NCBI GenBank assembly: GCA_963752285.1
Contig: CAVVXN010000005.1
Coordinates: 1,152,001 to 1,216,000, forward strand
Reading direction: 5' to 3'
DNA length: 64,000 bases
Source of the DNA: an uncultured Planctomycetota bacterium
GTDB lineage: Bacteria > Planctomycetota > PLA2 > JAEUHO01
The notes under the pieces were generated by a model. The model had not been told where the DNA came from. It saw only the letters and a program-made list of their open reading frames with translations, and did not search any database. Made by a program: the position numbers and the translations under genes. This document shows positions 1 through 64,000 of the stretch, one piece after another. How positions within the stretch are numbered: position 1 is the stretch's first letter; every line of letters begins with the position of its first letter.

Positions 1-883
1 GGCGGTGGCCGTCGTGCTGACCGGGCACGGCACGGTCGAGCGCGCGGTGGACCTCATGCGCCTCGGCGCGTTCGACGTGCTGACGAAGCCCTGTCGCGCC
101 GAGGAGATCTCGGCCACCGTCGAGAAGGCGCTCGAGCACCAGGAGGCGCTCCAGGCGAACCGCGACCTGCGCGAACGGCTCCGCGTGCAGGAGAAGCTCG
201 CCATGATCGGCAAGCTCGCCGCGGGCGTGGCCCACGAGCTGAACAACCCGCTCGACGCCGTCCTCCGCTGCGTCCGCCTGACGCGGGAGCACGTGAACGG
301 GAGCGACGAGGCCCGCGAGTTCCTGGACCTCGCCGAGTCGGGCCTGATCCGCATGGCGGACATCGTCCAGAGCCTGCTCACCTTCTCGCGCCACGCCGCC
401 GTCGAGCAGACGCCGCAGGCGCTCGAGGAGGTCCTCGGCGGCGCGATCACGTCGGTCTCGCTCGCCCTCGGCGACGAGGCCCCACCCATGGGTCGCGAGG
501 TGCGCCCCAACGTCTCGCGCCTGCCCGTGCCGCGCGGCCTGCACCAGGTGGTCGTGAACCTCCTCAAGAACGCGTGCGACGCGTCGGGGCCCCAAGCCCC
601 CATCGTCGTCCGCGCGTGGCGGGAGGCCGACGAGCTCGTGGTGGAGGTGGAGGACCACGGGCCGGGCATCCCCGAGGAGGTCCGCGCGCGCGTCTTCGAG
701 CCCTTCTTCACGACGAAGTCCCCCGGTCGGGGCACGGGCCTCGGCCTCCCCCTCTCCGCGCGCCTCGTGGAGAAGTTCGGAGGGCGTATCGGCCTCACGT
801 GTCCGAACGGCGGCGGCACGACGGTCCGTGTCACCCTGCCCGTGACGCACGCCGCGCCCGCGGCCATGCAGGAGGCGCGGTAG
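1..883 (+). CDS. Hybrid response regulator / sensor histidine kinase, 5' truncated by the window edge
   Basis: Receiver C-terminal half (VLTGHG...GAFDVLTKP), H-box AHELNNPL, N-box NLLKNA, G1 DHGPGI, F-box FEPFFTTK, G2 GTGLGL. Confidence 0.9.
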   Translation, partial: AVAVVLTGHGTVERAVDLMRLGAFDVLTKPCRAEEISATVEKALEHQEALQANRDLRERLRVQEKLAMIGKLAAGVAHELNNPLDAVLRCVRLTREHVNGSDEAREFLDLAESGLIRMADIVQSLLTFSRHAAVEQTPQALEEVLGGAITSVSLALGDEAPPMGREVRPNVSRLPVPRGLHQVVVNLLKNACDASGPQAPIVVRAWREADELVVEVEDHGPGIPEEVRARVFEPFFTTKSPGRGTGLGLPLSARLVEKFGGRIGLTCPNGGGTTVRVTLPVTHAAPAAMQEAR

Positions 884-886
884 CAC

Positions 887-2263
<1,377 letters not shown>

Positions 2264-2308
2264 CCCGCGCCCGTCGTTCGTCCGCCCGGAACGGGTACGA
2301 TCGGACGG

Positions 2309-3058
2309 ATGAACGAGACCCTCGCGCTCCTCCTCCGCCACCGCTCGATCCGCCGGTACACGGACGACCCGATCTCCGACGCGGACGTGCGCGCCGCGGT
2401 AAAGGCGGGGCAGCGCGCCAGCACGAGCAGCGCGGTCGAGGCGTACGCGCTCCTCCGCGTTCGCGACGAGGCGCGGCGAACGCGCCTGGCCGAGCTCGCC
2501 GGTTCCCAGGACAAGGTTCGTCTCGCGCCCGCGTTCTTCGTGGTCCTGGCGGACACGCGCCGACACCGCCTCGCGGCGCGGCGCCACGGCGTCCCGCACG
2601 TGGCGAACCTGGAGAGCTTCCTCGTCTCGACCGTGGACGCGACGCTCTTCGCCGAGAACGTGGTGGTGGCCTTCGAGTCGCTGGGCTACGGCGCCTGCTT
2701 CGTCGGCGGGCTCCGGAACGACCTCCCCGAGGTCGTGCGCGTGCTCGGTCTGCCGGAGGGCGTGTTCCCCCTCTACGGGCTCTGCGTCGGCCGTCCCGCC
2801 GAGGACCCGCGGCCGCGTCCGCGGCTCCCCGTGGACGCCGTGCTGCTCGAGGAGCGGTATCCCGACGACGAGCGCACGCTCGCCCTCCTCGACGCACACG
2901 ACCTCGCGGTGGAGGCGTGGTGGCGGGAGCTACGCCGCCCGGGCCGCACGTGGACCGCCTCGATCGCGGAGAAGTTCCGCGCCGCGCGCCGCGGGACGAT
3001 CGTCCAGGCGTACCGCGCGCTCGGCGCCGACCTCGGCCCCGGGCCCCCGCCCGACTGA
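2309..3058 (+). CDS. NfsA/NfrA-family NADPH-dependent nitroreductase / flavin reductase
   Basis: HRSIRRY, RASTSS, VDATLFAENVVVAFESLGYG, GGLRND, RPRLP motifs typical of the NfsA/Frp family. Confidence 0.9.
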   Translation: MNETLALLLRHRSIRRYTDDPISDADVRAAVKAGQRASTSSAVEAYALLRVRDEARRTRLAELAGSQDKVRLAPAFFVVLADTRRHRLAARRHGVPHVANLESFLVSTVDATLFAENVVVAFESLGYGACFVGGLRNDLPEVVRVLGLPEGVFPLYGLCVGRPAEDPRPRPRLPVDAVLLEERYPDDERTLALLDAHDLAVEAWWRELRRPGRTWTASIAEKFRAARRGTIVQAYRALGADLGPGPPPD

Positions 3059-3146
3059 GCGCGCGGCGGGCGTGCCCGGCGGGGTCCGACGCGGCCCGAG
3101 ACCTTCGCTCCCCATCGCCCTCTGCGTCCGCCGTCGTATCGGCGTC

Positions 3147-3162
3147 TGGTACGCCGATCGCT
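3147..3162 (+). promoter_or_regulatory. Putative sigma-54 (-24/-12) promoter
   Basis: TGGTACGCCGATCGCT gives GG-N10-GC, close to consensus TGGCACG-N4-TTGC; lies about 55 nt upstream of the DUF1328 ORF. Confidence 0.55.
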
Positions 3163-3215
3163 GGTCGTGGACCGGCCCCGTCGCATCGTGAAGCGCGGGG
3201 CGAAGGAGATGTCCG

Positions 3216-3377
3216 ATGTTGAGCTGGGCCCTGTTCTTCCTGGTGATCGCCCTGATCGCCGGCGCGCTCGGGTTTTGGGCGTTCGCCGGCCTCGCAGCGA
3301 CGATCGCCAAGGTCTTGCTGGTGGTCTTCCTCGTCGTCTTCCTCATCGCGCTGGTGGGAGGCCGCCGAGTCGTCTGA
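3216..3377 (+). CDS. DUF1328 (UPF0391/YtjA-like) small membrane protein, 53 aa; absent from the ORF track
   Basis: Manual translation [61 protein letters not shown] at 3203-3208. Confidence 0.9.
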
Positions 3378-3571
3378 GCCCGCAGGCGGCGCGGTCGGTC
3401 CGAGACACGACGGGCCGCGCCGCCGGGACGGGCAGATCTGCGACGCCGCGGAAGAGGGGTGGGCATTCCGTGCCGATCCACGGACGGGGCCCTGGCCCAA
3501 CGGGGTCGTCCGACGTCGGGCCGACCGACTCGGCGACGGCGGGTTCGGCGACGGCCGGGTCCGCGACGCGG

Positions 3572-3916
3572 TCAGATCACGAGGAGGTCGGAGAAGGGCG
3601 AGCGAACGTCCACGGGACGGTCGAAAGCCACGCCCGCCTCGGGGCCCGACTCGGGGGTCCGGATCCAGACCACGCGGCCGCTCCCGTCGAGGACGAGTCG
3701 CTCGGGCTGTCCCGGCTCCTGGAGATGGATCTCGATCCGGACGCTACAGCCGGCGACCGGCGGGGACGCGGCGGCGAGGCGCAGTCCGCGGGCGCTCACG
3801 TCGAGGAGCGCGCCCTCGACGGCCCGGCCCTCGGCCGGCGAGATGCGGACACGGCCCCGCGGGGAGACCCGGGGGTCACGACGCCGTTCATCGGACTGTG
3901 AAGCCTTCCACCCCAT
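3572..3916 (-). CDS. Stand-alone PilZ-domain protein (c-di-GMP receptor)
   Basis: RxxxR (ERRRDPR), DVSARG (D-x-S-x-x-G), GRVVW...AGVAF; start placed at MGWK. Confidence 0.8.
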   Translation of the reverse strand: MGWKASQSDERRRDPRVSPRGRVRISPAEGRAVEGALLDVSARGLRLAAASPPVAGCSVRIEIHLQEPGQPERLVLDGSGRVVWIRTPESGPEAGVAFDRPVDVRSPFSDLLVI

Positions 3917-4207
3917 GCGGACCTCGCGGCAACACATCGCGTGCCCGACGGCGAGGCGCCCGAGGAATCCGCCCTCCCGGGCGGGAGGGGCCCGCGAGCG
4001 TCCTCCCGTCTGGACGTCGGGTGGCGCGGCCGCGACGGTGGCGGCCGCGGGTCGCGCCGGACGGCGTGCGCTCGCGCGACGAGCCGTCCACCGGGCTGCC
4101 GTCCCCCCCCGCGCGTCGTGGCGCCCCCCCGGTGCGACCGCGGTCCCGGTCGCCGCCGTGCCCCCCTCGGCGGGCTCCGGGCGAGACCGGCCCGGGTCGG
4201 ACCGGGG

Positions 4208-5377
4208 TCAGGACGCCAGGGCGGTCCGGACGGCGTGGATCACGGCGTCCTGCTCCTCCGGGAGGAGCCCCGGGAAGCACGGCAGCGAGAGCACCTGTTT
4301 CGCGAGGGACTCCGCGACCGGGCAGGCCGCCCCGAGGTACGGGGCGAAGCAGGACTGCTGGTGGAGCGGCATGGGGTAGTAGACCCCCGTCGCGACGCCG
4401 GCCGCCTCCAGCCGCTCGCGCACGAGGTCGCGACGCGGCACGCGGACCGTGTACAGGTGCGCGGCGCTCTTCGCGCCGGGCAGCACGCGCTGGGGCCGCG
4501 CGGGGCTGCCCTGGAACGCCAGGTCGTAGCGCGCGGCGATCGCGCGCCGCTCGCGCGTCCAGGCGTCGATCCGCGGGAGCTTCACGCGCAGCACCGCGGC
4601 CTGGATCTCGTCCATGCGGCTGTTCGTGCCGACGAGGCTGTGGTCGTAGAGCTTCTTCGTCTGCCCGTGGTCCCTCAGCGCCGCCACGGTGTCGGCGAGA
4701 CGCTCGTCGTCGGTCGTGACCACGCCGCCGTCTCCCGCGGCCGCGAGGTTCTTGGAGGGGTAGAACGAGAAGGCCGCCGCGTCGCCGAGGCCGCCCACGC
4801 GCCGGCCGCCCACCTCCGCGTGGATGGCCTGGGCCGCGTCCTCCAGCACGAGCACGTCGGGGGCGACCGCCGCGCGAAGCGCCCCCATGTCGGCCGGGCT
4901 CCCGTAGAGGTGCACGGGCACGATCGCCGCGGTCCGCGGGCCGGCGAGCCGCCGGACCGCCTCCGGGTCGAGGTTCATCGTGTCCTCGAGCACGTCCGCG
5001 AACACGGGGCGGCCGCCGGCGTTCACGACGGCGCCGGCCGTGGCCACGAACGTGAACGTCGGGAGGATCACCTCCCGCCGGTCCGCGGGTCGGCCCTCGA
5101 GCACGGCGCGAAGCGTCAGCATGAGGGCGTCGGTGCACGAGTCCACCGCGACGGCCCGACGGACCCCGACGTACGCGGCCATCTCGGTCTCGAACCCCCG
5201 GACCTCCGGGCCCTTCACGTACGTGTGGTCCCGCAGGATCCGGACGACCGCGTCCTCCGCCCGGGGCCCCCACTCGTCGTACACCCGCCGGGGGTCCATG
5301 AGCGGGACCTCCATGGTGGCGGCGAGCTTTTCCTCGCGCTGGCTCGGGGCGGCGAAGGGCAGGGCGGGGTCGTTCAC
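4208..5377 (-). CDS. DegT/DnrJ/EryC1/StrS-family PLP-dependent sugar aminotransferase
   Basis: PTFTFVAT, PVHLYG, EDAAQA, SFYPSKNL (PLP Lys), NSRMDEIQAA; alternative start at 5314. Confidence 0.93.
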   Translation of the reverse strand: MNDPALPFAAPSQREEKLAATMEVPLMDPRRVYDEWGPRAEDAVVRILRDHTYVKGPEVRGFETEMAAYVGVRRAVAVDSCTDALMLTLRAVLEGRPADRREVILPTFTFVATAGAVVNAGGRPVFADVLEDTMNLDPEAVRRLAGPRTAAIVPVHLYGSPADMGALRAAVAPDVLVLEDAAQAIHAEVGGRRVGGLGDAAAFSFYPSKNLAAAGDGGVVTTDDERLADTVAALRDHGQTKKLYDHSLVGTNSRMDEIQAAVLRVKLPRIDAWTRERRAIAARYDLAFQGSPARPQRVLPGAKSAAHLYTVRVPRRDLVRERLEAAGVATGVYYPMPLHQQSCFAPYLGAACPVAESLAKQVLSLPCFPGLLPEEQDAVIHAVRTALAS

Positions 5378-5444
5378 GCGGGGATTCTCGCGGCGGTCCC
5401 CGAGGGGCCCGCCGAAAAAAATGAAGACCCGGAAAAGGGCCGGG

Positions 5445-6410
5445 CTACCGCACCCGGAGGGGGATCTCGCGCCCGCCCTCGGCGAGGGACCGGCGCGCTG
5501 CCTCCAGCACGCGGGCGACGCGGACGCCGTCCTCGCCCGGGGTCGGGATCTCCGCCCCGCCCGCGACGCACCGGACGAACACCTGGAGCTCCGCCCGGAG
5601 CGCCGGCCGCCGCGGCACGGGGACCACCTCGCCGGGGAGGGCGTGACCGCAGAGGTGGAGCCGGAGGGGGGCCTCGGCGCTCACGTCGTCGAACACGGCC
5701 ATGCCCCGCTCGGCGACCACGGCGACGCGGCGGACCTTCACCGCGTCGAGCCAGGAGAGGTGCACGTGCCCGAGCACCCCGCCGGGGAAACGGAGGCCGA
5801 GGAACACCAGGTCCTCGAGCTGGGGCTGCGCGTACACACCGCCCCGGGCCGACACGCCGACGGGCCACGCGCCGAGGAGGTGGGCCATGAGGCTCACGTC
5901 GTGGGGCGCGAGGCTCGAGAGGGCCCCCTCGTCGCTCCGAAGCCGCCCCAGGTTCGTGCGTTGCGCGATCAGGTACCGCGGCCGGCCGAGCCGACCGGAC
6001 CGCATCACGCGCTCGAGCGCCGTGACCGCCGGGTGGTAGCGGAGCAGGTGGCCCACCGCCAGGATCCGACCCGCGCGCCTCGCCAGCGACACGAGCTGGC
6101 TCGCCTCGCGCGCCGTCTCCGCGAGCGGCTTCTCGACGAGCACGTGCTTTCCCGCGCGCAGGGCGGCTCGCGCGAGCGGGACGTGCGTGGGCGTCGGGCT
6201 CGCGATGACCAGGGCGTCTACGCGCTCGTCCTCGAGCGCGGGCTCCAGCCGGTCGGAGAGACGCGCGCCCTTCGCGAGCCGGCCCGCGCCCTCGCGGCGA
6301 ACCTCGTCGGGCTCCACGATCCAACGGAGCCGAACCCCCCGCATGGACGCGAGATCGCGTACGTGGTTGAGCCCCCACGCCCCCGCCCCCGCGATCGCGA
6401 CGTGGATCAA
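5445..6410 (-). CDS. Gfo/Idh/MocA-family oxidoreductase
   Basis: GAGAWG Rossmann motif, GKHVLVEKPLA, APHD; TTG start at 6410 overlaps the upstream stop (TTGA). Confidence 0.9.
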   Translation of the reverse strand: MIHVAIAGAGAWGLNHVRDLASMRGVRLRWIVEPDEVRREGAGRLAKGARLSDRLEPALEDERVDALVIASPTPTHVPLARAALRAGKHVLVEKPLAETAREASQLVSLARRAGRILAVGHLLRYHPAVTALERVMRSGRLGRPRYLIAQRTNLGRLRSDEGALSSLAPHDVSLMAHLLGAWPVGVSARGGVYAQPQLEDLVFLGLRFPGGVLGHVHLSWLDAVKVRRVAVVAERGMAVFDDVSAEAPLRLHLCGHALPGEVVPVPRRPALRAELQVFVRCVAGGAEIPTPGEDGVRVARVLEAARRSLAEGGREIPLRVR

Positions 6411-6997
6411 CCGCCCGACCCGCCGTCTCGGGACTGGAGCTTCTCCCGGGCCTTCCCGATGGCCTCGAGAACCGCGGGCGCCTCGTCCGGCGGGGCGCGC
6501 CGGTACACGTCCCACGCCGCACGGAACGCCGGCGCGTCGTCCGCGGCCATCATCTGGACCTCGGCGGCGCGGACCCACTCGGAGTCGTGCTCGAGCTTCG
6601 CCGTCCACGCGTCGAGCGAGGCCCGTCCCTCCTTCGAGAGCCCCCCGTACCGCTTGGCCAGCGCCTCGAACATGGACCGCGCGGCCCCGGACGAGCCGAA
6701 CAGCCCGCCGACGCCGCCCGCGGTCCCGTCCGAGGCCGCCTCGACCGGCCGGCCCGCGGCGCCGATCGCGATCTCCTCGAGAAGGCTCCGGTCGAGGTCC
6801 GCCTCGGCCGCCTGGTTCCACGCGTCCACGAAGGCGCCCTTCGCCATCGCCTTCCTCGCCTGCGCCTCGACGTCGCCGCGCTCGCTCGGCTGGAGCGCCA
6901 GGGTCGGCTGGTCGAGGCCGCGGGGCGAGCTGCAGCCGACGGCGAGCAGCGCGACGACGCCGAGGAGCGATCGGAAGGCGACGGTGCCTGCGCGCAT
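6407..6997 (-). CDS. Hypothetical helical lipoprotein
   Basis: Signal peptide with lipobox LLAVG-C; coding-like composition; translationally coupled to the oxidoreductase. Confidence 0.7.
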   Translation of the reverse strand: MRAGTVAFRSLLGVVALLAVGCSSPRGLDQPTLALQPSERGDVEAQARKAMAKGAFVDAWNQAAEADLDRSLLEEIAIGAAGRPVEAASDGTAGGVGGLFGSSGAARSMFEALAKRYGGLSKEGRASLDAWTAKLEHDSEWVRAAEVQMMAADDAPAFRAAWDVYRRAPPDEAPAVLEAIGKAREKLQSRDGGSGG

Positions 6998-7005
6998 GGG
7001 CGGTG

Positions 7006-7035
7006 ATGGTAGGTCCCGCCCGGGACGGGTGTCAA
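7006..7035 (-). promoter_or_regulatory. Sigma-70-type promoter for the lipoprotein-oxidoreductase genes
   Basis: Minus strand TTGACA-N18-TACCAT, 8 nt before the ATG at 6997; no SD. Confidence 0.65.
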
Positions 7036-7089
7036 AGTCCGGGGACGTAGCGGGTCGCCGGAACGCCCTGCCCCTACCATGGAGGGTCG

Positions 7090-8637
7090 ATGACGGAGAC
7101 CCGCCCCCGCGAGCCGGACGACGACCTACCGGCACCTCCCTCCGACCCCGAGGACCCGCCTCGCACCCGCCGGGCCCACATCGAGCGCTCGTTGCTCGAC
7201 GAGCACGCCCTGACGGTGGTGCGGCGGCTCCAGCGCCACGGCCACGAGGCCTACCTCGTGGGCGGCTGCGTCCGGGACCTCCTGGCGGGCCACGAGCCCA
7301 AGGACTTCGACGTCGCCACGGACGCGCGGCCCAACCGGATCAAGCGTGTCTTCCGCAACGCCCGGATCATCGGTCGGCGCTTCCGTCTGGCGCACATCCA
7401 CTTCGGCGAAGGTCGCGTCATCGAGACCGCGACGTTCCGCGGCCCGCCGCCGGTCGGCGAGGACGCCGACGAGCAGGACGAGGGCTCCCCCGAGAACGTC
7501 TTCGGGACTGCCGCCGAGGACGCGCGACGGCGCGACTTCACGATCAACGCGCTCTTCTACGATCCCGTGCGCGACGAGATCCTCGACTGGGTGGGCGGCC
7601 TCGACGACGTGGAGGCCCGCGTCGTGCGCTCGATCGGCGACCCCGCGACGCGGATCTACGAGGATCCCGTGCGCATGATCCGCGCGGTCCACTTCGCCGT
7701 ACGCCTCGACTTCCAGATCGAGCCCACGCTCGAGCGCGCCATCGCGGAGCACGCCGACCGGATCGTCGAGGCGAGCCAGGCCCGCCTCTACGTCGAGCTC
7801 CTGAAGATCCTCGGCCGCGGCGCCGCCTGGCGCACGCTGCATCGTCTCCACCGGCTCGGCGTCCTCGCCCACTGGGTCCCCGAGGTCGTGGCGTTCCTCG
7901 ACGAGCCGCGGACGTGGGGCGACCTCGCCGGCCCGGCCTCCGAGCCCGAGGACCCCGAGGGTCTCCCTCCGAGCGGCGCGCACGCGACCTGGAACCTGCT
8001 CGGCGTCGCGGACCGCTGGGGTCTCGGCGCCGGGGGCGCCGAGGAGGCGATGCTCCTCGCGCCGCTCCTCGCGCCCTGGATCGTCTCGGCCTGGCTCGAG
8101 GACGACCACGGCGGGTACCTCGCGTGGTGCGACCGGTTCGACGAGACCGTGCGACCGCTCGCGCAGCGGACGAGCATGCCGCGCCGGACGCTGGGTCGCC
8201 TGAAGGAGGCCCTCTGGCTGTGGCTCACGATGCGCCACCCGCCGGACGGCCGCTGGGCGCACAAGGTCGTCCGACGCCAGGCGTTCCCACTCGCGCTCTC
8301 GTTCCTGCGCCTCGACCTCGAGGCGCGCAACCGGGTCGACGGGACGCTCGCGGCGTGGGAGGAGCTGGGGGCCCGGAGCCGCCCGGCCGCCCACGCGCAC
8401 CGGCGCGACGAGGACGAGGAGCCCCGCCGGCGCCGCCGCGGCGGCCGGAGCGGGCGCGGGCGCCGCGGTCGCCGCGCCGGGCCGGGGTCCGCCGCCCACG
8501 GCGACGGCGAGGGCGGCGGCGCGCCCCGCGTCGGATCGGAGGCGGCCGCGTGGACGCCGGCTCCCCCGCCGCCGGAGCGCGGGCCCGACCCGCGGGACCG
8601 CGAGCAGCCGCCCCAGAGGGACGCCGCGGACGTCTAG
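7090..8637 (+). CDS. pcnB: Poly(A) polymerase I
   Basis: AYLVGGCVRDLL, KDFDVAT, PAP-specific IIGRRFRLAHI, RRDFTINALFY, EDPVRMIRA; Arg/Gly-rich C-terminal tail. Confidence 0.9.
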   Translation: MTETRPREPDDDLPAPPSDPEDPPRTRRAHIERSLLDEHALTVVRRLQRHGHEAYLVGGCVRDLLAGHEPKDFDVATDARPNRIKRVFRNARIIGRRFRLAHIHFGEGRVIETATFRGPPPVGEDADEQDEGSPENVFGTAAEDARRRDFTINALFYDPVRDEILDWVGGLDDVEARVVRSIGDPATRIYEDPVRMIRAVHFAVRLDFQIEPTLERAIAEHADRIVEASQARLYVELLKILGRGAAWRTLHRLHRLGVLAHWVPEVVAFLDEPRTWGDLAGPASEPEDPEGLPPSGAHATWNLLGVADRWGLGAGGAEEAMLLAPLLAPWIVSAWLEDDHGGYLAWCDRFDETVRPLAQRTSMPRRTLGRLKEALWLWLTMRHPPDGRWAHKVVRRQAFPLALSFLRLDLEARNRVDGTLAAWEELGARSRPAAHAHRRDEDEEPRRRRRGGRSGRGRRGRRAGPGSAAHGDGEGGGAPRVGSEAAAWTPAPPPPERGPDPRDREQPPQRDAADV

Positions 8638-8640
8638 CTT

Positions 8641-8664
8641 CGCGCGCGTCGGGCGACGCGCGCG
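8641..8664. terminator. GC-rich hairpin between convergent genes, possible bidirectional terminator
   Basis: CGCGCGCGTC-GGGC-GACGCGCGCG perfect 10-bp stem just after the pcnB stop; no U-tract. Confidence 0.35.
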
Positions 8665-8707
8665 TCGGACGTCGCGGCCGTCCGGCGTCGAGCGGGCGTG
8701 GCTTCGG

Positions 8708-11560
8708 TCAGGGCGTGACGACCCAGAGCGTGACGCGGCCGGCGAGACCGAGCGGGACGGCCGACACGGGGTACTGCGCCGCGATCCGGCCCGTGCCTGC
8801 GTACGGGTGCCCGGGCACGTGGATCTCGATCACCTCGACGCCCGTTCGCGTCCCGCCGAACATCTCCCGCGCCTTCGCGACCTCCGCTCCCACCGCCATC
8901 GGGAGCCAGACCGTCCGTTCCGCGGGCTTCGTCGGCATGCTCACGCGGACCCGGACGAGATCGCCGGGACGCAGCCCGCCGCCGGCGTCGGGTGCCGTGG
9001 CGAGCACCGTCCCCGCGGGGCGGTCGGACGCGCGCTCGACCTCGACGATCGGGAGCAGCCCCGCCTGGAGGATCTTCGGGATCGCCTCGCGCGCGTCCAT
9101 TCCGGCCACCATGGGCACGCTCGCCGAGCGCGGCGCGTCCCGGGGCGGCAGCGCGACGGGCGGGACCGGCGCCGACGCGCGGGCCGACGTGCCGCCGGGC
9201 CCGATCGGACCCGTCCCCACCGCGGGCGGCCGTCCCGGCTCGCCCGTCGGTCCCGGCGTGGACGTCGGGCGCGGCGGCTCGAGACGCATCGGCGCACCCG
9301 TCGCCGTGCGACGTGGTCCCGTTCCCGCCGCCACGACGATCTCCACCCAGGAACGTCCGGGGACCTCGGTGTCGCCCCCAGGGGCCTGGTCCACGACCTT
9401 CCCCTGCTCCTCCGCCGTGCCGCCGCCCTGCGTGACGTTCACGAGGAGACCCTCGATCCTCAGCGCCCGCTCGGCATCCGCGCGGTCCATCCCGACGACG
9501 GACGGCACGCGCACGGCATCGCCCGCGACCGGAGGCGTCGCGGGGCCCGGCGCGGGGGTGGTGCCCGGGCTCGTCCCGGGGCTCGTCCCGGGGCTCGTCC
9601 CAGGAGTCGTCCCAGGAGTCGTCCCGGGACTCGCCGGTGTCGGGGGAACGCTCGGCGTCGGCGTGGTGCCCGTAGGCGGAGCGGCGACCTCGACCACGAT
9701 CTCGCCGCCCCGCACGAGCGGCTCGCCCGGGGGCGGGTCCTGCGCCAGCACGGTGCCGGCGGCCGGATACGAGGTCTCACGCGTCACGATCCGCGCCGTG
9801 TAGCCGGCGGCCTCGATCGCCCGGACGGCGCGCGCGCGGTCCATCGCGACCACGTCCGGCACCGGCAGGGTCGTGGCAGGCGTCGCACCGGGCGTCGCAC
9901 CGGGCGTCGCACCGGGCGTCGGGCCGGGCGTCGGCCCGGCGGAGGCGGGCGTCTCGCCCGTGTGCGCCCGGACCGACGCGGGAACGTCGGCGATCGTCAG
10001 GAAGATGGTGTCGCCCGCGCTCTCGTGCTCGCCGCCGCGCGGGCGGTGACGCAGCACACGTCCGTCCATCGCCGGGTCGTCGCTTCGAAGCGTCATCACC
10101 TGGGGCACCATGCCCGCCCGCCGGAGCGTCTCCTCGGCCACCTCACGCGTCCATCCCGTCATGTCGGGGACCACGACGCTCCCGTCCGCCCCCTTCGCGA
10201 GCGTGACGGGTTCGGACGGACCGCCCGGCGTGGGGCTGGGCGGCGTCGCCGGCGCCGTGCCGGGCGTACCAGGCGTGCCGCCGGGGCCGGGGCCCGGGGC
10301 GACGGGCGGCGGAGAGGTCGTCCATGGCTGCGGCGGCCCCTCGCCCGGCGTCGTCCCGCCCGGCTCGGTCGTCGTGCCCGGCTCGGTCGTCGTACCCGGG
10401 GTCTCGGTCGTCGTACCCGGGGTCTCGGTCGTCCCGGGCCCGGTCGGGGCCGTGCCTGGTTCGACCGTGGGCGTGTCGTCCGGCCCCTCGGGACCCGACG
10501 GCGAGGGACCGGGCGTCGTGCCCGGCGTCGCCGCGATCTCGCCGGGACCGCCGACCGCGCGGCCCACCGCGATCGTCACGGTGCCGCCGGCGGCGAGCGA
10601 CTCGCCCGCGGCCGGTCGCTGGTCCACGACCTTGCCGTGCTCGCGCACCGCGACCGCCGACACCTCGGTCTCCGTCTCGAGGCCGACCGCGGCGAGCGCG
10701 CGCCGCGCCTCGTCTTCCGACTGTCCCACCACGTTCGGGACGGTGACCGCCTCGGGCGCGCGTCCGACGATGATCTCGACCTGTCGGCCCGCGTCGAGCG
10801 GCGTGTCGCCGGTGGGCGACTGGTTGAGCACCTTGCCCGCGCGACCGGCGTCGTCCTCGTACATCACCACGACCTGGTAGCCGAGGCCCTCGAGCGTCGC
10901 CTTCGCGTCGGCCTCGAGCTGGCCGACGACGGCCGGCACGTGCGGGATCCGCTGCTCCGCGCGCCCGACCACGATCTCGACGATCTTGTCGGCGGGCTCG
11001 TCCGACCCGCCTTCCGGGATCTGTCGGAGCACGACGCCCGACTGAGCGAGCTCCTGGGTGCTCTCCTCGGAGACACGGACCTCGTACCCCGCGTTCTCGA
11101 GCGTGCCCTCCGCCTCGGCCTGCGTGTGGCCGCGCACGTCCGGCACGCGCGCCGTGGCGGGCCGGGTGAACCACCACGCGGCGAGCCCCGCGAGGACCAC
11201 CGCGGCCGCACCCAGGAGCCACCGGCGGCCCCCGCTCGCCGCCGCGCCGCCCGCCGGCGCCTCCAGGACGACCGCGCGGTCCTCGGACTGCCCCGCCTCC
11301 GGGCCCTCGGTGCAGAGCACGGTCACGTGGGCTTCGCCCGCGCCGTCTTCGACCACGCGCATGGGGACGTGGAGGCGCTCGAGACCGACGGGGATGCGGT
11401 ACGCGCCGCCCCGCGAGCTCCCCGAGAGGTCCAGGGCCTCGATCGGCCCGGAGGTCTTGACCTCCACCCCGCGCTCGGACGAGGCGACGGGAAAGCCCAC
11501 CTCGAGCACGAAGAGCGCGTCGCGCGCGCCCATGACCTTCTCGGGCAACGTCACCCTCAT
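8708..11560 (-). CDS. Membrane-anchored multi-PASTA protein (about 8 PASTA repeats, Pro/Thr/Gly linkers), no kinase domain
   Basis: Start MRVTLPEK with SD GGGAG; TM WLLGAAAVVLAGLAAWWF; eight VPxVxG...G(K/T/R)VxxQxP repeats. Confidence 0.85.
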   Translation of the reverse strand: MRVTLPEKVMGARDALFVLEVGFPVASSERGVEVKTSGPIEALDLSGSSRGGAYRIPVGLERLHVPMRVVEDGAGEAHVTVLCTEGPEAGQSEDRAVVLEAPAGGAAASGGRRWLLGAAAVVLAGLAAWWFTRPATARVPDVRGHTQAEAEGTLENAGYEVRVSEESTQELAQSGVVLRQIPEGGSDEPADKIVEIVVGRAEQRIPHVPAVVGQLEADAKATLEGLGYQVVVMYEDDAGRAGKVLNQSPTGDTPLDAGRQVEIIVGRAPEAVTVPNVVGQSEDEARRALAAVGLETETEVSAVAVREHGKVVDQRPAAGESLAAGGTVTIAVGRAVGGPGEIAATPGTTPGPSPSGPEGPDDTPTVEPGTAPTGPGTTETPGTTTETPGTTTEPGTTTEPGGTTPGEGPPQPWTTSPPPVAPGPGPGGTPGTPGTAPATPPSPTPGGPSEPVTLAKGADGSVVVPDMTGWTREVAEETLRRAGMVPQVMTLRSDDPAMDGRVLRHRPRGGEHESAGDTIFLTIADVPASVRAHTGETPASAGPTPGPTPGATPGATPGATPATTLPVPDVVAMDRARAVRAIEAAGYTARIVTRETSYPAAGTVLAQDPPPGEPLVRGGEIVVEVAAPPTGTTPTPSVPPTPASPGTTPGTTPGTSPGTSPGTSPGTTPAPGPATPPVAGDAVRVPSVVGMDRADAERALRIEGLLVNVTQGGGTAEEQGKVVDQAPGGDTEVPGRSWVEIVVAAGTGPRRTATGAPMRLEPPRPTSTPGPTGEPGRPPAVGTGPIGPGGTSARASAPVPPVALPPRDAPRSASVPMVAGMDAREAIPKILQAGLLPIVEVERASDRPAGTVLATAPDAGGGLRPGDLVRVRVSMPTKPAERTVWLPMAVGAEVAKAREMFGGTRTGVEVIEIHVPGHPYAGTGRIAAQYPVSAVPLGLAGRVTLWVVTP
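9561..9632 (-). repeat. In-frame 12-bp tandem repeat (TPGT/SPGT linker) in the PASTA gene
   Basis: About six degenerate GTCCCGGGGCTC/GTCCCAGGAGTC units; related repeats near 9879-9920 and 10360-10440. Confidence 0.75.
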
Positions 11561-11631
11561 CGTCAGCTCCCGGCCCACGGGTACGCCGACGCCCGAGCGA
11601 CAGACACGCCCCGGACGCCCGCGTCGCGATC

Positions 11632-12462
11632 CTACCGCAGAACGGCCCCGTCCGAGGTTCCGGCGACCCCCGCGGTCTCGTCGGCGTCGCCCGCGAGCCG
11701 GCGACCCCGGCGCGGTCCGACGACGACCTCGAAGAGCGCGAGAAGCGCCATCGTCCCGATCGCGGCGCCGAACGCGCCCCCGCCCACGAGGACCGCGGCC
11801 GGCCACGGGTCGCCGAACGCGCGCGTCGCGAACCACCCGCCGACGTCCAACACCGCGCCCCCGAACGCCGAGGCGACCAGCAACGCCTTGAGCGCGCCCG
11901 GCGCGCCCGTTCCGACCACGAGCAGCGAGAGGAGGAGCGCGAGGACGGAGAACGCGAACGCGTGGTTGTGCGCGGTCACGAGCAGGTTGCTCGTCGAGAT
12001 GGCCGGCGCGGCCCGCGCCACGGCACGCACCTCCTCGTACGTCTCGAACGGGAGGTCGGCGCGCTGGCCGCCGGGGGCGTGGCACTGGAGGCACGACGCC
12101 TCCTGGTGCATCACCTGGCCGACCGCGGGCCACCCGCTCTCGGGCGCGCCCTCCTCCACCCACGACAGGATCACCTCGCGACGTTTCTGGATGCTCTCGG
12201 GATCCTGCAGCGGGTCGAGGTACACCCACATCGCGCGCGGGCTCGTCGGAGGACGGTCGGCGGAGAGCACCTCGTGGAGCGGCGAGGTCTCGGGCGTGCC
12301 GTGGTACTTGACGAGCACGTCGTGGTAGCCCGGCAGGCGGCCGCCGCCGTCCCGCACCCACAGCGTCGCCTGCGCGGCGAGGTAGAACCCGCCGAGGAGG
12401 AGGACGAAGAGCGCGATTGCGAGCCGGGCGGGGCCGGGGAGGTCGCGGAGCCGATACGCCAT
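11632..12462 (-). CDS. Integral membrane protein with a periplasmic CxxCH motif (putative monoheme cytochrome c)
   Basis: N-terminal TM, CLQCH at 12079-12093, HNH motif leading into three C-terminal TM helices. Confidence 0.7.
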   Translation of the reverse strand: MAYRLRDLPGPARLAIALFVLLLGGFYLAAQATLWVRDGGGRLPGYHDVLVKYHGTPETSPLHEVLSADRPPTSPRAMWVYLDPLQDPESIQKRREVILSWVEEGAPESGWPAVGQVMHQEASCLQCHAPGGQRADLPFETYEEVRAVARAAPAISTSNLLVTAHNHAFAFSVLALLLSLLVVGTGAPGALKALLVASAFGGAVLDVGGWFATRAFGDPWPAAVLVGGGAFGAAIGTMALLALFEVVVGPRRGRRLAGDADETAGVAGTSDGAVLR

Positions 12463-12506
12463 CGGGCGCATGGTAGCGGCCGTCGGGCCCCGCCCCGGTG
12501 CGGACG

Positions 12507-13559
12507 CTACTTCGCCTTCCGCGCGCGCGTCTTCGACCGGGCCGGCCGCGACTTCGCCCTCGCCTTCTTCGCGCCGCGTTTCGCCGGTCCCCGCTTCGCG
12601 GCCGCGCGACGCTTCGCCCCGGCGGACCGCGCGGACGCCCGGTCCCGCTTCGCCGGGGACCGCTTCGCGCCGCGGCCGCGCCCCCGGCGCTCGAGCAGCG
12701 CCGCCATGACGCGCCCCATGTCGGCCGGGCTCTCGGCCACGCGGATCCCCGCCGCGACGAGCGCGGCCTGCTTCTCGGCCGCGGTGCCCTTGCCGCCCGC
12801 GATGATCGCGCCCGCGTGCCCCATGCGCTTGCCCGAGGGCGCCGTGCGCCCGGCGACGAACGCGCCAACCGGCTTCGTCACGTGGGCCTTCACGAACGCG
12901 GCCGCGTCCTCCTCGGCCGTGCCGCCGATCTCGCCGATCATCAGGATCGCGTCGGTCTCGGGATCGGCCTCGAAGAGGGCCAGGACGTCCACGAAGCTCG
13001 TGCCGGGCACGGGGTCGCCGCCGATGCCGAGGCACGTGCTCTGGCCGAGGCCGAGGCTCGAGAGCTGCCACACGGCCTCGTACGTGAGCGTCCCGCTCCT
13101 CGAGACCACGCCCACGCCGCCGGGACGGTGGATGTAGCCCGGCATGATGCCCACCTTCGCCTTCTCGCCGGGCGAGAGGATGCCGGGGCCGTTGGGACCG
13201 ATCAGCCGCGCGCCCGCGCGGGCCACTTCGCGCTTCACGCGCACCTCGTCGAGGGCCGGGAGGCCCTCGGTGATGCACACGACGACGGCGATCCCCGCGT
13301 CCACGGCCTCGAGGACGGCGTCGGCCGCGAACGCGGCGGGCACGAAAATCATGCTCGTGTTCGCGCCCGTCTTCTCGACGGCGTCGGCCACGGTGTCGAA
13401 GACGGGAATCTTCGACACACGCGTGCCGCCGCGACCGGGCGTCACGCCCGCCACGACGTTCGTGCCGTACTCGCGGCACGCGAGCGTGTGGAAGCGCCCC
13501 GCGTCCCCGGTGATGCCTTGGACCAAGAGCCGCGTGTTCCGATCGACGAGGATGCTCAC
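12507..13559 (-). CDS. sucD: Succinyl-CoA ligase alpha subunit with basic C-terminal extension
   Basis: [46 protein letters not shown] (phospho-His); GTG start overlaps the sucC stop. Confidence 0.96.
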
Positions 13560-14716
13560 GCCACCGCCTCCACGATCCGCCGCGCGGCGTCGTCCATGTC
13601 TTTCGCGGGCGTGATGTCGAGCCCGCTCTTCGCGAGGATGGCGCGACCCTTCTCGACGTTCGTGCCCTCGAGCCGGACGACGAGCGGGCGATCGAGCCCC
13701 ACCGCCTTCGTGGCGGCGACCACGCCCTCCGCGATCACGTCGCAGCGCATGATCCCGCCGAAGATGTTCACGAGGATGCCCTGGACCGACGGGTCCTCGA
13801 GGATGATGCGGAACGCGGTCGTGACCTGCTCCGCGGTCGCGCCGCCGCCCACGTCGAGGAAGTTCGCCGGTTCGCCGCCGTGGAGCTTCACGATGTCCAT
13901 GGTGGCCATCGCGAGGCCCGCGCCGTTCACGAGACACCCGATGTTGCCCTCGAGCTTCACGTACGAGAGGCCGGCGTCGCGCGCCCGAACCTCCGTCGGC
14001 TCCTCCTCGCTTCGGTCCCGCTCCGCCGCGAGCTCCTTCTGGCGGAACAGGGCGTTGTCGTCGATGCTCATCTTGCCGTCGAGGCACACGACCCTGCCGT
14101 CCTTCGTCGTGACGAGCGGGTTCACCTCGACGAGGCTCGCGTCGCTCTCGAGCCAGAGCCGCGCGAGGCGCTGGAGCGTGGTCGCCAGCGGCCGGACGAG
14201 CTCGGCGGGCACCTTGAGGCGATACGCGAGCCGCCGCGCCTTGAATCCGTCGAGGCCGCGGAGCGGGTCCACGACCTCGCGGAGGATGGCCTTCGGCCGG
14301 CGCGCCGCCACCTCCTCGATCTCGACGCCGCCCTCGGCGGACGCCATCACGACCGGAGACTCGAGGCGACGGTCGAGGACGACCGCGGCGTAGAGCTGCC
14401 GATCGAGGTCGAGGCCCTCCTCGACGAGCAGCGTGCGGACGACCGTTCCCTCCCGGCCCGTCTGCTTCGTGACGAGCGGGTGGCCGAGGAGCGTCTCCGC
14501 GACCTGCCGCGCCTCGTCGGCGGAGCGGACGAGCTTCACGCCGCCCGCCTTGCCGCGCCCGCCGGCGTGGATCTGCGCCTTCACGACGACGACCGGCGTG
14601 CCGAGGCTCGCGAACGCCTCGGCGGCCGCGGACGCCTCCTTCACGACGACGCCGCGCGGCACGGTGAGGCCCACCGCGCGGAAGCGTTCCTTCGCCTGGT
14701 ACTCGTGGAGCTTCAC
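13556..14716 (-). CDS. sucC: Succinyl-CoA ligase beta subunit
   Basis: [54 protein letters not shown]. Confidence 0.97.
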
Positions 14717-14824
14717 GCGCGGCGCCTCCCTCGGGACGAGCCGGCATCCTACGCCTCGGCCCCTCGCCTCCCACTTCCGCGCGACCCGCCGTGTCGAGGG
14801 CCGTCCGTCCCCGTCGGCGCGGGC

Positions 14825-16465
14825 TCAGCGCGAGTCGGTCGGGCCGGCTTCGTCGCCGGGCGTCACGGGAGCGGGCGAGAGGTGGCTCGTCGCGCGCTTC
14901 AGGAACAGCAGCGCGAAACACGTGTCGAGGACGTCCTTGGGTTCGTGCGTGGAGCCGGTGTTCCAGAACACGACGTCCCGCTCCGGCGCGCGGCCGTCGA
15001 AGAGGTCCTTGACCTTCGCGTGTTGCTGCCGCTGCAGGATCTCGCGGGCTCCCTCGCGGTACCAGAGGTGCTTCCCGAGCAGGTTCTTCATCCGCAGGTC
15101 CTGCTCGCGCTCGATCGCGTACAGGTAGTAGACGTGATAGCCGTACTGGCTCGACGGGTTCATGAACGGCGACCAGTTCCGGTCGAGCCACGCGAGACCG
15201 TCCCACACCGCGGTCGTGACCTTGCGGTCGAGGCCGCGCTCGCTGAATTCCTTGCGCCCCTTCGGCGACTCCTCGAGCGCCCGGACCGCGATCAGGAGGT
15301 TCGTGATGCCGCACGCGGTCATCGACCCCGTGGCGACGCCCTCCGTGCCGTCCGGGCTCCCCTTGATGTACATGAAGCCCCGCGCGTGGTCCTTCTGCTG
15401 CGCGTACCCGCCGGCCGCCAAGGTGGGGTCGTACCGCTCCTGCTCGGGCCCGTCCTCCTCCTGGTGCGCCAGCGTGAAGTCCAGGATGTCGAACCACACG
15501 TCGTCCGGGATCTTCATGCCGAAGCGCCGCGCGGAGAAGAGCGCGAGCGTCGCGAGCTGCGTGCTCGAGAGGTCCTGGTTCGCGTTCGGCGGGACGTTGT
15601 TCCGACGCTGCCAGGAGCTCCGACCGGCCTTCGACGCCTCGAAGAGGTCGAGGTGCGGCACGTTGTACCGCCAGCCGAGGCGTTGCTCGTGCGGCGGGAG
15701 GTCGCCCTCCGGCTTGGGCGGGTCCTGCGCCTTCGACGGGTCCGACAGGCGCTCGATCATGCCCGCGTCGAGCGCCGTCGCGGTCTCGAGCGGTTGGCCG
15801 CGCCGCTCGAGGAGCGCGGTGACCAGCTGGTCGAGCCACACCCGGTCGTCCCGGTCCTTGATCCGGAGCTTGTGCCGGCGCTGGGCCTCGTCGGACTGCG
15901 CGCTCTTCTTGTACTGGTCGTACTTCGCCGTGAGCGCGAGGATCATCGCGGCGAGCTCGTAGGAGGACCCCGCGATCAGGTGGGTCCAGACCCGCGTCCG
16001 CCCCTGGGTCTCCTGCCCGTCCCACTCCGGCGTGATCGTGTGCACCGACGCGAGCCACGCGAAGCCGCGCTCGATGATCGGCTCCTTCGGCGAGACGCCG
16101 CATTTGAGGAGCGTGTAGAGCGCGAGCGCCGTGGGGCCCGCCGGATGGCGGTACTGCGGCCCGTCCCCGCCGCCATAGGCGCGATCCCCCTTCACGAGAC
16201 CCCAGGACGCGCCGTCCGCCACCGGCCGGGTTCCGGGAATCGAGAAGAGCGACGCGCGGTTCCGCAGCCACTCGACGCCCTGCTCGATCGCCTGGTTCAC
16301 CTGGGCCTCGAACGGGACGTTCTGGTCGCCGAGGTCCGGCCCCGCCCCGACGGGCGGGTCGTCGTCGCCGGGATCGCCGGCCACGGCGCCGGGGCCCGAG
16401 AGGCCCATCGCCACGAGGAGGAGCAACGCGAGCGGGGGAGCGAGGCGCCGGGCGAGCCTGGGCAT
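14825..16465 (-). CDS. Exported prenyltransferase/squalene-oxidase-repeat (alpha/alpha barrel) protein
   Basis: Signal peptide; [57 protein letters not shown]. Confidence 0.75.
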
Positions 16466-16591
16466 GTCTTCTCCGGCCGGACGGACGGGGGCGTTCCCAT
16501 CGTACGCCGCGGCCGGAGCAAGCGTCGGGCCACCGCGGCGACCGGGGTCGGACCGGGGGGCGGCGCGCGACGCCTCGACCGGCTCCGCCGG

Positions 16592-17599
16592 TCAGGCGAG
16601 GGCGGCCGCCAGGCGCGGCAGGCTCACCGCGTACCGATACGAGATCGAGCGGTGCGTGTCGTCGAACTCCTCGTACACGTGCGGCACGTCGTGCGCTCGC
16701 AGGCGGTTCGAGAGGATCCGCGCGCCGTGCTGGAGGTTGTACTCGTCGCGCGTGCCGCACTCGACCCAGAGGAGCGAGAGGGACCGGAGGTCCGCCGCGT
16801 GCTCCCCGACCAGGAAGACGGGGTCGCGCCGCGCCCATCGCGCGAGGACGTCCTCGCGCCGTGCGCCCGTCGCCTCGTCGAACGGGAGGTCCACGCCTGC
16901 GGGCGCGTCTGGGTTCGGCGAGTAGAAGTGGGCCATCGCGACGACGAGGAGCGCGGGGAAGAGGTGCGCAGGGAGCTTCGGCCAGCGCCGGCGACGGACG
17001 TCGGCGAGGAAGGGCAGCAGCCCGCCCGCCGCGCGGAGCCCGTCCGCTGCGCGCGGCAGGTCGGGCCCGTAGCAGTACTCGAAGTAGCAGTCGCCGGAGT
17101 GGCTCGCGACCGCCGAGAACACGTCGGCGTGCTCGAGGCCCATCATCAGGGCGCCGTACCCGCCGCTCGACTTCCCGAACACGCCGCGGTGCCGTCGGCC
17201 CTCCAGGACGCGGAAGGTCTGCTCCGCCCACGGGACGACCTCGCGCGTCACGTGCGTGGCCCAGGGTCCCGTCGCGGCCGAGTCCACGTACTGGTTCCCG
17301 CCGAGCGCGGTCATGCCGTCCACCATCACGACGACCACCGGCGGCATCGCCCCCGACGCGATCTCGCGGTCGAGGAGCTCGGGCAGCGAGGGCTGCCACC
17401 AGTCGTACGACAGGAAGGATAGACCCGTTCCGGTGAACCCGGCGAGCGCGAAGAGCACGGGGCAGCGGCGGGGACCGCGCGGGTCGTAGCCGGGCGGGAG
17501 GTAGACGGGGACGCGACGCGTGGTCGGGTCGCCGAGGGGGTTCCCGCGGAGAACCTCGCTCTCGAGCTCGTGGACGACGACGGTCCCGCGCGACGCCAC
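16592..17599 (-). CDS. Putative esterase (alpha/beta hydrolase, enterochelin-esterase-like)
   Basis: VYLPPGYD, nucleophile elbow GKSSGG, C-terminal His (DDTH); GTG start inferred. Confidence 0.85.
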
Positions 17600-17604
17600 C
17601 GCGG

Positions 17605-18255
17605 CTACCCGATCGGGAACCACGTCCACCGCCCGTTGTCGAGCCGGATCTCGCCGCCGAGGTCGAGCACGGGCTGGCGGTCGAGCACGTCGTCGTGCCG
17701 CCCGCGCGACGCGTTGCCCTGGGCGTGGACGCGCAGCCGGACGGGCGCGGTCTGGTCGCGCGTCTTCACGAGGTGGAGCGTCAGGCGCTTGCGCGCCGTC
17801 ACGGTGAGGCCCGTGCCGATGAGGATGCGCGGGCTCGACGTCACCACGACCGCGCCGCCGGGGCGGAGGCTCACGAGGTCCACGGTCGTCTCGTCCGCGC
17901 GCGTCGTGTCCTGGCGGCTCACCTCCCCCACGGTCGCGTTCACGGTGAGCACCTGCGCGAAGTACTCGCGGCTCGCGGTGACCTCCACCTCGTCGCCGAG
18001 GATCCACTGCGCGTTCCTCGCCGAGATGAACGCGTCCACGGGCGCGAGGTCGCGGTCGGACAGGAACACGCGCCCGTTGCCCGACGGGGTCGACCCGGAC
18101 ACGGAGGACGGCTGGCCGGCGGTCGAGCCGTCCGTCGTGAAGACGTGCCGGCCCTGGCACCCCGCGAGCGGGACGACGAGCGCGAGGGCCACGGAGAGGA
18201 GGCGCGGCCGCGCCGCGGCGTCGGGTCGGGCGGGCGTCGATCGGTGGGCGTGCAT
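17605..18255 (-). CDS. Hypothetical lipoprotein, beta-rich
   Basis: Lipobox VPLAG-C after a hydrophobic stretch; SD GGAGGAG upstream. Confidence 0.65.
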
Positions 18256-18326
18256 GCGGCTCCTCCCGGGCGGGACCCGGTCCGCGGCCGCGCGGCGCGC
18301 GCGGGCCCGGGCCGGCGGGGGCGTCC

Positions 18327-18965
18327 TCACCCTTCCCTGGGATCGGTCCGGACGAGGATACGGCGGACGTGGTGCTCCACCCACCGTCCGAGCACGTCGG
18401 GCTCGACGTTCACGCGGTCCCCCGGAGCCAGACCGCCGAACCCCGTCACCCCGAGCGTGTGCGGGACCAGGTAGACCGAGAAGCGCCCCCCCCCGCCCCG
18501 GGGGGCGGCCGAGACCTCGCCGAGCGTCAGGCTCACCCCGTCCACCGCGACGCTGCCCTTCGGGATCAGGCCGCCGAAGAGGTCGGGGCCGACCTCGACC
18601 TCCAGCCGAACGTCCTCTCCGACCGTGGTCCGCGCGGCGACGACGCCCGTCCCCTCGACGTGCCCCTGGACGACGTGCCCCCCCATCTCGTCCCCGACGC
18701 GTAGCGAGCGCTCCAGGTTCGTGCGGTCGCCCGGACGTCGCAGCCCGATCGTGGAGCGACGGAGCGTCTCGGGGACGACGTCGAAGCCGAGCGTTCCGCC
18801 GTCGATCGACGCCACGGTGAGGCACACGCCGTCCACGGCGATCGAGTCGCCGAGGCGCACCGCGTCCAGGGGCGGCGCGGGGCTCAGGCGGAGCCGCCGG
18901 CCGCCGCCCGCGAGGTCCTCGGCGGCCTCGACGAGGCCCCGGTGCGTCACGATGCCGGTGAACAT
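18327..18965 (-). CDS. ribE: Riboflavin synthase (alpha chain)
   Basis: [45 protein letters not shown]. Confidence 0.95.
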
Positions 18966-19660
18966 CGGCTCCCTCCCTCCCCGGCGAACAGGTCGGGCCG
19001 CCGCGCGCGCGTGCGCCGCTCGGCCTCGCCCCGTCGCCACGCGGCGATCTTCGCGTGGTCTCCCGAGAGCAGCACGTCCGGGACCTCGAGGCCGCGCCAG
19101 GTCTTCGGACGCGTGTACTGCGGGTGGTCGAGGAGGCCGTCCGCGAACGAGTCCTCGCGCGCGCTCGCGTCGTCGCCCAGCACGCCGGGCACGAGACGCA
19201 GCGTCGCGTCGAGCACCACCATCGCGGCGGCCTCCCCCCCGCCGAGGACGTAGTCGCCGATCGAGACCTCCTCCGGACGGAGCGCCTCGAACAAGCGCTC
19301 GTCGATGCCCTCGTAGCGCCCGCAGACGAGCACGAAGCCCGCCTCGTGGCGTGCGAGCTCGTGGGCGAGGTCCTGCGTGAAGGGACGCCCCTGGGGCGAG
19401 AGGACGAGGGTCCGGACCCCGGGCGCGTGCCCCGCGCGGGCGGCCTCCGTGGCGCGGGCCACGGGCTCCGCCATCAGGACCATGCCGGGGCCGCCCCCGA
19501 ACGGGCGGTCGTCCACCTGCCGGTGGGGCCCCGCCCCGAAGGTCCTCAGGTCCAAGAGGTCGATCCGCACGAGACCCGAGCGGACCGCGCGGCCCGTGAT
19601 CGAGGTGTCCCGGAAGGCGGCCAGGAGCCCCGGGAAGAGCGTCACGACCGTGGCGTGCAT
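18947..19660 (-). CDS. trmD: tRNA (guanine37-N1)-methyltransferase
   Basis: [56 protein letters not shown]. Confidence 0.97.
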
Positions 19661-19801
19661 CGCCTGATCCTACGGCCGCGGTCGCGTGGGCTCCCCCCCT
19701 GTCAGGTCGGGGAATTGCATGGAGCCGCCTCGGACTCGGGTACCTTGTCCTGCTTCCCCGTGACCCCGGCGCCGATTCGCGCGATGTACCCGGAGGCCGT
19801 C

Positions 19802-20269
19802 ATGGACCGCATCCGTCTGGCCGAGACCCCGTATCTCCGCTCGGACCTCCCGGAGCTCGAGGTCGGGGACACCGTGGACGTGGCGGTGAAGATCACCGAG
19901 GGCGACCGCGAGCGCGTGCAGACCTTCACCGGGACCGTCATCCGGATCCGCGGCGCCGGCCTCGGCCGCACGTTCACCGTCCGGCGCATCGTCCAGGGCG
20001 AGGGCGTCGAGCGCGTGTTCCCCGTGCACAGCCCCGTGATCGAGTCGATCCACGTCGTGCGCAAGGGCCGCGTGCGTCGCGCGAAACTCTACTACCTCCG
20101 CGACCGCGTCGGCAAGGCGACGCGCCTGAAGGAGGTGATCGGCGGGCGGAAGCAGAAGCGCCGCCGCGCGCGCATCGAGGTCGCCGGCGAGGACGAGACC
20201 GCTTCCGGCTCCGGCGCGAACGACACCCTCCCGGCGAACGAGCCCGTCGAGCACGCCGCGAAGGAGTAG
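19802..20269 (+). CDS. rplS: 50S ribosomal protein L19 with acidic C-terminal extension
   Basis: GDTVDV...[12 protein letters not shown]...TFTVRR...GVERVFP...[19 protein letters not shown]. Confidence 0.96.
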
Positions 20270-20358
20270 GCGAGGGCCCCGGGGCGACCCGGAGCCCGGG
20301 TCCTTCCTCCCGCGCCGGCGCGCCCGAAGGGGCGGCGCCCGGACGGGGGGAGGACACG

Positions 20359-20745
20359 ATGGAACCCGCCCGGCGCCAGGGGCTGCTCGCGAGGCGCCTG
20401 GGCCGGCGGGGCGAGCGGGCGGCGGCCCGGGCGCTCGCGCGCCTCGGCCTCCGCATCCTGGCGAGGAACGTCGTGACCCCCGAGGGCGAGGTGGACCTCC
20501 TGGCGCTGGAAGGACGCACCCTGGTCCTGGTGGAGGTGAAGACGACCCGCTGCGGCGCCGCGCTCGCGCGGCGCGTGGGCGCGGTCCAGAAGCGTCGGGT
20601 CCGGGCCGCCGGACGCTGGCTCGCCGCGAAGCGGGGCTTCGGACGGCGCCCCTGGCGCGCCGACCTGGTGGAGGTGAGGTTCGACGGATTCCGTCCTGTC
20701 GTTACGATCCGCCGCGGACGGATCGCGAGCTCGCGGTCGGTCTGA
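20359..20745 (+). CDS. YraN-family (UPF0102) protein
   Basis: LGRRGE, GEVDLLA...LVLVEVKT; position after rplS. Confidence 0.85.
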   Translation: MEPARRQGLLARRLGRRGERAAARALARLGLRILARNVVTPEGEVDLLALEGRTLVLVEVKTTRCGAALARRVGAVQKRRVRAAGRWLAAKRGFGRRPWRADLVEVRFDGFRPVVTIRRGRIASSRSV

Positions 20746-20773
20746 TCCGGGAAGGAGAGCCTGAGGCAGTCCC

Positions 20774-21259
20774 ATGGAGCGTCCGACGATCGACTTGAGG
20801 GACCACCTCGGTCCGGACCACGTGATCGACCTCCAGGCCCGGACGAAGGAGGAGGCGCTCATCGAGATGGTGGACACCGTCTCGGACTCCGAGGCGGTCG
20901 TCGACAAGCAGGCCCTGCTCGAGGCGGTGAAGGCGCGCGAGAAGATCCTCTCCACGGGGATCGGCCTCGGCATCGCGATCCCGCACGCGCGCATCGACGC
21001 CGTGAAGCACTTCGTCGTCGCGGTCGGACGTCACCCCTCCGGCATCGACTTCGAGTCGATCGACCAGAAGCCGGTGCAGATCGTCGTGTTGATCGCGGGC
21101 CCGAAGGACACGCAGAAGCCCTACCTCGAGCTCCTCGCCCAGCTCAGCAAACGACTGAAGCTCGCCGACGTGCGCGCGCGCATCGTGGGTGGCGCCCCCG
21201 CCGAGACCGTCGTGGACCTGCTCACCGGGGACGTGGGCGGACGAGCGGCACGGCACTGA
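20774..21259 (+). CDS. PTS IIA (fructose/nitrogen-regulatory, PtsN-like) protein
   Basis: RE..STGIGLGIAIPHAR (phospho-His), GIDFESIDQKPV. Confidence 0.9.
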   Translation: MERPTIDLRDHLGPDHVIDLQARTKEEALIEMVDTVSDSEAVVDKQALLEAVKAREKILSTGIGLGIAIPHARIDAVKHFVVAVGRHPSGIDFESIDQKPVQIVVLIAGPKDTQKPYLELLAQLSKRLKLADVRARIVGGAPAETVVDLLTGDVGGRAARH

Positions 21260-24200
21260 CGCCTTCGTCGGTCGGCAGGAGCAGCCGATCGCCCACGAAC
21301 GCGGGCGGAGAGCGGCGGGGCTGGATCACGCCGCCGGGCCGCAGGGGGTCCCTCCACGTCTCGATCGAGCCGTCGGCGCCGATCCACGCCGTCTCCCGCG
21401 ACGCGCCGTCGCCACCCGTCGTGCCGACGATCACCACGCCACCCTGCCGCGTGCGGGACGCCGTGAGGAACGGCCACGGGCCGAGCGCGCGGAACAGGTA
21501 CGGCGCCGGCACCGGGACGGCGCGCAGCGCCATGCCGCGCGCGTCCACGCGGACCTCGAGGATCGCGACCGAGAGCTCCTGCCCGCGTCCGCCGCCGACG
21601 GCGATCGCCGCGTGACCCGCGACGAAGAGCCGCGCGTCGTCCGTGAGGAAGGGGCCCGCGTGCACCGGGTCCTCGCTCGGGGGCGTCGGGACCATCCACG
21701 TGCGCTCCGCCATCGGCGCGCCGGTGCGCGGGTCGGGGGCGACGACCTCGAGCCGGCGGTCGGCGAGGCCCAGCACCACGAACGAGCCCGCCGCGATCAG
21801 GGGATCGGCCACCCCGCCCGCGAGCGCCTTCTCCCAGACGCCCTCGCCCGTGCTCGTGTCGATCACGAGGAGCCGGTCGCCCGACGGCGCGATCGCGAAG
21901 AGCCGACCGGCGACCTCCGCCGAGACCGGCGCGTCGAGGATGGTGCGCTGGCGGTCGTCCGTCCTCCGCTCCAGCACGTCCACGCGGAAGCGCTCGCGAC
22001 CGTCGAACGCGTCCACCAGGAGCACGCGCGCCGGCGACTCGACGGAGGCGACGACGGCCGACCCGCTCGCCGCGAGCCGCGTGAGGGTCCCCGGCAGGGC
22101 GCGGCGCCAGCGCTCCCGGCCCGACTCGGGGTCCACCGCGACGAGGAGGTCGCCCGTCCCGCGCCCGCGCACCGTCACGACGGCGAGGCCGAAGAGCACC
22201 CGCACGCCGTCCACGACGCCGGCCTCGTCCCACGACCAGAGCCGCGTCGCCTCGCCGCGGCCCACGTCGAGGAGGAGGAGCCCGTCGCGCGTGGGGACGA
22301 GCGCGCGCCCGTCGGCGCGCATCCACACATCGTCGCGATCGACGACGTTCGACTGCCCCAGCGGCCGACGTCCCGGCGTGAAGCGCCCGACGCGCCGGCG
22401 GCCCGCGCGGTACGAGACGACCTCGACGCTCTCGCCCGGCCGGGCACGCGCGGCGTCGGCCATGAAGTCGGCGGTCGCGCCGATACGCCGTCCGTCCCAC
22501 GAGACGATCCAGTCACCCGCCCGGAACCCCTCCACGTCGGCGGGCTCGCGCGCGACGACGGACGTCACGATCACGCCCCCCTCGGGCAGCCACGGCGCGA
22601 CGGCGTGGAGCGCGCCGCCGAACCAGCCCGCCCCCCCGCCGGGGACCTCGGCCGTCCGCACGCCCCGCCGGAGGTCCCACACCTCGGCGTCGAGGCCGCG
22701 GAACACCACGAGACGGTCCGTGACGCGGTCGCGCCCGGGACCGACGGGCTGGGGCACGACGAGGGCCGCGAGGTCGCCCGCGCCTTCCGGGGGCCCCACC
22801 GACGACCAGAGGTCGAGCAGGGGGTGCGCCCGCGCGCCCGCGGCCACGTCCGCGTCCTCGAGGACGGCCCGCGTGTCCGGGTCGTCCGGCGACCAGGCGG
22901 CGAGGTCGCCCGCGAGGCGCGCCGCGCGGCGTTCCTCTCCGGCGCCGAGGAGGAGCCGCGCCTCCTGGCGCTCCAGCGCGGCGAGCTCGACGAGCGACGC
23001 CGTGCGCGCGGCGCCGAGCCGGAGGTCTGCGAGCGCCGCGGCCGCGAGGCCCTCGTCGTGCGTCGCCAGGAGGCGCGCGACCAGCCGACGACGACCCGCG
23101 GACGCGGCGGGGGTGCCCACCGCGCTCCGGACCGCCTCGACGAGGGCGGGGAGCGGCCCCTCCGCCGCCGACGCGACGCGGCGCTCCGCCTCCGCGCCGA
23201 GTCGCTCCATCTCGGCGCGGGCCTCCGGCCGCGTCGCGAGCCACCGGAGTCGGGACGCCGCGTAGAGGTCGGCGCGGAGCGACGAGCCGGAGCCCACCTC
23301 GACGCGCTGGTCCGCGCCCGTCACCACCCAGCGCCCGAGTCGGCGCGCGAGCGGGCCCGCGAGGCGCGGCTCGTCCGCGAGGGACGTCGCGAGACGCTCG
23401 ACGAGGGCGGCGATCCGCGTGGCGGCGCCCGGCGCCGGGAGGGCGAGGAGGAGGTCCAGGCGCGCGAGCGCCTCGTCCGTGCGCGATACCGGCCTCGCGT
23501 CGAGGAGGTCGAGGTCGAGCGGGAGGTCCGGGTCGTCGGGCACGCCGCCGTCCGTCGCGCGGGGGCACGACGACTCGCGGACGACCGCGGCGGACAGCGC
23601 CTCGAGCACGTCGTGCTCGTCGCCCCCGACGCGCGCGAGGAGCGCGGCCGCCGCCGCCCGCGCCGCGGGGTCGAGCGCGCGTGCGTCGTCGAGACGCGCG
23701 CGCGCCCACGCGACCGCGTCGGAACGCGCGCCGAGCACCGCGACGCGATCCGCTCCGACGACGACGTGGAGGCGGCCCGCGCGGAGGACGTCGCCGTCCT
23801 CCGGGAGGTCGGGCGCGCCGGGGCCGAGCGAGACACGGAGCACGGGTCCCGACCAGGGCAGACGGACGAGTCCTCCCTCGCTCCGCACGAGCGCCGCGCC
23901 GTCGTCGAGGGGGCGTCCCGTCGCGCGGGTCTCCGCGTCCGACGCGGGGAGTGCGCGGTCGTCGAGCGTCGCGGTCGCGACGCCGGGCACGAGTCGCGTG
24001 GGACGGTCGCCGACGAGATCGAGGACGACCTCCCCGGAGGGCGTCACGAACGGCCCGAGGAGGTGTCGCCACGGCGGCGTGCCCGGCGCGTCGTCGCGGG
24101 GCAACGTCGTCTCGACCGCCCCCGTCCACGCCTGGATCGCCACCAGGCGCGGCGCGTCCATCGGCGCGAGCCACCACGCGCCCGCGGCGAAGAGGGGTTC

Positions 24201-25790
24201 GTTCCTCGCGGAGAACCCGGCCTCTGCGGCCGGCAACGAGCCCGGGTAACGCGGCAGCGCGCGGACCCAGCGAACCTCACCCGTCTCCGCGACCACGCCC
24301 GCCGCGAAGCCCGCGTGCGGGAGCGCGAGCACCTCGCCCTCCGCCTCCGCCGGGCGGGCGCCCCAGGGCACGGCGTCCACGTACGCGCGCTCGAACCGCT
24401 CGTCGCCCTCGGCGACGCGGGGCTGGCGTCCGCTCTCGCCGGAGGCGAGCGGCGCCACGAACCGGGCCCGGCCCGTCTCGAGGTCGAGACACGCGAGCGC
24501 GATCTCGGCCGCGCCGCGGCGCCGCGCGACGAGCACGTACACGCGGTCCCCGCGTACGAGCGGAGGCGACGCGACGCCCGTGTCGGGGTCGGCGAGGAAC
24601 GAGTCCGACGCGTCCGCGCGCCCCGTCGCCCAGACGAGCGCGCCCGTCGCCGCCTCGAGCGCGACGAGCCGGACGCGGCTCTCGCGAGGCAGGTCGTCGA
24701 GGCTCGCCAACCGTCCGTCGAGCCGGAAGGCCCCCTCCCCGCCCGGGGCGCCCAGGACGGCCAGCGCGAGGTGCCCGGCGACTCGGACGTCGTAGCAGGG
24801 ACGGTCGTACGGGGCGTACCGCTCGTCGCCGTCCGGACCCTGCGCCTCGGGCTCGGTCGGGAACCGCCACAGGAGCCGTCCGGTCTCGGCCTCGTACGCC
24901 GCGACCGAACGACCGTCGTCCACCAGGAGGCGCCCGTCGTCCGCCGCGGCGCCCGCGCGGACGACCGCGCCCGTCTCACGACGGTCGTCGGACGGGGCCG
25001 CGGGCGCGTCGCCGAGGCGGCGGGACCAGAGCACGACCGCGTCTTCGGCCCGGGCGGCGCCGGCCGCGTGCGGCGCACGTTCCGGCGCGTCGTCGCCTTC
25101 GCCGGGCCCGGCGCGCCCGCCCGGCGGCGCGGACGCCGTCGCGACGCGCGGCTGGAGCAACGCGTCCCGCGCCACGGCGAGCCCGCGCCGCACCGCGGCC
25201 CGCCGCGCCTGCCGCTCGGGCGACACGTCGGCGGGCCCTTCGGGATGGAGCGCGAGCCATCGCTCGTACGCGGCCCGAGCGCGGGCCGGCCGCCCGCGCT
25301 CGAGGTCGCGCGCCGCGCGCGCGAGGAGCGCCGCCGACCCGTCGGGCGCCAGGGCGAACCGCGCGCAGAGTCGGTCGAGGGCCGCCTCGTCGCCTCGGAG
25401 GGCCTGGCGGACGAGGAACGCCGCCGCCGGCGCGAGGCGCTGGACGGCCCGCGCCACGAGCTCGGGGGGAAGCGCGGCGACGCGACGTTCGGCGACGAGC
25501 GCGGCGGGGACGTGCGCCCCGGGCTCCTCCCCCCGGACCAGCGGCGACGGCACGCGCTCGATCTCGCCGACGAGGAGGTCGAGCGCCTCGTCGCGTTGGC
25601 CCGCGTCGAGGAGGGCGCGCGCGTGCCCGAGACGCGCCTCGGCGTCCTCGCCCCCGCCCGGCCGGACCTCCGCCAGCGGCAGCCTCGGCGTCGGAGACGG
25701 GTCGTCCGCCCGGCACGACGAGCGTCCCGAGGCGGCGAGCGCGAGCAGCAGGAGCACGCTCGAGGCGGCCAGGCGACGCGCGACGGACAT
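21222..25790 (-). CDS. Large exported protein with PQQ-like beta-propeller repeats and a PDZ domain (about 1520 aa)
   Basis: Signal peptide; repeated xTGRLLW/ATGALVW/ETGEVRW/SGRERW motifs; PDZ GVIVTSV...PADVEGFRAGDWIVSWDG. Confidence 0.75.
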   Translation of the reverse strand: MSVARRLAASSVLLLLALAASGRSSCRADDPSPTPRLPLAEVRPGGGEDAEARLGHARALLDAGQRDEALDLLVGEIERVPSPLVRGEEPGAHVPAALVAERRVAALPPELVARAVQRLAPAAAFLVRQALRGDEAALDRLCARFALAPDGSAALLARAARDLERGRPARARAAYERWLALHPEGPADVSPERQARRAAVRRGLAVARDALLQPRVATASAPPGGRAGPGEGDDAPERAPHAAGAARAEDAVVLWSRRLGDAPAAPSDDRRETGAVVRAGAAADDGRLLVDDGRSVAAYEAETGRLLWRFPTEPEAQGPDGDERYAPYDRPCYDVRVAGHLALAVLGAPGGEGAFRLDGRLASLDDLPRESRVRLVALEAATGALVWATGRADASDSFLADPDTGVASPPLVRGDRVYVLVARRRGAAEIALACLDLETGRARFVAPLASGESGRQPRVAEGDERFERAYVDAVPWGARPAEAEGEVLALPHAGFAAGVVAETGEVRWVRALPRYPGSLPAAEAGFSARNEPLFAAGAWWLAPMDAPRLVAIQAWTGAVETTLPRDDAPGTPPWRHLLGPFVTPSGEVVLDLVGDRPTRLVPGVATATLDDRALPASDAETRATGRPLDDGAALVRSEGGLVRLPWSGPVLRVSLGPGAPDLPEDGDVLRAGRLHVVVGADRVAVLGARSDAVAWARARLDDARALDPAARAAAAALLARVGGDEHDVLEALSAAVVRESSCPRATDGGVPDDPDLPLDLDLLDARPVSRTDEALARLDLLLALPAPGAATRIAALVERLATSLADEPRLAGPLARRLGRWVVTGADQRVEVGSGSSLRADLYAASRLRWLATRPEARAEMERLGAEAERRVASAAEGPLPALVEAVRSAVGTPAASAGRRRLVARLLATHDEGLAAAALADLRLGAARTASLVELAALERQEARLLLGAGEERRAARLAGDLAAWSPDDPDTRAVLEDADVAAGARAHPLLDLWSSVGPPEGAGDLAALVVPQPVGPGRDRVTDRLVVFRGLDAEVWDLRRGVRTAEVPGGGAGWFGGALHAVAPWLPEGGVIVTSVVAREPADVEGFRAGDWIVSWDGRRIGATADFMADAARARPGESVEVVSYRAGRRRVGRFTPGRRPLGQSNVVDRDDVWMRADGRALVPTRDGLLLLDVGRGEATRLWSWDEAGVVDGVRVLFGLAVVTVRGRGTGDLLVAVDPESGRERWRRALPGTLTRLAASGSAVVASVESPARVLLVDAFDGRERFRVDVLERRTDDRQRTILDAPVSAEVAGRLFAIAPSGDRLLVIDTSTGEGVWEKALAGGVADPLIAAGSFVVLGLADRRLEVVAPDPRTGAPMAERTWMVPTPPSEDPVHAGPFLTDDARLFVAGHAAIAVGGGRGQELSVAILEVRVDARGMALRAVPVPAPYLFRALGPWPFLTASRTRQGGVVIVGTTGGDGASRETAWIGADGSIETWRDPLRPGGVIQPRRSPPAFVGDRLLLPTDEGVSAVPLVRPRPR

Positions 25791-25866
25791 CGCGCGTGAG
25801 CGTAGCACCCACACCTCCCCCCCGGCCCGGAGGGGATCTCGACCGCGGCCGAGCCGCCCGAGCCGC

Positions 25867-28212
25867 TCAGGGCCGATCCGGGAGGCCGAGGGCCGCGCGC
25901 GCCGCCCGCCGGACCTCTTCGGGCCGGAGGCGGTCGAGCTGGGGCAGGACGCGGTACTGGCGGTCGATCTCCGGGTAGCGGTCGGGACGGAGCCACACCT
26001 CCGAGACGATTCCCGCCACGCCGAGGCGGTAGCCGCCCGCGTGGACCTCCGGGTCCCGCGTCCGGACCGGGAGCTCCGCGAGCATCTCGGCGAGGGCGAG
26101 GTCGGGGTCGGGCGACTCCGCGACGGCGGCGAGCTGCGCGCGTCGCTCGAGCTCCATCTCCACCTGCTTCGGGTCGAAGCCCTCGCGCGCGAGGAGGGCC
26201 AGCGTCGCGGGGAGGCGCGGCAGAATCGGCAGGTGGCGCCGGATCTCGACCACGTGGCCGAGCTCGTGCGCGGTCAGCGTCCCAAGCGACCCCCACCGCT
26301 CCGTGGGGCGCCTCGCGACGTACCGCGCGAGCACCCGTTCGGCGACCCCCTGCGGCGAGGAGAGGCCGAGCAGGCCGCCGGGCCCGTCGGGCGGGAGCCT
26401 CGTCTCGGCGTGCTCGACACGCCGGGTCCGCGACGGGTCGAGCGTCAGCGCGCGCCGGAGGTCGTGCTCGGCCTCCCGCGCCGCGTCCACGTCGATCCAC
26501 ACGCCGTCGGGCAGCGACGCGCCGGCGAGCCCGTCGCCCTTCGCGTCCTGCCACGAGGCGAGGCGCCGGTCGTAGCCGAACGCCACGTCCTGACGGTACG
26601 TCCCGCCTCGGGTGTGGACCTCGGCCGCGGGCGTCAGGGCCGCGACCGAGAGGAGGATCGCCTCCGGCGGGTCGTCGCCGCGCTGTCCGAGCACGAGGAA
26701 CCGCCCGTACCGCCGGAAGTGGCGCACGATCGGCGACGCGCTCCGCGCGCCGTGGTCGAGCCAGGACCCGAGGAGCGGGATGCGTCTGAGCCCGACGTAC
26801 GGCGGTTCGAACGCGCGCGCCTCGTCCGGCGGGAGGTGCGCCTCGGCGAGCGTCGTCATGACGTGCAGCAGCTGTTCGAGCGCGGGCGCCCGTTCCTTCC
26901 GGTGTCCCTTCACGAAGCCCTTCTCGATCGCCGCCTCCAGCGCATCCTCGAACGCGAGGTGCGCGCCGAGGTGCGCGTCGAGGGACCGCGCCGTTGGCGA
27001 CGCCACGCCGAGGAGCACCGACCGGGCCTCGGGGAGCGCGCCGACGGCGACGAGGGAGCGCGCGAGGGCGATCCGCGCCGCGTCCGGCGCGCGCCGGTCG
27101 GGCGCGGACCGGACCGACGACTCGACCTCGTGCCACGCGTCCCGCACGAGGCTCCCCGGGGCCGTGCGGACCCACGGGGGGACGGCGTCCACCAGCAGGC
27201 GGACCGCGCCCGCGAAGTCGCCGCGCGCCGCGCGCCAACGCCGGAGGTCGCGCGAGAGGGCCACGGGCGACGCGCCCCGCGCGAGCGCGTCCTCGGCCTC
27301 TTGCGAGGCCGTGGCGAGGTCGCCCCGCCGCGCGGCGAGGAGGGCGCGGAGCGCCTCGTGCTCGGGCGTCGCCGGCCCGACGCCCGCGAGCGCGCGCTCG
27401 AGCCGCGCGGCGAGCGCCGGGTCGGGGAAGCGCCGGAGCAGCCGGGCCGCCGCGAGGGGCAGCCCCTCGTTCGTGGGCGCGAGGCGCATCGCGGCGGCCC
27501 ACGCGTCCACGGCGCGCTCGATCTCGTCCGCGCGGCGCGCCACCTCCGCCTCGAGCACGAGCGGCCGGACGTCGGTCCCCTCGATCGCGTGCGCGGCGGC
27601 CGCCTCGCGACGCGCGGCGTCGAGGTCGCCCTCCGCGGCGAAGACGCGCGCGCGTACGAGCCGCGCCTCGACGTCCACGTACGCCCAGCCCCGACCGAGG
27701 GCCTCCGTCGCGCGCCGGGCCGCCCCGTCGTCGTCGCCGAGCTCCGCCGACAGCCACGCCGCCGCGAGGCGCGTCCAGGGGTCCGGCGGGTCGCCGAACG
27801 TCGCCTCGAGGTCTCGAAGCGCGCGCTCGGGCTCCTCCGAGAGGCTCGCGAGGAGCGCGGTGCGAAAGCGCCCCGGCGGGAGGGTCGCGGCGTAGCGCCG
27901 CGCCTCCACGTCGAGACCCACGGACGCGTACACGTAAGCCTCGAGCCAGGCCGCCTCGGAGGGCGCGGGCCCCGCGGGCGGCGGCGCCCCCCCGAGGAGG
28001 GCGAGGGCGCCCTCGAGGTCGTGGGCCCGGAGGCGTTGGCGGGCGAGGACGACGGCGGCGGGGACCGCGCGGCGCGGGCGTCCCCCGGGCCCGCCCGCGG
28101 CCTCGGTGGGGCCGCGCGCCGCCACGGGGACGGAGGTCCGACACGACGGCGCCGCCAGCGCGAGAAGGGCCGTGGCGAGGAGGGCCGACACGGCGGGTGA
28201 GCGCGACCACAT
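25867..28212 (-). CDS. TPR-repeat lipoprotein with C-terminal HExxH motif
   Basis: Lipobox LAAPS-C; Ala-rich TPR-like helices; AHELGH at about 26254-26268. Confidence 0.7.
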   Translation of the reverse strand: MWSRSPAVSALLATALLALAAPSCRTSVPVAARGPTEAAGGPGGRPRRAVPAAVVLARQRLRAHDLEGALALLGGAPPPAGPAPSEAAWLEAYVYASVGLDVEARRYAATLPPGRFRTALLASLSEEPERALRDLEATFGDPPDPWTRLAAAWLSAELGDDDGAARRATEALGRGWAYVDVEARLVRARVFAAEGDLDAARREAAAAHAIEGTDVRPLVLEAEVARRADEIERAVDAWAAAMRLAPTNEGLPLAAARLLRRFPDPALAARLERALAGVGPATPEHEALRALLAARRGDLATASQEAEDALARGASPVALSRDLRRWRAARGDFAGAVRLLVDAVPPWVRTAPGSLVRDAWHEVESSVRSAPDRRAPDAARIALARSLVAVGALPEARSVLLGVASPTARSLDAHLGAHLAFEDALEAAIEKGFVKGHRKERAPALEQLLHVMTTLAEAHLPPDEARAFEPPYVGLRRIPLLGSWLDHGARSASPIVRHFRRYGRFLVLGQRGDDPPEAILLSVAALTPAAEVHTRGGTYRQDVAFGYDRRLASWQDAKGDGLAGASLPDGVWIDVDAAREAEHDLRRALTLDPSRTRRVEHAETRLPPDGPGGLLGLSSPQGVAERVLARYVARRPTERWGSLGTLTAHELGHVVEIRRHLPILPRLPATLALLAREGFDPKQVEMELERRAQLAAVAESPDPDLALAEMLAELPVRTRDPEVHAGGYRLGVAGIVSEVWLRPDRYPEIDRQYRVLPQLDRLRPEEVRRAARAALGLPDRP

Positions 28213-28294
28213 CGGTCGCGAAAGGTATCCGCCGCCCGCGGCGGTCCGGGCCGGGTCCTTCGCCCTACTTCCGTCGCAACGCAGTGGACGGCCC

Positions 28295-28322
28295 TTGCGT
28301 TTGTCGCTCGTAAGGTTAGCAT
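28295..28322 (+). promoter_or_regulatory. Putative sigma-70 promoter in an AT-rich island
   Basis: TTGCGT-N16-TAGCAT within the only markedly AT-rich patch of this region. Confidence 0.4.
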
Positions 28323-28524
28323 GTATTTCATCGTGACAAACGACGACGACGTTGCGAGAGACCCCGCGGACGCCGGGCGAATGCCGCCCGCCGCGTCCGT
28401 GCCGACCCGGCGGGTGCGCACCGGGCTGCAGCGGCGGCCGCGCCGTCGTCATCGACCCTTCGCGGCGGCGTTCGGACCCGGCTCGCGACCCTTCTCGCCG
28501 CCCGGCGCCGCCGCGTCTCTCCCC

Positions 28525-28578
28525 GCGCCCATGACCGCGCCCATGACCGCGCCCATGAGTGCACCCATGTCTGCGCCC
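28525..28578 (+). repeat. 12-bp tandem repeat, about 4.5 copies
   Basis: GCGCCCATGACC x2, GCGCCCATGAGT, GCACCCATGTCT, GCGCCC. Confidence 0.85.
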
Positions 28579-28655
28579 GCAGCCGCGCCCCGGACCGCGC
28601 CTCGTCCCGCCGGCGCCTCCCACACGCCCGTCCACCACGACCGGAGGACATCCTC

Positions 28656-28898
28656 GTGTCTGCTCTCGTCCGCCGCCTGGCTCCCGACTCACCACGCTGC
28701 CCGCTCCGCCCACTCGGCCCACACCGCCCACTCGGCCCACTCGGCCCACTCTGGCGCCTCTCCCCTCGGTCCAGCCTCTCCCCCTGGTCCCGCCTCTCCC
28801 CCTCGTCCCGCCTCTCCCGCCTCGGTCGCGTCGCCGCCGGCGAGATGGGCTTCGTGGGGATCGTGGTGCTCGCGCTCCTGGTCGCCCTGCTCGCCTGA
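28656..28898 (+). CDS. Putative small membrane protein (80 aa) upstream of lexA
   Basis: SD GGAGGA 7 nt before GTG; repeat-derived Pro/Arg/Ser N-terminus; C-terminal hydrophobic helix MGFVGIVVLALLVALLA. Confidence 0.45.
   Translation: MSALVRRLAPDSPRCPLRPLGPHRPLGPLGPLWRLSPRSSLSPWSRLSPSSRLSRLGRVAAGEMGFVGIVVLALLVALLA
28708..28818 (+). repeat. Adjacent 9-bp (x5) and 18-bp (x3.5) tandem repeats
   Basis: GCCCACTCG units at 28708-28752; GCCTCTCCCC-based 18-bp units at 28756-28818. Confidence 0.85.
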
Positions 28899-29019
28899 AC
28901 CGCGCGCACGCCACGCCTCGCACGCCACCGGCACGCACCCGACCGGGCCGCTGCCCGCACCCGAAGGGCCCGCCCGTGAACGACGGTCACCCCTTCCACT
29001 CGCCTTCACGCCGTCTGCG

Positions 29020-29091
29020 GACCCGAGGATCCGACGACCCGAGGACCCGAGGACCCGAGGACGCGAGGACGCGAGGACCCGAGGACCCGAC
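29020..29091 (+). repeat. 8-bp tandem repeat, 9 copies (VNTR-like)
   Basis: GACCCGAG consensus with variants GATCCGAC, GACGCGAG and GACCCGAC. Confidence 0.9.
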
Positions 29092-29244
29092 GATCGAACG
29101 ACGTCACGAACGAACAATGCAAAGACACCTGCCCGGACGACCGATCCAGGGTTCCAGGAGGACCCTCGGGTCCCGATCGAGGAGCCGCCGGCTCGCGAGA
29201 GGGACCCGATCGGGAGGATCGGCGGTCGGGAGGAGGAACCCCGG

Positions 29245-29850
29245 ATGAACTACACCCCGAAACAGCTCGAGATCATGCGCTTCATCCGCGAGTACCGGAT
29301 GGAGCACGAGACCTCCCCGACGCTCGAGGAGATCGGACAGTCCCTCGGCGTGCATCGGGTGACCGTCCACCAGCACGTGGCCGCGCTCGTCAAGAAGGGC
29401 GCGATCCGCAAGCTCCCCCAGCGCTCCCGGTCGATCGAGATCCTCGACCGCGACTACCTCCCGCAGCCGACGGTCAAGCTCCTCGGGCGCATCGCCGCCG
29501 GCCGGCCGATCGAGGCCGTAGAGGAACCCGAGCCCTTCACCTTCGAGGAGCTCCTGCCGTTCGAGCCGGGCGACGACGTGTACATGCTTCGCGTGGTCGG
29601 CGACTCGATGGTCGAGGACCACATCACCGACGGCGACCTCGTGCTCGTCGAGCGCGGCGCGAACCCGCGCGACGGAGACATCGTCGTCGCCGTGGTCGAC
29701 GGCGAGGCCACGTTGAAGCGTCTCCACCACGAGCCGGGCGGTGTGATCCGCCTCCAGCCGGCGAACCACACGCTCGAGCCGATCTACGTACGCCCGCCGG
29801 AGACGCTCGAGGTGCGCGGCATCGTCCGCGGGGTGCTGCGCCGCTACTGA
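29245..29850 (+). CDS. lexA: SOS transcriptional repressor LexA
   Basis: TPKQLEI...PTLEEI wHTH, cleavage site IAAG, VGDSM (Ser), ATLKR (Lys); SD GGAGGAGG. Confidence 0.95.
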   Translation: MNYTPKQLEIMRFIREYRMEHETSPTLEEIGQSLGVHRVTVHQHVAALVKKGAIRKLPQRSRSIEILDRDYLPQPTVKLLGRIAAGRPIEAVEEPEPFTFEELLPFEPGDDVYMLRVVGDSMVEDHITDGDLVLVERGANPRDGDIVVAVVDGEATLKRLHHEPGGVIRLQPANHTLEPIYVRPPETLEVRGIVRGVLRRY

Positions 29851-29858
29851 GCCCGCGC

Positions 29859-30857
29859 TCAGCGGAGCGTGGCCTCCACCTCGAACGCCTGTCCGCCGCG
29901 CAGGAAGCGCACGCGAACCGCGGCGCCGCGCGCCCGCGACCAGACCACGCGTTGGAGGTCGCTCGCGCGCGGGGTCGGAACCCCGTCCACCGACACGACG
30001 ACGTCGCCCGCCCGCAGGCCCGCGTCGCGGGCCGCCGACGTACGGTGGAACCGGGTCACCTCCAGACCGGCGACGGCGCCGCGCGTCGAGGCCTCGATCT
30101 CCCGGACCACGAGGCCGAGCGAGGGCCTGCTCGCGTCCCCGCTCTGGATACGCTCGACCGCGTCCACCACCACGTCGATCGGCGTCGCGAGGGCCACGCC
30201 CTCGCTCTTCCCCGTACGGGAGAGGATCGCCGTCATCACGCCGACGACCCGGCCGTCCGCGTCCACGAGCGGCCCCCCGGAGTTCCCGAGGTTCGTCGCG
30301 GCGTCGGTCTGAATGAAATCCTCGTAGCCCTTCGGGTTCACCCCGACGCCCGAGCGACCGAGCCCGCTCACGATCCCGGCCGACCACGAAAAGGCGAGAC
30401 GGAACGGGCTCCCCCCGGCGAGGACCCACGCCCCCTTGCGGAGCGCCTGCGGGTCGCCGACGGGCATCGGGACGAGGTCGCGGGCCGCGACCCGGAGCAG
30501 GGCGACGTCGGTCACGTCGTCGGTCCCCACGATGCTCGCCGGGAGCGTGCCCCGCCCCGGCAGCGTCACGAACACCTCGTGCGCGCCGCTCACGACGTGC
30601 CGGCTCGTCACCACGAACCCGTCCGGACGCAGCACGAAGCCGGCCCCGATCCCGTCGTCGCGGGACGCCGGCTCCCGATCGCCCTCGCGCGTGCTCACGT
30701 ACGCGAGCCCCGGGTCCAGCCGACGGACGACGTCCTCGAAATCGGGGCGGCCTTCGGCGCCGCGCGCGGGCGCGGCGTGGCCGCCGCCGCCCGCGAGCCA
30801 ACCCGCCGTGAGCGCGGCGAGCATGGTGAAGACGGATCGCGCGCCCCGCGTCGTCAT
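29859..30857 (-). CDS. HtrA/DegP-like serine protease (trypsin + one PDZ)
   Basis: Signal peptide; catalytic triad SRHVV / TDVALL / GNSGGPL; FIQTDAA; C-terminal PDZ. Confidence 0.9.
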   Translation of the reverse strand: MTTRGARSVFTMLAALTAGWLAGGGGHAAPARGAEGRPDFEDVVRRLDPGLAYVSTREGDREPASRDDGIGAGFVLRPDGFVVTSRHVVSGAHEVFVTLPGRGTLPASIVGTDDVTDVALLRVAARDLVPMPVGDPQALRKGAWVLAGGSPFRLAFSWSAGIVSGLGRSGVGVNPKGYEDFIQTDAATNLGNSGGPLVDADGRVVGVMTAILSRTGKSEGVALATPIDVVVDAVERIQSGDASRPSLGLVVREIEASTRGAVAGLEVTRFHRTSAARDAGLRAGDVVVSVDGVPTPRASDLQRVVWSRARGAAVRVRFLRGGQAFEVEATLR

Positions 30858-30879
30858 GTCCACTCCTCTCCCGGTCCGG

Positions 30880-32256
30880 CTACGTCCCGCCGGACTCCCC
30901 GTACTGCTCGAGCTTGCGGTAGAGCGTGCGGAGGCCGATGCCCAGGATCCGCGCCGCCGCGGTCTTGTTGCCGTCCGTGCGCCGGAGCGTGTCGAGGATG
31001 ATGCGTCGCTCCGCCTCGGGAAGCGAGGTGCCCGCCGGGATCCGCAACGCGTCGTCCGCTTCCGGGAGGTCCTCCACGCGCGAGCGCCCGCCCACCTCGA
31101 CGGGCAACGCCTCGGGCCCGATCTCGGTCCCGTCCGAGAGCACGAGCGCGGCCTCCACGACGTTCTCGAGCTCGCGAACGTTGCCGGGCCAGTCGTAGCC
31201 CACGAGGAGTTCCAGCGCGGCCTTCGAGAACCCCACCACCTGCGTCCGCTCGTGGCGCGCGCCGTAGAGGACGCGGAAGTGCTCCGCCAGCGCCGGGATG
31301 TCTTCGCGCCGCTCGCGCAGCGGCGGCATCCGGATCGTGATCACCTTCAGGCGGAAGTAGAAGTCCTCGCGGAACGTCCCCTTCCGGACCCGCTCTTCGA
31401 GGTCCGCGTTCGTGGCCGCCACCAGGCGGACGTCCACGGGTCGGGTCGTGGACTCGCCGACGCGTTCGATCTCCCGGTTCTGGAGGACGCGCAGCAGCTT
31501 CACCTGCGTGTGCAGCGGCACCTCGCCGACCTCGTCGAGGAACATCGTCCCCTCGTTCGCCGCCTCGAACCGGCCCGCGCGATCGGCGACCGCGCCCGTG
31601 AACGACCCCTTCACATGACCGAAGAGCTCGCTCTCGAGCACGCCCTCGGGGAGCGCCGCGCAGTTCACCTTCACGAACGGCCCCTTGGCCCGCGCACTCG
31701 CCCGGTGGATCGTCTCGGCCACGAGCTCCTTGCCCGTCCCGCTCTCGCCGAGGATCAGGATCGTGGCGTTCGTCGGCGCGGCCTTCGCCACGACGTGGAA
31801 CAAGTCCCGGATGGCCGGCGCCTTGCCGACGAACCCCGCCGGCGCGCCCTCGCGCTCCAGCTCCGCGACGTAGGCGGCGCGCGCGGGGGCGAGCGCCCGG
31901 CTCTTCAGGGCCGACGCGACGACCGCCCGAAGCCGTCTGAGGTCCAGCGGCTTCTCGAGGAAGTCGTACGCGCCGTCGCGCATCGCGCGCACGGCCTTCT
32001 CGACGCTGCCGTACGCGGTCATCACGATGACGGGGGTCTCGGGCTGCCGCGCCTTCACCTGCTCGAGGAGGTCGAGGCCGTCGAGCTCGCCGGGCAGCAC
32101 GACGTCCGTCAGCACGAGGTCCACCGGTCGTTCCTCGACGACCGTGAGCGCCGACTCGGCGTCCTCGGTCAGCTCGACGGCGTGCGCGGGCGAGAACACC
32201 TCTCCCAGGGCCTCGCGCGCGTGCTTCTCGTCCTCCACGATCAGGATCCGCGCCAC
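30880..32256 (-). CDS. NtrC-family sigma-54-dependent response regulator
   Basis: Receiver, GESGTGKE, ESELFGHVKGSFTGA, WPGNVRELEN, HTH AARILGIGLRTLYRKL. Confidence 0.95.
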   Translation of the reverse strand: MARILIVEDEKHAREALGEVFSPAHAVELTEDAESALTVVEERPVDLVLTDVVLPGELDGLDLLEQVKARQPETPVIVMTAYGSVEKAVRAMRDGAYDFLEKPLDLRRLRAVVASALKSRALAPARAAYVAELEREGAPAGFVGKAPAIRDLFHVVAKAAPTNATILILGESGTGKELVAETIHRASARAKGPFVKVNCAALPEGVLESELFGHVKGSFTGAVADRAGRFEAANEGTMFLDEVGEVPLHTQVKLLRVLQNREIERVGESTTRPVDVRLVAATNADLEERVRKGTFREDFYFRLKVITIRMPPLRERREDIPALAEHFRVLYGARHERTQVVGFSKAALELLVGYDWPGNVRELENVVEAALVLSDGTEIGPEALPVEVGGRSRVEDLPEADDALRIPAGTSLPEAERRIILDTLRRTDGNKTAAARILGIGLRTLYRKLEQYGESGGT

Positions 32257-32257
32257 G

Positions 32258-33394
32258 CTACCTCCCGAAGGGACCCGACTCGCCCGCCCCGCCGTCCGGC
32301 GGCAGGTGGATCACGAACCGCGACCCGCCCCCCGGACGGGCGAGGACCTCCAGCTCGCCTCCGTGCCGCTCGACGGCCCGGCGCGCGAGCGGCAGGCCGA
32401 GCCCGGTGCCGCCCCGCTTGCTGGTCCAGAACAGCTCGAACACGCGTTCCCGCGACTCCGCGGGGATCCCGGGCCCGTCGTCGTCCACGACCACGACGGT
32501 ACTGTGCGGGTCGTCACGCGTGGCGATCCAGACGTTGCCGGCCTGGCCCGCGGCGTCGATCGCGTTCGAGACGATGTTCGTGAGCGCCCGGTCCATCCCC
32601 GTGTGGTCGAGGGGCACGCGGCGGCGGCTCGCGAGGTGCATGTGGATGCGCACGCCCCCCGTGTCGGCCATCTCGCGCAGGCGACCGACTGCCTCCTGGA
32701 CGATCGCGTCCACGCTCTCCTCACGCGTCACGGTCGGCCCGCCCCGGCTCACCTCGAGGAGGTTCTGGACGAGCGTGTTCATCCGCTTCACCTCGGCGAT
32801 CATCTGGTCGATGCGCGACGTGGGCGGCTCGGGGGACGGCTCCGGCCCGGAGAGGCTCTCGCGCAGGAGCTGCAGGTTCAGCGAGAGCGAGTTGAGGGGG
32901 TTTCGGATCTCGTGGGCGATCCCGGCGCCGAGCGCCGCGATCGCCATTCCGCGCACCTTGAGGCGCTTCCGCTCCTCCTCCTTCGCGCCGAGCGTGATGT
33001 CCTCGAAGCAGAGGACGCTGCCCAGCACCTCGTCCCGGCCCCCCCGCATCGGCGCGATCGTCGCCCGGACGACCCGCAGGCCGAGCGGATGCCGCGGGAA
33101 GGTCCGCGCCTCTCCGCCCGCGAGGACCGCGGCGATCAGGGTCGCCCAGTCCACGTTCGGGTCCTCCACGAGCCAGGGCACGGCGTCGAGCAGGGGCCGG
33201 CCGATGGCCTCGGATCGCGGACCGGCCACCTCGGCGAGCGCCGGGTTCCACACGATCACCCGTCCGGCGGCGTCGGTCGCGGCCACCTCGAGGGGGAGCG
33301 CGTCCGCGAGCGCCTCCAGGCGCAGCGCGTAGTCCTGCTCCGGCAGGATGCGGAGGAGGATCTCGCTGTAGTGGAGGAAACGCCCGCTGGCCAC
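32258..33394 (-). CDS. Cytoplasmic PAS-domain sensor histidine kinase
   Basis: PAS-like GRVIVWNPA; AHEIRNPL, NAIDA, DDGPGI, GTGLGL; adjacent to the NtrC-family regulator. Confidence 0.9.
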   Translation of the reverse strand: MASGRFLHYSEILLRILPEQDYALRLEALADALPLEVAATDAAGRVIVWNPALAEVAGPRSEAIGRPLLDAVPWLVEDPNVDWATLIAAVLAGGEARTFPRHPLGLRVVRATIAPMRGGRDEVLGSVLCFEDITLGAKEEERKRLKVRGMAIAALGAGIAHEIRNPLNSLSLNLQLLRESLSGPEPSPEPPTSRIDQMIAEVKRMNTLVQNLLEVSRGGPTVTREESVDAIVQEAVGRLREMADTGGVRIHMHLASRRRVPLDHTGMDRALTNIVSNAIDAAGQAGNVWIATRDDPHSTVVVVDDDGPGIPAESRERVFELFWTSKRGGTGLGLPLARRAVERHGGELEVLARPGGGSRFVIHLPPDGGAGESGPFGR

Positions 33395-33441
33395 GGACGG
33401 ATCCTACCCGTCCGATCCGCGGCCCCCGGCGCCCTCGTCGC

Positions 33442-34134
33442 CTATCCTTCGCCGCCGTCGTCGGCCTCGGCCCGCCGGTGGCCCTCGGAGCGCCACCACT
33501 GGCGCCACCGGTCGCGGGCCTCGGCGCGCGCCATGGCATCGCCCAGCGCGCGGTAGCCGAACTCGCGCATCGCGAGGCGCCTCAGCGCGCGGGACGCGGC
33601 GAGGCGCACCCCGACGTCGTCGTCGTCGAGACGCTCGATCAGGCTCGGCACGGCGCGGAGACGGCCCCGGTGGCCCAGGTCGTCCGCCGCCTCGCGGCGC
33701 ACCGCCGCCCACGGCCCGGAGAGCCACGCGGTGACCCCCTTCGCCGGTAGCACGGCGAGGATCGAGCGAACGACGGGCGCGGTCGTGGACACGGGGGTGC
33801 CTCCCGGGCCGGACACGGTCTGGTCTCCCGCGCGCCCGAGCGCGTCCAGCGCCGGCGGGCCCGCCGCCACCAGACGTTCCGCGGCGTGCTGGCGCGCCAC
33901 GAAGTCGGACGACGCGAGCCTCGCGACGTCGGCCGCGAGCGTCGCGTCTGCGGGGCGGTCCGCCGCGGGGCCATCCGAGGTCGCGACCCAGGTCGCCGCC
34001 ACGGGAGGCCCGGAGGGGGCCGCCGCGCGGCCCCCGGCTGGGCCGAGCGGACGGCTCGCGCAGGCGGGGAGCAGACACGCGGCCGAGAGGGCCACGAGCC
34101 AGCTCGCGCGGGTCGGGATCGGGGTGGCCGCCAT
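33442..34134 (-). CDS. HEAT-repeat lipoprotein
   Basis: Lipobox LLPA-C; HEAT motifs VRREAADDLG...AVPSLIERLDDDDVGVRLAASRAL. Confidence 0.75.
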   Translation of the reverse strand: MAATPIPTRASWLVALSAACLLPACASRPLGPAGGRAAAPSGPPVAATWVATSDGPAADRPADATLAADVARLASSDFVARQHAAERLVAAGPPALDALGRAGDQTVSGPGGTPVSTTAPVVRSILAVLPAKGVTAWLSGPWAAVRREAADDLGHRGRLRAVPSLIERLDDDDVGVRLAASRALRRLAMREFGYRALGDAMARAEARDRWRQWWRSEGHRRAEADDGGEG

Positions 34135-34224
34135 CGGGAAGCTCGAGACCCAGGCCGGAGCCCGCCACGCCGGGTCGGCGCACGGGCCCCGAGCGGGGCT
34201 CCGCCTTCTATCATCGGCCCATCC

Positions 34225-34587
34225 GTGCAGCGAGGCACCTCCCATCCCAAGTCCGCCCGCCTCCTCGACCGGAGGGACTTTCGTCACGTTCTCGACCACG
34301 GGGAGGTGCATCCGGGCCGGGAGGCGCTCGTCCGGAGAGTCGCCAACGGCCGCGGCCGGCCGCGTCTCGGCCTCTCCACGCCCCGTCGCTACGGGGGCGC
34401 CGTCGCCCGGAACCGCTTTCGGCGGCTCGTCCGGGAAGCGTTTCGTCAGGCCCAACACGATCTCGGCGCGTACGACTACCTCGTGTCCCCGCGACGTCAC
34501 CTGGCGCGTCCGACGCTCCCGGGGATCGCGCGGGACCTCGCCGCGAGCGCCGACCCGACCCGGGCCTCGCACCGGCCGTCACGGTGA
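34225..34587 (+). CDS. rnpA: Ribonuclease P protein component
   Basis: RLLDRRDF, RLGLS, RNR motif AVARNRFRRLVREAFR; GTG start inferred. Confidence 0.88.
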   Translation: MQRGTSHPKSARLLDRRDFRHVLDHGEVHPGREALVRRVANGRGRPRLGLSTPRRYGGAVARNRFRRLVREAFRQAQHDLGAYDYLVSPRRHLARPTLPGIARDLAASADPTRASHRPSR

Positions 34588-34823
34588 TCCGCGCGCTCCT
34601 CCTCCTCCTCGTGCGCGCCTACCGGCTCTTCGTCTCGCCGTGGGTGCCCCCGGTCTGTCGGTTCACGCCCACGTGCGCCCGCTACGCCGAGGAGGCTCTA
34701 CGGCGCCACGGCGCGCTCCGGGGGTCGTGGCTCGCGCTCCGGCGTCTGCTCCGGTGCCGACCCGGGGGGGGCGCGGGCTACGACCCGGTCCCGGAGCGCG
34801 AAGTCAGCGCCCCTCGGCCCTGA
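34584..34823 (+). CDS. yidD: Membrane protein insertion efficiency factor
   Basis: YRLFVSP, CRFTPTCARYA, RRLLRCRP, GYDPVP. Confidence 0.93.
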   Translation: MIRALLLLLVRAYRLFVSPWVPPVCRFTPTCARYAEEALRRHGALRGSWLALRRLLRCRPGGGAGYDPVPEREVSAPRP

Positions 34824-37794
34824 GGTCGATCGTGGTCTCGAGGTCCGACTTCATGCCGAGCCAGGACGAGTCCAGGTACAGGTGCGAGAGGTTCTCCCCC
34901 AATCGCGCCCGCATCACGTCCATCAGCTCGAGCGCGTACCGCGCGGGCGTCAGCGCCTGCGGCGGCGGGAACGCCTGGTCCTTCACGCGCACGAGGAACG
35001 CGGCGTCGGTGCCGTCCGCGCGGTCGTCCCGGAGCATGGTGCGCCCGAGCGTCCCGACCTCGATGCCGTCCTCGCCCTCGCTCTCTTCCTTCGCGGGGCG
35101 CACGACCTCGTAGCCCTGCTGGCGCACGTAGTCCTTGAGCTTCGCCGCGATCTGGGCCTCCTCGGACTCCCCCCCGGGCACGGGAGGGCTCTTCGGCGGG
35201 CTCGGTCCCACGAAGAGGCCCGTCGTGCCCTTCACGTACGGGATGTCCTTCTCCTTGCTCCAGCGCTCGAGCGTCTCGTCCCAGATCGCTTCCCGGTCCG
35301 GCGCCGCCGGCGCCGCCGCGGGCGCCGCGCCGCCCGCCGGCGGGTTCCCCCCGGGGGGCGGTGCGCCCGGCGCGGCCCCGGGCACCGCGCCCGGTGCCCC
35401 TCCCGGTGCCCCTCCCGGTGCGCCCCCCGGCGGAGGCGGGGTCTCGCTGCCGGAGGAGGTCGCCTTCGTGAACGCCGTCTCGTACTCCTTCTTCAGGCTC
35501 TCGAGCGCGTCCACGGCGAGGTCCCGCGCGCGCCGCACGAGGTAGCGCTCGAAGACCGCGTCCCGAACGTCGGCGAGCGGGGGCTCGCGCTCGCCCAGGA
35601 GCTCGATGTTCTGGAGGATCGCCTTCGTGTTGGCGTCGTGGAGGTTCGTCGGCACCGCGGCGAGCTCGCCGGGGTCGTCGAGACCCTGGAAGCCGCCTCC
35701 GGACGTCAGGTTCGGATCGCTTCCGAGATCGGGGAGCGCTTCCCACTGATCGCGCGTCAGGGGCTCCGCGGTCTCGTAGTAGCCGAGATAGCGCGCGTCG
35801 CCGGATCCGGGGAGGAACGGCCCGAGCGGGTCGTCGAGGAGCGACTTCATCGTGACGAGCGCCGGCTCCGCGCCGGGGTCCGGTCCGCCCTTCTCGGCCG
35901 CCTTCTTCGCCTTCTCCCAGTCGTCGTGCGCGGTCTTCGAACGACGCACGCGCTCGAGGAGGTCGTCGAAGACCTTCTCGAAGAACTGCTCGCGGAGCAG
36001 GATCTCGCGCCAGCCCTTCTCGAGGTAGGGCACGCGGTCGGGGCTGGTCTCGGGCACGAGGTCGGGGGGCGGCGGACCGAAGATGTCCTTGTCCGGAACG
36101 AGCACGGCCGGGTGGTCGGGCGCGATCCGCTTCGCGAGCTCGGCCCCGTGGCCGTGCTCCGGGTCCGCCGGGTCCGCCGCCTTGTAGTACGTGTCGGGGT
36201 GGTAGGTCCGCCAGCGCTGGAACGCCTCGGCCTCGTCCGGGTGGTCGTCGGGGAACGCCGCCCACATGCGCCGGAGCACGTCGTTCGGGACGAGCGGGAG
36301 GTGCGCGAAGAGCGCCCGGAACTTGCGCTGCACCGGCAGGCGGAAGTCGTCGCGTACGCCCGGGTCCTGATAGTACTTCTCGAGGTCGCCCTCGTTCCCG
36401 GACTGGAGATCGTCGTCCGTGTCGAGCGCCTCGTCGGGGCCCGCGCTCACGACGGCGAAGCCTCGCGTCAGGGGTTCGACGAGACGTACGCGCAGCGGGT
36501 GCTTCCAGGCGTCCTCGGGGATTTCGCCGAGGGCCGCAAGGACCCGCGGCCCCGGAGCGACCGACGCCTTCGGCCGGCTCGCCTCGGCGGAGAGGTCGTC
36601 ACCGCCGCCGTTCGCGCCGTCCGGTCCGTCCGAGGTGACCACGGCCGTCTCGCCCTCCGCCGGCGGCGCGTACCGGAGCGGGTGGTCCCAGCCGTCGTTC
36701 GGTAGCGAGGTCAGCGGAGCGATCGTCCCGGCCTTGGGCGAGGTGAGCAGTCGCTCGAGCTTCTCGGGCCAGGCGTTCACCGCGTTGTGCCAGCGCGCGA
36801 GCGCGTCCTGGACGCTTCCGAGCGCGGCGAGGGTCTTGACCTCCGCCAGCGTCGACGCGTCCAGGTCGTCGGCGGTCCCGGCCTCGCCGTCCGCGCCCCG
36901 GCTCGAGAGTCTCTCGCCGTCCGAGACGTACTCGAGATCGTGCTTCCAGCCGTCCTGGACGGGCTTCGCGGCGGCGGCGGGCAGGTCCGAGAGCTTCGCC
37001 GGCGCCTTGCCGTCGTGCGCCTTCTTCCAGGCGTCGATCTCGACCTGGACGCGCTCGAACGCGCGGAGCGTGAAGTCGATCGCGGCCAGCCGGTCGCGCA
37101 CCTGCTGGATGCGGGTCCGCGTGGTCTCGATCTGGCGGGCCTTCAGCTGGAAGTCCCGGCCACGAAGCGCGACGTACGCGAGGTCCACCTGCTCGTGCGC
37201 CTTCCGCCACGTCGCGTAGGCGTCGTCGAAGGTCAGGCCGTAGCGGGTCGTGTCCACGAGCGGACGGGCGAACTCGTCCTTCATGACTACGTCGCGCACC
37301 ACGTCCTGGAACTGCGTGGCCGAGCCGCGGAAGTACTCCTGGAGGAACTTGTCGTAGAGCGCGTCGTTGAACTGGAGCCCGTGCATCGCGCCGGAAACGG
37401 CCTCGCGCACCCCGACGGGGAGCTGGAACTCCTCCCCGACGGCGTATCCGGCCTCCCGGGCGGAGCCGGCGAGCATCAGGTGGCTCCAGGTCGTCGGGAT
37501 CCAAGGCTGGCGCGCGCGCAGGCCCTGGAAGTAGACGGAGTACCGGATGGACGGGGACCCGTAGTACTGCAGGAACGCCGTGTACGGCTGGCGGTGGTTC
37601 ACGAAGTCGAGGTCGGAGATGGTGACCCGCTCGGTCGGCGTCGCCGCGAAGGAGCCCGAGTAGTCGCGGCCGCCGACCATCTGCTGCCCGCACTTCACGG
37701 CGCCCACCACCGAGAAGGACACGAGGAGCAGGATCACGAGCCCCAGGAGGATGTGGCGCTCGTACTTCTTCATTCGCTTCGAGAAGCGGCTCAC
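34804..37794 (-). CDS. PpiD/SurA-N-like membrane-anchored chaperone with three inserted GspG-type pseudopilin C-terminal motifs
   Basis: N-terminal anchor ILLGLVILLLVSF; PpiD-like segments EQVDLAYV, LEKYY...FRLPVQRK, PPLADVRDAV; three D-x-W...S-x-G-x-D...DDL motifs. Confidence 0.65.
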   Translation of the reverse strand: MSRFSKRMKKYERHILLGLVILLLVSFSVVGAVKCGQQMVGGRDYSGSFAATPTERVTISDLDFVNHRQPYTAFLQYYGSPSIRYSVYFQGLRARQPWIPTTWSHLMLAGSAREAGYAVGEEFQLPVGVREAVSGAMHGLQFNDALYDKFLQEYFRGSATQFQDVVRDVVMKDEFARPLVDTTRYGLTFDDAYATWRKAHEQVDLAYVALRGRDFQLKARQIETTRTRIQQVRDRLAAIDFTLRAFERVQVEIDAWKKAHDGKAPAKLSDLPAAAAKPVQDGWKHDLEYVSDGERLSSRGADGEAGTADDLDASTLAEVKTLAALGSVQDALARWHNAVNAWPEKLERLLTSPKAGTIAPLTSLPNDGWDHPLRYAPPAEGETAVVTSDGPDGANGGGDDLSAEASRPKASVAPGPRVLAALGEIPEDAWKHPLRVRLVEPLTRGFAVVSAGPDEALDTDDDLQSGNEGDLEKYYQDPGVRDDFRLPVQRKFRALFAHLPLVPNDVLRRMWAAFPDDHPDEAEAFQRWRTYHPDTYYKAADPADPEHGHGAELAKRIAPDHPAVLVPDKDIFGPPPPDLVPETSPDRVPYLEKGWREILLREQFFEKVFDDLLERVRRSKTAHDDWEKAKKAAEKGGPDPGAEPALVTMKSLLDDPLGPFLPGSGDARYLGYYETAEPLTRDQWEALPDLGSDPNLTSGGGFQGLDDPGELAAVPTNLHDANTKAILQNIELLGEREPPLADVRDAVFERYLVRRARDLAVDALESLKKEYETAFTKATSSGSETPPPPGGAPGGAPGGAPGAVPGAAPGAPPPGGNPPAGGAAPAAAPAAPDREAIWDETLERWSKEKDIPYVKGTTGLFVGPSPPKSPPVPGGESEEAQIAAKLKDYVRQQGYEVVRPAKEESEGEDGIEVGTLGRTMLRDDRADGTDAAFLVRVKDQAFPPPQALTPARYALELMDVMRARLGENLSHLYLDSSWLGMKSDLETTIDLRAEGR

Positions 37795-38200
37795 GTCGGA
37801 CTCCGTCGGAACGCGGTTCGAGTCGGACGAGGATACCGGCCGTCGGGCGGGATCCGGCGTACTGCTCGGGCTCGGCGGGGCGCAGGCGGTCGGCGCGGAC
37901 TATCGGTGCCGCCGCCCCTCGTCCGGGGCCGCGTGCCCCGCGGGCCACGGTCCCGCGCGCGGCCCGGCGGACGCCAGGAGCCCGAATCCGGCGCCGATGC
38001 CCGTCGGTCGCCCCGCCCCGCGGCGCCCCGCGGAGTCGCGGCCCCGTCGCGCCGCGGACACGCCGTGTGCGAGCGCGCCACGGGAACGAGTCCGAGCGGC
38101 CGGCGTAAGCTCCCGAACGGCGGGATCTTGCATCCGACGCGTCGCGCGCTCCACGGCCTCGCGGGCCAGCGCCGCCCAACCTCGGTAGGCTTGGCGCGCC

Positions 38201-39034
38201 ATGGAAGAGGAACGCGCCCCCGAGAGCCCGAGCCAAGCCGCGCCCGGCCGCGCCGCTCCGGTCGGGGGCGGACCGGATGCCGGGGAGGCGGCCCGACCGT
38301 CCGACGAGGCGGCGCCGCCCGAGGCGGCCCCCGCAGGCCCCCGTCCGACGGCGATGCGCGCGACCGAGGACGAGTCCGCGAAGGGCGGGGCGGGATCGGA
38401 GGACGACGCGGCCGAGGACGGGGACGGGGACGAGGACGGGAACGGGGCCGACGAGGCCGCCGCCGGCGCGCGTCCGGCCCGGAAGAAGACGAAGCGCGCG
38501 TTCTCGCCGGTACCGCCGGAACGGCTCGTCGGCGCGGTCGAGGCCATGCTCCTCGCCGCAGGGGACGTGCTGACCCCCGAGCGGCTCCGCGAGCTGCTGG
38601 CGCTCCCGTCCGTGATCCCCGTCCGGGAGGCGGTCGAGGAGGTCGAGCGCCGCTTTCGGGCGGCCGACCTCGCGGTCGAGATCCGCGAGCTCGCCGGCGG
38701 CTGGCGCGTCACGACGCGCCCCGAGTACGCGGAGTACGTCGCGCGCCTGCGGCGCCGGGGCGCGAGCGACCGCCTGAGCCCGAGCCTCCTCGAGACGCTC
38801 TCGATCGTGGCGTACCGCCAGCCCGTGCCGCGCGTGGAGGTCGAGCGGATCCGCGGCGTCGCCTCGGGCGACGCGCTCCGTGCGCTGCTCGACCGACGGC
38901 TCCTCAAGGTCGTCGGCCGGAGCGACCAGCCGGGGCGCCCGCTCCTCTACGGAACCACGCGCCGGTTCCTCGAGGTGTTCGGCCTGTCGAGCCTCTCCGA
39001 CCTCCCGGCGAAGGGCGACCTCCGGGGCCTGTGA
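38201..39034 (+). CDS. scpB: SMC-ScpAB complex subunit ScpB with acidic N-terminal extension
   Basis: LETLSIVAYRQPV..EVERIRGV, GRPLLYGTTRRFLEVFGL..LSDLP. Confidence 0.93.
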   Translation: MEEERAPESPSQAAPGRAAPVGGGPDAGEAARPSDEAAPPEAAPAGPRPTAMRATEDESAKGGAGSEDDAAEDGDGDEDGNGADEAAAGARPARKKTKRAFSPVPPERLVGAVEAMLLAAGDVLTPERLRELLALPSVIPVREAVEEVERRFRAADLAVEIRELAGGWRVTTRPEYAEYVARLRRRGASDRLSPSLLETLSIVAYRQPVPRVEVERIRGVASGDALRALLDRRLLKVVGRSDQPGRPLLYGTTRRFLEVFGLSSLSDLPAKGDLRGL

Positions 39035-39053
39035 GCGACGGCGCGCGGGCGCC

Positions 39054-39974
39054 TCAGCGCGGCTCCGCGAGCAAACGCCCCTCGGGGTCGAACACCCGGA
39101 CGGCGAAGTCGCGGCGCATGCGCTGGCGCCACCGCTCGAACTCCGGTCGCTCGAGCGGGTGCCGACGCAGGTCCTCCTCGAGGCGCGCGACGAGCTCGCC
39201 GCGGGTGCCGGTCCACGGCGCGGTCCGGCCGACGACCTCGTAGACGTGCCACGTCGTGCGGCCCTCTTCGTCCACCCGCAGCGGGCCCACGAGGTCTCCG
39301 TCCGCCGCGGCGAAGAGCCGAGCCTCGACGTCCGGCCACGCGAGATCCCCCCGCGCCACCGAAGGCAGGACGCCGCCGGACTTGCCGGTGGGGTCGATCG
39401 ACTCCTGGAGCGCGGTCAACGCGAAGTCGGCGCCCTGACGCAGCCGCGCGAGCACACGGTCCGCGCGGTCCCGGTCGCCGAGCACGATCACGCGGACGTC
39501 CAGGCGCGGCCGACGGCGCGTGTCGAGTCGGACGATCCGCATCAGGAGGAGCTGCCTGCGAAGTCGGGGCGCGAGGACGTCCCGTTTCCAGCCCTCCACC
39601 GTCGTCTCGTACGCGCGCCGGATCTCGGACGCGAGGTCCACGTCCTCGCCGAACGTCCGGTGGAGCTCGGCCTCGCGCGAAGCCGCCTCCTTCTCCACGG
39701 CTTCCCGCACCGCGTCTCCGGGGACCCGGATCCCCAGCCGATCGGCCTCGCGGACGACGATCGTCTCGTCCACCAGGTCGTCCACCGCGCGGAGCCAGCT
39801 CTCACGCTGGCGGCGGAAGAGGAACGCGGCCAGCTCCGCCGGGGTGACGGGCTGCCCCCCGACGACCGCGACCGCGGACGAGGGCCCCTCCCCCTTGGCC
39901 GCGCCCGGCGTGCCCGCGAGCCCCACGACGGCGACCAACACACCGGCCGCGCAGAGGGCGCGGGCGGCGTTCAC
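39054..39974 (-). CDS. Exported SurA/PrsA-like parvulin peptidyl-prolyl isomerase
   Basis: Signal peptide; AVAVVGGQPVT, LVDETIVVREA (SurA-N); GADFALTALQESIDP..KSGGVL (parvulin); GTG overlaps the upstream stop. Confidence 0.8.
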   Translation of the reverse strand: MNAARALCAAGVLVAVVGLAGTPGAAKGEGPSSAVAVVGGQPVTPAELAAFLFRRQRESWLRAVDDLVDETIVVREADRLGIRVPGDAVREAVEKEAASREAELHRTFGEDVDLASEIRRAYETTVEGWKRDVLAPRLRRQLLLMRIVRLDTRRRPRLDVRVIVLGDRDRADRVLARLRQGADFALTALQESIDPTGKSGGVLPSVARGDLAWPDVEARLFAAADGDLVGPLRVDEEGRTTWHVYEVVGRTAPWTGTRGELVARLEEDLRRHPLERPEFERWRQRMRRDFAVRVFDPEGRLLAEPR

Positions 39975-40561
39975 CGGCTGACCGCCTTGTTCCAGGCGGC
40001 CTTCGCCTTCTGGACGTCGCGGCTCGTGCAGTGCTCCGGGTTGAACATCCCGATGTCCGGGTCGTGTTCCGCGCCGCGGTACCACGTGTTCAGGATCTGG
40101 CTCACGAGGACGCGCGTCGTGACGTCGTCGTCTCCCAGGAGCTTGATCAGCTTGGTCTTGGCGAAGTACGCCCGCGGTTTGCGCCCGTTCGGCGCCTTCT
40201 CGGCGAGGTCGGGATCGGTGTTCCTCGCCCGGGACTCCATCAGCGCCTGCGCCGCCTTCTCCCGCAGGTCCTTCGGAGCGGTCTTGTCGGACACCATCTT
40301 GACGAGGTCCTCCGCCGTCACGCTGCCGCGCGCCTTGAACTCCTTCTCGCTGTACGACTTGTAGAGCTCGATCTCCCGGTATCGCTCGTCGCGGCGCGCG
40401 AGCTCGGCGACCTGGCCCAGCCGGAGGGCCGCCTCGTCGAGCGCCCGGGAGAGCGCATCCACGTCGGTCGGCTCGTCCGACGCCGACGGCCCACCGACGG
40501 CGGTCGTCGCCCCCACGAGGAAGACCAGGGCCAGGGGTAGCAGGAGGAGGCGGCGGGACAT
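39971..40561 (-). CDS. Exported hypothetical helical (HEAT-like) protein
   Basis: Signal peptide; SD GGAGG; LREKAAQAL and LLGDDDVTTR HEAT-like motifs. Confidence 0.7.
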   Translation of the reverse strand: MSRRLLLLPLALVFLVGATTAVGGPSASDEPTDVDALSRALDEAALRLGQVAELARRDERYREIELYKSYSEKEFKARGSVTAEDLVKMVSDKTAPKDLREKAAQALMESRARNTDPDLAEKAPNGRKPRAYFAKTKLIKLLGDDDVTTRVLVSQILNTWYRGAEHDPDIGMFNPEHCTSRDVQKAKAAWNKAVSR

Positions 40562-40680
40562 GGGAGGGACCTCCAGAGGCGTCCCATCCTATCGGCTCGG
40601 TCGCGCCCCGACGAGGCTCGCTGCGGTCGCAGGGCCCGCGGGCGGCGTCGGCGGGCGCGGTCGGCGCGGGCTCCCTCTCC

Positions 40681-42180
40681 TCAGCGGTACTTGACGATGA
40701 CGTCCTGCTGCGCGCCCCCGCACCGGGTGCAGAGGTATTCGACGGTCTCGCCGGTCTGGAACGTCTTGCTGAGCAGGCCCTCGCCGTGGCAGGTCGAGCA
40801 GGGCCGGAACTCGCGCTCACCCAGCTCGAACAGGTCGGAGTGCTCGATGAAGTACGCGAGGACCCAGTTGGAGCGCTCGTTGGGCTTGCTGGCCGCCCAC
40901 CATCCGTCCCGGGTCGGCGGCTTGGGGATGTCGATCGCGGGCGCGGCGCCCCCGCTCTTGCTCGAGGACTTGTGCGTGCCCCCGCCCCGGTTGCCCTTGC
41001 GCTGCGGCGGCTTGATCTTGGGCGGGTTCACGATGAACGTGCCCGCCCCGTAGCTCACGCGCGACCACGGCGCCTTGAAGCGCCCCTGGCGGCGCCCCTG
41101 CCAGAAGGTCTGGGCCTCGGCGGGCGTCACGTCCTCGTCGTAGCGCTTCATCTCGCGCTCGGCGAGACGGGCGAACGCGGCCTCCGGCAGCTTCTGGCGG
41201 GTCCACGAGGTGATGTCGTTGATCTGGACGTCCTTCTCGCGGACCTTGTCGTCGATCAGGTCGCCGACGATCTTCACGAAACGGCGTCCGGCGACGGTCT
41301 CGAAGTAGCTCGTCCGCTCCTGCTGGAGGTCCTTCTTCAGGTCCTCGAGCTTCTCCTTCACGGCGTCGCTGGCATCGGGGTGCTTCTCGCCGAAGCCGTC
41401 GAGGATCTCCTTCACGCGCTTGAAGAAGTGCATCTGCAGCTTCATCCGCGCGTCCTTCAGCGTTTCCAGCGCGGCCTGGTCCTGGAGCAGGCTCTCGATG
41501 CGGGCCAGGCGGTCCTTCGCGATGTCCTTGTTCAGGTACTCGTCGTCGGCCGCGCACGCCGCGTAGCTGTCGCGGGCCTCCTCCAGCGCGCCGGCCCACT
41601 CGGCGTACTGGGCGATGCGCCAGTGCTCGCGCGAGGTGAGGGCGCCCGGGTCGAGCCCCTTCTGCTCCATCTCCGACTTGAGCTGCTCCTTCATTCGCGT
41701 CATCAGCTGGTCGGGGCTCCAGATCTGGCGCGCGTCGAGCGGCTCTTCCTCGATGGTGAGGACCTTCCCCCGGGGGATCTCGACGATGTCGCCCCCGCGG
41801 CGGAGCTTGACCACCCGGTCGTCGCTCGACTCCACGAGCCCGAGCACCTCGTCGGTGTCGCCGCCGTCGAGCTGGATCGTGACCCGGTTCCCCGTCACGG
41901 GGCCCTGGTCGACGCTCTTGATCCCGATCTCCTCCTCGATCTTGTCGCGGTCTTCCGGATCGAGCGCATCCCACGCGAACGAGCGGTACGCGCCCGACAC
42001 GTAGTCCTCCACCGTGACCTGCTTCTCGTCGGTCCGCTCCTGGATCACACGGCCCTTGATCGCCTCGCCGGTCCGCAGGCGGATGACGTCGGCGCGTGCG
42101 AGGAGGGTGAGCGGCGCGAGCAGGAGGAACGCGCCGAGGAGGGGCAGGAGTGCGCGGCGCCGGTTCGAGCTCGGAGTCAT
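40681..42180 (-). CDS. Exported protein with C-terminal CxxCxGxG...CxxCxG motif
   Basis: Signal peptide ending ARA-D; DVIRLRTGEAIKG module; TPR-like helices; CSTCHGEG and CTRCGG. Confidence 0.8.
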   Translation of the reverse strand: MTPSSNRRRALLPLLGAFLLLAPLTLLARADVIRLRTGEAIKGRVIQERTDEKQVTVEDYVSGAYRSFAWDALDPEDRDKIEEEIGIKSVDQGPVTGNRVTIQLDGGDTDEVLGLVESSDDRVVKLRRGGDIVEIPRGKVLTIEEEPLDARQIWSPDQLMTRMKEQLKSEMEQKGLDPGALTSREHWRIAQYAEWAGALEEARDSYAACAADDEYLNKDIAKDRLARIESLLQDQAALETLKDARMKLQMHFFKRVKEILDGFGEKHPDASDAVKEKLEDLKKDLQQERTSYFETVAGRRFVKIVGDLIDDKVREKDVQINDITSWTRQKLPEAAFARLAEREMKRYDEDVTPAEAQTFWQGRRQGRFKAPWSRVSYGAGTFIVNPPKIKPPQRKGNRGGGTHKSSSKSGGAAPAIDIPKPPTRDGWWAASKPNERSNWVLAYFIEHSDLFELGEREFRPCSTCHGEGLLSKTFQTGETVEYLCTRCGGAQQDVIVKYR

Positions 42181-42223
42181 CGGGTCTTCCTTCCGGAGCG
42201 GGACGGGACGGGACGGGGCGCCG

Positions 42224-42637
42224 TCACGGCGACCCGCCCGACTGGGGATCGAACGTGGACCGGGTCAGCGGCAGCGGGACGAGCGCGCGCACGGCGGTGC
42301 CCTGGTACTTGATCGTCGCGAGCGCCACGATGCGGTCGCCACCGAACGGGCTCGGTACGAAGTCCGCGTCGAGGGTGAAGTCGGGTTGCGACAGGGGGAG
42401 GTCGCGGATCTTCGGAGGGACGCCGCCGGGCTTCAGCGCGTCGAACGCGTCCTGCAGCCGGACGTACGCCTCGCGGCGGACCTGCTGGAGCCGCGCCTCG
42501 ACCTTGCGGTCCACGAGCTCCCGGGTCCCCATCGCGAAGAGCGACAGGATGGCGACCGCGCCCACGAGGAGCATGCCCAGCGCGAGCAGCACCTCGAGGA
42601 ACGTGAAACCGGCCGTGGTCCGTCGCGCGAAGGTCAT
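42224..42637 (-). CDS. Prepilin-type minor pilin/pseudopilin (GspI/PilV-like)
   Basis: Class III signal G|FTFLE plus hydrophobic helix; 137 aa; ATGA overlap with the upstream gene. Confidence 0.85.
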   Translation of the reverse strand: MTFARRTTAGFTFLEVLLALGMLLVGAVAILSLFAMGTRELVDRKVEARLQQVRREAYVRLQDAFDALKPGGVPPKIRDLPLSQPDFTLDADFVPSPFGGDRIVALATIKYQGTAVRALVPLPLTRSTFDPQSGGSP

Positions 42638-43893
42638 CGGCTCGCTCCGCGCGCGAAGCGGTCGTGGAAGAGCAGCTTGACCGTCGCGCTCGTCGAGAGA
42701 CCCACGTACACCTGGCTCGCCGCGTCGTGGTCCATCGCGGGGGTGCCGCGCTGCCCGCGCTCCACCGGGATCTTCCCGAGCGCGAGGTCCACGCGAAGCG
42801 GCCGGTACCGCATCCACTCGCCGTCTACCTTCAGCCATCGCTCGTCCGGACCGGGCCCGACGAGCGGGAGGGCGTCCTCGACCGTGATCGCGGTCGCGTC
42901 GCGCGCGATGTCGTCCACCAGGGCCGTGTCGCCGCGTCCGAGGCCGAGCGCCGTGGGCGCCACGAGCGTCGTCTCGAGGCGCACCCAGGCGGGGAACACG
43001 TCGTCGCTCGGGTCGCCGAGGCTCTCGGGCCCCGCGAAGAGCGGGAACTGGCGGTCGAGTCCGCGCGTGCTGTCCCAGATCGGCCCGACGTACGCCTCGG
43101 TCTCGCGCACCGGCCCACTCGTCGGCTCCCAGCTCCGGGCGAACACCCGGCGCCACGTCGCGCCGAGGTAGAGGACGCCCGTCGCGACCGCCGAGCACCG
43201 CTCGTGGATCTGCTCGCGCGAGTCCAGGTTCTTCGGGTCGAGCAGCGACCTCGGCCCGCCTACCGGCGAGCGCCAGCCGCGGTACACCGTGAGGAGCCCG
43301 GGGAACCGCTCGTCCTCGGGGACGGCCACGTAGCAAATCTCGCGGAGCCCGCCGGTCGGCCGGAACGCGGTGTCGAGCGTCGCCTTGTCGAGCTCGGCCG
43401 GCTCCAGGTCCTTCAGGTCCGGCCCCGAACGCTCCCCCGCGCGGCGGATCCACGGGTCGCTGCGGTCCTCGCTGATGTCCGTGGTCCAGGCCATGTACCA
43501 GGCGGGAAGGCTCTTCAGCGGGCCCTCCGGGACGTCGCGGAGCGTGATCCAGCAAGCCCGAAGGCGGACGTCTTCGGGTGGGGGCGGCGGGCGGTCGTGC
43601 CCCTGGAGCTTCTCCTCCTCGGTCGGCGGCGGGGGCGGCGGGTCGAAGGACGCTGGGATCGCGAGCCCCTCGAAGTCGCGCACGATGCGCGGGAGCATCG
43701 TCTCGGTCCGGTCCTGCAGCGACGACTCCGTCGTGCCGGTCGCGAAGATGCCGAGCCCCTGCCGCATCATGTAGACGACGAACGTGCCGAGGATCGAGAA
43801 CACGCTGATCGCGAGCAAGAGCTCCACCATCGTGAAGCCGCGCCGGGACGCGGCGCCCCGGGCGCTGGCGACGCGCAGCACGGGCCCGGTCAC
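42634..43893 (-). CDS. Prepilin-type minor pilin/pseudopilin (GspJ/PilW-like), 419 aa
   Basis: G|FTMVELLLAISVFSILG; FPAWVRLETTL; C-terminal beta module ending RGQRGT...H. Confidence 0.85.
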   Translation of the reverse strand: MTGPVLRVASARGAASRRGFTMVELLLAISVFSILGTFVVYMMRQGLGIFATGTTESSLQDRTETMLPRIVRDFEGLAIPASFDPPPPPPTEEEKLQGHDRPPPPPEDVRLRACWITLRDVPEGPLKSLPAWYMAWTTDISEDRSDPWIRRAGERSGPDLKDLEPAELDKATLDTAFRPTGGLREICYVAVPEDERFPGLLTVYRGWRSPVGGPRSLLDPKNLDSREQIHERCSAVATGVLYLGATWRRVFARSWEPTSGPVRETEAYVGPIWDSTRGLDRQFPLFAGPESLGDPSDDVFPAWVRLETTLVAPTALGLGRGDTALVDDIARDATAITVEDALPLVGPGPDERWLKVDGEWMRYRPLRVDLALGKIPVERGQRGTPAMDHDAASQVYVGLSTSATVKLLFHDRFARGASR

Positions 43894-45110
43894 GGCGCAC
43901 CTCCCGTCGGGGGTCCCTGGACCATGCGCTCCTCCACGGTCCCGTAGAGGCCGAGTCTCAGCTCGATCACCGACCCCTCCACCTTGCCGCCCATCTCCTG
44001 GAAGAGCAGCACGACGTCGCTCGCGTGCACGTCGGGGTCGAGCCGACCGTTCCGGTACGTGACGCGGACCGGCGCCTTCGGCCGGAGGAGCGCCACACCG
44101 TCCACGAGGCGCTCCATCTCGGCGGCACGGAACACGCCCGAGAGCACGAACTCGTCCATGCGTCCGTTGAAGGGCGTCGCTCCGTCCGAGATCGACAGCG
44201 GCGCGGCGCCCGACTCGGGGACCGTGATGCGCTTCACGGGCGCGCTGGCGAGCTCTTCGGTCCCCTGCGGCCGCTTCCGGGCCATCTGGTAGCGCTCGAG
44301 CCCGTCCACGCGCATCGACACCTCGCTGCCGTCGAAGGTGACCGCGAGGTGCGTCCACGTCGTCCCGTCCGCCCGGATCGGCGAGCCCTTCGTCGAGAAC
44401 TCCTCCAGCACGCCGGGCGAGGGCCGATCCGAGACCGGTTCGAGCTGCATCTTGAGACGCACGTCGTATGCGGCGTCGTTTCCGTTGCGCACGAGATCGA
44501 GCGCCCAGGCGCCCTCGGCCTTCGCGATCGTCATGACCGGACCGCCCGCGTCCACGGCCAGCCAGACGGAGAGGCCGAGCCCCTCCGTCATCGCGAAGCT
44601 CGACTGCGGCTCGAAGAGGATGCTCGCGTTCCTCGTGAACCGCGCCGCCTGTCCGGTGTAGCCGTCCGGCACGATCTCCACGCCGGTGCTCGACCGGACG
44701 GGGTAGTCGCCGCTCGCGCCGTCGAGGCGCTCGAAGTTGTCGGTGAGGACGGGCGCGTTGACGGCCGCGCCGATCACGAGGCTCCCGTCGCGCGACCGCG
44801 TCCGGAGGTTCCAGATCGCACGCACGCCGCCGTTGCTGCTCTGGATGCAGGCGTACGCCGTCTCGCGGAGGATCGCCAGGGACTGCGCCGCGCGCGAGGC
44901 GTGGCCGGTGTTGGTCAGGAAGCCGACCCCGATCCCCATGATCATGCCCATGATCGCCATCACGAGCATCACCTCGAGGAGGGTGAACCCACGCGGGCGA
45001 GGCGAGCCCGCCGCGCGCCGACGACGGCGGGCGGCGCCGGGACCGGGGCCCCGGCGTGCGCGGGTCCGCACGACCGACGACGGCTCGGGGGTCGGGCGGG
45101 CTAGTCCCAC
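43890..45110 (-). CDS. Prepilin-type minor pilin (GspH/FimT-like) with LamG/concanavalin-like domain
   Basis: G|FTLLEVMLVMAIMG; LamG motifs LSVWL...WTHLAVTFDG...VDG...FNGRMDEF. Confidence 0.85.
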   Translation of the reverse strand: MGLARPTPEPSSVVRTRARRGPGPGAARRRRRAAGSPRPRGFTLLEVMLVMAIMGMIMGIGVGFLTNTGHASRAAQSLAILRETAYACIQSSNGGVRAIWNLRTRSRDGSLVIGAAVNAPVLTDNFERLDGASGDYPVRSSTGVEIVPDGYTGQAARFTRNASILFEPQSSFAMTEGLGLSVWLAVDAGGPVMTIAKAEGAWALDLVRNGNDAAYDVRLKMQLEPVSDRPSPGVLEEFSTKGSPIRADGTTWTHLAVTFDGSEVSMRVDGLERYQMARKRPQGTEELASAPVKRITVPESGAAPLSISDGATPFNGRMDEFVLSGVFRAAEMERLVDGVALLRPKAPVRVTYRNGRLDPDVHASDVVLLFQEMGGKVEGSVIELRLGLYGTVEERMVQGPPTGGAP

Positions 45111-45760
45111 GACTTGACGTCGTCCTGCGTGTTCGGGATGCCGTCCGGGCCCGCGCTGAAGATCTGGAAGCTATCGGGCTGCGCGAAGCCGGTCCGACCC
45201 TCCGCCTCGTACTTCCAGGGCTTCGGGGTCATCTCCTCGCCGCTCGCGGTCGTGTACGAGGGCGGGCTCTCGGTGGCGCGGGCGTACTCGGTGTGGGGGA
45301 AGTAGAAGAGCGGGTTGCCCCAGCCGTCCACGATCTCCCAGAGCTTCTTCCCCTGGCTCGTCACGGCCTCGGAGAGCTCGTCGTCGTCGGTGTTCACGAG
45401 GTCCTTGTCGCCCAGGTCCACCTTCACGCCCGCCGTCTCCCAGTAGAGCGCCTGGAAGAGGGACTCGATCCCCTCGTTGCTCGAGTTGGGGAGCGCCTTG
45501 ATCGACTTCGTGCCCCCGGCGCCGCTCTGGATGCGTCGGGCGTCGATCGGCGGGTAGCGCCCGAACCGCTGGTAGTACGCGTTCGTGGCGACGGAGAGCT
45601 TCCGGATGCGCGTCTCCGTCTCGAGCTGGGGCCGCTTCCTCGACCAGAGGGAGAGACCGACGAACGCGAGCCCCGCGAGCACGGAGAGGATGCCCATCAC
45701 CACGAGCACCTCGATGAACGTGAAGCCCCGCTCTCCTCGAGCCGGTCTCGTCGCTCGCAT
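45101..45760 (-). CDS. GspG-like major pseudopilin/pilin
   Basis: G|FTFIEVLVVMGIL; YYQRFGRYPP; DGWGNPLFY; FSAGPDGIPNTQDDVKSW. Confidence 0.88.
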   Translation of the reverse strand: MRATRPARGERGFTFIEVLVVMGILSVLAGLAFVGLSLWSRKRPQLETETRIRKLSVATNAYYQRFGRYPPIDARRIQSGAGGTKSIKALPNSSNEGIESLFQALYWETAGVKVDLGDKDLVNTDDDELSEAVTSQGKKLWEIVDGWGNPLFYFPHTEYARATESPPSYTTASGEEMTPKPWKYEAEGRTGFAQPDSFQIFSAGPDGIPNTQDDVKSWD

Positions 45761-45789
45761 GTCGGACCTCCCGACTCCCGGGCGGGGAG

Positions 45790-48786
45790 TCACTTTCGTC
45801 TCACGATGCGGATCTCGCCCACCTCGATCTTGAACGCCTGGGCCTGCGTGGACCAGCCGAGGATCGCGAGGCGCGCCTTGCCACGACCGCGGCCCTTGAA
45901 CACGCCGATGGTGTCCTCGGCGATCTTCATCCCCTCGAGCCCGTCGTCGAGGTTCGTGTCGAGGTACACGGCCAGCTTGCCGGCGTCCGCGTCCTCCCGG
46001 GTGATCCGGATCTCGACCCAGCCGTCGCTCGGCCACGCCGTCTCGGGCGAGACCCTGAGCATCTCGCCGCTCTTGTACGTGTCGTCGCGACCGCCCGCGA
46101 TGCGCACGGCGAGCTTGCCCCGGTCGTAGAAGATCCCGATCCCGGGGGGGAGCCCGCCGGTGCGCGCGCCGCCGCCGCCGGCCCGGTCGATCTCCACGCC
46201 GAACGTCACCAGGTTCATGCTCGCGCCGCGATCGTCGCGGAGCGGGATCCGCACGCGGACCCGGACGTCCTCCATGGTGCCGACCGTCATCAGGTCGTCG
46301 GCGCCGAACACGGCGACCGTGGGGTCGTCGTAGGTCCCGTCGTCCTTGGCGACGCCCTCGATCTCGACCTTCTCGTCCTCGACCCGCGCCCTGACGCCAT
46401 GGGACTCGGCCTGCTCCCACCCCGCGGGGAGGCTCGTTCCGTCGAACGTGACGACCTTCTCCTCGAGGCTCCGCCAGTGCTTGACGGCCTCCAGCGTGTC
46501 GGACGCGTAGTCCCGCCAGGGGCGCCACTCGCCCTCGTCGCCCTCGGGCACCTTGTCCTTCACGAGCTGGAAGTGCCGGATGCAGTCGTCGTACTCGCCG
46601 ATCTGATAGTCGCAGTACGCCCGGAGGGCGAGGGCGCCCGGCTGCTCGGCGTCGATCTTCTGGAGGACGTGGTCCGCCACCGCGCCCGCGGCGGTGAACC
46701 GGTGGCGCGCCGGCTGCCGCGCGTCGTGGAGCTTGATCCAGCACTCGCGCAGCTCCGAGCGGAAGGCCTTCGGGTCGCGCTTCGCCTCGGTGCTCGAGGC
46801 GCGCTCCGCGAACGCCACGGCCGCGTCGAAGTCCTTCGAGGTCTCCTCGAGGGGGGTCCCGGCCGCGAGGGCCTGGATCGCCACGTCGAGCCGGCTGCGC
46901 GCGAGCCACCCGTCGAGCTCGGGATAGACCTGCGCCTCCCCCAGCGCCCGACCGAACGAACGCACCGCGACGGCGGTGTTGCCGTCGCGCTGGGCCACCC
47001 AGCCCGCCAGGTAGTCGTGGTACGCGACACCGGGGGCCTCCTCCTTCGCGCGCTGCAGAGAGGCCAGCAGCTCCCCCGCGTTGCCGGTGGCCAGCGCGAT
47101 CAGCGCGAAGCCGAACGCCGGAGACACGCTCTCGTCGGCGAAGCGCCGCGGCGCCGCGCCGAAGCTCAGCGCGCGCTCCGCCGCCGTGAACGCGGCCCGC
47201 GCCGCGCCGCCCTGCCCCATCCGCCAACAGGCGAGGCCGAGGTCGTAGAGCGCCTGGGCGCGGTAGGTGAGCGCCTCCTCTCCGGTCGAAGTGGCGGCCC
47301 CGAGGAACGCGTCGCGGGCGGCCTGGAGGTCGCCCTTCGCGTACGAGATCGCGCCCTTCACGAGGAGTGCACGCGGCGAGGTCCCCGCGGAGGCCGCACC
47401 TTCGAACGCGGAGCCCGCGCCGGCCAGGTCGCCCAGCCGCAGCAGGGCCTCGGCGGTACGCACCTGGGCCCGCGGGTCGGGCGCGGCCTGCCGGTAGGCG
47501 GCGACCGCCTCGTCGTGCCGCCCGAGCGCCGCGAGCGCGTCCCCGAGCCCGATGCTCGCGTCCGCGTTCCGTCCGCGGTCGAGCGCCGCGCGGAAGTAGG
47601 GCACGGCCTCGGCGGGCAGCGACAGGCGATCGAGGTAGAGCTGCCCGAGCCAGAGCCACGGCTCGGGCCGGGTGGGAGACACCCGCGCGTACTCGGAGAG
47701 GGTGTGGAGCACCGCCTCCTCGTCCTGGAGCGCCGAGTACGCGTGCACGAGCTCCAGCAGGATGTCGGCGCGAAGCGCCGGGACGCCGCGCTCGCGGGCC
47801 ACCGTGAGCGCGCGTTCGAGGAGGTCCACGGCCCGCCGCCAGCCGGCGCGGTCTTCCTTGCCCGTCTTCCCGGTCGCCGCCATCTCCTCGGCGGCCTGCC
47901 GGAGCGCGGAGATATCGGTGGACTGCGAGAGGTCGGCCGAGAGGCCGTGTCGCCTGAGGGCTTCGGCGTACAGGTTGTCCACCGTGGAGCGGAGCACCCA
48001 CTCGTCGAAGCGCTTCGCCGACGACGTGGACACGTTCTCGCGGCGCTTCTTGATCACGTCGGTCGGAGTCAGCGCCTTCGACGCCGTCTCCTCGCCGCCG
48101 ACGAGCGCCCACTCCACCTCGAGGTCCTCCCACCCGGGCGCGTGCCGCGCCAGCTCCCACTTGAGCGGCTGGAAGTGCGCGTCGTCCTCGCGATAGAGCG
48201 TGCCGCCGTCCTTGATGCCCTTGATGTAGACGTAGACCTTGCGCCCGCTGCTGTCGACGGCGATGTCGTACACGTCCGCGGCCACGGGCTGGTAGTCCTG
48301 GAAGTGCGGGTCCTGGATCTCGGGGATCGACGATCCGTCGTCCACCTTGAGCTCGGGGAGCGGACCGCGGAGCAGGTACCGCGCGCCGGGCGCCGGACCC
48401 GGGATCGTGGGTGGCAGCGAGAAGGAGAGCGGCAGCCACGGCGGGTCGTCCAGCGTCACCGGCGGCAGGCCGTGCGTGTCGGAGTGCTTCTGGAAGGGGT
48501 TCCGCGCGTCCGGCCCGAGCCCGAGCGACGGACGCGCCAGCGGGTCACCCGACGGGTCGAGGATCTGCGACGCGACGACGCGGTCGGTCGAGGCGGAAGC
48601 GTGTCCGCTCCCCACCTTCTCGGGCGTGCACTGCCAGAGCGTGAAGAGGAAGAGGACGCCCGAGAAGAGGAGGAGCGCCTTCTCCTTCCCGAGGCTCTTG
48701 TCGAGGACGACGGTCGCCGCGATCGCGAGGAGCCCCGCGAAGAGGAAGCCGACGAACGTCAGGAACGCACCGGCGAGCACGATCAT
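45790..48786 (-). CDS. Large membrane-anchored TPR protein (998 aa) in the pilP position
   Basis: Two N-terminal TMs, RNPF motif, many TPRs, C-terminal beta-rich domain; ATGA overlap with the pilO-like gene. Confidence 0.75.
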   Translation of the reverse strand: MIVLAGAFLTFVGFLFAGLLAIAATVVLDKSLGKEKALLLFSGVLFLFTLWQCTPEKVGSGHASASTDRVVASQILDPSGDPLARPSLGLGPDARNPFQKHSDTHGLPPVTLDDPPWLPLSFSLPPTIPGPAPGARYLLRGPLPELKVDDGSSIPEIQDPHFQDYQPVAADVYDIAVDSSGRKVYVYIKGIKDGGTLYREDDAHFQPLKWELARHAPGWEDLEVEWALVGGEETASKALTPTDVIKKRRENVSTSSAKRFDEWVLRSTVDNLYAEALRRHGLSADLSQSTDISALRQAAEEMAATGKTGKEDRAGWRRAVDLLERALTVARERGVPALRADILLELVHAYSALQDEEAVLHTLSEYARVSPTRPEPWLWLGQLYLDRLSLPAEAVPYFRAALDRGRNADASIGLGDALAALGRHDEAVAAYRQAAPDPRAQVRTAEALLRLGDLAGAGSAFEGAASAGTSPRALLVKGAISYAKGDLQAARDAFLGAATSTGEEALTYRAQALYDLGLACWRMGQGGAARAAFTAAERALSFGAAPRRFADESVSPAFGFALIALATGNAGELLASLQRAKEEAPGVAYHDYLAGWVAQRDGNTAVAVRSFGRALGEAQVYPELDGWLARSRLDVAIQALAAGTPLEETSKDFDAAVAFAERASSTEAKRDPKAFRSELRECWIKLHDARQPARHRFTAAGAVADHVLQKIDAEQPGALALRAYCDYQIGEYDDCIRHFQLVKDKVPEGDEGEWRPWRDYASDTLEAVKHWRSLEEKVVTFDGTSLPAGWEQAESHGVRARVEDEKVEIEGVAKDDGTYDDPTVAVFGADDLMTVGTMEDVRVRVRIPLRDDRGASMNLVTFGVEIDRAGGGGARTGGLPPGIGIFYDRGKLAVRIAGGRDDTYKSGEMLRVSPETAWPSDGWVEIRITREDADAGKLAVYLDTNLDDGLEGMKIAEDTIGVFKGRGRGKARLAILGWSTQAQAFKIEVGEIRIVRRK

Positions 48787-49760
48787 GGATGGGATTCCTC
48801 CGCCGCCTGGAGGCCGAGGGAGACCTCGGGCCGGACGAGGGTCGAGGCGGCGGTCACGCTGAGCTGTACGACACCGTCGAGCGGCGAGCCTTTCGGAGGC
48901 TGCTTGATGTCCACGGCGCTGAGCGGGACCGGTCGCGTGGGGTCGGTGAGTCGCGCGAGGATCGGCGCGACGGAGGCCGCGTCGCCCTTGATCGACATCG
49001 TGAAGGGCCACGTCCGGAGGAACGTGTCGGTGGACTCGACGGCCGGACGCGGGTCGATGCGCACCTCCTCGATGGAGCGCGCGCCGGACCGGATCGCGAG
49101 GTCCGCGAGCTCGGAGACGAGCGCCAGGTTGAGGAGCCGCTGCGGGAGATTCGGCCGGGTCACCGAGCTCACGCTGGAGAAGCCGAGGTAGTCGGGCTTG
49201 ATCTCCACGTCCGCGCGGTTCGCGCGGACCTTCATCTCCGACCACACGGCGCCGAGCAGCAGGGTGAACCCCACGTTCGGGTCGCCGGTGCGGAGCGAGG
49301 TGAGGAGATCGGCGCGCGCCTGCTCGTACCGGTGGACCGCCTGCGCGGCCGCCACGGCGTCGCCCTCGAACGCGGCCAGCACGGCCGGCGCACCCTCCCC
49401 GTCGGGCTTCGCGACCGCCTGGCGGATGGCGTCCGGAGACTGGCCCCTCAGGATCGCCGCGGTGAGGCAGGTCGTCACGGCCGAATCGAGCTCGTCCTGG
49501 CCGCCCGCCTGGTCGAGACGGCTCGCCCAGTCCGTCACGCGCTTGCGGAGGTCCTCCACGTTCTGCGGGACGTTGCGCTCTTCGTCGCGCGACGGCTCCA
49601 CGAGGTCCTCCACGATCCGCTTGTTGCCGACGACGGCCTTCGCGAGCACGTCGGGGTCCTCCGTCATCACGTGGACCACGATCAGCCCGACCAGGAAGGC
49701 CCCGAGGCCCACCAGGATGGGGATCCAGAACGACCGATATCTCTGCCAGAGCTCGTCCAC
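48783..49760 (-). CDS. PilO/GspM-like alignment protein
   Basis: N-terminal TM, coiled coil, C-terminal FTMSIKGD...ILARL...VQLSVTA; position after pilMN. Confidence 0.65.
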   Translation of the reverse strand: MDELWQRYRSFWIPILVGLGAFLVGLIVVHVMTEDPDVLAKAVVGNKRIVEDLVEPSRDEERNVPQNVEDLRKRVTDWASRLDQAGGQDELDSAVTTCLTAAILRGQSPDAIRQAVAKPDGEGAPAVLAAFEGDAVAAAQAVHRYEQARADLLTSLRTGDPNVGFTLLLGAVWSEMKVRANRADVEIKPDYLGFSSVSSVTRPNLPQRLLNLALVSELADLAIRSGARSIEEVRIDPRPAVESTDTFLRTWPFTMSIKGDAASVAPILARLTDPTRPVPLSAVDIKQPPKGSPLDGVVQLSVTAASTLVRPEVSLGLQAAEESHP

Positions 49761-49861
49761 GGCTCAGCTCCCGAGGTCGAGAGGCCCCGCCGTCGGCCCG
49801 GAGCCGGCGGGGGTCCTCGGACCGCCCGAGGGGTTCACGGAACGTGCGCGCGAGGCGGGGG

Positions 49862-51829
49862 TCACCGGGAGCCTCCCGCGGCGTTCCCGGACGTTCCACC
49901 GGTCGCGCCGCCCGCGGGGTTCGCGCCCGCCGCACGCTCCTTCAGCTGCTTCTCGAGGTCCCGCCGCTGCCGGCGCTCGATCCTGTCGAGGAGGATCTTC
50001 GTGCGGACGCCGTCCGACCGCCGGCCGAAGACGGCCGTCGGCGACTCCGCGTCGTCCAGGGCGAGGTCCGCGAGCACGATCGAGCCCGCGTCGCCTCCGC
50101 GGGGGTCGGCGGACACGAGGTGGATCTCGACCCCGGGCCGGAACAGGAGCTCGAACGAGCCGTCCTGGTCGCGGCCTCCCTTGCGGAAGATCTTCTCGGT
50201 CTCGACCAGGAGCCCCTGCCCGTTCGACTGGCAACGCTGCACGAAGTCCTGGAACACCGCCTCCGCGCGCTGGCTCGCGGCGACACGGCCGGTGACGAGG
50301 ATGCTCGGCTCGAGGGCGGGGTACTTCGTCTTCCGGCCCACGCTCTGGTACCCCGAACCGTTCTGGCTCCCCTTGGGCCGGTAGTACGTGATGTCCTGGG
50401 AGCTCTCCCCCACCTTGAGCTGGACCTCCTGCAGGTACACGTCCTTCGTGGACTCGAGGTTCTTCTGGAGCACCGCCAGCGTCTTCCCGAGGAGGGCGCC
50501 CGGCGCGGCGAGGTCGGCCAGCGCGGCGTGCTTGACCTCGAGGTCCTGCATGGTCTCGAGCGCGTGGCGGAAGCGTCCGTCCTTGTCCTTGGCCTCGTTC
50601 TTCGCCCGCTCCAGGTGGGTCAGCGTGGCGTGCGCGGTCTCCGCCGCGGAGGAGCGACCCACGTAGAGGACGCCGAGGATGCCGGCGGCCACCACGGCCG
50701 CGCCCGCGGCCCAGATGCCCTTCTCGACGAAGTCCCGACGAGTGCGGAGCGACTTCGGGAGCACGGCGATCGGGAACGCCTCGTCGGCCATGTACGCCTG
50801 CGCGAGGCCCACCGGGACCGCGAACTCGTGCGGCGCCCGCTCGAGCATCGTGCGTTCCTCGTCGGACAGCCCCGACAGGTCGCTGATCGCGAACGGGTTC
50901 ATGCGCTCCACGGGCACGCCCATCGCCTGCTTCAGGTAGAGGTCCAGCCCCTTCAGCGACGCGCCGCCGCCGGCGAGGAGCACCCGGTCCACGCGCAGGT
51001 CGGGGAGCTTCGTCTGCGCCCGCGCGATCATCAGCGTGGACTGGATCAGCGAGGCGAGCTGCCCCGCCACCCCGAGGATCGCGTTCGCGACCTTCTCGGC
51101 GGTGGCGTCGGGGTACCGCGCCTGGCCGCGCGGCGTCACGTCGGCCTTCGCGATCTTCATCTGCTCGGCCTTCCCGAAGGAAGTCGCGAACGCCTGCTGG
51201 ATGGCCTCCGTGAACACCTTCCCGCCGGGCGTCGCGTTCCGGGCGAACAGGAGCTGGCCGCCGCGCTGCAGCGCGAGGTCCAGGTCCTCCGCGCCCACGT
51301 TGACGAGGAGGGTCGTCTCGTCCTCGCGGTAGGTGGCGTTCACCGCGAACGCGTTGAAGAGCGCGATGCTGTTCGGGCACGCGCCGGCGGTGGGGACGCC
51401 GCCCGCCTGGAGCGCCTGGATCTGGCGGTCGAGGTACGTGTTCCGCGCGAGGGCGACCAGGATCGTCTCCTCGCCGCGCGTCCCCTCGGGGTCCGGGAGG
51501 TCGAGCTTGCGGTAGTCGGCGGAGACGTGTCCGCCCGACTGGCTCCCGACCTCGTCCACCTCGTACTTCATCAGGGTGCGCAGGCGCCACTCGGGGACCG
51601 GCGGTACCTGGCTGTACCGGATGATCACGTCGCGGCCCGTGAGGCCGACCGACGCGCCGGCGCCCTTGAAGCCGCGGGCGGCGAGCGCACGGCCCGCGAC
51701 GGGACGCGTCTCGTCGTTCAGGCGGTCCACGAAGGCGCGCTGGACGACGTAGCCCTGGCCCTTCGCGCGCATCTTCACCGCGCGGAGCGAATGGCTGCCG
51801 ATCGTGACGCCGAGGCCGACTCTCGCCAT
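49862..51829 (-). CDS. pilM: PilM (actin-like) fused to a PilN-like TM/periplasmic region
   Basis: GVTIGSHSLRAV, LLVNVGA, GGKVFTEAI, LLAGGGASLKGL, VPVGLA; then IAVLP, a TM, a coiled coil and VYLQEV. Confidence 0.8.
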   Translation of the reverse strand: MARVGLGVTIGSHSLRAVKMRAKGQGYVVQRAFVDRLNDETRPVAGRALAARGFKGAGASVGLTGRDVIIRYSQVPPVPEWRLRTLMKYEVDEVGSQSGGHVSADYRKLDLPDPEGTRGEETILVALARNTYLDRQIQALQAGGVPTAGACPNSIALFNAFAVNATYREDETTLLVNVGAEDLDLALQRGGQLLFARNATPGGKVFTEAIQQAFATSFGKAEQMKIAKADVTPRGQARYPDATAEKVANAILGVAGQLASLIQSTLMIARAQTKLPDLRVDRVLLAGGGASLKGLDLYLKQAMGVPVERMNPFAISDLSGLSDEERTMLERAPHEFAVPVGLAQAYMADEAFPIAVLPKSLRTRRDFVEKGIWAAGAAVVAAGILGVLYVGRSSAAETAHATLTHLERAKNEAKDKDGRFRHALETMQDLEVKHAALADLAAPGALLGKTLAVLQKNLESTKDVYLQEVQLKVGESSQDITYYRPKGSQNGSGYQSVGRKTKYPALEPSILVTGRVAASQRAEAVFQDFVQRCQSNGQGLLVETEKIFRKGGRDQDGSFELLFRPGVEIHLVSADPRGGDAGSIVLADLALDDAESPTAVFGRRSDGVRTKILLDRIERRQRRDLEKQLKERAAGANPAGGATGGTSGNAAGGSR

Positions 51830-51915
51830 GGGCGCTCTCTCTCATCTCGGGGCGCCGCGGCTCGGAGCCGGGCGCCGGGTGGGTAGGGGGTTCGTTTCCT
51901 GGCTCGGGCGGACGT

Positions 51916-54426
51916 TCACGGTTTGGGGGGAAGCGCGGCCTGGACCTCGGGCGTCGCCTCGAGCTTGTCCAGCTTCTGCTTCACGTCGGCCAGGCGCTTC
52001 GCGAGGTCCGGCGAGGACGCCGCGAGGTCCTGGTACCGCGCGAGGAGGGCCCGCGCGTAGACCGCCGCGACGGGACGGTACGCCACCTCCTCGCCGAGCA
52101 GGTCCACGAGGCGCTCGAGCCGGTCGAGCACGGGCGTCGCCCGGTCGAGCTCCCACGCGGTCTCCGCCTGCCCGACCTGGTCGGTGAACTCCTGGACGCG
52201 CTTGACGAGCGGCCGGTCGGCGGGGTCCGGTCCCCCGAGGAAGCGCTCGGTGAAGCGCTTCGCGCGCGCCTTCACGTCGGCCAGGGAGTCGGCGGAGCCG
52301 TACACGCGGAACCGCGCGAGGGAGGCCTCGCCCTCGGTCAGCTCGTCGCGCACCTTGCCCTCGAGCTCGCCCGCGATCTGGATGGCCTGGTCGCGGACCT
52401 CGGGGTTGAACGGGTTGGCCTGGGCGATCCGGCGGAGCTGGTCGAGGGCCTCGGCCGGGCGCCGGTCCCGCAGGAGCTTCGCCGCCTCGAGCTCCTTCCT
52501 CGCGACGTCGCGCTGCGAGGAGAAGTCGGTGGTGAGCGACAGGTCGCCGGAGGCGCCCGGGAGCCACGTGCGGACGACGAGGAGGGCGTCTTGGCCGTCC
52601 GGCGCGAGGAGCTCGAGCGTGGCCGACGACTGGTCGTCGGTCGTGGCGATCTGGACCAGGGTCGAGGGCTTCCCCGGGCCCTCGTCCGCCTCCCCGATCA
52701 GCGACCGCTGCACCTTTTCGAGGTGCTGGCCGGCCTCCGCCGGGAAGCGCTGGGGGACGAAGTCGCCGAGCGCGCTCACCGCGCCGCCCGTGTACGCCTC
52801 GGGCATCATCGCGTCGAGCCCGACGGCCGAGGCGCCCTCCACCTCGACGTGGGCGACCAGGCCCTCCTTCGCACGCGTCCAGGTGAGCTTCGCCGGCGCG
52901 CCGTCCTTCTCGCTGGCGGTTCCGAGCGTGCCCTCGACGCGGATGGTGCCGCCGTCCAACGCCACCGCGCCGCTCGGGACGAAGCGGTCGAGGATCGTGC
53001 CGTCGGCGGTCTTCGCGATCGGCGCCACGCCGGTCAGGAGGACCCGGCGGCCGGCCTGCAGGTCCATCCGGCCGGCCGTGTCCACGAACGCCTTCTTGAA
53101 CACCGGGACGTCCAGCGCGACCGCCTCGTGGCCCGCGGCGCGCTCGACGCGGACGTCGTCCACGCTGATGCGGGCGCCGGGCGCGAGGAGCACGCCGATC
53201 CGCGCGATCCGCGCCCACGCGGGCGGCGCGAGCGTCGCGTGGACGGGCGTCCAGGAGGTGCCCGGGGCGAGGATCGTGTCGGTCCGCGTGAGGGGGGTCA
53301 CGAGGCCGGTCCGCTCGTCGGACGACGGGTTCGAGTCCCAGACCACGACCAGGCGCGCGTCGGCGTCGCCGCTCTTCCGGGCCTTCGCCTCGATCGAGAG
53401 GGGGAGCTCCGGCGTCGCGTCGATCGGGGTGTCGTACGCGACGAGCGACGGCCCCTGGACCTGGTCGCTCACGGAGACGACGAGCCCCGTGCTCTTGTGG
53501 TCGCCCGCGCCCGCGCGGGCCGCGACGTCCACGCGCTCGGGGTCGTCGGTGGACCACGCGAGACCGCCGCCCTCGAAGTCGCCGTTGTCGAGGAGGCCGC
53601 CCGCCCCCGCGACCTGCTCGGAGGTGCCGCCGCCCTCGCGCTGGCTCAGGAGATAGCCCCCGGCCCCGGCGGCGAGGAACAGGACCAGGACGAGCAGGGG
53701 TCCCGCGCGGGAGCCCGGGGCGCGGGCGAGGTCGATCTCGCCCATCATCCCCCACCCCTCGTCCTCCTCGAACTGCGCCAGCTCCACCTCGACGTCCTTC
53801 ATCGAGGGGTCCTTGAACACGAACCGGCTGTTGCCCACCCGGAGACGGGTGCCGTGGGTCAGGAGGGCCTCGCTCACGAGCTCGCCGTTCACCAGCGTCC
53901 CGTTCGTCGAGCCGAGGTCCTTGACCGTGTAGCCGTTCATGTCCCGGTCGATCTCGCAGTGGTGGCCGGAGGCCATCCGGTCGTCGATCACCAGCACGTT
54001 GGTCTCGCGGCGGCCGATCGTGACGCGCCGCTCGGAGAGCATGACCTTCTCGCCGCGCCGGTCCTTGTTGGCCCACTCGAGGTAGCAGACCCCCTCCTTC
54101 TCCGCCTGGGCCGCGCGCCCGGCCTCGTCGGGGTCCTCGAACTTGAGGCGGGCGTGGCCGACCTCGACCACGTCGCCGTCCCCGAGCGCCCGGCGCGTGA
54201 TCGGGGCGCCGGCGACCCGGGTCTTGTTCGTGGAGCCGAGGTCCACGACCTCCCAGCCCCCGCCCCCGCTGTCGCGAGGTCCGATGCGGCAGTGCCGCCG
54301 CGACGCCTGGTTGTCGTCCGGCAGGGGGACGCGGTTCGTCGGATCCCGCCCGACCGTTACGACCTGGCCGGGTTCGAGCTCCACGACCTCCTCGCCGTGC
54401 GGGGTGGTGACCACGAGTCGTGCCAT
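51916..54426 (-). CDS. Double-FHA-domain membrane protein with periplasmic CBM-like and helical domains
   Basis: FHA1 GR...SRRHC...DLGSTN; FHA2 GR...SGHHC...DLGSTNGT; TM LLVLVLFLAAGAGGYLL; LLDNGDFE. Confidence 0.85.
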   Translation of the reverse strand: MARLVVTTPHGEEVVELEPGQVVTVGRDPTNRVPLPDDNQASRRHCRIGPRDSGGGGWEVVDLGSTNKTRVAGAPITRRALGDGDVVEVGHARLKFEDPDEAGRAAQAEKEGVCYLEWANKDRRGEKVMLSERRVTIGRRETNVLVIDDRMASGHHCEIDRDMNGYTVKDLGSTNGTLVNGELVSEALLTHGTRLRVGNSRFVFKDPSMKDVEVELAQFEEDEGWGMMGEIDLARAPGSRAGPLLVLVLFLAAGAGGYLLSQREGGGTSEQVAGAGGLLDNGDFEGGGLAWSTDDPERVDVAARAGAGDHKSTGLVVSVSDQVQGPSLVAYDTPIDATPELPLSIEAKARKSGDADARLVVVWDSNPSSDERTGLVTPLTRTDTILAPGTSWTPVHATLAPPAWARIARIGVLLAPGARISVDDVRVERAAGHEAVALDVPVFKKAFVDTAGRMDLQAGRRVLLTGVAPIAKTADGTILDRFVPSGAVALDGGTIRVEGTLGTASEKDGAPAKLTWTRAKEGLVAHVEVEGASAVGLDAMMPEAYTGGAVSALGDFVPQRFPAEAGQHLEKVQRSLIGEADEGPGKPSTLVQIATTDDQSSATLELLAPDGQDALLVVRTWLPGASGDLSLTTDFSSQRDVARKELEAAKLLRDRRPAEALDQLRRIAQANPFNPEVRDQAIQIAGELEGKVRDELTEGEASLARFRVYGSADSLADVKARAKRFTERFLGGPDPADRPLVKRVQEFTDQVGQAETAWELDRATPVLDRLERLVDLLGEEVAYRPVAAVYARALLARYQDLAASSPDLAKRLADVKQKLDKLEATPEVQAALPPKP

Positions 54427-54514
54427 GTGACGATCGCCCTCCGTCGCGCTTCACCCGCGGGTCATACGCCGAGCCATCGAGGACGCGACACCCTAACGGG
54501 GGCGTCTCGCACCC

Positions 54515-54530
54515 TGCAACGCGTATTCCA
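54515..54530 (-). promoter_or_regulatory. Sigma-54 (-24/-12) promoter heading the FHA-pil operon
   Basis: Minus strand TGGAATACGCGTTGCA gives TGG-N10-GC with TTGCA at -12; about 90 nt upstream of the ATG at 54426. Confidence 0.7.
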
Positions 54531-54663
54531 GCGCGGGCCGCCCGTGTCGCGACGGCGCGCCGACGGGGTTCTCGATCCGGGACGTCGCCCGGCGGCCCCG
54601 CGAAGTCGCGGCGGGCCGCCCGGCGACGCCGCCGGGACGAGGTGATGGGGCTTCGCAGGATGC

Positions 54664-54742
54664 GGTAACGAGGTTGCCAGTTGGCGACCTGCGGAGCCCC
54701 GCGCCGGGCCCCGTCCCGCGACCGCGGTGCTAACGCGGTTGC
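54664..54742. promoter_or_regulatory. Candidate upstream activator sequences
   Basis: GGTAAC-N3-GTTGCC and GGTTGCCA-GT-TGGCGACC near-palindromes; TAACGnGGTTGC repeated at 54666 and 54731. Confidence 0.4.
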
Positions 54743-56703
54743 TCCGCGTCCAGGCCGTAGCGCTCCAGCTTCTTGCGGAGCCCCAGACGCGAGAGGCCGA
54801 GCTCGGCCGCGGCCCGGCTCTTGTTCCAGTCGTGGCGGAGGAGGGCGCCACGGAGGACGCGGCGCTCGAGGTCCTCCACGAGCCCCTTCAGGCCGTTCGT
54901 CGGCGCTCGGTCCGGGTCGGGCGCGTGCCAGCTCATGATGCGCCCGCTCACGTGCTCGGGACGGATCTCCCCGCCCACCCCGAGCGCGACCAGCCGCTGG
55001 ATCTCGTTCCGCAGCTCACGCACGTTGCCGGGCCACCCGTAGGCCTGGAGGAGCTCCATCGCCGCCGGGTCCACCCGGAGGTCCTTGTCGTCGCCGCCGA
55101 CCTCCTTGAGGAAGTGGGCGACCAGGGGCGGCACGTCCTCCTTCCGGTCGCGGAGCGGGGGGAGCTCGATCACGACGCCGGCGATCCGGTAGTAGAGGTC
55201 CTCCCGGAAGGCGCCCGAGCGGAGCAGGTCCGAGAGGTCCCGGTTCGTGGCGGTCACGAGGCGGACGTCCACCGGGATCGGGCGCTTGCCCCCGAGGCGG
55301 CGGACCTCCCCCTCCTCCAGAACGCGGAGGAACTTCTTCTGGAGCTCCGTCGTGAGCTCCCCCACCTCGTCGAGGAAGAGCGTGCCCTCGTGGGCCTGCT
55401 CGAAGAGGCCGGCGTGGTCGCGGGTGGCGCCCGTGAACGCGCCGCGCTCGTAGCCGAAGAACTCGCTCTCCATCAGGTTCGTCGGGATGGCGCCGCAGTT
55501 CTCCGTGATGAACCGCGCCCGGCGTCGCGGGCCGTTGAAGTGGATCGCCCGCGCGATCAGCTCCTTGCCGGTCCCGGACTCGCCCATCACGAGCACCGGG
55601 ATCTTCAGGTCCGTCACGCGGTCCACGAGCCGGAGCACGCGCTGCATGCCCGCGCTCCGGCCCACGATCCGCGCGTAGTCGTACCTCAGGCCCAGCTCGT
55701 CGGCCTGCTTCGCCAGCTCCTCGCGCGCGCGGCGCAGGGCGTTCGTTCGGACCCGGAGCGCGCGGCGCAGCCTCTCGTTCAGGCGCTCGATCCGGCGCGA
55801 CTGCCGGACCGCCTCGCGCCGCCGGAGCGCCATCTCCCGGCGCTGGCGGGCGTTGCGGATCGCGATCGCCGCGAGCGAGGCGAAGCCCTCGAGGATGCGC
55901 ACGTCGAAGCCGTCGAACGTGCCGCTCTCGATCGAGTTGTCGAGGTAGATCGCGCCGAACACGCCCTCCTCGCCCCGCATCGGCACGCACACGAGAGAAC
56001 GGAGCTGGAGGTTCGCGACGCTCGCCGCGCCCTCGAACCGCTCGTCCATCTGGGCGTTCTCGGCCAGGACGCTCTCGCTCTGCTCGATCACGCGTCGCGC
56101 GACGCTCACCGAGTACGACACGTCGGAGGTGGCGAGGTCGCGGCGCTCGGGCAGCCGCGCGCGGCGCACCGTGTAGTGGTCCTCCTGCTTCAGGAGGAGG
56201 AATCCGCGGCTCGCCCCGGTGAGCTCGATCGCGGCGTCGAGGATGCCGCCGAGCAGTCGATCCTCGTCGCGCAGGCCGCTGATCTTCTCGTTCAGCTCCA
56301 TCAGGTGCGTCAGCGCGCGGATCTCGCGCCGGCGCTCGCTCGTGCCGCGGCGCGGCCGCGAGCGCGGCGTGGGCACGATCGTCTGCGAGCCCGGCTCGTT
56401 CTCGGGCACGTGGCACACGGCGATGTGCGTCTCGCCGAGCTCGACCTGGTCGCCGTCCTCGATGCGCTCGTCGAGCACGAGCGCGCCGTTCACGAACGTG
56501 CCGTTCCGCGACCCGAGGTCGGTGATGCGCCACCCGTCCGGGCCGAAGTACACGCGGCAGTGGCGACGGGAGAGGGTGCGGTCCTGGAGCGGCACCTCCG
56601 CGGCCGGGTCGCGCCCGATGACCACGCCCCCCTCCTGGAGGTCGTACACGCGCTCGGGGTGGCCGGGGCTCTTCACGAAGAGTCGGATCGGAGGCGCCGG
56701 CAT
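54730..56703 (-). CDS. FHA-GAF-AAA+-HTH sigma-54 enhancer-binding protein
   Basis: FHA GR...SRRHC...DLGSRNGT; GAF LRSLVCVP...AIYLD; GESGTGKE, GAFTGA, WPGNVREL, HTH; start uncertain (56703-56775). Confidence 0.92.
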   Translation of the reverse strand: MPAPPIRLFVKSPGHPERVYDLQEGGVVIGRDPAAEVPLQDRTLSRRHCRVYFGPDGWRITDLGSRNGTFVNGALVLDERIEDGDQVELGETHIAVCHVPENEPGSQTIVPTPRSRPRRGTSERRREIRALTHLMELNEKISGLRDEDRLLGGILDAAIELTGASRGFLLLKQEDHYTVRRARLPERRDLATSDVSYSVSVARRVIEQSESVLAENAQMDERFEGAASVANLQLRSLVCVPMRGEEGVFGAIYLDNSIESGTFDGFDVRILEGFASLAAIAIRNARQRREMALRRREAVRQSRRIERLNERLRRALRVRTNALRRAREELAKQADELGLRYDYARIVGRSAGMQRVLRLVDRVTDLKIPVLVMGESGTGKELIARAIHFNGPRRRARFITENCGAIPTNLMESEFFGYERGAFTGATRDHAGLFEQAHEGTLFLDEVGELTTELQKKFLRVLEEGEVRRLGGKRPIPVDVRLVTATNRDLSDLLRSGAFREDLYYRIAGVVIELPPLRDRKEDVPPLVAHFLKEVGGDDKDLRVDPAAMELLQAYGWPGNVRELRNEIQRLVALGVGGEIRPEHVSGRIMSWHAPDPDRAPTNGLKGLVEDLERRVLRGALLRHDWNKSRAAAELGLSRLGLRKKLERYGLDAEQPR

Positions 56704-56788
56704 GGCCTCTCGCATGCAAACCGCGCTCCGAGGCGGAGCGTGCTCCGGCGGGCACGAAACGGGCCTCGCCGTCACCGGATCGTCATGC

Positions 56789-57535
56789 TCACGACGCCGC
56801 GACGGCGAGCACCGCCGCGGCGGCGATCGCCGCGGTGTCCGTCCGGAGCGCGGTCGCTCCGAGGCGCGCCCGCCGGGCGCCCGCGGCCCGCGCGCCCTCC
56901 ACCTCGGCGTCGCTGAACCCGCCCTCGGGCCCGACCAGCACGATCGGGAGCGGACCCGCGGGCGGGAGGAGCGCCGGGAGCGGCGGGAGCGCCGCGTCGG
57001 GGTCGAGGACGACCGCGTCGGACGCCCGCGCGCTAACGAGGTCCGGGAAGCGGCGGGGCTCCAGCACTTCGAGGAACCGGCTCCGGCCGTTCACCTTCGC
57101 GGCCTCGCGCACGAGCCGGTCGAAGCGCGGACCGCGCCGGCGGACGCCCTCGCCGCGCCCGGCGGGCGTCCGCTCGGCGAGCAGCCAGACCAGGCGCCGG
57201 GCACCGAGCTCCGCCAGCGCGAGGACCACGTCGTCGGCGCGCGTGCCGTCCGGGGGGGAGACGGCGAGGTCGAACGCGCGCGCGGGCTCCCGATCGGGCT
57301 GCGGTCCCTCCACGAGGACGCGCGCCTCCGCGGGGTCCGCGCGGACGAGACGTCCGAGCGCGCTCCCACCGCGGCCGTCGAAGAGAGCCACCGGCGCGCC
57401 CTCCCGGAGACGCCGCGAGCGGACGAGATGGGCCGACTCCGCGGGTGCGAGGACGGCCTCCGCCCCCGGCGGCGGGATCTCGGGGAGCCAGGCGCGCTCC
57501 GGCCCGGGTCCGCGGCCCGCGCCCGCCGTCGCCAT
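56789..57535 (-). CDS. rsmE: 16S rRNA (uracil1498-N3)-methyltransferase
   Basis: HLVRSRRL, LAELG, VGPEGGFS..E, LG...LRTDTAA. Confidence 0.88.
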   Translation of the reverse strand: MATAGAGRGPGPERAWLPEIPPPGAEAVLAPAESAHLVRSRRLREGAPVALFDGRGGSALGRLVRADPAEARVLVEGPQPDREPARAFDLAVSPPDGTRADDVVLALAELGARRLVWLLAERTPAGRGEGVRRRGPRFDRLVREAAKVNGRSRFLEVLEPRRFPDLVSARASDAVVLDPDAALPPLPALLPPAGPLPIVLVGPEGGFSDAEVEGARAAGARRARLGATALRTDTAAIAAAAVLAVAAS

Positions 57536-60500
57536 CACGGCCCCCCGAGACCACGGAGGCGCTCCTCGACGAAGCGGAGGTTCGCGTCGTCCTCGCCGAC
57601 GCCGGCGCCCCGGGCCGCGTCCAGGTAGCGGCGGTACGCCCGCTCCGCCGCCACGCGCATGGCCTCGCTCTTCGAGCGACCGAGCAGGAGCTCGTTCAGG
57701 AGGCCCCGGTAGCGGTGCCGGTCGTAGAGGCGGTCCGTGCGGTCGAGCTGGTCGAGGGCCTGGAGCGACGCGAAGGCGGCGTTGATCCAGTGCGACTCGT
57801 CGCGCTCCGCCTCGTCGCCCGTCCCCGCGCCGACGCGGAGCAGGTCGTAGGCCGTCGCGACGAGGAGGTAGTGGGCGCGCGCGTGGTCGGGCCAGAGGTC
57901 GATCGCCCGTTCGAAGTCGGCGAGCGCGAGCGCGGGCTGGTGGACCTGCCGCTCTTCCTCGCCCTTGTCCACCGCGGCCTCCGCGTCGAACCACGCCTTC
58001 CTCCGCGCGTCGGGGTCCTGGTCCTCCAGGTTCGCGAGGCGGCTCCGGACGTCGTCCGACTCCTTCACGTGCGGCGCGAGGCGGAGGGCCGCCTCGAGGT
58101 CGGCCTTCTCCTCCTTCAAGTACGCGTCCTTGCGCGCCTTCGCCAACCGCCGCTTCGCCTCCCACGCCTTCGTCGCCGCGCCGAGCTCGTCGGCGGACAG
58201 CGGCGTCCCGTCGGGTCCCGTCGTCGGCGGCGGCGGAGGCTCGCGCTCGGCCATCGCGAGCAGCCGGAAGCGGAGCGCGCGGTCCCGGTGGATCTTCGCG
58301 AGCCCCTCGCCCACCTCGACCGACGCCGGCTCGAGCTCCCGCGCCGTGCGCCACGCCGTGAACGCGTCGTCCACCCGGTTCAGGCGCTGGTACACGTCGC
58401 CGCGGAGCATCCACGGCTCGGCGCGGCCCGAGGCCGCGGCCTCCGCGCGGTCGGCCTGGGCGAGCGCCGTCTTCGTGTCGCCGCGCTCGAGCGCCTGCCG
58501 CCCGATCGCGACCTGGAGGTCGGAGAGGGTCCGCGCCGCCGTGCCGTCCGGGACCCACTCGTACGCCCGCGCGCGCTCGGCGTGACGGATCGCCGACGCG
58601 AGGTCCCCCGCGACGCGCGCCACGCCCGAGGCGTCGAGCCACGTGCGCGGGTCGCGCGGGTCGAGGAGCAGCGCCTTCGTGAGCGTTCGCACGGCCTCGT
58701 CGAGCGCCTCGCGGGCGCGCGTCGAGAAGTACTCCGCCACGTACACGGCGGCCTGGCCGCGGAGGACGGCGGGCTCGCGCGGGTGCCGCTCCCGCAGGTC
58801 GTTCAGGCGCCGGAGCGCCTCGACCCACCGCTGCTGCTGCATCTCGGTCTCGGCGGCGAGGAGGCCGGCCGCGACGAGGTCGGGATGGTCGTCCGCGTGC
58901 TGGGAGAGCGCCCGGGCCGCGGTCTCCGCGGCCCGCTGGGCCAGGCGGAGACCCTTCGGGTCGTCCACCTGGCCCTCCGCGATCGAGAGGCGCGCCTTCG
59001 CGGCCCGCAGGTCGGCGGCGAGGAGGCGGAGGCGCACCAGCGGGTCGTCGGGGCGACGGTCCATGAGCAGGCGGTAGTCGCGTCCCGCGTCGTCCTGCCG
59101 TCCCGCGCGGTCCCGGAGCAGGGCGCGGAGCAGGATGGCGGCGTCGAACACCGCCGGCGCCGGCGTCCCGGTGGCGAGACGCTCCAGCACGGCGCCGTCG
59201 AGCTCGACGGCGCCCGACTCGTCGCCCACGACCGCGAGCGCCGCGGCGCGGCACAGCGCGTCCACCTCGGGCGCGCGCCGGGCGGTGCCCTCGTCGATCG
59301 CGGCGCGGAACCAGTCGAGCTCCTCGGCCAGCGGAAGCAGGCCGAGGTCGAGCCGCCCGGTGGCCTCGTGGATCGCGAGGCGCGCGAGGCGCGCGGCTTC
59401 GCGGTGGTCGTCGTCGCTCTTCGCGCCGCGCTCGCGCCACGCGGCCTCGAGCAGCGCGGCGTCGGCCACGAGGCGCCGGACCCAGGGCGGGCCGTCGGAC
59501 TCGTCGGCGGCGCGGGTGTACCGCGCGCGGGCCTCGTCGAACCGCGCGAGCTCGAGCAGCACGTCGCCGGCCCCGACCTCCGCCTCCCAACGGTGGGGCG
59601 TGACGGCGAGGGCCTGGTCGTAGCGGGCGAGCGCCTCGCGGAGCAGGGCCGTGTCGCGCCTCGCCTTGCCCCGCTCGTACGCCCCGTTCGCGTAGGCCAT
59701 GTGGATGTCGGAGAGGAGCCGCCGGCCCTTCGGGTGGTTCGGCCACCACTCGGTGAGGCGTTTCAGGATCTCCTGGGCCTTCTCGGCGTTCTTGGGGCCT
59801 GCGAGGTACACCTGCGCCTCCGCGAAGAGCAGGTCCGGGCTCGGACCCGTGCGCGCCTCGGCGCGACGGAGCTCGTTCAGCGCGTCCGGCACGCGCCCCT
59901 CGAGCGCGAGCACGTGCGCGAGCTGGAGGCGCGCGTCGAGGAAGTCGGGGTCGCAACGGACGGCGACGCGCAGGTGTCCCTCGGCGAGCGGGAGCGCGTC
60001 CTCGGCGTGCGTCTCGAGGAGCAGGGTGGCGAGGTCGTGGCGCGCCACCGCGGACTCGCCCCACGAACGGACGGCCTGCGCGTACGCGTCGAGCGCCCCC
60101 GCGGGGTCGTGCTGGAGCTCGAGCACCTGGCCGAGACGCACGTACGCCTCCGACACCACCTCGCGCGCGTCCTGGCGCACGATCGGCAGCTCGCGCAACG
60201 AGCGCGCGAGCTCGATCGTGTCGCGCGCGTGGCGTTCGAGCGTGGCGCGCGTGGTCGCGTCGGGCGCGGTCCCCGACGCGCCCACGCCGCCGAGCATCGC
60301 GTCGAGCTCGAGGAGTCTCGACTTGACGAGGATCTCGGGTCGGGGCGCGAGCGCGATCGCGTTCTCTGCGTCGGTCGTCGCGGCGGCCCACCGGCCGAGC
60401 GACGCCTCGGCGTGTCCCGACTGGAACCACGCGAGCGCGCTCTGGGGCTCCTTCGACGTCGCGTCCCGCCACACGGTCGCCGCGTCCCGGAAGGTCGCGG

Positions 60501-61737
60501 TGCGGACGCTCGCCAGCACGCCGAGGACGACGACCAGCGCGCCGAGCACGACCGCGCGGGACCGGAGACGGAGGAGGAGCACGGCGGCGAGCACGTACAC
60601 GCCGATCGCCGGCACGTAGAGGTAGCGGTCGGCCATCAGGATCGCCGTCCGCGGCCAGATCGCGTTCACCGGGAGCCAGCCGAGGATCCAGACGCCCGCG
60701 GCGACGGCGCCGGGCACGAAGCCGCGGCGGAGCGAGAGGACGAGGCCCACGACGGCGCCCGCCAGGGCGAGGAGGCCGAGCCACGGACCCGGCGAGAGCC
60801 ACGTCCCGGCGGGCGAGACCCCGTAGTCGAGCGCGAGGCGCACCGGCACGAGCACGTTCTCGAGGTAGTGGAGGTGGACGCCCATCGCCGCGGCGGCGAG
60901 CGCGCCGAGGGAGACCCCGTGCTCGACCGCGCCCGGGCCGTACGTGACCGCCATGTGGAGGTCGAGACCGACGCCGAGCACCGCGACCACGCCGATCGGG
61001 AGCCACCGCACGATCGCGGCGCGCCACGCCGCGGGTCGTCCCGCCGCACGCTCCCGGGCGCGGTGGAGCGCCTCGTCGAGGAGCAGAACGCCGGCCCAGA
61101 CCCACACGGTGCCCTTCGCGAGCCCGGCGAGGGCGAACAGGACCGCGGCGAGCAGGGCCACGCCTCCCCGCCGGCGCGTGCGGACGTACGCGAGGTGCGC
61201 GGCGAGGACGAGGACGAGCGAGAGGACGTCCTTCCGGCTCGCGATCCACGCGACGCTCTCCACGTGGACGGGGTGCGCGGCGAAGAGGAGGCCCGCCGCC
61301 GTGGCGAGCCACCGGGATCGGAGCCAGCCCTCCAGCACGAGCACGAGGAGGAGCGCGGCGAGCGCGTGGAGAAGGAGGTTCTGGACGTGGCCGACCGCGA
61401 CCGCCGCGTCGCCGAAGAGCGCGTCCACCTTCAGCGAGAGGAAGTAGACGGGCTTGTACGCGTACCAGACCGGCCCGGTCAGCAGCTCGCTGACCGGCGT
61501 CGTCCGGGCGAGGGCGAGCACCTGCGGGTCGTCGTAGTTGAGCGGCTCGAACGACCACACGCCGCCCGCGCCGATCCCGAGGTGCGCGACGATCGCGACG
61601 AGCACCACGAGCGCGAGGCGGCGTCGGCGCGCGCGCGGCGCCTCGGGCCCGGAGGCGCGCTCCGCCCGGGCCGGTCGCCCCGGCGGCGTCGCCGCGACGG
61701 CGGTCGGCTCGGGCGAGGTCCGTTCGCGGGAGGTCAT
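57535..61737 (-). CDS. TMTC-like GT-C membrane glycosyltransferase with long TPR tail (1400 aa)
   Basis: NYDD, YKPV, NLLLH, FAAHPVHVESVAWIASRKD, ADRYLYVP, followed by many TPRs. Confidence 0.82.
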   Translation of the reverse strand: MTSRERTSPEPTAVAATPPGRPARAERASGPEAPRARRRRLALVVLVAIVAHLGIGAGGVWSFEPLNYDDPQVLALARTTPVSELLTGPVWYAYKPVYFLSLKVDALFGDAAVAVGHVQNLLLHALAALLLVLVLEGWLRSRWLATAAGLLFAAHPVHVESVAWIASRKDVLSLVLVLAAHLAYVRTRRRGGVALLAAVLFALAGLAKGTVWVWAGVLLLDEALHRARERAAGRPAAWRAAIVRWLPIGVVAVLGVGLDLHMAVTYGPGAVEHGVSLGALAAAAMGVHLHYLENVLVPVRLALDYGVSPAGTWLSPGPWLGLLALAGAVVGLVLSLRRGFVPGAVAAGVWILGWLPVNAIWPRTAILMADRYLYVPAIGVYVLAAVLLLRLRSRAVVLGALVVVLGVLASVRTATFRDAATVWRDATSKEPQSALAWFQSGHAEASLGRWAAATTDAENAIALAPRPEILVKSRLLELDAMLGGVGASGTAPDATTRATLERHARDTIELARSLRELPIVRQDAREVVSEAYVRLGQVLELQHDPAGALDAYAQAVRSWGESAVARHDLATLLLETHAEDALPLAEGHLRVAVRCDPDFLDARLQLAHVLALEGRVPDALNELRRAEARTGPSPDLLFAEAQVYLAGPKNAEKAQEILKRLTEWWPNHPKGRRLLSDIHMAYANGAYERGKARRDTALLREALARYDQALAVTPHRWEAEVGAGDVLLELARFDEARARYTRAADESDGPPWVRRLVADAALLEAAWRERGAKSDDDHREAARLARLAIHEATGRLDLGLLPLAEELDWFRAAIDEGTARRAPEVDALCRAAALAVVGDESGAVELDGAVLERLATGTPAPAVFDAAILLRALLRDRAGRQDDAGRDYRLLMDRRPDDPLVRLRLLAADLRAAKARLSIAEGQVDDPKGLRLAQRAAETAARALSQHADDHPDLVAAGLLAAETEMQQQRWVEALRRLNDLRERHPREPAVLRGQAAVYVAEYFSTRAREALDEAVRTLTKALLLDPRDPRTWLDASGVARVAGDLASAIRHAERARAYEWVPDGTAARTLSDLQVAIGRQALERGDTKTALAQADRAEAAASGRAEPWMLRGDVYQRLNRVDDAFTAWRTARELEPASVEVGEGLAKIHRDRALRFRLLAMAEREPPPPPTTGPDGTPLSADELGAATKAWEAKRRLAKARKDAYLKEEKADLEAALRLAPHVKESDDVRSRLANLEDQDPDARRKAWFDAEAAVDKGEEERQVHQPALALADFERAIDLWPDHARAHYLLVATAYDLLRVGAGTGDEAERDESHWINAAFASLQALDQLDRTDRLYDRHRYRGLLNELLLGRSKSEAMRVAAERAYRRYLDAARGAGVGEDDANLRFVEERLRGLGGP

Positions 61738-63653
61738 GCGGTCGGCTCGCTTCTCTCGAGGGGGAGGGGGGACGCCGCGCCGGACGCCCGGAGGGCGGGG
61801 CCGCCGTGCCGCTCGGGCCCGGCGTCGAGAAACGTGCGGGCCCAGAGCTCGAACAGCAGGAGGGCGTAGAGGGAGCGGTCGTAGAACGGTACCGGCGCGT
61901 CGAGCCGCCGTCGGACCGCCGCCACGTCCCACCAGCCCCGCTCGCGGAACGCGCGGTCCTCGAGCACCGCGCGGACGAGGCCACGGCCCGGCCCGGCCGC
62001 CGCGCGGGGAAACGGGGTGGGGAAGCCCCGCTTCCTCCGCGACGCCCGCACCGCCTCGGGCACGCGACCGGCGAGCGCGAGCCGGAGCGCGCGCTTCCCC
62101 TCGCCGTCGGGGCCGACGAGGCCCTCGGGCGGGACCCGCGCGGCCGCGCGCGGCACGTCGCCGAGGCAGAGCACCGGCCGGCCCTCGAGCCCGTTCGCCA
62201 TCAGCACCCGGTCCTCGACGTGGAGCAGCGTGGGGAGCGTCCTCTCGACCTCGTCCTCGACGAGCCGCTCGAGCGCGTCGTCCGCGCCGGCGCCGGAGGA
62301 CGGCGCGGGCGGGTCCGCCTCCGGCAGCGACGCGCGGAGCTCCGGCGCGAGGAGCGGGAAGAGGTCCTCTTCGCGGCCGTGCGCCGCGCGGCGGCGGGCG
62401 CCCGCGTCGAGGCCCGCGCGCTCGATCCGCCCCGCGAGCGCGTCGTAGCCCTCGGTCCAGACGCCGTGGCGGCCGAGCGCGAGCGCGGTCCGCGCGTAGC
62501 CGCCGAGGAGCTCGTCGCCGCCGGTGCCGGTGAGCACCACCTTCGTGACCGCCCGGGCGCGCCGCGCGAGGCGCCAGAGCGCGAGCGCCCCCGGGCCCGC
62601 GAGCGGCAGCTCGAGCGCCCCCACCACGGGAACGAGGTCCTCGACGAGGTCTCGGTCCTCGAGGTCCACGACCTCGTGCGCCCAGCCGCCGGCGTCGGCG
62701 GAGAGACGCGCGAGCCCGCTCTCGTCGAAGTCCCCGCCGGCCGGCGCGAAGCGCCCCGTGAACGCGGTGCCGCCGCGCCCCGCGAGGCACGCGACCGCGG
62801 CAGAGTCGAGCCCACCCGAGAGGAAGAGCGCGGGCACGGCGTCCGCGCGAGCCGCCTCCGCCGCCTCGCGCGCCGCGTCGGCGACGGCCTCTCCGAGCGC
62901 CCGGGTCGCGGTCGCGAGCGGCGCGCTCCGGTCGACGAGGTCGCGGACGCCCGTGCCGCCCGCCCAGCGCGTGACGCGCCCGCCACGGTCCACGCGCCAC
63001 GCGCCGCCCGGCCGAACCGTCTCGATCCCGCGAAACGGCGTCGCCACGCCCGGTCGCTGCTCGCGAAGGAGCGTCGCCAGGCCGTCGGCGTCCACGCGCC
63101 GCGCGCCGGGCACGGCGCGGAGCAGCGGTCGGATCTCGGAGGCGACGAACACCGTCTCCTCCGTCTCCGCCACGTGGAGCGGCTTCACCCCGAGCCGGTC
63201 CCGGACGAGCCACGCCTCGTCCCGTTCCAGGTCCCACGCGACGAACGCACCCATCGCCCCTTCGAGCAGCGCCATCGCCGCGGGCCCGTCGAGCGAGCCG
63301 TGGCGCGCGAGGGCCGCGAGGGCCTCGGCGAGGAGCGGTCCGTCGCCCGCGCCTCCGTCCGGCGGCGTCCCGCCGGCCGCGCGCACGAGCCGCTCGAGCC
63401 GCGCGCGCGGCGACCCGAGCACCTCGCCGTTCCACGCGAGCACGATGCGTCCGTCCCGACTGCGAAGGGGCGGGTCCGCGCGCCCGTCGCCCTGCACGGA
63501 GAGCCGCGCCGCGTACACCGCGCCGCGCGCAGTCTCGTAGCGGCCCTCCGCGTCGGGACCGCGGTGGCGGACGTCCGAGAGCATCGCCTCGAGAAGGGTT
63601 CGCGCGGGCGCCGGCGCGCCCCGCCTCCCGAAGGCGGCGACGAAGCCGCACAC
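61734..63653 (-). CDS. Asparagine synthetase B-like glutamine amidotransferase
   Basis: N-terminal MCG, HRGPD, NGE, RDRLGVKPL, LSGGLDS, GGDELLGGY, KRGF. Confidence 0.9.
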   Translation of the reverse strand: MCGFVAAFGRRGAPAPARTLLEAMLSDVRHRGPDAEGRYETARGAVYAARLSVQGDGRADPPLRSRDGRIVLAWNGEVLGSPRARLERLVRAAGGTPPDGGAGDGPLLAEALAALARHGSLDGPAAMALLEGAMGAFVAWDLERDEAWLVRDRLGVKPLHVAETEETVFVASEIRPLLRAVPGARRVDADGLATLLREQRPGVATPFRGIETVRPGGAWRVDRGGRVTRWAGGTGVRDLVDRSAPLATATRALGEAVADAAREAAEAARADAVPALFLSGGLDSAAVACLAGRGGTAFTGRFAPAGGDFDESGLARLSADAGGWAHEVVDLEDRDLVEDLVPVVGALELPLAGPGALALWRLARRARAVTKVVLTGTGGDELLGGYARTALALGRHGVWTEGYDALAGRIERAGLDAGARRRAAHGREEDLFPLLAPELRASLPEADPPAPSSGAGADDALERLVEDEVERTLPTLLHVEDRVLMANGLEGRPVLCLGDVPRAAARVPPEGLVGPDGEGKRALRLALAGRVPEAVRASRRKRGFPTPFPRAAAGPGRGLVRAVLEDRAFRERGWWDVAAVRRRLDAPVPFYDRSLYALLLFELWARTFLDAGPERHGGPALRASGAASPLPLERSEPTA

Positions 63654-64000
63654 TCACGCGCTCCGCTCGCGCCGGGGGGCGCGGGGACCGGGCCCACGCC
63701 CTCCCGCACCGCACCGTCGCGGCACGAGCACCGCGGCCCAGCCGAGCGCGACGGGATCGAACGCGATCCCCGAGACGCGGCCGTTCGACGTGAGGAGCCG
63801 CCGCACGCGCCGGCGCGTGAAGCGGTGCAGGTGCCCCGGCGCGGGCGCGAGCGAGAGCCCGCGCACGAGGCTGCCGAGCCGGGACACCGCGAGCACGCGC
63901 TTCAGGAAGAGGATGGGCCCGTCGGCCGGGAGGTAGACGACCACGCGCCCGCCGGGTGCGAGCACGCGCGCCGCGGCCTCGAGGGCCTCGGACGGCCGCG
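63654..64000 (-). CDS. Class I SAM-dependent methyltransferase, C-terminal part (truncated by the window edge)
   Basis: ALEAAARVLAPGGRVVV (post-motif II) and HLHRFT..L..LL segments. Confidence 0.65.
   Translation of the reverse strand, partial: RPSEALEAAARVLAPGGRVVVYLPADGPILFLKRVLAVSRLGSLVRGLSLAPAPGHLHRFTRRRVRRLLTSNGRVSGIAFDPVALGWAAVLVPRRCGAGGRGPGPRAPRRERSA

Follow-up and report, generated by a model that had tools for sequence, protein, structure and literature searches.

Three copies of the head of the pseudopilin GspG stand one behind another inside a PpiD-type chaperone. The gene lies in the window analysed here, a stretch of 64,000 nucleotides from an uncultured Planctomycetota bacterium. 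The earlier note on this window had read the combination from the letters, and had suggested a translocon-associated chaperone that displays mimics of pilin heads. Its observation is confirmed and the architecture is supported; the pilin-specific function is a candidate reading only, which leaves the proposal as a whole partly supported. We hold it probable, at roughly 0.65, that the protein is a translocon-proximal chaperone of the PpiD type in which the pilin heads serve as extra satellite domains.

PpiD of E. coli is described in PMC9643414 as an inner-membrane-anchored periplasmic chaperone at SecYEG that promotes protein translocation. Almost all bacteria carry ppiD, according to the same source, which gives yfgM as restricted to the alpha-, beta- and gamma-proteobacteria. 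How PpiD selects its clients, and how it acts where YfgM is missing, are open questions. TPR_21 searches found no clear YfgM partner in the genome; they gave weak generic TPR matches only, in genomes with and without the insert alike. No paper that joins a PpiD/SurA-type chaperone to a GspG-head domain was found in the literature searched.

The gene and its protein

The reading frame is listed exactly as the earlier note gave it, and it opens with GTG. Its composition is of the coding type (GC3 0.95, GC2 0.48) and uniform along the gene, and the family alignment places the same start residue in 11/11 homologues. The AlphaFold2 model has a mean pLDDT of 82.2 and a pTM of 0.62. The gene and its parts, in the order of the protein, are as follows.

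34804..37794, minus strand: PpiD-type chaperone gene with a pseudopilin-head insert (P0001), 996 aa, monocistronic (open reading frame listing, coding composition, family alignment, AlphaFold2 model)
37672..37794, minus strand: residues 1-41, K/R-rich N-terminus, predicted to be cytoplasmic, with a single hydrophobic membrane helix at about residues 14-33 and the invariant Cys35 (read from sequence)
37162..37671, minus strand: residues 42-211, N-terminal segment of the SurA/PpiD-type chaperone (NC) domain (VIA structure search, hhalign)
36865..37161, minus strand: residues 212-310, long helix (212-259) and GspG-head module 1 (Pfam T2SSG 17.4 bits, profile positions 17-101)
36571..36864, minus strand: residues 311-408, GspG-head module 2, the most complete, with alpha1C-like helix, alpha-beta loop, sheet and Ca loop (Pfam T2SSG 32.2 bits)
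36400..36570, minus strand: residues 409-465, GspG-head module 3, truncated to sheet and Ca loop (Pfam T2SSG 14.0 bits, profile positions 63-100)
35455..36399, minus strand: residues 466-780, predicted parvulin-like domain, strands 489-498, 670-674 and 711-733 (VIA fold matches)
35296..35454, minus strand: residues 781-833, Pro/Gly/Ala-rich low-complexity linker (pLDDT <50 at residues 786-828)
34807..35295, minus strand: residues 834-996, C-terminal remainder of the chaperone (NC) domain (SurA-type alignments, hhalign)

At the N-terminus, some 20 hydrophobic residues come after the K/R-rich segment, and the model has a helix at residues 2-29. By hhalign this region aligns to the N-termini of relatives that bear SurA_N_3; K6, K9, E12, R13 and C35 are invariant in the family alignment. 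With only one membrane helix, whose positive end faces inward, everything beyond the helix would lie in the periplasm. A single N-terminal anchor, N-in, with a periplasmic body, is predicted from the sequence.

Three GspG heads

The sole Pfam match of P0001 is PF08334 (T2SSG/GspG), at 51.6 bits (cut-off 21; E 1.1e-13), which exceeds what chance would give, and the match recurs in 11/11 family members. A six-frame pattern scan locates one motif each at 36865-36954, 36595-36696 and 36409-36513 on the minus strand, and nowhere else in the window. The three tandem motifs of the earlier note therefore stand, and each module returns T2SSG when it is scanned alone. Helix, alpha-beta loop and sheet (profile positions 16/17-101) are all represented in modules 1 and 2.

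The heads of PulG and EpsG, which like GspG are major pseudopilins of type II secretion systems, match modelled modules 1 and 2 at Z 9-10, rmsd 2.3-3.5, over 92-105 residues (1t92, 3fu1, 4lw9, 5o2y). Module 2 is closest to PulG (1t92, Z 10.1, rmsd 2.3, 93 aligned), followed by EpsG (3fu1, Z 9.9; 4lw9, Z 9.6 in a Foldseek-independent search). Module 1 matches PulG 5o2y at Z 9.0, with 92 residues aligned over model residues 231..373. Searched against PDB sequences, the family profile returns GspG/EpsG/PulG chains only (8 rows, best E 3e-4). Module 3 is matched by the HMMs of module 1 (30.6 bits) and module 2 (15.8 bits). The modules match each other (1 vs 2, E 5e-8; 2 vs 3, E 8e-8) more strongly than the genome's own GspG (1e-5), and arose, to judge from these scores, through internal duplication of a GspG-type head.

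The G-x-D...D-D loop of GspG binds calcium, with ligating residues known from earlier work. Here, the residues of that loop are invariant in all three modules of 11/11 members, and they align to the loop of EpsG. The invariant positions in the 11-member alignment are G300, D302, D309 and D310 in module 1; W342, P343, G390, G393, D399 and D400 in module 2; and D428, W430, S450, G452, D454 and D461 in module 3. Some of them lie outside the Ca loop, for example the W342-P343 pair and the D-x-W that opens each sheet.

What these heads share with GspG, PulG and EpsG is the fold, a T2SSG score above cut-off and the invariant G-x-D...D-D pattern. What sets them apart is the absence of leader peptide, prepilin-peptidase site, Glu5 and hydrophobic alpha1N helix, and their occurrence as three tandem copies within another protein, the third of them without a helix. 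PF07963 (prepilin N-methylation) has no match in the 996-aa protein at E <= 1, and the pattern scan finds prepilin motifs in the four neighbouring pilin genes and none inside this gene, as the earlier note had stated. The NCBIfam GspG model gives 29.4 bits against a cut-off of 88.85. Having neither prepilin leader nor alpha1N, the heads cannot be processed or polymerised as pilins.

The chaperone framework

Here, the evidence is structural and transitive. The earlier note had expected matches to SurA_N and rotamase in the flanks. A Pfam scan of the flanks of P0001 at E <= 10 gave none, SurA_N_3 and rotamase included; fold and transitive homology do bear the expectation out. By hhalign, the insert-bearing family aligns to insert-less relatives of about 700 aa at probability 99.9 and E 6e-37, reaching column 922. 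SurA_N_3 is found at E <= 0.01 in 8/10 of those relatives (4/10 above the Pfam cut-off, best 40.5 bits), and weakly in 2/11 insert-bearing members (best E 0.0015). The insert-less relatives align in turn to residues 99-275 of E. coli PpiD (probability 94, E 1.4e-7). Compared directly with E. coli PpiD, the profile of the insert-bearing family gives nothing significant (probability 4%).

Structural alignments to SurA, LIC12922 and PpiD span model residues 42 to 989-996. In the Foldseek-independent search (VIA; 48,161 representative chains), only four chains reach Z >= 8, namely LIC12922 (10.5), EpsG (9.6) and SurA (9.2 and 8.4), followed by the PulG filament (7.9), PpiD-YfgM (7.8) and parvulin domains (6.4-7.1); on the tool's own scale, Z 7-10 is "middling" for multi-domain models. 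The alignment to PpiD-YfgM (PDB 8zht_A) takes in 415 residues at rmsd 13.8. Foldseek E-values for the whole model are poor (PpiD-YfgM 1.8e-3, EpsG about 3e-2). The model thus matches both sets of structures that the earlier note had named or implied, pseudopilins and SurA/PpiD-type chaperones, and structural and transitive profile homology together support flanks that are PpiD/SurA-like.

A parvulin-type domain between the N- and C-terminal parts of the core is predicted by its fold in the model. The PpiC-type PPIase 3gpk aligns to model residues 485..738 at Z 7.1 (101/108 aligned, rmsd 2.7), and PPIase domains of SurA match residues 485-738 at Z 6.8 (4g2p) and 6.4 (2pv1). A conserved excursion, about 170 aa long, breaks the domain, and a long helix, 740-781, comes after it. 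The linker at 781-833 is far longer in P0001 than in its relatives, where the alignment has gaps.

The modelled protein thus resembles E. coli PpiD (PpiD-YfgM, PDB 8zht) in its one N-terminal anchor, its periplasmic body, its core of N- and C-terminal parts, and its parvulin-type domain in the excursion between them. Unlike E. coli PpiD, it has three GspG heads just before the parvulin-like domain, an extra excursion within that domain, and a long low-complexity linker. SurA (1m5y, 2pv3) and the SurA-like LIC12922 (3nrk) share the core fold (Z 9.2-10.5) and the practice of hanging satellites on the core. SurA, however, is a soluble protein with two parvulin domains as satellites, whereas the protein described here would be membrane-anchored, with three pilin heads and one parvulin-like domain.

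The insertion point and its distribution

The earlier note had placed the block between segments that adjoin each other in PpiD. This holds: an orthologue of 736 aa from the sister family continues straight across the insertion junction, as does the alignment of insert-less relatives to E. coli PpiD. Module HMMs run against 11 insert-less proteins at E <= 10 matched 0/11, and the positive control matched.

The insert-bearing form is single-copy in 28/28 other genomes of the same uncultured Planctomycetota family. In the sister family, N-terminal-only matches were obtained in 8/11 genomes, and the insert was not found in these eight orthologues. In the genome of this window, the profile of insert-less relatives matches the 996-aa gene only. 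That gene would then be the lineage's only PpiD-type chaperone orthologue, a statement that shares the probability of the whole explanation given at the outset.

The neighbouring genes are these.

about 34201-34587, plus strand: rnpA (PF00825, 78.1 bits)
34584-34823, plus strand: yidD (PF01809 YidD, 95.2 bits)
38201..39034, plus strand: scpB, divergent from the 996-aa gene (PF04079, 165.4 bits)
39054..39980, minus strand: small secreted SurA/PrsA-like PPIase, a separate gene (Rotamase 27.6 bits; weak SurA_N_3 and Rotamase_2); nine codons at the head of the interval precede the signal peptide, and the start is approximate
42224..45760, minus strand: pseudopilin operon with four prepilin-type genes (N-methylation motifs at 45704, 44967, 43816 and 42587; Pfam N_methyl)
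45101-45760, minus strand: the "GspG-like" pilin P0013, with a prepilin N-methylation motif

The rnpA-yidD pair converges on the 996-aa gene, yidD overlapping its 3' end by 20 bases. The rnpA-yidD / scpB setting is identical in 10/10 related loci checked. scpB also adjoins the insert-less orthologues, and the setting of rnpA-yidD, scpB and SurA-like gene occurs with and without the insert.

What the heads may do

In the layout of SurA and PpiD, N- and C-terminal segments together form the core, and the excursion that parts them bears the satellite domains. The family described here has three tandem GspG heads in that excursion, then the parvulin-like domain. In the reading that we prefer, the protein has remained a translocon-proximal chaperone, and the heads are additional satellites, rigid and possibly calcium-stabilised. 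By analogy to the parvulin satellites of SurA, the heads may take part in binding clients or partners, or may shape the binding cradle.

Natural history has here offered an experiment. One family (28/28 other genomes and this one) has added three pilin heads at the hinge of what appears to be its sole PpiD-type chaperone; in its sister family, among the same neighbouring genes, the chaperone has stayed plain. The GspG head, familiar as the subunit of a filament, is put to use again as a periplasmic module in its own right, with no prepilin leader. Should the heads bind pilins or the pilus machine, Sec export would be linked directly to type IV filament assembly; should they not, they would still be a new satellite-domain solution for chaperones of the SurA/PpiD type.

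A chaperone, nucleator or decoy directed at pilins, as in the earlier note, is an unlikely alternative. Here, the heads would dock, template or cap prepilins on their exit from the Sec translocon, or would tether the chaperone to the platform on which the pseudopilus is assembled. That such built-in mimics capture prepilin heads at SecYEG, or dock on the platform, and so couple Sec insertion to filament assembly, we regard as similarly doubtful. The modules do, of course, keep the pseudopilin head fold and the signature of the Ca loop. Further, prepilins are described as inserted by SRP and the Sec translocon (PMC4471445), which is where PpiD is described as acting (PMC9643414). The ppiD-like gene also stands at the end of a conserved cluster (PilM, GspG-like, pseudopilin, SurA-like) in 4/4 genomes of the same family, in one sister-family genome (G264), and in 5/6 further genomes, of which two are of the sister family and three of other families.

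This linkage, however, is equal for insert-less orthologues, in the sister family as in less closely related Planctomycetota, and therefore says nothing specific about the insert; the co-occurrence of insert and pilin operon, which the earlier note had offered as a check, does not discriminate. scpB, on the opposite strand, separates the gene from the pilin cluster. The GspG-like pilin 8 kb away exists, with the tail that the earlier note quoted, but P0013 has no T2SSG match at E <= 0.001, so the label is only loosely valid; this neighbour is less similar to the modules than they are to one another or to the canonical GspG encoded far away. With only about 14 prepilin motifs in the whole genome, the pilin load is not unusual, and the normal route into a filament is closed to heads without alpha1N. 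Leaderless GspG heads also occur on HEAT-repeat proteins, a TraB/GumN-like protein and other large proteins.

Were the pilin-mimic reading true, cluster linkage in several Planctomycetota families would mark an old partnership, hard-wired by domain capture in one family, and leaderless heads elsewhere would be a general recruitment tag for type IV filament machines. Those leaderless proteins include P0084 and P0088, which have a Sec signal and 3-4 tandem T2SSG modules, and the HEAT-T2SSG fusions P0079, P0106, P0132 and P0150. Like P0001, they bear GspG heads outside pilins and have no prepilin motif; unlike it, they use other scaffolds and have no chaperone domains. No description of such proteins was found in the literature searched.

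Equally improbable, in our estimate, is that the heads are a passive spacer. They would then, possibly stabilised by calcium, only lengthen or stiffen the arm of the parvulin-like domain, without a binding role of their own. A spacer would suit modules that stand in tandem, the third of them truncated, in a copy number that varies slightly: 39/42 family proteins from sequence libraries (full-length and fragments) have exactly three, and 3/42 have four or five HMM matches. It would also suit the other secreted proteins with 3-4 such modules in a row. Against it, the heads are as conserved as the chaperone core (mean pairwise identity among members 0.35-0.39 for the modules, 0.37-0.39 for the core), their invariant residues extend beyond the Ca loop, and a plain linker is already present at residues 781-833.

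That the protein is itself a pilus subunit or pseudopilin, only hugely extended, can be dismissed in spite of its T2SSG match, as it has no N-methylation or prepilin motif, its N-terminus aligns instead with PpiD-like proteins, and its heads are internal rather than behind an alpha1N helix. An assembly chimera or mis-called frame is just as remote. The chimera is refuted for practical purposes by the architecture common to the 28 other genomes, which are separate assemblies, by the constant gene setting in 10/10 related loci, and by the uniform coding composition; the three modules in most library proteins point the same way. Public reads cover the gene in short pieces only. One of 453 bases, at 94% identity, spans modules 1-2; another of 188 bases, identical to the window and perhaps from the source sample rather than independent of it, bridges the boundary between N domain and insert.

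Three GspG-type heads in the target gene

The target gene is an open reading frame on the minus strand at 34804..37794 that encodes 996 aa from a GTG start; the ORF listing returned coordinates identical to those of an earlier note on this DNA. The G+C content of the window is about 74%, and the composition of the frame is gene-like (GC3 0.95, GC2 0.48). The observation made in the earlier note, that this protein (P0001) carries three tandem GspG-head motifs and no prepilin cleavage site, is confirmed. All three motifs are present in the translation (36865-36954, 36595-36696, and 36409-36513), a six-frame pattern scan finds no further copy in the window, and neither Pfam nor a pattern scan finds a prepilin motif inside the gene.

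Here, T2SSG (PF08334) is the sole Pfam family matched by P0001 at E ≤ 1, scoring 51.6 bits where the cut-off is 21 (E 1.1e-13). Scored separately, modules 1, 2, and 3 give 17.4, 32.2, and 14.0 bits. Profile positions 16/17-101, from the helix through the alpha-beta loop to the sheet, are covered by modules 1 and 2; module 3 is limited to the sheet and loop part. The only match in NCBIfam, to the GspG model, is sub-threshold (29.4 bits, far under the cut-off of 88.85). A profile of the insert-bearing family (alignment A2), when compared with all PDB sequences, matches GspG, EpsG, and PulG chains only (8 rows, best E 3e-4).

The heads are conserved. A word-indexed search delivered 11 homologues of P0001 (identity 31-49%), one of which is annotated at source as a hypothetical protein from a Planctomycetota MAG, and all 11 have a precomputed PF08334 match. 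A profile recovers 64 proteins at E ≤ 1e-30 from 1.84 billion representatives, about 35-40 of them full length. The three modules align in register across the family; HMMs built for them from the family alignment count three per protein in 39 of the 42 family members, the exceptions being P0026, P0033, and P0038 with four or five matches. The modules average 0.35-0.39 in pairwise identity and the chaperone core 0.37-0.39.

The same alignment shows how closely the loops are held. The G-x-D...D-D loop of module 1 is invariant at G300, D302, D309, and D310. In module 2, G390, G393, D399, and D400 are invariant and D392 nearly so, and in module 3 the invariant residues are S450, G452, D454, and D461. 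Loops of the G-x-D...D-D type bind calcium, according to work on EpsG and PulG. By analogy with those proteins, and given the conservation of the motif, the module loops are putative calcium sites.

Modules match each other (E 5e-8 and 8e-8) better than they match the canonical GspG encoded in the same genome on contig C5 at 1130885-1131310 (1e-5), and better than they match P0013, the prepilin-type protein encoded at 45101-45760 (-), 8 kb from the target gene. Further, every module HMM cross-matches the other modules. This, in turn, points to internal duplication of a single captured GspG-type head. P0013 was considered as the donor of the insert and rejected, as the modules fit each other and canonical GspG better.

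Two other features of the protein deserve a record. Cys35 (37690-37692 (-)), just past the membrane helix, is invariant in 12 of 12 aligned family members, with no conserved counterpart in relatives that lack the insert. A lipobox at this cysteine was rejected by eye, the preceding residues being K, Q, D, S, T, or G, with no consistent G/A/S. In addition, a Pro/Gly/Ala-rich low-complexity stretch of ~50 residues (35296-35454 (-)), disordered in the AlphaFold2 model, is present in this copy and largely missing from relatives.

A chaperone core of the PpiD type

The earlier note expected a domain scan to find T2SSG inside the protein and SurA_N or rotamase families in its flanks. The first part held; the second did not hold for direct matches, the flanks of P0001 scanned alone matching no Pfam family at E ≤ 10. 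Within the family, 2 of 11 members match SurA_N_3, weakly.

The flanks were placed by way of their insert-less relatives. Proteins of 684-761 aa match positions 1 to about 175 of the A2 profile. Ten relatives (641-761 aa) make up alignment A3. Four of these exceed the SurA_N_3 cut-off (P0122, 40.5 bits; P0154, 36.0; P0133, 32.1; P0112, 28.0), four match it weakly, and two match nothing; none of the ten matches T2SSG. Aligned by hhalign, A3 and A2 are related with a probability of 99.9 (E 6e-37, columns 1-922 vs 4-668). The alignment pairs the first 227 and the last ~330 residues and leaves the module region without a counterpart. A3 also aligns to residues 99-275 of E. coli PpiD, taken from NC_000913 (probability 94, E 1.4e-7); the direct hhalign comparison of A2 with E. 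coli PpiD is not significant. As a lead only, the ESM Atlas ranks Rotamase_2 and "putative ppiD" highest among named clusters for residues 465-996 (0.87-0.88, under the 0.9 mark).

Structure prediction gives the same picture. An AlphaFold2 model of P0001, built from an 11-sequence alignment, has a mean pLDDT of 82.2 and a pTM of 0.62; low-confidence residues are restricted to 1-5, 25-42, 786-828, 903-908, and 993-996. The protein is anchored in the membrane by an N-terminal helix, and the three heads sit at the hinge of a periplasmic SurA/PpiD architecture.

Domain layout of P0001 (residues)
Ahead of 42: membrane helix, at the N-terminus
42-211: SurA-type N part
212-310: long helix and head 1
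311-408: head 2
409-465: head 3, truncated
466-780: parvulin-like domain with a conserved excursion of ~170 aa
781-833: low-complexity linker
834-996: C part of the core

Comparison of the model with PulG and PpiD, proposed in the earlier note, recovered both fold types. The top Foldseek rank for the whole model is the PpiD-YfgM complex (8zht_A, E 1.8e-3, probability 0.94), followed by EpsG/GspG chains (E ~3e-2, probability 1.00, TM 0.64-0.68 by target length) and then by SurA. With VIA-align, where Z values of 7-10 are middling for large models by the tool's own caveat, the model gives Z 10.5 with LIC12922 (183 aligned, rmsd 6.0), 10.1 with PulG 1t92 (93 aligned, rmsd 2.3, model residues 311-408), 9.9 with EpsG 3fu1, 9.2 with SurA 1m5y (151 aligned, rmsd 3.8, model 42-989), 9.0 with PulG 5o2y (model residues 231..373, module 1), and 7.8 with PpiD-YfgM (415 aligned, rmsd 13.8).

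A search of 48,161 representative chains, independent of Foldseek, gives Z ≥ 8 for four only: LIC12922, EpsG, and two SurA entries. At Z ≥ 5 the list grows to 28 chains and takes in parvulin domains, covered nearly whole by model residues 485-738 (3gpk, Z 7.1, 101/108 aligned, rmsd 2.7; 4g2p, 6.8; 8sot, 6.7; 2pv1, 6.4). The weight lies with the top of this unbiased list, which holds three kinds of fold only, all three expected.

The insertion and its distribution

The earlier note placed the insert between two segments that are adjacent in PpiD, and this is borne out. In G264, a sister-family genome whose 736-aa orthologue, at L021:1501-3708, was the one sister orthologue read fully, the pre-insert segment continues directly into the post-insert segment. 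Here, SurA_N_3 is matched weakly and T2SSG is not matched; the module HMMs find nothing at E ≤ 10 in this orthologue or in the ten A3 proteins (positive control, 78-112 bits). Further, hhalign places the two junction segments on consecutive segments of E. coli PpiD, just ahead of the parvulin domain. Thus, the insertion point is right.

An assembly chimera is dismissed by the recurrence of the same form in 28 other genome assemblies, which are independent evidence. Public sequencing runs each contain at most 0.15 of the sampled words of the stretch, with no RNA run among those listed. One 188-base piece from a run matches the window exactly and crosses from the N domain into the insert, and it may come from the source sample; a second piece, of 453 bases and 94% identity, covers modules 1-2.

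The full form is a family trait. It occurs once per genome in 10 of 10 same-family genomes in a sample of 301 Planctomycetota genomes, where other families give N-terminal or head-only matches and nothing full. Across 40 genomes of the order, every one of the 28 other members of the family has it, with a contig end truncating some copies. Of the 11 sister-family genomes, eight match over the N-terminal part alone, in frames of 369-1035 aa (697-838 aa in six), one matches in the heads alone, and two give no match. The A3 profile, run on the genome that the window comes from (4.64 Mb, 89% complete), matches the target gene alone, and the other SurA_N_3/Rotamase_2 genes are SurA/PrsA types with signal peptides. 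The target is therefore the only membrane-anchored PpiD-type gene found in this genome.

Classification and possible function

P0001 is not a pseudopilin, because it lacks the leader and the alpha1N that define one, and its heads cannot act as pilins. By its likeness to them it is best filed with PpiD-type chaperones, and it probably works as they do; the three pseudopilin heads at the hinge set it apart within that type. This architecture is secure, and surprising to pilin and chaperone specialists alike. In titles and abstract openings of papers outside subscription journals, the literature gave no account of a PpiD-pseudopilin fusion and no description of leaderless or non-pilin T2SSG modules.

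E. coli PpiD complexes with YfgM, contacts SecY/E/G, and promotes translocation, and yfgM is confined to alpha-, beta-, and gamma-proteobacteria (PMC9643414). Prepilins enter the membrane via SRP and the Sec translocon (PMC4471445). By analogy, the place of action of P0001, a protein of an uncultured lineage, would be the exit of the translocon, where its heads may be extra satellite domains that handle clients or partners, much as the parvulin satellites of SurA do. A search for YfgM (PF09976) had the same outcome in two genomes with the insert and three without it, namely weak TPR matches only, within large ORFs.

Genomic surroundings

Both rnpA (PF00825) and yidD converge on the 3' end of the target gene, yidD with an overlap of 20 bases, and scpB diverges from its 5' end, which leaves the target gene monocistronic. 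Related loci repeat the order HEAT-lipoprotein / rnpA / yidD / target / scpB / SurA-like, with yidD, rnpA, and scpB each in 10 of 10 and the SurA-like and HEAT genes each in 7 of 10 (loci of limited length). Here, yidD (34584-34823 (+)) follows rnpA as usual, and the next gene in 10 of 10 related loci is the convergent ppiD-like gene, not yidC. The HEAT-repeat protein (33442-34140 (-), just past rnpA; PF13646, 30.8 bits) has, by eye, a lipoprotein-like signal.

Cluster upstream of the target gene, in order
(-): secreted 196-aa ORF, then secreted 499-aa ORF
42224-45760 (-): four prepilin-type genes
(-): TPR protein, 325-aa ORF, PilM, FHA protein, sigma-54 activator

The earlier note asked whether the insert co-occurs with the pilin operon. 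The linkage was seen: 4 of 4 same-family genomes retain the whole upstream order, as do insert-less G264 and 5 of 6 further genomes (two sister-family and three other-family; the sixth has scpB only). The co-occurrence is thus positive but not specific to the insert. DUF1559 (PF07596) gave no match in a scan whose positive control likewise matched nowhere.

Conservation this wide of the gene order from sigma-54 activator to ppiD-like gene (38201-56775; loci L022-L026 and L050-L055) is unusual. It sets two folding factors beside a pilus-type operon, in which three further pseudopilins follow the GspG-like pilin. The secreted 499-aa protein (40681-42180 (-)) is conserved in the cluster and matches no Pfam family. 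It has two Cys-x-x-Cys motifs within its last ~40 residues, and its C-terminal piece gives a sub-threshold match to the DnaJ CXXCXGXG zinc finger (21 bits, cut-off 32.7).

Leaderless GspG heads elsewhere

GspG-head modules without a prepilin motif also end or interrupt three other large ORFs of the same genome, one module each (G000:C4:206962-207207, C1:576750-576941, and C5:706626-706853; loci L031-L033; PF08334, 28-33 bits). By eye, one terminates a repeat-bearing open frame of 1818 aa, one lies inside a protein resembling P0085, a public protein that is itself a weak TraB/PrgY/GumN match, and one terminates a secreted protein of 736 aa. The presence of leaderless modules on other proteins weakens the case for a pilin-specific role and strengthens that for a general periplasmic module.

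The N-methylation motif is absent from 16 of 16 public T2SSG-module proteins inspected; these leaderless proteins seem to form a class of non-pilin "pilin-head" proteins that has yet to be described. Some, of 450-500 aa, combine 3-4 T2SSG modules in tandem with what resembles a standard signal peptide (P0084, P0086, P0088, P0102, P0103, P0105, and P0111). Others join 2-3 T2SSG modules to HEAT repeats (P0079, P0106, P0132, and P0150), the partner most often seen with leaderless T2SSG modules elsewhere.
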